Below, piece after piece: positions 1-60,119 of a stretch of 60,119 nucleotides of DNA; within the stretch, counting starts at the first letter, position 1; each line of letters starts with the position of its first letter. The translations under genes and the position numbers were made by a program. The DNA is from Octopus bimaculoides (taxonomy: Eukaryota), in NCBI RefSeq assembly GCF_001194135.2, contig NC_068985.1, positions 34,805,996-34,866,114 of the forward strand, in the 5' to 3' direction. The notes beneath the pieces are model-generated. The model was not told the origin of the DNA and searched no databases. It saw nothing but the letters and a program-made list of their open reading frames with translations.

Positions 1-159
1 CTTTTAGTCTGTTAACATATTTCTACATACATATATGTGTGTGAGAGTGTGTTTGAGTCTATCTCATTAGTGTTTATTATGGCAATATCATAAGAATACT
101 AACATGACCTAAATGTAATTTATAGCCATGACTTAAATTCTTGCATTAAGTTCTTACAG

Positions 160-201
160 ACATAGATGATGTTTATGACAGTGTTTCAAGGGAACCTGAA
201 G
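160..201 (+). CDS. Gene 1 micro-exon B1 (42 nt, phase 1-1): (D)IDDVYDSVSREPE, tyrosine-motif segment of a putative receptor cytoplasmic tail
   Basis: ttcttacag|...|gtaagt canonical sites; length a multiple of 3; homologous to three other copies (6662, 9154, 16307) with conserved splice sites; the phase-0 frame hits TAG, fixing the frame. Confidence 0.8.
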
Positions 202-466
202 GTAAGTGCATAAGCACTCAGTTAAAAAATTACATGCACTGGAGCAATAGTTCGCAAATATCATGGTTTATTGTTTCATTGAGTACTATAGACAGCTTAA
301 TGTATGCATTTGATCATTTATTTCAGTCATTGCATTGCAGCCATGCTAATGCCTCACCTTGAACAAATATTAGTTTCTTATGCCAGACTGCAAAGCTCTC
401 TTGATATATAAGAACCTTGGCAAAGTGGCCTCACCTGTGCTTGTGCCACGTAAAAAGCAATAAGTC

Positions 467-795
467 TGTAGTGACGTCACATTGGCGCCAAAAGGCCGAC
501 GCCATTGCTGAATCCTTAACCATGCATGCGTGGGTTTCAACATCGAAGCGTTCCCGCTATTAGACTGTCTCTTACCAAGCCAGACAGCGACCAAGCAAGA
601 CGTCTAAGCAAGCTCTCCCATTTGAGTGTGGTTGAACCAAGTTGTCTCTATAACGACACCAGCTCGAAGAACCGTACATCTACATTTCAGGCTACTCTAA
701 AACCGGACAATTAGAAGCTGTTTTATTTTCCACTGAACAATAAATATTTGTTGTTGTTGATCAGTTTGGAGTTTCTGCGTTCAGTTCTCTTCCAA
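467..795. mobile_element. CpG-rich intronic insertion, possible solo LTR
   Basis: Starts TGTAG, AATAAA near 739, many intact CpGs against a CpG-depleted background; no TSD found; end approximate. Confidence 0.3.
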
Positions 796-1291
796 TTTAA
801 TGTAGGAAAGTTAGGTGTATATCTAAAGATATATAACCCACTCTCCTAAAAGTCCAATCTGCTGAGTGGTTGGTGTTAAGAAGGGATTCCAGCTGTAAAA
901 TTCCTGCCAAATGACTTATAGAATTTTGGTGCAGTCTTCTGCCTGATCTGTGCTTGTCAAACTGTCCGACCCATGCCAGTATGGAAGGTGGACATTAAAT
1001 GACGATGATGATGATGATGTTGATGATATGCATATGTTCATACAGTAGGCTTCTTTCAGTTTCTTTCTGCCAAATCCACTCATGAGGTTTTGGTTGGCCT
1101 GAAGTTATACAAGAAAATGGAATTGGACTGAACCAGAGCCTTATCACATAGTAATGCCTGTGCCTTTGTATGATTATATATAAACTATAGAATTTATTTT
1201 TTGGGCTTCTTTCTATGCAACAACAAAAATTTAAATCATCCTCTCAAAACAATAGATATGCACATTTTTATATAATTTCTTGTTGTTGTGA

Positions 1292-1345
1292 AAGTGCAGC
1301 ATGCTGAAGTTAGTGCGCATGAATATTTATATATAAAAGAAACGG
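1292..1345 (+). pseudogene. Degenerate copy of micro-exon A (A1): (E)VQHAEVSAHEYLYIKET
   Basis: Ungapped 54-nt alignment to A2/A3, but the acceptor position reads GA and the donor reads CTAAGT; upstream flank 1040-1290 is homologous to 5870-6070. Confidence 0.65.
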
Positions 1346-1599
1346 CTAAGTCTAGACTGTTGAATGGCATCCCAGTCAAGATGGTATTTTTTCTTCTCTT
1401 ACTCTTCTTTTTTGCACACATCTACAAAATGACTTTCTAAAATGAAATTCCATTATGCAGCTGAGGAGTACATTTTCATTACACATTTTATGTAGTGTTC
1501 TCACTACATGAATAAATGAAGTTTGTACGAAACGTACGAACTGCTATAACCTATTGAATTTCTGTTGCTTTTCTTCAAATATATATATATGTTATTATA

Positions 1600-1850
1600 N
1601 NNNNNNNNNNNNNNNNNNNNNNNNNNNNNNNNNNNNNNNNNNNNNNNNNNNNNNNNNNNNNNNNNNNNNNNNNNNNNNNNNNNNNNNNNNNNNNNNNNNN
1701 NNNNNNNNNNNNNNNNNNNNNNNNNNNNNNNNNNNNNNNNNNNNNNNNNNNNNNNNNNNNNNNNNNNNNNNNNNNNNNNNNNNNNNNNNNNNNNNNNNNN
1801 NNNNNNNNNNNNNNNNNNNNNNNNNNNNNNNNNNNNNNNNNNNNNNNNNN
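1600..1850. other. Assembly gap (N run)
   Basis: 251 N flanked by (TA)n. Confidence 1.
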
Positions 1851-1889
1851 ATATACATATATATATAATATACTGTGCATGAGACCATA

Positions 1890-2550
1890 ACCCGTAGCCT
1901 TTTCCAGGGGTGTGGCCAGCCCACTTATGCGTACCTTTCCTTCTTTGGACACAAAACCCTGCTTGCGTAGACCTGTTGAGGCTAGTGAAATCAAAATCAA
2001 AATCAAACCAAATTTGATGACTGGCATCCATACCAACCTTCCTTCATTGGATACTAAACCCAGCTTGCAAAGACCTGTTGGGTCAAGTGAGATCGAAACT
2101 GAACCAAATTCGATGACTGGCACCAATGCCAGTGGAGCACTAACAGGACTATCTGAGTGGGATCACTGCCAGAATAGTGGACTTACTCCCGTGCCGGTGA
2201 CACGTAAAAAGCACCATTTGAGTGTAATCGCTTCCAGCTTCGCTTTACTGGCACTTGTGCCGGTGGCATGTGAACTAAATATTGGACTAATTCCTGTGCA
2301 GGTGGCACATAAAAAACACCATTTGAGCGTGGCCGTTGTCAGTACCGCCAGACTGGCCCTCGAGGTGGTGGCACGTAAAAAGCACCCACTAGACTCTCAT
2401 AGTGGTTGGTGTTAGGAAGGGCATCCAGCTGTAGAAACTCTGCCAAATCAGATTGGAGTCTGGTGTAGCCATCCGCTTCGCCAGTCCCCAGTCAAATCGT
2501 CCAACCCATGCTAGCATGGAAAGCGGATGTTAAATGATGATGATGATGAT
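1890..2550 (+). mobile_element. RTE-LINE 3' UTR / shared SINE tail ending in (ATG)n
   Basis: Same modules as the 3' end of the RTE at 38450-39058, including an internal ~95-bp tandem duplication. Confidence 0.75.
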
Positions 2551-3589
2551 GATATATATATAGATAGATATATATAGATATATTCACACACACACACATG
2601 AAAGGCTTCTTTCAGTTTCCATATATCTAATCTGCTCATAAGGCTTTCACCCGCCCAGGGATATAGTAAAATACTCTCATAGTGGGACTGAACCCAGATC
2701 ATGTGTTTCAGAAGTAAGCTTCTTACCACTTAGCCACACCTGCAAAACTTTAAGAATGGAAAAGATCTCATTTCATGTACAACAAACTTCTTGCGGAAAT
2801 TCATATCTAACTCTGATATTTTAGGCTTTTATTAATCCTAAACTGTGTGTTCCACCCACATGCAACAAGAAAACAATTCATATGCTCTACCTCAACAAAT
2901 CAGCCTACATCTCTACATCTCTTCTCTTCCTCACATTTCTTCCTTCATAAACTATGCCTAGCTGTCACTCCTCAATCCTGTCCTCACGGCCCTGCTCCTC
3001 TGTATCATGGCTATCCGGTAGCCCTCCCAACTCTATATATACCCAGGTTTTCACCACTCACATCCTCTCTCCACTTTTAATCACACTTACTTTGCAATAT
3101 CTTGCCGCTTATGTTATGGTGTTTGAACCTCAAGGGAATAGCATGGCACTTCCTTTACGCAATCATCCCATTTATATTCTAATCCCCATCCATTGTGAGT
3201 ATGCCCAGCATTTTGCCACCATCTCTACCCTGCTGTCTCATACTCTCTCTTCGGTGCACCTACTTTTGTCTTCATTCCTGATTTCTCTATCTCTCTCTCT
3301 CTGGCCAGGTAACCTTGTATCTCCTCTACAACTACACACATGTTTCTGTCTCTCTGTCTCACTGTAACCTTTCTAACCCATTAATCATCCATGAACTCAA
3401 AAGGGTTAATTAGGTTAAGCTTTATTTGTGAAAAACTGTTGTTTTGAATTTGCTGCAGAAAGTGGTCTACATTTGTGGTGTTGAGTGTGTTTGGGGGTGC
3501 TAGGAATGTGGCTCCAATATCAAGGGGGCAGCAGCCTGAAAAAGTTTGGGAACCACTGCTCTAAAGCAAAGGGCAGTAGTGTATTTATA

Positions 3590-4245
3590 TGAAGTTAAGT
3601 GTATGTCCAATCATAGAGTGGCCAGTGGTTTCACATCCACTAGCCCCATGGATGACTTGTCAGAATCTAAAGCCCAAGACAAATATAATTCTTCAACTCT
3701 GGGAGGAAGGAATCTATTACAGTCAGTTAGTTTAATAAGTAACCAAAGAATAAGCAATCTGGGTCAGCAAGGATGGGTTATCTCCCTTACACTAGTTCAC
3801 CTTCAATTGATTCTTGGCCTGGAGATGTTCTTGCTAGTGTTGCTGGAGCTGTCATCAATGCTGTAATCATCAGTGCTCTTGTGGTGATCATCTGTTGATG
3901 TAGTGTAGGCACTGCTGTCACTGGTGGTGATGTGGGTGCCATTGTTTGTAATACTAGGCATGGGGTTGGTAGCCTCACTGATGCTGCTTTTGTTGGAATG
4001 GTCATCATCTTCGGCTATAGTGCTGATGCTGAGGTCATTGGTGTAATTGCTGGAGTTTCTGCCGCTGTTGCTGCTGCTGTTACTGTTGTCATTGATGTTA
4101 TTGGATGATCCACTGCTGCTATTACTATGGTTGCTAAGTGTCTGAGTATTACCACAGACTCACTGAAGGCTCCTTCGGCCTTGCATTGTCCCCCACCACT
4201 GGGAAGTCATTGCATATTCTCTGCAAGAGCAACTAGCCAGGAGAA
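3590..4245 (-). mobile_element. Penelope-like element: inverted GIY-YIG N-terminal part, S/N/T-rich linker and 3' end
   Basis: CSC...PVVGGQCKAE motif (frameshifted); homologous to 21550-21950 and 22220-22320. Confidence 0.65.
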
Positions 4246-4269
4246 TGGTACTTTTCAATAAAGATTTGA

Positions 4270-5110
4270 CATGGGTCAAACAATCCAACCCTGAGAGCTC
4301 CTTCAAAAGGTGATGGGAACCTACAACAGCACCAACGTATGTGATCTCATTGGACTGTACATTCAGGATACCTTAGGGAAGAAGTTCTCTTTGTTCATTT
4401 TTGGTCTCTGGAGAGATGATGCTCTGGCCATCTTTAGAGGAGCCAAAAAACACACACTTGATAGGCTTAGAAAGGACCTGATTAGCACCTTAGGCTCCAT
4501 GGAACTCAAAATTACTACTGAGACTAACATCACCACCATAGACATCCTTAGATATTACTCTAGATATACACACAGGCCCTACCACAAGCCAAATGAGAGG
4601 CTTTCCTACATCTACACAGCTTCCTGCCCACTCCCTATTGTGTTCAAGAACCTAGTGAAGGGTATCAGCAAGATCTCGAAATTATCCTCAAGTCAAGAAA
4701 GTTTCGACACTGCAGCCCCACTGGCATTGGCATTCAGTGAGTTTAAGGACTGCATCACCTACATACTGGACCCTAGCACCAATAAAAGAAGTGCCACTGG
4801 AGCGCCGTTTGGTTTACTCCACTCCTCTCACTCAACGTCAAAATTTGTGTGGGAAGACTACTCCTCAGGTTAGTAGACAAACACTTCATGCAGACACACA
4901 GGTATATATGTTTGTTCAATAGGCACAACCTAAGGGTCTCTTTTAGTTGCACACCCAACATGAAAAGTATATTAGCAAATATCCATAAAATGTGGCAGCA
5001 ACAACATTTCCATGTCCAGAGCCAAGTGAAGATGTATCAGAAATGTGAACACAACCAATGCTCATGCCTGGAAATTGCTAAAAGAATGCATAATTATGTA
5101 GCTTAATATG
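4270..5110 (+). mobile_element. Penelope-like reverse transcriptase fragment (degenerate)
   Basis: ORF 4310-4873: MGTYNSTNVCDLIGLY...GLWRDDALA...PYHKPNERLSYI, matching the PLE MGSY.GAE.C.LVGL / YRDDGL / Y.KPN...YI motifs. Confidence 0.85.
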
Positions 5111-5639
5111 TACCAAAAACACATGTGAGCTCCATCTTTATACTTTATTGCTTCAGATCAAGTGCCAAAGCGTAGTCACATAGCCAGCAGCAAATAATGA
5201 ATTTAAACTGTGTACTATATGGTTTCAGAGTTAGGAAAATTTTACTGTGTAAGTTATGGGGGTAAAAGATTAGAATAATTTATTACCAGTGGTGCACATG
5301 CATACTAAAAGTCATAAGATGACATATTTTCATATATAAGAGTGTATAGAGATTTATACACAGAGAGAAGAACCTTGACAGGACTTACTTATGGATTCTT
5401 TTTGTGATCCCACCAATGAACTACGAATGACAAATTAATTTATTTGCTCGTTAATAGAGAAGCTCGAGTATGAGATTAATTGATAATTTTTTCTTTGGTT
5501 CTATTCATTCTAGTACCATTATCAGCATACCTTTAGAATTATTTTTTCATGGTTTGGATTTAACTGCCCTTTTTAGCATGTAAGAAGTCCTGTCAAGAGT
5601 CTTCTCTATATCTCTCTGATTAAATCTTTATACACTCCT

Positions 5640-5674
<35 letters not shown>

Positions 5675-5684
5675 ATCTAAAAAA

Positions 5685-5870
5685 ATGAAGAAAAACACAA
5701 GAAGAGAAAAACAACAACATGAGGATGTGGTACATGCAAAGTATTAAAAGACGCTCAGGGAAGGAAAGAAAGGTTGTTTTATGTTTTGAGTAAAGCTCTT
5801 CTTCAGAAACAAGAGACAGAGGAAAGTCCTAGAGAAAAGGAAAACGGAAGAAAAAATTTGCCAATAATCC
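5685..5870 (-). mobile_element. Short Penelope-derived non-autonomous repeat, copy 1
   Basis: Clear similarity to 55390-55570; carries a hammerhead-like core. Confidence 0.6.
5779..5806 (-). ncRNA. Decayed minimal hammerhead ribozyme motif
   Basis: Minus strand CTGAAGAAGAGCTTTACTCAAAACATAA; differs from CTGAAGAAGAGCTTTGCTCGAAACGTAA by G>A changes, two of them at CpGs. Confidence 0.4.
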
Positions 5871-6072
5871 ATGCCAAATCACCTCATGAGGTTTTGGTTG
5901 AACTGTGGCTATAGAAGAAAATGGAGTGGGACTGAACTGGAGCCATGTGGTTAGATAGCAAGATTCTTAACACATACCAAGGCCTGCATCTATGCATGTT
6001 TATATATAAAATATATAATTTATTTGTTTCTTTTTTGCTTCTTTCTATGCAACATCAAACAATAAATATGCC

Positions 6073-6350
6073 TAATTACCTCCACCTTAGCGAAGGTGGA
6101 GGTATTGTTTTCAGTTGTGTTTGTTTGTTTGTCCATGGATATCTCAAGAACTGCTGGACAGATTCAGGAATGTTTGGTCTCGTGACTAGCACAAACTGAT
6201 TAGGTTTTGGAATCGATCTGGTACCGGACAAGGATTCTTGATTATTTTTCTGGTTTTTTACTTAATTTTTGAGAGTGGTCGGGTTCATTTCAGATATTGT
6301 CATTTAAAAATTCATCTCTGGCTAATCGTTGAGAGGACATCGGTGTTACC
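6073..6350. mobile_element. Helentron-associated (HINE-like) non-autonomous element
   Basis: Perfect 12-bp hairpin TACCTCCACCTT-AGCG-AAGGTGGAGGTA (6077-6104) followed by (GTTT)-like repeat; absent from the paralogous flank at 1230-1290; related to 45655. Confidence 0.55.
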
Positions 6351-6368
6351 TTGTTTTTGATACTTTAG

Positions 6369-6422
6369 AAGAGCAACATGCTGAAGTAAGTGATCCTGAA
6401 TACTTATATATGAAAGTACCAG
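6369..6422 (+). CDS. Gene 1 micro-exon A2 (54 nt, phase 1-1): (E)EQHAEVSDPEYLYMKVP; GC donor
   Basis: tactttag| acceptor; CAG|GCAAG donor at the position where A3 has GG|GTAAG; four synonymous differences from A3 in the EQHAEV..PEY part; internal GAA|GTAAGT at 6385/6386. Confidence 0.7.
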
Positions 6423-6661
6423 GCAAGAACTGTCAATATTGTTAGTACACAGAATGATCTTAGAAATCATCTTGAAGACAGAAAGCTAACAATTACGAAA
6501 TGCATCATACTGGCACTTTTGCCTATCAATGCATGTATTTGTGTGTGAGTGTGTTTGAGTCTATCTCATTAGTGTTTATTATAGTTGTCTCTGCACAATA
6601 TCAACATAGTATAAATGTTATTTATAGCCATGTATTTAATTCTATTTTTTATTTTTTAAAG

Positions 6662-6703
6662 ACATGGATGGTGTTTATGTTAATGTTTCAAAGAACTCTG
6701 GTG
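6662..6703 (+). CDS. Gene 1 micro-exon B2 (42 nt, phase 1-1): (D)MDGVYVNVSKNSG
   Basis: attttttaaag|...|gtaagt; paralogous to B1/B3/B4 with a conserved upstream intron. Confidence 0.8.
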
Positions 6704-6939
6704 GTAAGTACAAAAGCAATCCATTAATAAAATTACATTCATTAGAGCAAGAGTTAGCAAATGCCTTGGTTCGTTCTTTGTCTGAGTAGTATAGGCAACT
6801 TAATATATGTCTTATCTTTTACTTGTTTTAGTCATGGTACTTTGGCCATGCAGAAGCACTGTCTTGAAGGGTTTAGTCCATCAAATCTACTCAAGTACTT
6901 ATTCTATTGGTTTCTTTTGCCAAACTTTTATGGCAGACG

Positions 6940-7820
6940 AACATTTTTTTTTATGTCCTGTACCCATATATGCATGTATGTATACATATAGATGTAGGTA
7001 TGTGCATATATGTATGGATATATGCATATATCTATATATTATTTATATTATTATATGATCGAATGCCACGCATCCTTTTCCAAGTAAGTTTTATTGTAAT
7101 AATTACAATGCGCACTCTTCTACTATCTCTCTCCCTCTCTTGTTCTTCATCCTTTCTGTTTTTCTCTCCCACCCTGTCCTTATTCTTCTCTCCCTTTCAC
7201 CATTCCATCTCTCTCTCTCACTCCTCCTTTTCCTCCTTGACTCTCTCGTCGCTGACACGTGATGAAAGGGGTTCTTTCTTTCTGCCCACTGGTCTTCCTA
7301 AAGAACAGACGTGTTTTTTCGGTCTCTTCTACTTAGCGTTCATAATAATTTTTCTATCATCTTGGCTCAACAGACCTCACCGTTTGTTTTTACTGTCTTG
7401 TTCTCACTGTCTTGTTTTTACTGTTTTTATTGTTTTTACTGTCTTGTTCTCACTGTTCTGTTCTTGTTAACACTTTCACCCTCTGCAAAAAATTCCAAAT
7501 TTTATTTAATTTGCTTTCCGGGAAGGACTGTTCCAACAAAGTCACATATTGTCCTTGCTTTTGAAATGCGGAGTAGATGGAACAGGGACAACTGACGAAG
7601 GGATATACTCTTTATGCTGCATGTCTCGTTTCTCTGTTTGTTTTTTCGTTGTTTGAAACAAGTTCGTTTTCTGTTTTCATTTTTCTGTTTTCGTTTCTCA
7701 TTGTATTTAACATTTTCTTTTGATGTCCTGTACCCATATATGCCTGTATGTATACATATAGATGTAGGTATGTACATATATGTATGGATATATGCATATA
7801 TCTATATATTATTTATATTA
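6940..7820. repeat. ~111-bp direct repeats (6940-7050, 7709-7820) bracketing a ~660-bp pyrimidine-rich insert
   Basis: aacatttt..atgtcctgtacccatatatgc...tatattatttatatta present twice. Confidence 0.8.
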
Positions 7821-7840
7821 ATATATATATNNNNNNNNNN

Positions 7841-7881
<41 letters not shown>

Positions 7882-8863
7882 TTTTTTTATTGATATATAA
7901 TGGTTTTCTTTCAGCTTCTTGTCACTGGCACAGAGCTATAGTAAATTACACTTGCCTAAGGTGTCTCACAGTGGGAATGAACCACACAGCTACACCTGCA
8001 AAACTTTGAAAAGGTTAAAATTTCATAGCATATACAATACAATTCTTGCAGACATTCCTACTTAACTGTGATATTTTACCCTTCTTTTAAACTTTACCCT
8101 TAATATCGCAGTTCATAAGCATATATTTTAAAACCTTTATATATACAAATAAACCAAATAATTATATAACTAATACTGGATTCAGTGGATGTTTGCCTAG
8201 ACATGAGACACAAAGTATGGAAGAAATTTGCTATGGTGAATGTGATCAGTTGTTGTTGTTGAGTATTCAAAGTCCCTCCTGCTTATGAATTACTCTAACA
8301 AGAAAGTGATCTTAGAAGGAATTTTATTTCTGTGAAGGTATTCGTTAATGGTATCTCATAATGATAACATTGTCACCTTTAAATATCAGTTAAATATTGA
8401 AGTGATGGAAATAGTACAACACCCTACCAAATATTGATATAATCAACTTTAGTGTCAGTGCATTCTGAGATCAAATCCCATTGAAGTAAATTTTGTTTAA
8501 TTAGCCTCTCAATAAGTACTACTTTTACCTAATTAATAGCACTTTCCTTATAAAATAGAATTTTTAGTGCCACTTTACTGAGGAACCCTTTTTCTAAACT
8601 CTAACTTTGAAATGGCATATTAACCAAAATTGCCTTTGAGTCCTTTTGTTCATACCAAATAAATTTCTTGGGTAATACTTATCTTTTTACAATATGTGAA
8701 TGAGAGCGGTTAAAAGACCTCTATTGTGCATGGACTTCCACTGGATTTAGATAACTTCTGTTTCTAAATTCATGTTTCTATATAAAATATATATACATGC
8801 TACTATCTGTGCCACTTTCAAAATATTTAGACTATCCTTTCATTTAATTTCTTGATGCTGTAG

Positions 8864-8917
8864 AAGAACAACATGCTGAAGTTAATGAACCAGAATATTT
8901 TTGTGTGGAAGATCTGG
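8864..8917 (+). CDS. Gene 1 micro-exon A3 (54 nt, phase 1-1): (E)EQHAEVNEPEYFCVEDL
   Basis: atttcttgatgctgtag|...|gtaagt canonical; the ~240-nt A-B intron is conserved with unit 2. Confidence 0.8.
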
Positions 8918-9153
8918 GTAAGTAGAATCAATATTGTTAATACACAACATGGTCTTAGAAATAATCTTAAATAAAAACAGAAAGCTAACAATAATGAAAT
9001 GTATCACTGTTAATATATGTGTATATGCATGTATGTGTGTGTAAGTGTGTTTGATTTTATCTCATTAGTATTTACTATGGTAGTATCAGTACATTAACAT
9101 AATATAAATGTTATTTGTAGCCATGTTTTTAATTCTTTTTGAATTTCTTAAAG

Positions 9154-9195
9154 ACATGGATGATGCTCATTTCAACATTTCAAGGAAACCTGATG
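9154..9195 (+). CDS. Gene 1 micro-exon B3 (42 nt, phase 1-1): (D)MDDAHFNISRKPD, Tyr replaced by His
   Basis: tttcttaaag|...|gtaagt; TAT>CAT at the position that is Tyr in B1/B2/B4. Confidence 0.75.
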
Positions 9196-9233
9196 GTAAG
9201 TTTGCAAATATCTTGGTTCATTCTTTCTTTGAG

Positions 9234-11580
9234 TATCAGTCAGTGTGAAGAAGGCTAACAGGAGCTACTTTCATGTCATTGGTTTCTCAGTTATCGTCCT
9301 TCCCTACCCAATCACTTATCAACACGTATGTGGACAAGGGAGAGAGAAAAATCAAGTTAAACATTGCAGAACCAAACAACATTTTTACTAGCTTCTGAGG
9401 AGGTAAACAAACCAATGCCGATTGTCAAGTGGTAGTGGGGAACAAAAACAAACAGAAAATCATAACAACCAAGCACAAACCAAATTTAATTTTGGAAACT
9501 TACATTGATGCCTAAATAACATTATATGTAAATGACATATCAAAACTAATTTATCCTAGTGATAATTTTATCAAAGCTAACGAACCTTTTGTTTAGTGAG
9601 AAGGATGAAACTGCTATTTTTATTTTTATTGTTTTTGAAAGTTTAGGAATATCACATGTCTCTGAAGCAACTGCTATTCTTAGTTCATTACTCTGATTTT
9701 TGTAGGTCTGGTACATACACGATTTTTTGCATAATTCAATTTGAAAAAAAAAAAAAACTGCTCACATTTATAAGTTGTCAAAAATTGAGATGCAAATTTC
9801 AAAACATTTTTATGTAAAGCAAGGAATTTCTCAGGATTGAACGATTTGTAGAAGTCCAATAAAGACAGATAATTATATTTCGATTTTGTTAAGCAAATCA
9901 TTTCTAATTGTAAGGAATCTGGAACCTCCTCAGGACACATATCAAAAGGTGTTTCAAAAACACATAGTTTGATTTTATTATCTTGTATTTCTTCAAATTT
10001 CTTCAAAAGACTTACACACTCTTCAGTGTATTTCTCTGTTGATTCTGGATTTTGTTCACTCAATTTGGGAAAATGTGGTGAAAAAATTTCTTTTCAATTG
10101 TATGACAAATAAATGAAGCATCAATTCAAAACTTTTGATATGGGAAAGCAAACTGGTAATTAACCTTGTAGAAGATACTATAGTTTCAAGTTCAAATTAT
10201 TTAAATGACTAGTTATATCTACTAAAAGACTTTGAAACTTTTTATCTTCCAGTTCTGCAATAGGAACACCTTTAACATCAATAAAAATTTTCACTTTTTC
10301 CTTCAGTTCATAAAATCACTTAAGCATTTGGGGCCTTACTTAACCACCTAACTTCACTATGGTACAATAAATCCCCATATTTGGCTTCAAGATCTTTCAA
10401 AAATTCTTTAAATTCCCTATTATTCAACCCTTTGCTTTTTATCAAATTAATGGCCTTAGTTACAACTTTCATTACACCGCCCATCTTCAGAGATTTTGCA
10501 CTTAAACTTTTCATATGAATAAAGTAGTGACACAAAGACATTTCTTAAATCCATTCTTAATCAGAGCTCCAAACCCTTTTTCACAACCTACCATAGACGG
10601 AGCACTATTTTTCTCATATGGTAAATATTTCATTTTTTTCAAATGGTAAATCAAAATTCTTTAAGGCTGAGTCAACCATTTGAAATAAATCTTCACTTCT
10701 AGATGATTTCAAGGCAAGAAATTCTTCCCAAATGTTGAATTTTGTGGTTGTTCTACGTATAAGCATTGCTATCTAAGCAGTATTAAACAGATCAGTTGTA
10801 TCATCAATAGCTAATAAATACAATACGAATTCTGCTAAATCAGATTTTAGAGAATTTTGACTATCTTTAATGTGATCAGAAACAGTTTTTGATAAGTTAA
10901 TATTTCCAAACAAACTAAGTTTTTCTGAGAATATATTCTCAACAGCAGTAAGGGTACATTCTTTTGCAAATTCCTCATTACTATGTAATTTGAGTCTTTT
11001 AGCAATATTTTTGCATACTGCATAAGTAGCTCAAGTTACTGATTCACTTTCAAGAATTGGCTTTAAAAAAAGGCTTGTCTTTTGGTCAGATTTTCTTTCA
11101 AGGTAGCTATCTTGTCTAAACATTCAGATTCTATGTTTGTTGCAAATAAGACAAATACACTTGTTATCTATTTAAAAAAAAAAATGATAAAAAAGCTCAG
11201 TCCATTTTTCATCAAAGTATGTTCATCAGCACTTCTGTTTTTAGGATTTTCATAACCACTTGCCATACTGATAACAGTATTGAAAAATTGATTTAACAAA
11301 GTTAATGATGTTACAATCTGGTTAAATTTATATTATCACTTTTGGTGCCTTAGAAAAACAAAAGCAAACTGACTTGCATCATAATGAATGCATTTAGTGT
11401 AGTAAAAAATAAAAATCTGCAAAAAATTAAGATATTGATTAGATCTGCAAGGTTTAACTTGATTTTTCTCACTCCATTGTCCACATAGGTGTTGATAAAT
11501 GAGTGGGTAGGGAAGGACGATAAGTGATAAGCCAATGGCATGAAAGTAGCTCCTGTTGACCTTCTTGGCACTGACTGATA
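9234..11580 (-). mobile_element. hAT (Buster/Charlie/SPIN, GTF2IRD2-like) transposon remnant with 140-bp TIRs
   Basis: Minus-strand motifs LAIDDTTD, EFLAL, DLLYHSEVRWLS, FLTTYKCEQFF; 9234-9373 and the reverse complement of 11441-11580 align ungapped with 16 mismatches. Confidence 0.85.
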
Positions 11581-12414
11581 GCAAAAATGTGACACCCCTT
11601 ATTTTTCACTGCTTTTTCTGAAAAAAGTTAGTAATAATTTTTTATAATCCTGTTCACAAAGCACCAAATTAATAGTTTCTGTTTCAATGGAGCATTACGA
11701 AGTTGTCGTTGCTTTTTAATAGATTTTTAAATAGTTTTTGCCTATCAAGTGACAGAAAGAGGGTGAGTGTCGATTTTGGAGATTTTTTTTTTTTGTAAAA
11801 ACGTGAAAAATGAAATAGGGAGGGAAATTTTAAATACTTGGGGTTCTTGGATATGAGTAATCTTTACACAGTATCTTCAAATTTCACTTCATATAAAAAT
11901 TTCAATACATGCAATGTATTTTTAGTTTTCTCTACTAGAGTGTAGTTGGGTCTCATGTGGGGTGATACAAACCTAGTAGTATGTATTTTATAATGAAAAC
12001 AAAATTTCCACTCAAATTGGCAATTACTGGACGATATCTGTTTGAGTCTGACCATTTTAAGTTGTAGTGGTAATGCGACCTATGTCACAAATGGGCATAC
12101 AAGTATTGTATAAATTTTATAATTGAAAAATTTACTATATTTTGTATAAACAAGTATACCAGCCTGCAGGTGCAATAAGATGGGCTCGTTGGTGCAATTG
12201 TACCCATGGTAGGGGGTTTCCCAACTCCTGGCTTAGAGAATAGAATTTTGGGTGCTACTTCATTGAGAAACCATCTCCCCAAGCACTTATTTTGAAATGG
12301 TATATTAACTGAAATTACTCTTTGTTTCTTCTTGTCCATTCCAAATATATTTACTAGGCAATACTTTTCTTTTCCACAATACATGAATGAGAGGATGTAG
12401 GACATATACTATGT

Positions 12415-12700
12415 GCAGGTGTGGCTGTGTGGTAAGAAGCTTGCTTCCTATACACATAGTTCTGGGTTCAGTCTCACTGTGTAGTACCTTGAGTAAGTGC
12501 CTTCTTCTATAGCCTTGGGCTAACTAAAGCCTTGTGAATAGATTTGGTAGACAAAAACTGAAAGAAGCCCATTGTATGTATGTGTGTGTGTGTCTGTGTT
12601 TGTTCCTCCCCCACACACATACTGCTTGACAACTGTTGTTAGTGTGTTTACGGTCCAATAACTTAGTGGTTAGGCAAAAGAGACCCGATAGAATAAGCAC
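12415..12700 (+). mobile_element. tRNA-derived SINE (octopus-type)
   Basis: gtggctgtgtggtaagaagcttgcttcc...ctgggttcagtc...actgaaagaagcc head, repeated many times in the window. Confidence 0.75.
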
Positions 12701-12769
12701 CAGATTTTTAAAAAATCAATGAAGAGAGAAGGTCAGTAGGAGTGAAGAGAGGAAGTAGGTGTCAGTTGA

Positions 12770-13200
12770 AGAGAGGAGGTGAGTTGAGCCCATATGGCGC
12801 AAAGGAGTGAAGAGAGAAGATTAATTCCTGTTCACGGCGAAGGCAGGAGTCTAGATGACCCCTGTGCAAAGACAATCTGAATGCAGACAGGTATTGTAGT
12901 GAATGACCAGTAGAGTGTAAACGGTGCAAGACCAGGGTGTCATTGCCAAGTCTGATGTCTCGGAGATGCTCCATGAACCAGTCAGCCAAGTGGTGTCCCA
13001 TTTGACTGATATACAGAGAAGGGCAGAAAGAGCAGGAGATGCTGCAAGTGATGTTGCTAGAAGTGCAGGTAAAGGAGTCGGTGATATGATAGGGACGATG
13101 ATGGGTCGCTGTAAGGATGGTGGTGCTAGAGAGGCAGGGGCAAGTGCAGCAGTGTGGGTGGGAGCAGGGGAATGAGCCAGATTGGGAGGTGGGATTAGAG
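12770..13200 (-). mobile_element. Penelope-like (Poseidon-type) GIY-YIG endonuclease fragment
   Basis: ORF 12762-13217: FTCTSSNITCSISCSFCPSLYISQMGHHLADWFMEHLRDIR...EQELIFSL..P.GLN. Confidence 0.8.
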
Positions 13201-15450
13201 AAGAAACTGTAGACCAATATGAGTCGTATTTATCTGACAGCCCTACTCTTTAAAGAAAAGAGTCTACATCCCTCAACAGACAAATGATTAAATAGAAGCA
13301 TGCTCCACCATAGCCAATACTAAACTTAGACAGATTTTAGAACAATACACTAGAAGACAGAGTGATAGAGAGGCATAGAAACTTGACAAGAAATCTGCAA
13401 GTGATTTGCACAAGCTCATACAGCACAACAAAAATAGGAAAGTCATGTGCTTCTCCATGGACAAGTCCAGCAGAAAGACAACCTGCTGAACTACATCCAG
13501 GCAATGCAACCCTACATCACCAATATGAGGGAAACAATGGTACAGGAATATGAGGAGAGAGAGAAGATCCTCAATGTTCATATGATAATATCAAATATCC
13601 TAGGGACTGAAAAGCACACAGCTAACAACCTCCAGGCCACTAATAATGACATCCTACAAGGACCATAATGTAACAGCTGATTCAGTGACAGGACCACCAA
13701 TGAGACTGATCTGTGGAGCCAATTTTGCCAACAACTACTGGATCTCCTACTTCCTCTCTACGATCATACGTCCTCTGATCAAAATGGCCTTGTATGTGTG
13801 TGACAGCAAAGAGAGTCTCTTCAGCAGGATCAATGAAAGCAACCATTCTTACAACTTGAGGGATGCATAAGAGGCAATATGGACGAAGTATCCTTATACC
13901 AATCTATTGATTTTGACTTTGCTGTGGATAAATGTGTGAAGGTGATCAAGGAGAGTGACATGGAGTTTTGTGGTGTTCACAAGGAACTGGGCCTCCTCCT
14001 GAGACTGACATGTGACAATGATTACTTAGATGAACATGACCTTAATTGTTTCTGACCCACTAGATCAGTAAAAGGTTGACCCACTACTATAACTTCTATG
14101 GCCAAGAAAACCCAGAGAGAGAGAGAGGTGGAACAGATGGATCAAAGCTACACAGACCCCTAAAAACGCTGATCAGGTTAAAAAGATGTTCGCACATGTA
14201 GTGGATGCAAGTACCAAAATCGCACTCAAGTTTAATGATGAGATATGCACCCAAGAGGAAGCTGCAGCCATTAATGTCAGTATCGCTGGTGATGTGGCTT
14301 ATCTATATATGGTATGATGGGATATGAAACTCAAAGAGAAATTAGCAGAGAACTCCATAACACAAACTATGTACTCCCGCTATGTGAATGATATCAACAT
14401 AGTAGCCAAAGCTACTATGATGATGATCTAGAAGCTAACACTATATAGAGCATCCAGTAAATAGCTAACTCTATCCACCAGAGTATTAAAGTAATGATAG
14501 ACTGCCCAAACAAGCACCCAAACTGTAGGCTACCAGTTTTAGACATGGAACTCTTGCAGGAAACTAAGAACAGTATGGTCGAGATTCTTCATTCCCATTA
14601 TGCCAAATCCATGGCCTCTAATTGCTTGGTCCACAAAAACACAACTATTGCGGATAACTCCAAGTGCAATATATTTATAGCAGACTTCATGAGAGTGAGG
14701 AGCAATGTGTCTCGCATGTGCAACTGTATGGAATTGGAAAGATACAGACAATACTTCACCCAAAGAATTAGAGTGTACAAAGGAGCCAGAACTATATGAA
14801 GCCATCATAGAGAGTTATGCAAAAGGGTATACAGGAGTAAATACTGGAAAAGCACAGAAAGGACCAGAAAGAAAGTTACATAAGGTCAACTTATGATATG
14901 ACAACAAAAAATACCAGAGTATTATGTTCATTGATGCTACCTCTGGCAGTCAACTAGCATACTCTTTTAGAAAAACATTAGATAAGGCTAAAGTTGTTAG
15001 CTGTGCACTTTTGCCCTGGGATGAACACACAGGTTAACTGTAAGGTTAGGAATATAGTGTATAGCTTATGATGTACTGAGTGGTGGTGCAGAAACATGAC
15101 ACCTATTTACATAGGAGATACAGCATGCAGCATGGGGGAGCATATAGGTAAACACTGGTGGGAGCTCAAAGAAGAGAAAGGTTTGTCAATTCTCTACCAA
15201 CATGCTCAAGCAGAACATAACGGCTTGCTTAATAGCATAGGGGTTGCGGTATTATCAACACATAGAACTGACATGGTACAGATCACAGAGGCTAGAAACA
15301 TAGCAATAGACTGATCGTGTCTCAATAGAAAACATGAATGGAACAATAACACCTGCCACCACACCACACATCCTGACAGCTAAAGACAGAAGGAAGAAAA
15401 AAACAGATACAAACAGTGTAATACATACACAGTAAAGAAATATCCACATA
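13200..15450 (+). mobile_element. Penelope-like element, second family: decayed RT plus GIY-YIG
   Basis: YSRYVNDINI (YVDD-like), LPVLDM..ILHSHYAKSMAS, IYIGDTACSMGEH...QITEA motifs with many stops and frameshifts. Confidence 0.8.
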
Positions 15451-15979
15451 TGTAGCATAGGTATAAGAAATAGAGCTAGATTAAAAAAAATATATAAGGG
15501 GCATGGATATAAACAACATTGGAAATGAGCCCATATACATACACCGAGACAGAGAGACAGAGGAATAGTACCAAAAATCAGTGTCGTGAGCAGCAGCAGC
15601 AGGAGAGGGGATGAGGTTGAGGGAAGGGTCATAGTGGTATTAAGAACACTGACACACATGCACATGTACACACACACAAATATAGATGCAAATGCATGCA
15701 CATATAAGGATATACATCATAGAAGAACGGAATGGACTAAGTGGTGCAAGAGCATGCATGGAAACGGAAAGTGTTGTTGATGAGATTACAGATTTGTGAT
15801 GAAAGATTTTAGCAATAAATGAGTGAAGAACAAATATATGGTGCAGGTTTTTATTTGGGAAAAGCAAAAAAAAAGTGATCTTCCCAAAGTACAACAATAT
15901 TTGTTTCAACACATGGTTTCACATTGGGAATCTTGCAACACAAATTCTCAAACATGTGTATATATATATATATATACAC

Positions 15980-16140
15980 GATGGTCTTCTTTCAGTTTCC
16001 ATTTACCAAATGCATTCTGAAGACTTTGGTCAGCCCGAGGCTATAGTAGAAGACACTTGCCCAAGGTCCTATGCTGTGGGACTGAACCCAGGACCATGTG
16101 GTTGGGAAGCAAGCTTCTTACCACATAGTCACACCTGTGC
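15980..16140 (-). mobile_element. tRNA-derived SINE head
   Basis: Reverse complement of the 12415-type head. Confidence 0.75.
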
Positions 16141-16306
16141 CTATTGCATCTTTTTCCTATTAATGTATGTGTGTGTATGTGCATGAGTGAATGTGTTTGA
16201 GTCTATTTCATTAGCATTTATTCTGGTAGTATCAACACACTACTAAAATATTTTAGATATTATCTATAACTATGTTACATATTTTTCTTTTTTTAATTTC
16301 TTAAAG

Positions 16307-16348
16307 ACTTGGATGATGTTTATGTTAATGTTTCAAAGAAACCTGATG
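16307..16348 (+). CDS. Gene 1 micro-exon B4 (42 nt, phase 1-1): (D)LDDVYVNVSKKPD
   Basis: tttcttaaag|...|gtaagt; upstream 16150-16306 is homologous to the introns before B1-B3. Confidence 0.8.
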
Positions 16349-17306
16349 GTAAGTATATAGAAAATCCATTACTAAAATTATATTCATTTCCCAGCCTGGG
16401 TCTGGAATCAGTCCTGGTAAAGTTAGCAAAACTTTTGGAAGCTCTATTTATACAAATAAAGAAAATACTGATTAAACTAGTTTTGAGATCACTAGACATG
16501 AAACACAATGTATAGAACAGTGTTGCAATGGTGAATCTTTCACACCTTGATCAGCTACTGTTTTGCATACCCATAACCAGTCCTGCTCATGGACATCACT
16601 GAAATGAAGGTAATATTGAGAGTCAGAATGGCTTCCTTAATGCTATCATGTTTAAATATCACTATAATATCATATTTGAGTAACAGAAATAGTAGAGTAC
16701 TATATGCAATACTTGGAGATATTAAATTTAATCCTATAGCATTCTTTGCTCAAATACCACTGATGTCAGTTTTATCTTTCATCTTCTTCTGATCTATACA
16801 ATATTTATCAATGGTCTACTAGATTGATTTTGTCTACTAATTTTTGCCCACTGAGAAAAATCATTATTTTTAATGTTGTTTATATAATTTCACATTTTGT
16901 TTTTGTTTTCGTTGGGCTTTGTAGTATATTGTATATATGAAATACTCTATATTTTATATTTAGCCACTATGTTCTACACTTCTACACACTGAAGATAGCA
17001 ATCTACTGGAATTTACGAAAACAAGAAAGAAATTAAGTAAATCCATAAATCTATTTTACTTCAATTTTTTGATATTGGTTATATCAAGATATAATCTTAA
17101 AGCATATTTATTTTGGCATGAATTTCTTACTGTTCTTTTATGTTTTGTTATCTTGAAAGTAGATAGTGTCAGAATAGTTGAGATATGATTAATTTGTCCT
17201 TTCATATTGTAAATATTGTTATTCTTGAATTTCATATTGCATTTGAAATCAAACTGTTTTATTGATTTTTCTTCTTTCATAATATTTCGTTAGTGAAGAT
17301 GTCATG

Positions 17307-18174
17307 TATGAGGTGGTATTGAAAAGTTTCAGGACTAGTTATGTTTAATAAAAAATAACTTATTTACTTGAGTTTTAACATTAACTCCTTCAAAATAGTT
17401 ACCTTGTGCAGCAATACATTGGTCCCAGCATGCTTGCCACTTTTTCAAACCAGCCTAGATGTCATCTTCTGTAAGTGAGATGAGGACCTTCTGTGATTTG
17501 CTCTGGGTCTGAACAACGTTGTAAAAACGTCAACCTTTGAACTATATTTTCATCTTGGGGGAAGAGATGGAATTCTGCAGGTGCTAAATCTGGGAAATAG
17601 GGCTGGTGCAGAAGCAATAACATGTTTTCAGTGAGAAACCCAAGAGTGAGGAGAGCTCAGTGACAGGATGCATTTTTGTTGTGAAGAATCCAATACTTTG
17701 TGCTCTACAGATCTGATCGCTTTCACTGAATGTCCTCCCTCAAATGCTTCAAAATGTTTGAATGGTCTGGCCCAGGTGGAGGAATTCTTGATACACAATA
17801 CCACATTTCTGGGGTGACACTTGTGGCAGGTTTTCCAGATTGCTTATCGTCTTCCAGGGACGTTCTTCAGCTCTTGAAGCACCCATGCCACTCAAAACAC
17901 TGCGTCTGATCCATTGCCTCATCACTGTAAGCTTGCCAAAACATGCTTAATGTCTCTGTAGCAGACTTCCCAAGTTTAACACAAAATTTCACATTAGCTC
18001 TTTGTTCCTATCTATGACAAAATCACAGACTACAACATACACATGATCATAAAAATACAACTTTCACAACTTGCAAAGTAAATATAATGATGTCACTCAG
18101 CACAATGCCTCATGGTGTATGTAACGGTGTGTTGCCATCTGTTGGCAGCAGGAACGTTTTGATACCACCTCATA
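17307..18174 (-). mobile_element. Mariner internal-deletion derivative
   Basis: Terminal TATGAGGTGGTATTGAAAAG / TTTTGATACCACCTCATA inverted repeats; same family as 28146-28995. Confidence 0.85.
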
Positions 18175-18504
18175 TTTATACATTTATTTCATTGGACTAT
18201 ATATATAGTAAATAAAATTGATAGTTTTTAAAAAATTTTTTCTTAGTTATGATGATACATGTACAAGATTTGTGCATTATCATTTTATCCATATTCATAG
18301 ATTTCTAGGAATACTTATGGAATTAGAGGAATTAGATTTATTCTGTTCTCATCATTTTATGTAACTAAATTTATCTTTAAGTAATGAGAATTTTTCATTC
18401 ATTATATAGTTCTATTTTTCTCACTTCAAAATATCTTTAGGTTGAATAACATTTAGATGTTTAAGCTTTTATTCATTTGCTTAAATTCTTAAAGTTTCTT
18501 GATA

Positions 18505-19300
18505 TCAGTTACCATAAAACCCATGCAATTTATGCACTTTTTTCCGCAAAATAAACTTTAGTGGGTGCATAAATTACATGAGTAGATCATTTCCAGAAAT
18601 TGTTTTAGAAATTTTTTTTGTTGAAAAATGACATACAAATGTAAACATTCGTACTGGAAGTTGACTCATTTAATGTCAGAATAGGTTTTTATAGAAAAAA
18701 TAGAATGAAGTTGACTTTTATTTATGCTGGATGGGTATAATGCTTACTTTTTCTGTATAAATTTACTAAAACCATTAAATGGTTAAATACTTTTTGGAGT
18801 TTGACATTCATGCTGGTAATCACAGTCCAGGCCATATTTTACATTGCTTGGAGTTTCTACCTATTGCAATGGAGCTCAACAATTTCCTTAAATAGATCAG
18901 TTTTTCTCTGCTTAAGAAGTCCAGCTTGCATTTGCCTCCAGCAAGCTATTGTTAGCTTTCTCTGCATTAGGACAATGAAATTCATCACCGCTGACATCAT
19001 CACAACCGGTGCTTACTACATCTAATGCTGATGACAACATCATAATTCATCCTTGCGCATGTAAACTCACTAAGTGAATATGACTTAGCGTTCCTACAGA
19101 ACCCTTCATTTACCTTATACGATGTTTAATGTTGTTTCACATTCATGTAGAATTATGCAGCAATCTTATGTTCTCTTCATAAAACACTTGTAGTGTATAT
19201 ATTACCAGTTCTTTTGGTATAGTAGATTTTTGCTATTCTTGTTGACGTATCCTCACAGATGTGTATATTCTAACAAGTTGCTTCTTAAATTTCGCATCTC
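18505..19300 (-). mobile_element. Possible pogo/Tigger-like remnant
   Basis: Short inverted pair acccatgcaatttatgcac / gtgcataaattacatgagt resembling pogo-type ends; coding similarity weak. Confidence 0.3.
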
Positions 19301-19489
19301 TCTTGTTCAATAAACACTGAGTTAAACTTGCAAAGCTGTTTATCTTCTCTTTTCAATTTTTAATGTTTATTTTAGCAGTTACCAAACTATCAGTTTGGTC
19401 TCCTGGCTAAAATAATAATGACAAATTTTAAAGTTTGCTTGACATTTTATAAGTGTGAAAATTATTAAAGTTTCGATACTTTTGATACT

Positions 19490-19800
19490 TTTGACCAAAA
19501 CCTTGTGAGTGGGTCTAGTGGATAAAAACTGAAAGAAGCCTGTTGTTTACATGTATGTATGTATGTGTATGTGTGTGTGTGGGGGGGGGGCGTGTAAGTC
19601 TTTGTATCTAAGTCTGTCTCCCCATCACTGATTGACAATTGGTGTTGATATGTTTGCATCCCTGTAACTTGGCAGTTTGGCAAAAGATAATGATAGAATA
19701 AATATGAGACTTAAAAAAAAATAAGTACTGGGATCAATTCATTTGACTAAAAAGAATTCAAGGTGTTGCCCCAGCATGGCTGCAATCTAATGACTGAAAC
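19490..19800 (+). mobile_element. SINE body and tail
   Basis: ccttgtgagtgg...actgaaagaagcc...(TG)n...ataagtactggg, shared with other copies. Confidence 0.7.
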
Positions 19801-20149
19801 ATGTGAAAGATAAAACAATTTTTATTTCCCATATTATCTTGTTCATCCTCATATAGCATCTTCAGTTGGTCATAAAATATGGATCACTTCTTTTAGAGTA
19901 GCAATGGTGGATAAGTACACCATGCTGCACAGTTTAATGTCATCATCCTTCCATTAGGTGTCTTAAGTGGAGTTCGTGCTATTGTAAGCTTTTCAACCAG
20001 ATCTTTGTTCTAGCAATTTCTCTGACCTTTCCACACTCCATCACCCTTTACATTTCCTTCAACGCCAAAAATTAGATCAAAATCCCTTGATCAATCCTCC
20101 CTCCTCTTTTCAAGCATCCAAAGTTTTCTCTCTAACCTAGATTCTGCAT

Positions 20150-21250
20150 ATCACCTCTTATACATATCTTATTTATCACTATGATGTAAATTTTTCAACA
20201 CCTATCTATTACCCAAGTCCACTGTCCAGGTTACACTCTCTTCTCAAATTTCATTCCAATAAATAGTAGTGTTAGTACATATATAGATGCTACTCACCTA
20301 ATGTTTCACCTCGTTCATTTACATTTCCTCAATAATGACATCCAACTTTTCAAGCTCAAAGTTTTCTTCCACCATTCCTACATATGACTGTTCCCCTATC
20401 ATACACTGAACTCTTTAAAACATCAGTAATTCTTTGATCATAGCTTTTCCTGAACTGTGAACATATATTTTACATCTCTCCTCTCAAGTCATCATCCTTG
20501 ATGACTTCAACGTTCTCAGATTCTGCAGTAGTCAATTTAGCTTTTCATCCTTTCAGGATTGATAAACAAAGCACCAATCCAGACTGGGAGATTAGCAGAA
20601 CTATAAAAAGGTTGAACCTGGTGCCTGGTACTGTTTGTTTTTGCTAACCACCACCTGCAATTTTGGGTGCTTTTAGTTGAGTCTGCTCTGTTACTGGCAT
20701 TCTCTGTTTTGAGGATATATTCCTTCTTCCCACAATTCTCAAGAAGCTCTGTAAATGGTCATGGGTACTGCCTTTCATTCTCAGCTTGTTCTTGTATTCA
20801 CCAAATTCTTTAATATCAAACTCTCTGTTGAATATACCATGACATTTAGAAATTTAGCTCAGTATATCTATTCAAAGAAAAGATAACACCTCTGACGAAG
20901 CCAACTACTGTCTTACTGCATTCAGCTCCAACATATTTGAAGTAATGGAAACAGTCATTAACAATGATGTTTTTAAAAAAACTAGAATCGCTCTTACTCC
21001 TCAATAACCAGCACCGCAGCTTCACAGAACCAGGTCCACAGGTAACAACTTTTTTACATCACTCATCAGTTGGTGACCCTTTCACTAAACTTATATAAAA
21101 CGATGAGTGACTCTTTTACATCACTCATCACTTTAGAGACGTTTGATGAAAGTATTGTTGTCATAGACATCAGCAAAGCCTTTGACCATGTCTGGTACAC
21201 AAATCTCTAATTGAAATCGTTTTTCATCTCTTAGATCAGTAGCTTCCTAC
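20150..21250 (+). mobile_element. CR1/Jockey-group LINE remnant (endonuclease and RT fragments)
   Basis: IILDDFNV (GDFN-like), LTAFSSNIFEVMETVINN, VIDISKAFDHVW. Confidence 0.7.
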
Positions 21251-21254
21251 CTGA

Positions 21255-22110
21255 TCACAGGGAGTCTTTGAGGATCCTTTCACACTCAGCTATACAAAGT
21301 TTGTAGCATCTGCTCCTGTAAATATAGGAACCCGACTGCTCTATGATCCTCCACTTGATAGTGTATTGGGTTCCTTTATTTTCGAGGTGCCACATGTGGC
21401 TCTCCAGAGATGTGACATATTGTCTTCCCAGAATCCTGAAAGGGGACCTGTGGTTGTAGAGGTGCCACTGGAAGGCAGTCCTGACTTGGGAGTTGGTTGT
21501 GTTCACATTTCTGGCACGTCTGGGATTGGAGATGTTGTTGTTGCCACTGATGTTACTGGAGCTGCTATCAGCACTATTATTATAAGACAGTATCGCTGCA
21601 GCGGTTGATGTTGTAGTGGTATCCCTGGCCATAATGTTGCTGCCAATTTTGCTGATGGTGATGGTAATACTGGGTGTGAGGCCAGTAGCCATGTTGGTGC
21701 TGCTGGTGTTGGCATGGTCGTCAACTCTGGCCATAGTGATGGTGCTAGGTCTGTTGGTATCAGTGCTGGTGTTTCTCTCACTGTCGCTACTAATGTTGGA
21801 TGATCAGTTGCTGCAATTACTGTGGTCACTAAGCATCACCAGAGCTTCATAAATGACTCTCTCAGCCATGTATTGCCCCACTACCTCTCGGACAGTCATT
21901 GTAATCATTGCAAGAGCAGTCATCTTCCTCCCACATTTTATGGATGATGCTAGTATACTTTTCACGCAGACACACAGGTGTCTGCGTGAAGTGTTTGTCT
22001 ACTAACCTGAGGAATATTCTTCTCACACAAGTCTTCATTTTGTATGAGAAGGATGGGACAAACCAAACGATGCTCCAGTAGTGCTTCTTTTGTGGGTGCT
22101 AGGGCCCGGT
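21255..22110 (-). mobile_element. Penelope-like element (same family as 3590-5110): RT tail and GIY-YIG interrupted by a low-complexity linker
   Basis: CSCNDYNDCP..GQ..ERVIYEALV, then an S/T/N-rich stretch, then HLYNHRS..TSLESHMWHL..YTIKWRIIE..CYKLC. Confidence 0.85.
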
Positions 22111-22119
22111 ATAGATAGC

Positions 22120-22320
22120 CTGTCCTCACTGACTAGATTGTTTATACTTGGTTTACTTACTAACTAACTGACCATAACAGATTCCTACATCCCAGAGTCA
22201 AAGAAGTATATGCCTTCAGCTTTAGAGTCTGACAAGTCTTCCCTGGGGCTAAGCCCTTTATGGATGCAAATCTATTGGTCACTCTATGACCAGACATATA
22301 CTTAACTATATATAAATATA
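22120..22320 (+). mobile_element. Inverted 3' end (pseudo-LTR) of the adjacent Penelope copy
   Basis: ctgacaagtc..ggggcta..tggatg..ctctatga..acatatacttaac matches the reverse complement of 3590-3680. Confidence 0.6.
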
Positions 22321-22417
22321 TAATTTGAATAATATGGGAAAACGAATTTCCAAATCAATCATGCATCGGCATATCGTGCAGTTGGGTCTTAATTATCATA
22401 TATTTATATTTATATAG

Positions 22418-22455
22418 ATTAACAATATTTTGAAAATGAACCTGAAAATGTGCTG
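22418..22455 (+). pseudogene. Candidate divergent A-type exon (38 nt, phase 1-0) with in-frame TAA: (D)*QYFENEPENVL
   Basis: atttatatttatatag| acceptor after a 36-nt AG-free zone; caa.at...gaa---aatgaacc.gaa similarity to A3; weak donor ctg|gtagaa. Confidence 0.35.
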
Positions 22456-22771
22456 GTAGAATTGTAAATCTGATGATTACACACATACACACATATATAT
22501 ATTATAATCTTCCAATACTGAAACATGTGTAGTTCCTTCGTAATTGATAATTTTAATTTTAACTTAAATAGGAGATAACTAAAGAAGTACATTTTATACC
22601 CTGCTTGTGTACTGGTTTTATCCTTTAAAGTATTATTTCGTGATGTGTAAGTAGATACCACGAGTTTACCTTCAGATATACTCGTTAGGTTGCTTTTTTG
22701 CATAATCTGAAGTAGAATACCCGCATATCTATTAATCCCCAAAAACCGAATTATCATATAAATATATATAT

Positions 22772-23566
22772 NNNNNNNNNNNNNNNNNNNNNNNNNNNNN
22801 NNNNNNNNNNNNNNNNNNNNNNNNNNNNNNNNNNNNNNNNNNNNNNNNNNNNNNNNNNNNNNNNNNNNNNNNNNNNNNNNNNNNNNNNNNNNNNNNNNNN
22901 NNNNNNNNNNNNNNNNNNNNNNNNNNNNNNNNNNNNNNNNNNNNNNNNNNNNNNNNNNNNNNNNNNNNNNNNNNNNNNNNNNNNNNNNNNNNNNNNNNNN
23001 NNNNNNNNNNNNNNNNNNNNNNNNNNNNNNNNNNNNNNNNNNNNNNNNNNNNNNNNNNNNNNNNNNNNNNNNNNNNNNNNNNNNNNNNNNNNNNNNNNNN
23101 NNNNNNNNNNNNNNNNNNNNNNNNNNNNNNNNNNNNNNNNNNNNNNNNNNNNNNNNNNNNNNNNNNNNNNNNNNNNNNNNNNNNNNNNNNNNNNNNNNNN
23201 NNNNNNNNNNNNNNNNNNNNNNNNNNNNNNNNNNNNNNNNNNNNNNNNNNNNNNNNNNNNNNNNNNNNNNNNNNNNNNNNNNNNNNNNNNNNNNNNNNNN
23301 NNNNNNNNNNNNNNNNNNNNNNNNNNNNNNNNNNNNNNNNNNNNNNNNNNNNNNNNNNNNNNNNNNNNNNNNNNNNNNNNNNNNNNNNNNNNNNNNNNNN
23401 NNNNNNNNNNNNNNNNNNNNNNNNNNNNNNNNNNNNNNNNNNNNNNNNNNNNNNNNNNNNNNNNNNNNNNNNNNNNNNNNNNNNNNNNNNNNNNNNNNNN
23501 NNNNNNNNNNNNNNNNNNNNNNNNNNNNNNNNNNNNNNNNNNNNNNNNNNNNNNNNNNNNNNNNNN
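22772..23566. other. Assembly gap (N run)
   Basis: 795 N flanked by (TA)n. Confidence 1.
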
Positions 23567-23587
23567 TATATATAGATACATATATTG

Positions 23588-24125
23588 AGGCATGGCTGTG
23601 TGGTAAGAAGCTAGCTTCCCAGCCACATGGTTCTGGGTTCAGTCCCACAACATGGCACTTTGGGTAAGTGTCTTTGAACTTTGGGCCTTACAGAGGCAAT
23701 GACTGGTGACCAAGACCTTTGGCAATATGTTGTGCTTGAGAAGACTTGTGAAGTCAAGTGAAACTGTAGTCATGGCCAATGCAGGTGGCATGTGGAAAGT
23801 ACCTTTCAAGTGTTGGGCTTCATGGAGGCAACAGCAAATGATTGAGACCTTTGGCATTATGTCGTGCTTGAGAAGAAGACCCATCAAACCAAGTAAAATT
23901 ACGGTTGTGACAGATACCACTGTCACACAAATGGCACCTGTGCTGGTGGCATGGAAAAGCACCCATTACACTCTGATAGTGGTTGGCATTAGGAAGGGCA
24001 TCCAGTTGTAAAAACCATACCAAATCAGACGAGTCTGGTGCAGCCATTCAGCTTGCCAGCCCTGATGAAACTGTCCAACCCATGCCAGAATGGACAATCG
24101 ATATTAAATGATGATGATGATGATG
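23588..24125 (+). mobile_element. SINE head joined to an RTE 3' end, ending in (ATG)n
   Basis: gcatggctgtgtggtaagaag head followed by gacctttggcaatatg.. RTE tail modules. Confidence 0.7.
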
Positions 24126-24204
<79 letters not shown>

Positions 24205-24484
24205 CTTACATGACCCTAGTAAATTGGATGAGAGAAATAAGTGAAGCTGGTGATCATAAGAGTTAAGTCCCTATGTGGAAATGCAACTAAGCATGGATTT
24301 AAATAGGATATCTCAAAATTCAGCTATGAAGTGGCTTATTTTACTGTTTAATTTGGGTCATTAGCTGTATTGTAATAGTTAACATACTATGAAATCATGG
24401 AGGAGAGATCAATTCTTATCATTTTGTCACTTTCATATATTTTTTTCTGTTTGCATTGATAATTAATGTATAATGCACAAATAG

Positions 24485-24502
24485 GTTCTATATTCGAATT
24501 TA
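24485..24502 (+). CDS. Candidate 18-nt micro-exon: VLYSNL in phase 0 (ITIM consensus) or (G)SIFEF in phase 1
   Basis: First AG after a ~75-nt AG-free, partly pyrimidine-rich stretch; donor TTA|GTAAGA. Confidence 0.45.
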
Positions 24503-25183
24503 GTAAGAGTATGTGTGTATGTGTATGTGTGCGTGTGTGTATGTGTGTGTGCACGCATGTGCATGTGTATGCATGTGAATTAGCTATGACTTGGAATGTA
24601 ATAAAATATCAATTGTACCATTTTGATGATAGGATATTCACCACACCACTGTTTACAAACATAAATTGGATTGAATGTTAGACATTCATAACAGTTTCAA
24701 TGTCATTTGCTAAACATCCACTGTTCATTTACTGATCATTAATTAGGAGCAAGTGTTCAGTTTTAGGCTATGATTTTATTCAAAATATATAGAAATTGTA
24801 AATAAAATGGCACCTGAAAATATGTAACAATCTCTCTTTTTGAGTAAAAAGCTTTATGTGTTAGCAAGTTACTAAAACTTTAGAATTTATTGCTCTAATG
24901 AGTCCATGTTTTCATTATTGTAACTTACTGAATTTTCACATCTTTTAATGTAATTTCTGGGATCATCATTAAAATTTTTCTGTTATGAAGAACTCTGTGC
25001 TTATAAGATAACAATTTGTGCACCAAGTTTTAAAGTTCCAATCATTCTAGTATTTAAGCAAACATGATCTTATATTTAATTATTTTTCTGCAAAGCATGT
25101 AATTATTTTCACAAATACCAAGTGTCAAATAATTGTTTAAAATATCAGGATCTCATGTACATTTTTATTCTTTTATTTTGTAG

Positions 25184-25258
25184 GTTACCAGTGAAGGTCC
25201 ATGTTTTCAGATGAACAAGAAGAACCTAGAACCTTGTGATATAGTATATAACACCTAG
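25184..25258 (+). CDS. Candidate terminal exon of gene 1: VTSEGPCFQMNKKNLEPCDIVYNT* in phase 0 (phase 1 gives xYQ*; alternative acceptor at 25211 gives DEQEEPRTL*)
   Basis: Strong atttttattcttttattttgtag| acceptor followed by AT-rich, repeat-free UTR-like sequence; ATTAAA at 25468. Confidence 0.5.
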   Translation, partial: VTSEGPCFQMNKKNLEPCDIVYNT

Positions 25259-26309
25259 AACTGAATGAAATCGTGTGAGCAACCTAAGTCAGTCTCCTTG
25301 ACATAATTTCATGGACACTTCTTGCAAGCACTACAGATTTGAACTAAATATCTGATGCCACCATAACATTATTGATCTCTGTTATATGCTGTAATTACAT
25401 TGTTTTTGTATTCACAGCATCATAAAATTCTTGATTTATTTTTAACTTTCATAAATGTCTATCTATAATTAAACATTTGCACCAATGAAGTAAACCCAGT
25501 TAAATTTCTGTATTTCTTTCCTCTTATACGAATCATCATCTGTTAAACATAATATGGAGATTTAATAATATGGCTATGAATATCATTAATTTTTTGAATA
25601 TATTTTGGAATAATACCTTAAAAAAATTTTAAGAATTTGAATTCATGCCAATTTTCTACAAATGAGCAGCAATTATAATTGGGTTTTTGTTCATGTTAAA
25701 CATATTCTTGAAACTATTTACAACTTCACAATCAAAGTTTGTGATATTTATTTTACAGAAGTTCTTTATATACTTTCTATTTTACTTCACTAGGATCAAT
25801 TTATTCAGATTTCATTCTGTCACATTTATATATATCTATACATAAATTCAGAATTATAATCCTTGATATTATCAAGTTTCAAAATCAGTCTTTTCAGCCC
25901 TTTTGAATTCTTGGTTAGTTTTCTTCTAAATAATCAAATTGTATATATACCAGAATTCATTTTTTCTTCTTGCTGATTATGAGGCTATATTTTTCGATAC
26001 GCACATCTAACCATTCTTTCTATAAGGCAATACCTCACTATATATGCTTTTCCATTATAATATACATTTTACTTACAAAACAAACAAAAAAAAAGGAAGA
26101 TCACTGTATATATATGGAATTTTGCCAACAACAATGCATGTTAGTGGTGTTCCAATGTTAAGGTTGTCATTGTTTGTGAACAGTTACTACATTGTGCCTG
26201 CAAAAGTGCTTGATTATTCTTGCTGCAGATAATTCTCTGAAATATTTAATTTCTGACCAATTCCATTTTACTGCTCAAACAAATCTTTTAGCTTTTATGT
26301 TTTGCTTGT

Positions 26310-26680
26310 TTCAGTCATTGAATTGTGGTCATGCTGGGGCACTGCCATGAAGAATTTTAGTCAAAGGAATCAACCCCAGTTCTTATTTTTAAGTCCTTGT
26401 GCTTATTCTATTGGTCTCTTTTGCCGAACTGCTAAGTTATGGGGATGTAAACACACCACCATCAGTTGTCAAGCAATGATGGGAGACAAGCACAAATACA
26501 CACAGATATATACAAATATACGACAGGCTTCTTTCAGTTTCCATCTACTAAATCCACTCACAGGGCTTTGGTCAGCCCAAGGTTATAATAGAAGACACTT
26601 GTCCAAGGTACCAAACAGTGAAACTGAACCCAGAACCATGTGGTTGAGAAGCAAATTTCTTACCACACAGCTACACCTGT
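26310..26680 (-). mobile_element. tRNA-derived SINE, near full length
   Basis: Reverse complement of the head, body and tail seen at 42845-43215. Confidence 0.8.
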
Positions 26681-26931
26681 ACCAAATTGCAACCAAGAAT
26701 GCACCAAATGTGTAGATTTTTTGCAAATGTACAATCTTTATGCATTAAATATTTTATCACTAGCTTCTATTTGTTTTCTAGCTAACAGAATACCTATGAA
26801 ATTTATTTGCTTTCAATTATCTTTAATGAGATAGAATTTTGTTTCTTTTTTTATATTATAAAAGAATGTAAATAGCTTTTCAAGAAAGATTAATTTCTTC
26901 TTATTATAATTTGATCACTTGGTCAATTCAT

Positions 26932-26933
<2 letters not shown>

Positions 26934-26970
<37 letters not shown>

Positions 26971-27020
26971 GTGCGTGCGCGTGCGCGCGCGTGTTTATGC
27001 GTGCGTGCGTGCATGTGTAT
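26934..27020. repeat. (TG)n/(TGCG)n/(GC)n alternating purine-pyrimidine tract
   Basis: Read directly. Confidence 0.95.
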
Positions 27021-28145
27021 GAGTCAGTGAATGAAACAGGCTTAAAATAAGGTATGAATTGAAAATTCTAAATTTTTTTTCTGTAAGAATGTTCAGGTCA
27101 TATATTCTATGTTGTATTGGTTTTCCTTGCTAGAAAACGATATTTTTTCTTCAATTTACATCCATTGTTTTTAATGCAGAGTTACATCCCCTAATCCTGG
27201 GTATAATACAATATTTGCAGTAAGATTTGAATTTATGACTAACTGATTACCACCTCAGTACATTTACCTTTATATCTATTTTCATAGTACCTATTTTACT
27301 CTGCCTTCATTTTGCTTCACACTTTTATTAACTCAGTAAATAGAGATGAATTGTATTTTCTTTAGACATTATTTATCTTTTCTGTTAACCATTTCAATAG
27401 AATTTGATTTAACTTTTTTCTAAGATACAAGAACATTCAAATCTAAATTCGAGAATACATATTTGTAAAAGAAACCAAACTTGCAGCTTGTACATAAGTA
27501 AATGCATGTGCAAATATTTATCCAGATTCCACAGCATCTCTCTTATACCTTAACTACAGAATGAATAAATGAATTGATATTTAAGTGATATTTTTTTGTG
27601 CTTTAGTTGGATGAAAGCATATACCTTGGTCTGTATAGACTCTCAAAACTTGTAAAATTAATGAGTTTATATTCAGCTTGTACATCGGTGTCAATATATA
27701 TAGAAAGGCATGGACAAGAAAGAAATTCTAAAGTATTGACTTTCTGAGAAGGAATGAGTGAGTATAGCAGTTAAGGAGGTGTGACACAGTATGGTTGGCA
27801 AGAGGAGAGACAATTATTTGAGGTTGACTTAAGAAGATGGTGGTATGTAACTAGCAGTGACTCTACTTTCATAGTACTAGAATAGGCAGTGAGAGGATAT
27901 GTATTTATAGACCAAAGTTTGCTGACATTGAGTTGGAGAATGAATCCTTGTCATTCATTTGGAAGATCTTCTGGATATAATCTTAGGATGTGTGTGTGGA
28001 AGTTATGTCCTACATGTGGGAAAAGTAATCCACTGTGAGGTTTACTTGAAATTTGTAGAAGGCCCACAACTGATCAGAGTTGAAGTATTTTTTGATCCAG
28101 AATAAGAAGACCAGTCACTGGAATGCAGTTTTAGGTATACTCATA

Positions 28146-28995
28146 TATGAGGTGGTATCAAAGGGCTCCCAGATTAGTTATGTTTAATAAAAAATAGCTT
28201 AACAAAGTTTTAACATCATCTTCTTTGAAATAGTCACCTTATGCAACAATACACCAGTCCCAATGTTCTTGCCACTTTTAGAATTAGGCCTGAAAGTTGT
28301 TTTCCGAAAGCGAGTTGAGGACCTTCTGCAGTTCACTCTGGATCTTGACAGCAGTGTTAAAACATTGACCTTTGAGCTGTATTTTCGTCTTGGGGAAGAG
28401 ATGGAGGTCTGCAGGTGCTAAATCTGGCAAATAATGCAGGTGCAGAAACAATACCATGTTGTTTTTGGTGAGAAACTCATGAGTGAGGAGAGCTCAGTGA
28501 CAGGGTGCATTGTGAAGAATCCAATTCTTTGTGCTTCATGGATCCGGCCACTTTCGCTGAATGTCCTCCCCCAAATGCTTCAAAATGTCACAGTAGAACT
28601 CTCGATTGATGGTCTGGCCCTAGGGGATGAATTCTTGATACACAATACCATGTCTCTTGGGATGACACTTGTGGCAGGTCTTCCAGGGATATTCTTCCAC
28701 TTTTGAAACACCCATATCACTCGAAGCATGCTCAATGTCTCTGTAGTAGACTTCCCAAGTTTAACACAAAATTTCACATTGGCTCTTTGTTCCTGTCCAT
28801 GACAAAATCACAGACTACAGCATACACACAATCACAAAAACATGAATTTCAGAACTTGCAAAGTAAACACAGCAATGTCACTCAGCACAATGCTTCAGGG
28901 AGGTCACTGCTAACTCTTACTGCACACACAACCATGTGCTACCATCTATTGGTGCACTACAGAACTAGTCCAGGGACTTCTTGATGCCACCTTGT
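28146..28995 (-). mobile_element. Mariner internal-deletion derivative, copy 2
   Basis: TATGAGGTGGTATCAAA terminus; ORF MKFCVKLGKSTTETLSML (mariner HTH start); colinear with 17307-18174. Confidence 0.85.
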
Positions 28996-29749
28996 GTGTA
29001 AGGATCAATGGGAAAGATCATCAGCGATTGTAGGTTTAACATCTGTTGTAACTTTAAGGGTTTTAACTGTGTTGTCCAAGACTAGAGAGGTTGAGTTGTA
29101 AGATTGTTTCTTCGACTTAGTTTTAATCAGAGAATTTACACAGAAGGATTACTTTGCATTAGGATTGGTCACAATTTAACATTTTTGAAAAATAGCAACA
29201 CTTCAAATGTGGAAAAAAGTTAGACAGAAATTCAAAATTACATTAATTATGCAACTAAAATGGAGTCAAGAGATATAGCAGGGCCAGAAAATTATTCAGC
29301 ACAGATAATTGTGTTCAAGTAAGATTACATTGGATTATTAATCTCATATCTGCCAAATATGAGATTAATAATACAATATAACTACAATATACTACAGCTA
29401 TACACACACACATGCGCATGTACATACTCATGCACACACATACACTCTTTCTTTCTCTCTCATACACACACACAGATCCACACTCTCTCTCTCTCTCTCA
29501 TACATACACACACACACACACACAAGTTGTGCAGGATTGACTGGATGAAATTAATGACATTTAGTCTGTGAAAGATGGTTGAGTGTTTGAAACAGTAACC
29601 AATGCACAATGAAGTGGTAACTGTAGATTTATATTTTTATACTTGCTGTGTCTGAAGGTAAGGGTAGTGCAGAACATCCAAAATTAGTGACTTTGATGCG
29701 GTTAATGTTCCATTTAATATGTTGTAAGGAGGGTGTAAGCAGGAAGAAG

Positions 29750-30740
29750 AAGGCTGGTGTTTTGAGGGGGAAAGTCTAGGTACAGTGGTTAGTTTCAGAT
29801 TAGATGGGATGGATGTATTAAGAGTGATTAGAAGTGAAGAGATGACTAGGTCACTGATGTCCGAATGGTGAAATTATGAGACCAGCTAGTTTTGAGTAAT
29901 TGAGAATATTAAAGTAGCAATATAAAAGACAGAGAGAAGAGACACTACATTTGTGGGCCAGAGACTGGTGCCTGTCTCTCAATGATTGTCATTTCGTCAA
30001 GTGGATCTTTTGTGGATGTTTGTGTCCATACTAGCAACATTGTTCCAGATGTGGGAACAGTATCCAGTGTGAACTTCACATGATGCCTTGTGGATTGTCA
30101 ACTGGTGAGGGTCTGAAATATTTCCTAGCTCTGAAGAGAACAACTAGTACTTGGGACTTGGTTGTAGCTTTGCTAAGGATGTGCTTTCATCAAGAGAAAT
30201 GCTTGGTCATAGTGAAACCCAACATTTGAAGGAATTGAAAGGGTACTAGCAGAGAGGGAGTATGATGCAGTAGGTTTTTCTTGATATTAGAAGTGCTGAC
30301 GTTTTCCTTTTTTTTTTCTATTAAAAAAGAGAAAGTTAGCAGCGATCCTCTGAAAAATCCTCTCAATGACCCCGTTTATTGAAGCAGTGCAAGTTTTGCT
30401 CTATAAAGTCATGTTTACATGCGGATGACCCATGGTTGGAGAAAGTTAGGGAGGTTTAACAGGTTATGTTATCTGTTTAAGAGTGAAATTTGTTGGATGT
30501 GGGGTCAAATAGATTATTGATGTATAGACAGAAGAGAGTGAGGTAACAAACGTAAATCTTGGATAACACCAGAATTGATTGAGAGTGGAGCACAAAAAGC
30601 TCCAGCACGTGTCATGAATAGCATCCAAGAAATGAGATGATTGAGCCCATAGACAGGATGTTTAGATAGGTAATCATATGCAAAAGGAGTAAAGGCACAG
30701 AGAATTGGTAAAGTGTTCCTCTAGAGTAACTCTTCTTGTA
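29750..30740 (-). mobile_element. CR1/Jockey-group LINE RT C-terminal remnant
   Basis: Minus-strand LISWML..INSGVIQD..LLPHSL..INNL and VLFRARKYF motifs. Confidence 0.6.
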
Positions 30741-30761
30741 CTTCTTCATTAGAAGCAAATA

Positions 30762-30950
30762 ATGGTTTCCAAGCAAAGTACTGTCATGAAGGTCTTAATT
30801 GAGGAGGAGTACAGCCTGTTTGATATCTGTAGAAGGTTACATGTTGATTACAGAGATAACACCATGGATAAGAGCAATGTACACAGATGGATAAAGAAGT
30901 TTAAAGAAAAGAAAACCAGCACTGAAGGCAAACCATACAGTTAGAGACCA
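30762..30950 (+). mobile_element. Mariner transposase N-terminal fragment
   Basis: DICRRLHVDY..TMDKSNVHRWIKKFKE HTH pattern. Confidence 0.6.
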
Positions 30951-30959
30951 TAAACTGGT

Positions 30960-32210
30960 TTTTTCACGTGCCACCAGCACAAGTGCCAGTAGGGTGACGC
31001 TGGTAACGATCACACTCAAATGGTGCCATTTACATGCCACTGGCACAGAAGCCAGACAGCTGCTCTGGCAATGATCATGCTCGAACGGTACTCTTAGCGC
31101 TCCACTGGCACAATTTCAATTTCACTTGCCCCAACAGGTCTTCGCAGGCCGAATTTAGTGTCCAATGAAGGAGAGGTTGGCATGGGTGCCAATCGTTGAA
31201 TTTGGTTCGATTTCAATTTCACTTGCCTCAACAGGTCTTCGCAAGCAGAGTTTAGTGTCCAATGAAGGAAAGGTACACATAAGTGGGCTGGCTTGCTGAA
31301 TCTTCTCACGCACAGCATATTTCCAAAGGTCTTGGTCACAAGCCATTGCCTTGGTGAGGCCTAATGTTCAAAGGTCGTGCTTCATCACCTCATCCCAGGT
31401 CTTCCTGGGTCCTACCACTTCCACAGATTCCCCTCAACCACTAGGGTGTGGCACTTTTTCACACAGCTATGCTCATCCATTCTCGCCACATGACCATACC
31501 AGTGCAATTGTCTCTCTTGCACACCACAACTGATGCTTCTTATGTCCAAATTTTCTCTCAAGGTGCTTACACTCTGTCAAGTATGCGCACTGACATTACA
31601 CATCCATCGGAGCATACTGGCTTCATTCCTTGCGAGCTTACACATGTCCTCAGCAGTCACAGCCCATGTTTCACTGCCATGTAGCATGACTGTTTGTACA
31701 CATGTGTCATACAGTCTGCCTTTTACTCTGAGCGAGAGGCCCTTTGTCACCAGCAGAGGTAAGAGCTCTCTGAACTTTGCCCAGGCTATTCTTACTCTAG
31801 CAGCTACACTTTCAGTGCACCCTCCTCCGCTACTAACTTGGTCACCTAGATAATGGAAGCTATCAACTACTTCTAATTTTTCTCCCTGGAATGTGGCAGA
31901 AGTTGTTCTCTGCACATTTTCAGTGTTTATTGCTCCTGAGCATCTGCCACATACAAAACTATCTTGCTAGTAAGCCTTCCTTTGATATTGCTGCACCTCT
32001 TATGTGTCCATAGCTTACACGGGGTACATCTTATAGAGTTTCTACCTACGCCTTTTCTACAAATCGAGTGGGGCCATCTACCTGAAAGGGTTTGTGTTTT
32101 GTCTACCTCCCTACTTATTAGGACTTTGGTTTTAGCTAGGTTGAGTCATTCAGTGTCACTATTAGACAATAAATGTGTCCGCTTTCTGTTGTTTTTTGGT
32201 GGTGCAAAAT
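30960..32210 (-). mobile_element. RTE-clade LINE, 5'-truncated
   Basis: ORF 31577-31915 LEVVDSFHYLGD..RIAWAKFRELLPLL..MLHGSETW; colinear with 37700-38700. Confidence 0.9.
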
Positions 32211-32479
32211 CACTCTCGTCACTGGAAATATTTAATGGCTATATATCTTCATGTGTACCTTGAATAAAATTAACTTCCAACATTTGCATACAAACACACC
32301 TACAAAAGCCATACACTACTTAATCATACGTCCAGTGGTGGATCTACTGTAAAACTAATGAAGCTTAAGCTATTCTTGCCTGTACATATGTATTATGTAT
32401 ACTTTGTACTTCATTATGTCGCACTCTGTTCTTTCTTTTTCCGCTGATATTTATATTTAAACATGTCAAAACACATGGC

Positions 32480-33545
32480 CTATCTGATTTTTAGAGGATC
32501 AATTATTGGAACATGGATGGTTGGAGTTTTAATAATTAAAACTGCTGAATTGCTTAATGTTTTGAGAGGAACAGGTTCTAAAATTATGTTGACTTTCTAA
32601 AACCAAGGTAAAACCAGCTCTGACAAGCATAATTCTGGACAGACTAGTGAAACATATTGTGCCTAAAAACCATCAAAGAACAGCTGCAAGAGTGACAGTA
32701 GAGCTGAACCACTACAATGCCAAACTTGTATAAACCAAAACCATTTGTCATGACCTCTATAAAGTTGGATGTTATAGTTGCAATTGCTGAACCTTTCTTG
32801 TCCCCACTAACATTGACAAGCAGTAAAAATGGTGTTTAGATTGTTATAAGTGATCAATGACTGAAAGGAACAATGTAATCTTCTCTGGTAAATCATCTTT
32901 CATTTTTGTTTTCAAATTTGAGGCAAGTTTATATCTGGAGTTAAACCATAGAAGCTTTAAACCCTGACAGTTTGGCTCCTAATGGGAAGCATGGAGATAT
33001 GTCTGTGATGATTTGGGCAGTCTTACCAGATTTCTCTTGACCCTTTAGTTTTTTTACATAGCAGAATTAATACCAGGGATTAACTGAGTATTTTGGCTCA
33101 TCACATCCATAAATGGTACAAAAATTGTTCTTTAATGATAGTGCAATCGTTTTGGAGGATAATGCACCAATTCCCATTGTGAATGTTTTTCAAAATTGGT
33201 ATGAAGACACAAGAATGAAGTAGACCACTTGGACTGGCTTACACAATCACTTAATATCAATATAAGTTAACATTTGTGGAGCATTTTGGAAGAACATGTG
33301 AGAAGCTGGTTCACTTTGTCACCATTACTGAAAGAGCTAAAACGGGTTTTACTTGAATAATGGCTCAAAATTCCCACCAAATCTGTTCAGAACCTGTATA
33401 AATCAATTCCTCAGTATATTAATAGCTGTGATTGATACCAAAGATGATCAACTCTGGTCTGCTCACTTAGCCAGTGAGATGGCGTCATTCAAAAGCTACT
33501 ACAATGCAAGGAAATGCATTGTGACCTACAATGTATAACAATGCC
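32480..33545 (+). mobile_element. Tc1-like DD34E transposon remnant
   Basis: VMIW, EDNAPI and LDW..QSLNIN..HLWSIL motifs (WP.QSPDLN.IE.LW-like); boundaries approximate. Confidence 0.6.
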
Positions 33546-33890
33546 CAATAATCTGGTCAATACAGTGATACAGTGATGAATCTGGTCAATACAGTGATAC
33601 AGTGATGTACCCAGTAATTCCTGGGGATAAAGATGTTCTATTGAAATGCCGGATCTTTTTTAAAACGGGGGCCACATTTTTCATTAACGAAACACTTTGA
33701 AACTTGGAACACTGGTAGAATGTGTCATATAAAACATCTTTTTCTCTTAGTCTTCTTAAAAAAAAAAAGAAATCCATAAATTATTCCATGTTAAAGTTGT
33801 CGTATTTCTGTAATTTCAACCAATCACTGACGTCCATTCAGCCGATATACATTAAGTGCCGACTACATAAACAAACGATTCTGAAACAAT

Positions 33891-33953
33891 TAACCCTAAC
33901 CCTAACCCTAACTCTAACCCGAACCCTAACCCTAGGGTTAGGGTTAGGGTTAA
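33891..33953. repeat. Interstitial telomere-like repeat, (CCCTAA)~7 followed by (TTAGGG)3, forming a palindrome
   Basis: Symmetry centre CCCT|AGGG at 33933/33934. Confidence 0.9.
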
Positions 33954-34018
33954 AACAAATTTAAAATGAAAAAAGCAAATAAAACGAAGGTATGGAGATT
34001 AAATACACTTTACATCGC

Positions 34019-34355
34019 NNNNNNNNNNNNNNNNNNNNNNNNNNNNNNNNNNNNNNNNNNNNNNNNNNNNNNNNNNNNNNNNNNNNNNNNNNNNNNNNNN
34101 NNNNNNNNNNNNNNNNNNNNNNNNNNNNNNNNNNNNNNNNNNNNNNNNNNNNNNNNNNNNNNNNNNNNNNNNNNNNNNNNNNNNNNNNNNNNNNNNNNNN
34201 NNNNNNNNNNNNNNNNNNNNNNNNNNNNNNNNNNNNNNNNNNNNNNNNNNNNNNNNNNNNNNNNNNNNNNNNNNNNNNNNNNNNNNNNNNNNNNNNNNNN
34301 NNNNNNNNNNNNNNNNNNNNNNNNNNNNNNNNNNNNNNNNNNNNNNNNNNNNNNN
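34019..34355. other. Assembly gap (N run)
   Basis: 337 N. Confidence 1.

Positions 34356-60119: not shown

What the first reader, a model, noticed from the sequence alone, without database searches (positions are those of the whole stretch)
160..16348. Receptor tail built by serial duplication of two tyrosine-motif micro-exons
Seen: four 42-nt B exons and three 54-nt A exons, all symmetric phase 1-1, in duplicated intron blocks (1-360 ~ 6530-6870 ~ 9000-9236 ~ 16150-16440; 1040-1345 ~ 5870-6422; 2640-2840 ~ 7930-8090). Spliced, they give DIDDVYDSVSREPE-EEQHAEVSDPEYLYMKVP-DMDGVYVNVSKNSG-EEQHAEVNEPEYFCVEDL-DMDDAHFNISRKPD-DLDDVYVNVSKKPD. Established: acidic residues before Tyr favour Src/Syk-type phosphorylation, and pY-x-N is the Grb2 SH2 preference (YVNV matches). 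Inference: a modular phosphotyrosine docking tail whose motif count can vary by exon duplication and by frame-preserving skipping. None of these exons appears as a recognisable ORF.
Basis: partly seen in the sequence, partly recalled or inferred. Interest (0 to 1): 0.82.

Follow-up and report, generated by a model that had tools for sequence, protein, structure and literature searches.

The report
Octopus Ig-receptor tail made of duplicated micro-exons
The tiny repeated exons are real: they encode the end of the cytoplasmic tail of an annotated but unstudied Octopus bimaculoides immunoglobulin-type membrane receptor, whose tyrosine motifs sit one per exon and can be added, lost or skipped without breaking the reading frame.

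Summary
The core observation holds. Spliced in phase 1, window exons B1 160-201, B2 6662-6703, A2 8864-8917, B3 9154-9195 and B4 16307-16348, plus a terminal exon at 16964-16992 or 25184-25194, reproduce exactly the C-termini of RefSeq isoforms X1, X3 and X5 of O. bimaculoides LOC106879981. That protein is about 980 aa, with a signal peptide, Ig domains, one TM helix and a 178-aa acidic tail.

A0 (1292-1345) has no splice sites. A1 (6369-6422) has a GC donor and is in no retrieved protein.

Both assembly gaps lie in introns.

The gene belongs to a tandem cluster found only in Octopus. All members carry tails of alternating A and B units, and their annotated isoforms differ by whole units. Across the family the Tyr and the +2 Asn of B, and the Tyr of A, are among the best-kept positions.

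Phosphotyrosine docking (Grb2-type YxN, PI3K-type YxxM) is a reasonable inference but is untested. The gene is annotated yet uncharacterised, and I found no paper on it. It is a new member of a known kind, with moderate interest.

The parts
160..201 (+). B1 micro-exon (42 nt, phase 1-1), DIDDVYDSVSREPE. It is a cassette exon, absent from isoform X5. Its motif is YDSV: the +2 Asn is lost.
1292..1345 (+). A0, a decayed A-type copy. The frame is open, but there is no AG acceptor and no GT donor. It is not in any protein.
1600..1850 (.). Assembly gap inside the B1-B2 intron, flanked by AT microsatellite.
6369..6422 (+). A1, an A-type copy (EEQHAEVSDPEYLYMKVP) with an AG acceptor but a GC donor. 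It is absent from all five RefSeq isoforms and from every retrieved family protein. It is either unused or only rarely used.
6662..6703 (+). B2 micro-exon, DMDGVYVNVSKNSG (intact YxN).
7831..7840 (.). Assembly gap inside the B2-A2 intron, within a TA microsatellite.
8864..8917 (+). A2 micro-exon (54 nt, phase 1-1), EEQHAEVNEPEYFCVEDL.
9154..9195 (+). B3 micro-exon, DMDDAHFNISRKPD. The motif Tyr is replaced by His here. The corresponding O. sinensis unit has Tyr (DMDDAYGNISRKPD).
16307..16348 (+). B4 micro-exon, DLDDVYVNVSKKPD (intact YxN).
16964..16992 (+). Terminal coding segment a, (A)TMFYTSTH plus stop. Used in isoforms X1, X2, X4 and X5.
25184..25194 (+). Alternative terminal coding segment b, (G)YQ plus stop, after the acceptor ttttgtag. 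Used in isoform X3. A -YQ end is the end most often seen in the family models (six of those retrieved).
6423..6661 (+). A-to-B intron (239 nt). It is 70-79% identical to its paralogous copies, for example 8918-9153, and to O. vulgaris units. It has a branch-point-like TACTAAC/CTAAC about 65 nt before the B exon. Homologous blocks precede B1 (1-159) and B4 (16150-16306).

Best explanation
**Shown.** The window holds the 3' end of Octopus bimaculoides LOC106879981.
- The gene encodes a type I membrane protein of about 980 aa: signal peptide, multi-Ig ectodomain, one TM helix and a 178-aa acidic, tyrosine-rich cytoplasmic tail.
- The tail is encoded one motif per micro-exon by two alternating exon types, both in phase 1-1.
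  - B is 42 nt, with family consensus D-M-D-x-x-Y-x-N-x-S-x-K-P-x.
  - A is 54-60 nt, with family consensus E-E-Q-x-A-E-x-S-E-P-x-Y-L-x-M-K.
- The exon types arose by tandem duplication of an A-B genomic unit, about 2.5 kb where repeats have not inserted.
- In the window B1, B2, A2, B3 and B4 are used, followed by one of two terminal exons. A1 and A0 are unused or decayed copies.
- Because every unit is symmetric, copies can be gained, lost or skipped without a frameshift. Paralogues and species differ in unit number, and annotated isoforms differ by whole units.

**Inferred.**
- On ligand engagement a Src/Syk-type kinase phosphorylates the acidic-context tyrosines.
- pY-x-N in B units recruits a Grb2/Drk-type SH2 adaptor. 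pY-x-x-M in A units recruits a PI3K p85-type SH2.
- The tail would then act as a built-in multivalent scaffold. Its number of docking sites would be set by exon copy number and alternative splicing.
For: - **Exact match to annotated proteins.** The window splice products are identical to the C-termini of XP_052824250.1 (X1), XP_052824252.1 (X3) and XP_052824254.1 (X5).
- **Receptor architecture.** Ig_3 scores 77.6 bits (cut-off 30) and I-set 55.8 bits (cut-off 23.7). The TM segment TIIGCVIGIVLLIILVLLI has a Kyte-Doolittle mean of 3.37. The tail is 24% Asp+Glu with 11 Tyr.
- **Family membership.** An exhaustive phmmer search of the tail against 1.84 billion representatives finds 10 proteins, all Octopus and all with A/B tails.
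- **Family-wide exon architecture.** The same one-unit-one-exon layout, with AG and GTAAG sites, is present in an O. vulgaris paralogue locus (L001).
- **Motif conservation.** Among 38 distinct B units, Tyr is kept in 87%, the +2 Asn in 89%, Asp3 in 92% and Pro13 in 95%, against 37-55% at positions 1, 4, 5, 7, 9, 11 and 14. Among 31 distinct A units, Tyr12 is kept in 97% and Met15 in 71%.
- **Synonymous variation.** TAT/TAC and AAT/AAC both occur at the conserved Tyr and Asn codons.
- **Whole-unit isoform differences.** X5 lacks B1, and LOC106874069 and LOC106869178 isoforms differ by whole units.
- **SH2 specificity.** Grb2 SH2 recognises pYxN (PMC10968029). The p85 preference for pYxxM is from my own knowledge (Songyang et al. 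1993).
Against: - **No clear constraint between copies.** Among the window's B copies pN is about equal to pS. Exon identity (74-88%) is no higher than intron identity (70-84%). Only the A copies hint at constraint (pS 0.41-0.58 against pN 0.15-0.27).
- **Motif decay.** B1 has lost Asn and B3 has lost Tyr, so only two of the four window B exons carry YxN. The one used A exon in the window has YFCV, not YxxM.
- **Alternative reading of the motifs.** Every motif also fits the endocytic YxxPhi signal.
- **Model quality.** RefSeq models are computational and I could not inspect reads. Some family models are clearly chimeric.
- **No direct data.** There is no phosphorylation, binding or expression evidence.
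Confidence: 0.7

Rival explanations
1. The repeated tyrosine motifs are mainly tyrosine-based sorting signals (YxxPhi, bound unphosphorylated by the mu subunit of AP-2 or other clathrin adaptors). The protein would be an endocytic or scavenging receptor, and the number of units would tune internalisation rather than SH2 docking.
For: In the LOC106879981 tail 9 of 11 tyrosines fit YxxPhi (YVNV, YLPM, YDSV, YFCV and others), and the same holds across the family. The YxxPhi consensus itself is from my own knowledge.
Against: - YxxPhi does not explain the 89% conservation of Asn at +2 in B units, nor the conserved acidic residues before the Tyr.
- Eight or more tandem sorting signals in one tail have no obvious rationale.
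- This reading is not exclusive of the main explanation.
Confidence: 0.15
2. Most units are evolutionary baggage. The array would be a neutrally expanding and decaying exon repeat in a disordered tail, with at most one or two functional motifs. Isoform diversity would be splicing noise.
For: - pN is about equal to pS among B copies, and exons are no better conserved than introns.
- B1 and B3 have lost key residues.
- A0 and A1 are decayed or unused copies lying in introns.
- Unit number differs freely between genes.
Against: - Conservation is position-specific: Tyr, Asn, Asp3, Ser10 and Pro13 are kept in 87-95% of 38 distinct B units, while neighbouring positions vary.
- All 7 B copies compared, from two species, keep exactly 42 nt, an open frame and both splice sites, while the flanking introns carry indels.
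Confidence: 0.12
3. It is an inhibitory or activating immunoreceptor of the ITIM/ITAM type, recruiting SHP/SHIP phosphatases or a Syk/Shark kinase rather than Grb2 or PI3K.
For: - The Ig ectodomain plus Tyr-motif tail resembles CD22, PECAM-1, FCRL and Hydractinia Alr proteins (PMC9546547).
- Sporadic [ILVS]xYxx[ILV] matches occur, such as VAYVNL and ISYVNV.
- The A-to-B tyrosine spacing of 8 residues resembles ITAM geometry.
Against: - The -2 position of B units is usually Asp or Gly, and that of A units is Pro, so the ITIM consensus is not a conserved feature.
- There is no ITSM.
- The regex, which allows a wider 6-12 spacing than the published x(6-9), matches only once in eight tails. That one match spans two B units.
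- The +3 residues are Val or Met rather than Leu or Ile.
Confidence: 0.08
4. The units are not expressed exons at all, only splice-site-like duplicated intronic or intergenic sequence swept into automated gene models.
For: I could not view transcript evidence. The first-generation model of this gene (P0016, 798 aa) stops right after the TM. Some family models contain retained-intron or transposon sequence.
Against: - Five isoforms of this gene, and 7-8 RefSeq isoforms of each of two paralogues, use the units consistently.
- Independent annotations of three species and two annotation pipelines contain the same unit types.
- Splice sites and frame are kept in every used copy.
Confidence: 0.03

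Closest known systems
PECAM-1 / CD31 (vertebrate IgSF adhesion/signalling receptor)
   Same: It is a multi-Ig type I receptor. Its cytoplasmic domain is encoded by a series of small exons (exons 9-16), with tyrosines on separate exons. Alternative splicing of whole tail exons, such as the 19-aa exon 14, changes signalling and ligand behaviour (PMC2132561).
   Different: - PECAM-1 tail exons are not serial duplicates of two unit types.
- Its key motifs are ITIMs that recruit SHP-2, not YxN/YxxM.
- There is no detectable sequence homology beyond generic Ig domains.
CD22 / Siglec-2
   Same: It is a multi-Ig receptor whose tail carries several tyrosines, including a Grb2-binding site alongside other motifs (PMC5302901 abstract). 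CD22 Ig domains are among the weak PDB matches (E 1.2e-3).
   Different: CD22 signalling is dominated by three ITIMs. Its tail is not a repeat array. No specific homology was found.
LAT and related transmembrane adaptors (NTAL/LAB) and Shc Tyr317 (own knowledge)
   Same: They have acidic tails with several pY-x-N sites, including the literal YVNV. These bind Grb2/Gads and give multivalent signal assembly.
   Different: - LAT has almost no ectodomain.
- Its sites are not encoded by duplicated micro-exons.
- The exhaustive phmmer search with the octopus tail recovered only Octopus proteins, so the resemblance lies in the motifs, not in ancestry.
Hydractinia Alr family (invertebrate histocompatibility-complex IgSF genes)
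   Same: It is a lineage-specific, tandemly clustered family of single-pass Ig receptors. The family shows recent and ancient duplications, alternative splicing and tyrosine motifs in divergent tails (PMC9546547).
   Different: Alr tails carry ITAM/ITIM motifs and are too diverse to align. The octopus tails are built from two recognisable repeated exon units with YxN/YxxM motifs. No function or polymorphism is known for the octopus genes.

Membership tests
Immunoglobulin-superfamily type I membrane receptor | Ig domains detectable above curated thresholds in the same polypeptide | tested here: met
   For P0025 (isoform X1): Ig_3 77.6 bits (cut-off 30) in 5 stretches, I-set 55.8 (23.7), ig 30.8 (21.8), C2-set_2 25.8 (21). 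The C-terminus of this protein is encoded in the window.
Immunoglobulin-superfamily type I membrane receptor | N-terminal signal peptide, a single TM helix and a cytoplasmic C-terminus | tested here: met
   The N-terminus is hydrophobic (MEFSLLHLRYVLIVRCFCVSL, by inspection). A single strong hydrophobic segment at aa 784-802 has a Kyte-Doolittle mean of 3.37 and is followed by a 178-aa acidic tail. No dedicated signal-peptide or TM predictor was available.
ITIM-bearing inhibitory receptors | Conserved [I/L/V/S]xYxx[I/V/L] in the tail (definition as in PMC9546547) | tested here: not met
   Only sporadic, non-conserved matches were found: a juxtamembrane VMYNKV in this gene and 0-3 per paralogue. 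The unit consensus has Asp or Gly (B) or Pro (A) at -2.
ITAM-bearing activating receptors | Yxx[I/L]x(6-9)Yxx[L/I] | tested here: not met
   The regex, run with a wider 6-12 spacing than the published x(6-9), gives no match in LOC106879981. It gives one match in eight family tails, and that one spans two B units.
Grb2-docking phosphotyrosine scaffolds (LAT, Shc, Gab type) | Several Y-x-N motifs in an acidic context | tested here: met
   There are three YVN in the LOC106879981 tail, two of them in the window (B2, B4). The +2 Asn is kept in 89% of 38 distinct B units. pYxN specificity is from PMC10968029.
Grb2-docking phosphotyrosine scaffolds (LAT, Shc, Gab type) | Tyrosines are phosphorylated and bind a Grb2/Drk SH2 domain | not testable with these tools
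   This needs phosphoproteomics or peptide binding assays.
Grb2-docking phosphotyrosine scaffolds (LAT, Shc, Gab type) | Sequence homology to a known adaptor | tested here: not met
   phmmer of the tail against 1.84 billion representatives gives 10 hits, all uncharacterised Octopus proteins.
PI3K p85-docking tails (YxxM) | Y-x-x-M motifs | tested here: inconclusive
   Met is at +3 in 71% of 31 distinct A units family-wide, and there is one YLPM upstream in this gene. In the window, however, the used A2 has YFCV, and YLYM occurs only in the unused A1.
PECAM-1-like modular tails | Tail encoded by several small exons, with whole exons alternatively spliced | tested here: met
   X5 lacks B1. Paralogue isoforms differ by whole 14-aa and 20-aa units. 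This rests on RefSeq and UniProt models, not on reads I could inspect.

The most novel reading that the evidence does not exclude
The tandem Octopus-only cluster (LOC106869178, LOC106879981, LOC106874069, LOC106874055 and their O. sinensis and O. vulgaris counterparts) could be a cephalopod-invented family of recognition receptors, either immune or allorecognition receptors or neuronal ones. In this reading each receptor carries its own LAT-like multivalent scaffold. The scaffold's valency for Grb2-type and PI3K-type adaptors would be tuned on two time scales: over evolution by micro-exon duplication and decay, and in cells by combinatorial cassette splicing. That would be a mechanism for grading signal strength not described for any receptor family.
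Probability: 0.25. Interest if true: 0.75.

Novelty: new member of a known kind. Interest (0 to 1): 0.5.

Why it matters
Cephalopods have complex brains and no adaptive immunity, and very few of their lineage-specific surface receptors have been characterised.

This finding points to a concrete gene cluster, seen here only in Octopus, of large Ig receptors whose signalling tails are assembled from two interchangeable tyrosine-motif exons. It offers a clean natural system for asking how the number of docking sites on a receptor is set by exon duplication and by alternative splicing.

It also gives octopus biologists defined peptides, exons and isoforms to test in haemocytes or neurons.

On the practical side, it shows that 42-54-nt exons, invisible as ORFs and missed by the first genome annotation, can be recognised from sequence alone.

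Tried and rejected
1. **Word-index protein search.** The search with the 92-aa spliced peptide returned nothing. This was a false negative. The exhaustive phmmer search found the family, and P0013 contains a 60-aa exact match.
2. **Gap-free DNA.** I tried to fetch gap-free DNA or the orthologous locus. LOC106879981 spans 258 kb, the O. sinensis model 780 kb and an O. vulgaris model 144 kb, all too long to be delivered. Two other look-ups had no record. Only a paralogous O. vulgaris locus (L001) was obtained.
3. **Chance or pseudo-exon hypothesis.** Rejected by the exact protein match and by the rarity of such exon-like sites.
4. **Minus-strand gene.** The reverse complement has no AG/GT at the unit borders.
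5. **Hidden B exon in gap 1600-1850.** The sequence after A0 has no homology to the A-to-B introns, so nothing supports it. It cannot be excluded.
6. **dN/dS between the window copies.** Uninformative for B (omega about 1) and only a weak signal for A.
7. **ITIM/ITAM reading.** Motif tests not met.
8. **Specific homology of the ectodomain.** Only generic Ig matches appeared in the PDB (ICAM-1, Robo, Dscam, CD22, E 1e-6 to 1e-3). No non-Octopus relative reached E <= 1e-5.
9. **Literature.** No paper mentions any of six LOC identifiers. Two topic searches found nothing on this family.

Full report
**What the sequence shows**

The window is AT-rich eukaryotic DNA full of transposon debris. It holds LINE reverse-transcriptase and mariner transposase fragments, SINE-like repeats and six N gaps.

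On the + strand there are four 42-nt units:
- B1 160-201
- B2 6662-6703
- B3 9154-9195
- B4 16307-16348

Each follows a pyrimidine tract and AG, and each is followed by GTAAGT.

There are three 54-nt A units, and they are not equivalent:
- A2 (8864-8917) has AG and GTAAGT.
- A1 (6369-6422) has AG but a GC donor.
- A0 (1292-1345) has neither site.

Blastn and six-frame HMM scans find no other copies in the window. A strict scan for symmetric, open, strongly flanked exons finds only 6 on the + strand (3 of them B exons) and 1 on the - strand.

**The gaps**

Gap 1600-1850 lies between B1 and B2, and gap 7831-7840 between B2 and A2. Both are embedded in AT/TA microsatellites. Both are intronic, so no reading frame crosses them.

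Exons on either side of each gap splice into a product identical to proteins annotated on the later chromosome-scale assembly. Order and orientation are therefore consistent. The sequence after A0 has no homology to the A-to-B introns, so nothing indicates a B exon hidden in the first gap. I could not read the gap itself.

**Identity**

The word-index search with the spliced peptide found nothing. This turned out to be a false negative. The exhaustive phmmer search against 1.84 billion representatives found 10 proteins, all from Octopus sinensis, O. vulgaris or O. bimaculoides and all named "uncharacterized" or similar.

A follow-up search returned O. bimaculoides LOC106879981. Splicing the window exons reproduces these C-termini residue for residue:

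| Spliced exons | Isoform | Accession |
|---|---|---|
| B1-B2-A2-B3-B4 + 16964-16992 | X1 | XP_052824250.1 |
| B1-B2-A2-B3-B4 + 25184-25194 | X3 (ends ...KKPDGYQ) | XP_052824252.1 |
| B2-A2-B3-B4 + 16964-16992 (B1 left out) | X5 | XP_052824254.1 |

The window is therefore the 3' end of this gene, which spans 258 kb in GCA_001194135.2.

No retrieved protein contains the A1 or A0 peptide.

**The protein**

Isoform X1 has a hydrophobic N-terminus and several Ig domains above Pfam thresholds (Ig_3 77.6 bits, I-set 55.8 bits). It has one strongly hydrophobic segment at aa 784-802. Its 178-aa tail is 24% Asp+Glu and contains 11 tyrosines.

The tail reads: juxtamembrane region, A, B, A, then B1, B2, A2, B3, B4 and a terminal exon. 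The first three units lie upstream of the window.

The ectodomain has only generic Ig similarity to solved structures (ICAM-1, Robo, Dscam, CD22). It has no non-Octopus relative at E <= 1e-5.

**The family**

The RefSeq accession order is LOC106869178, LOC106879981, LOC106874069, LOC106874055. The window itself contains the first three coding exons of LOC106874069 downstream on the same strand (51342-51422, 55005-55062, 58706-58981). The genes are therefore head-to-tail neighbours.

All members carry A/B tails, but with different unit numbers: from 2-3 up to 10-11 of each type, the largest count coming from a model that is probably chimeric.

In a paralogous O. vulgaris locus (L001) every unit is again a separate exon with AG and GTAAG sites. 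There the A exons are 60 nt because the acceptor lies 6 nt further upstream.

Annotated isoforms of LOC106874069 (8) and LOC106869178 (7 RefSeq, plus several earlier UniProt models) differ precisely by whole 14-aa and 20-aa units and by alternative terminal exons. This is what frame-preserving cassette splicing predicts.

**Constraint**

Between the window's own copies there is no nucleotide-level sign of selection on B. pN is about equal to pS, and exon identity of 74-88% compares with 70-84% in the introns. There is only a hint for A.

B1 has lost the Asn. B3 has His in place of Tyr, whereas the corresponding O. sinensis unit keeps Tyr.

Across the family, however, conservation is sharply position-specific.

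| Unit type | Distinct units | Well-kept positions | Variable positions |
|---|---|---|---|
| B | 38 | Asp3 92%, Tyr6 87%, Asn8 89%, Ser10 89%, Pro13 95% | positions 1, 4, 5, 7, 9, 11, 14 at 37-55% |
| A | 31 | Glu6 97%, Ser8 90%, Tyr12 97%, Met15 71% | several others as low as 29-55% |

All seven B copies compared across two species keep 42 nt, an open frame and both splice sites. They also show synonymous TAT/TAC and AAT/AAC variation at the conserved codons.

**Mechanism**

Shown:
- a receptor-type protein;
- a tail built from two duplicated symmetric micro-exon types;
- gain, loss and decay of units;
- whole-unit isoform differences in the annotations.

Inferred:
- The acidic context makes the tyrosines kinase substrates.
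- pY-x-N in B units docks a Grb2/Drk-type SH2 (specificity: PMC10968029).
- pY-x-x-M in A units docks a p85-type SH2 (own knowledge).
- The tail is then a multivalent scaffold of adjustable valency.

Conservation of the +2 Asn is what favours this reading over a plain YxxPhi sorting signal, although every motif also fits YxxPhi. ITIM and ITAM definitions (PMC9546547) are not met as conserved features.

**Comparison with known systems**

- **PECAM-1.** Its tail is encoded by exons 9-16, with tyrosines on separate, alternatively spliced exons (PMC2132561).
- **CD22.** A multi-Ig receptor whose tail combines ITIMs with a Grb2 site.
- **LAT-type adaptors.** They carry several YVNV-like Grb2 sites (own knowledge).
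- **Hydractinia Alr cluster.** A lineage-specific family of clustered Ig receptors with tyrosine motifs and alternative splicing.

The octopus family works like these but is not homologous to any of them. It differs in building its tail from serial duplicates of two unit types.

**Novelty**

The exons are already in RefSeq. The first-generation model of the gene (P0016, 798 aa) stopped right after the TM, so the tail was missed at first.

No paper mentions these loci, and two topic searches found no description of the family. I rate it a new member of a known kind, with moderate interest.

I could not inspect the transcript evidence behind the models. There are no expression or biochemical data.

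Noticed in passing
window 51342-51422, 55005-55062, 58706-58981 (+): These are the first three coding exons of the neighbouring paralogue LOC106874069: the start codon exon, the signal-peptide exon and the first Ig exon (276 nt, phase 1-1). They match its isoforms at 100%. The window therefore spans the junction of two head-to-tail cluster genes.
   Followed up: partly
window 25184-25194 (+): A tiny alternative terminal coding segment, (G)YQ-stop, lies behind a strong acceptor. A -YQ end (once -YR) closes seven of the retrieved family models in three species, so it is probably the ancestral end of the tail. Its function is unknown.
   Followed up: partly
window 6423-6661, 8918-9153, 1-159, 16150-16306; L001 60699-60942, 67748-67986: The short A-to-B intron is as conserved (70-79%) as the exons among paralogous units and between species. 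It has a branch-point-like TACTAAC/CTAAC about 65 nt upstream of B and an almost invariant block GTGTTTGAGTCTATCTCATTAG. It could be a splicing-regulatory element of the cassette exons, or simply slow neutral decay.
   Followed up: partly
window 8852-8863 versus L001 60633-60644 and 67682-67693: The A-exon acceptor has moved by 6 nt. In O. vulgaris it reads ttgaAG|ctgtgg, giving a 60-nt exon. In the window it reads ctgtAG|, giving a 54-nt exon. The reading frame is kept.
   Followed up: partly
P0001 (O. sinensis LOC115212116), P0008 and P0010 (O. vulgaris): Several public gene models look chimeric.
- P0001 spans 780 kb with another family gene nested inside it, and it strings together tails of several cluster genes.
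- P0008 fuses an LRR/GAIN adhesion-GPCR front to A/B units, intron-like sequence and a stretch that looks transposon-derived. P0010 also carries that stretch.

This could be annotation error or capture of the tail cassette by another gene.
   Followed up: no
P0016 (old O. bimaculoides model of the same gene): The first-generation model (798 aa) ends immediately after the TM helix. The tail micro-exons were therefore missed by the original annotation and added only in the later RefSeq release.
   Followed up: no
window 33891-33934: An interstitial telomere-like repeat, (TAACCC) x 7.3, lies about 85 nt before the assembly gap at 34019-34355.
   Followed up: no
window 6944-7056 and 7714-7826: A 113-nt direct repeat at 96% identity brackets about 660 nt and ends just before the gap at 7831-7840. 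It may be an insertion with a duplicated flank or an assembly artefact.
   Followed up: no
window 37399-38339 (+), 31311-32147 (-), 52591-52884 (+), 17300-18170, 28434-28984: Transposon debris fills most of the window. Pfam hits are a LINE reverse transcriptase (RVT_1, E 4.5e-11) and a mariner transposase (Transposase_1, E 4.3e-12). Related LINE copies also occur in the O. vulgaris locus L001.
   Followed up: partly
tool behaviour: The word-index homology search missed proteins that contain a 60-residue exact match to the query. The exhaustive HMMER search found them. Negative results from the indexed search on short repetitive queries should not be trusted.
   Followed up: yes
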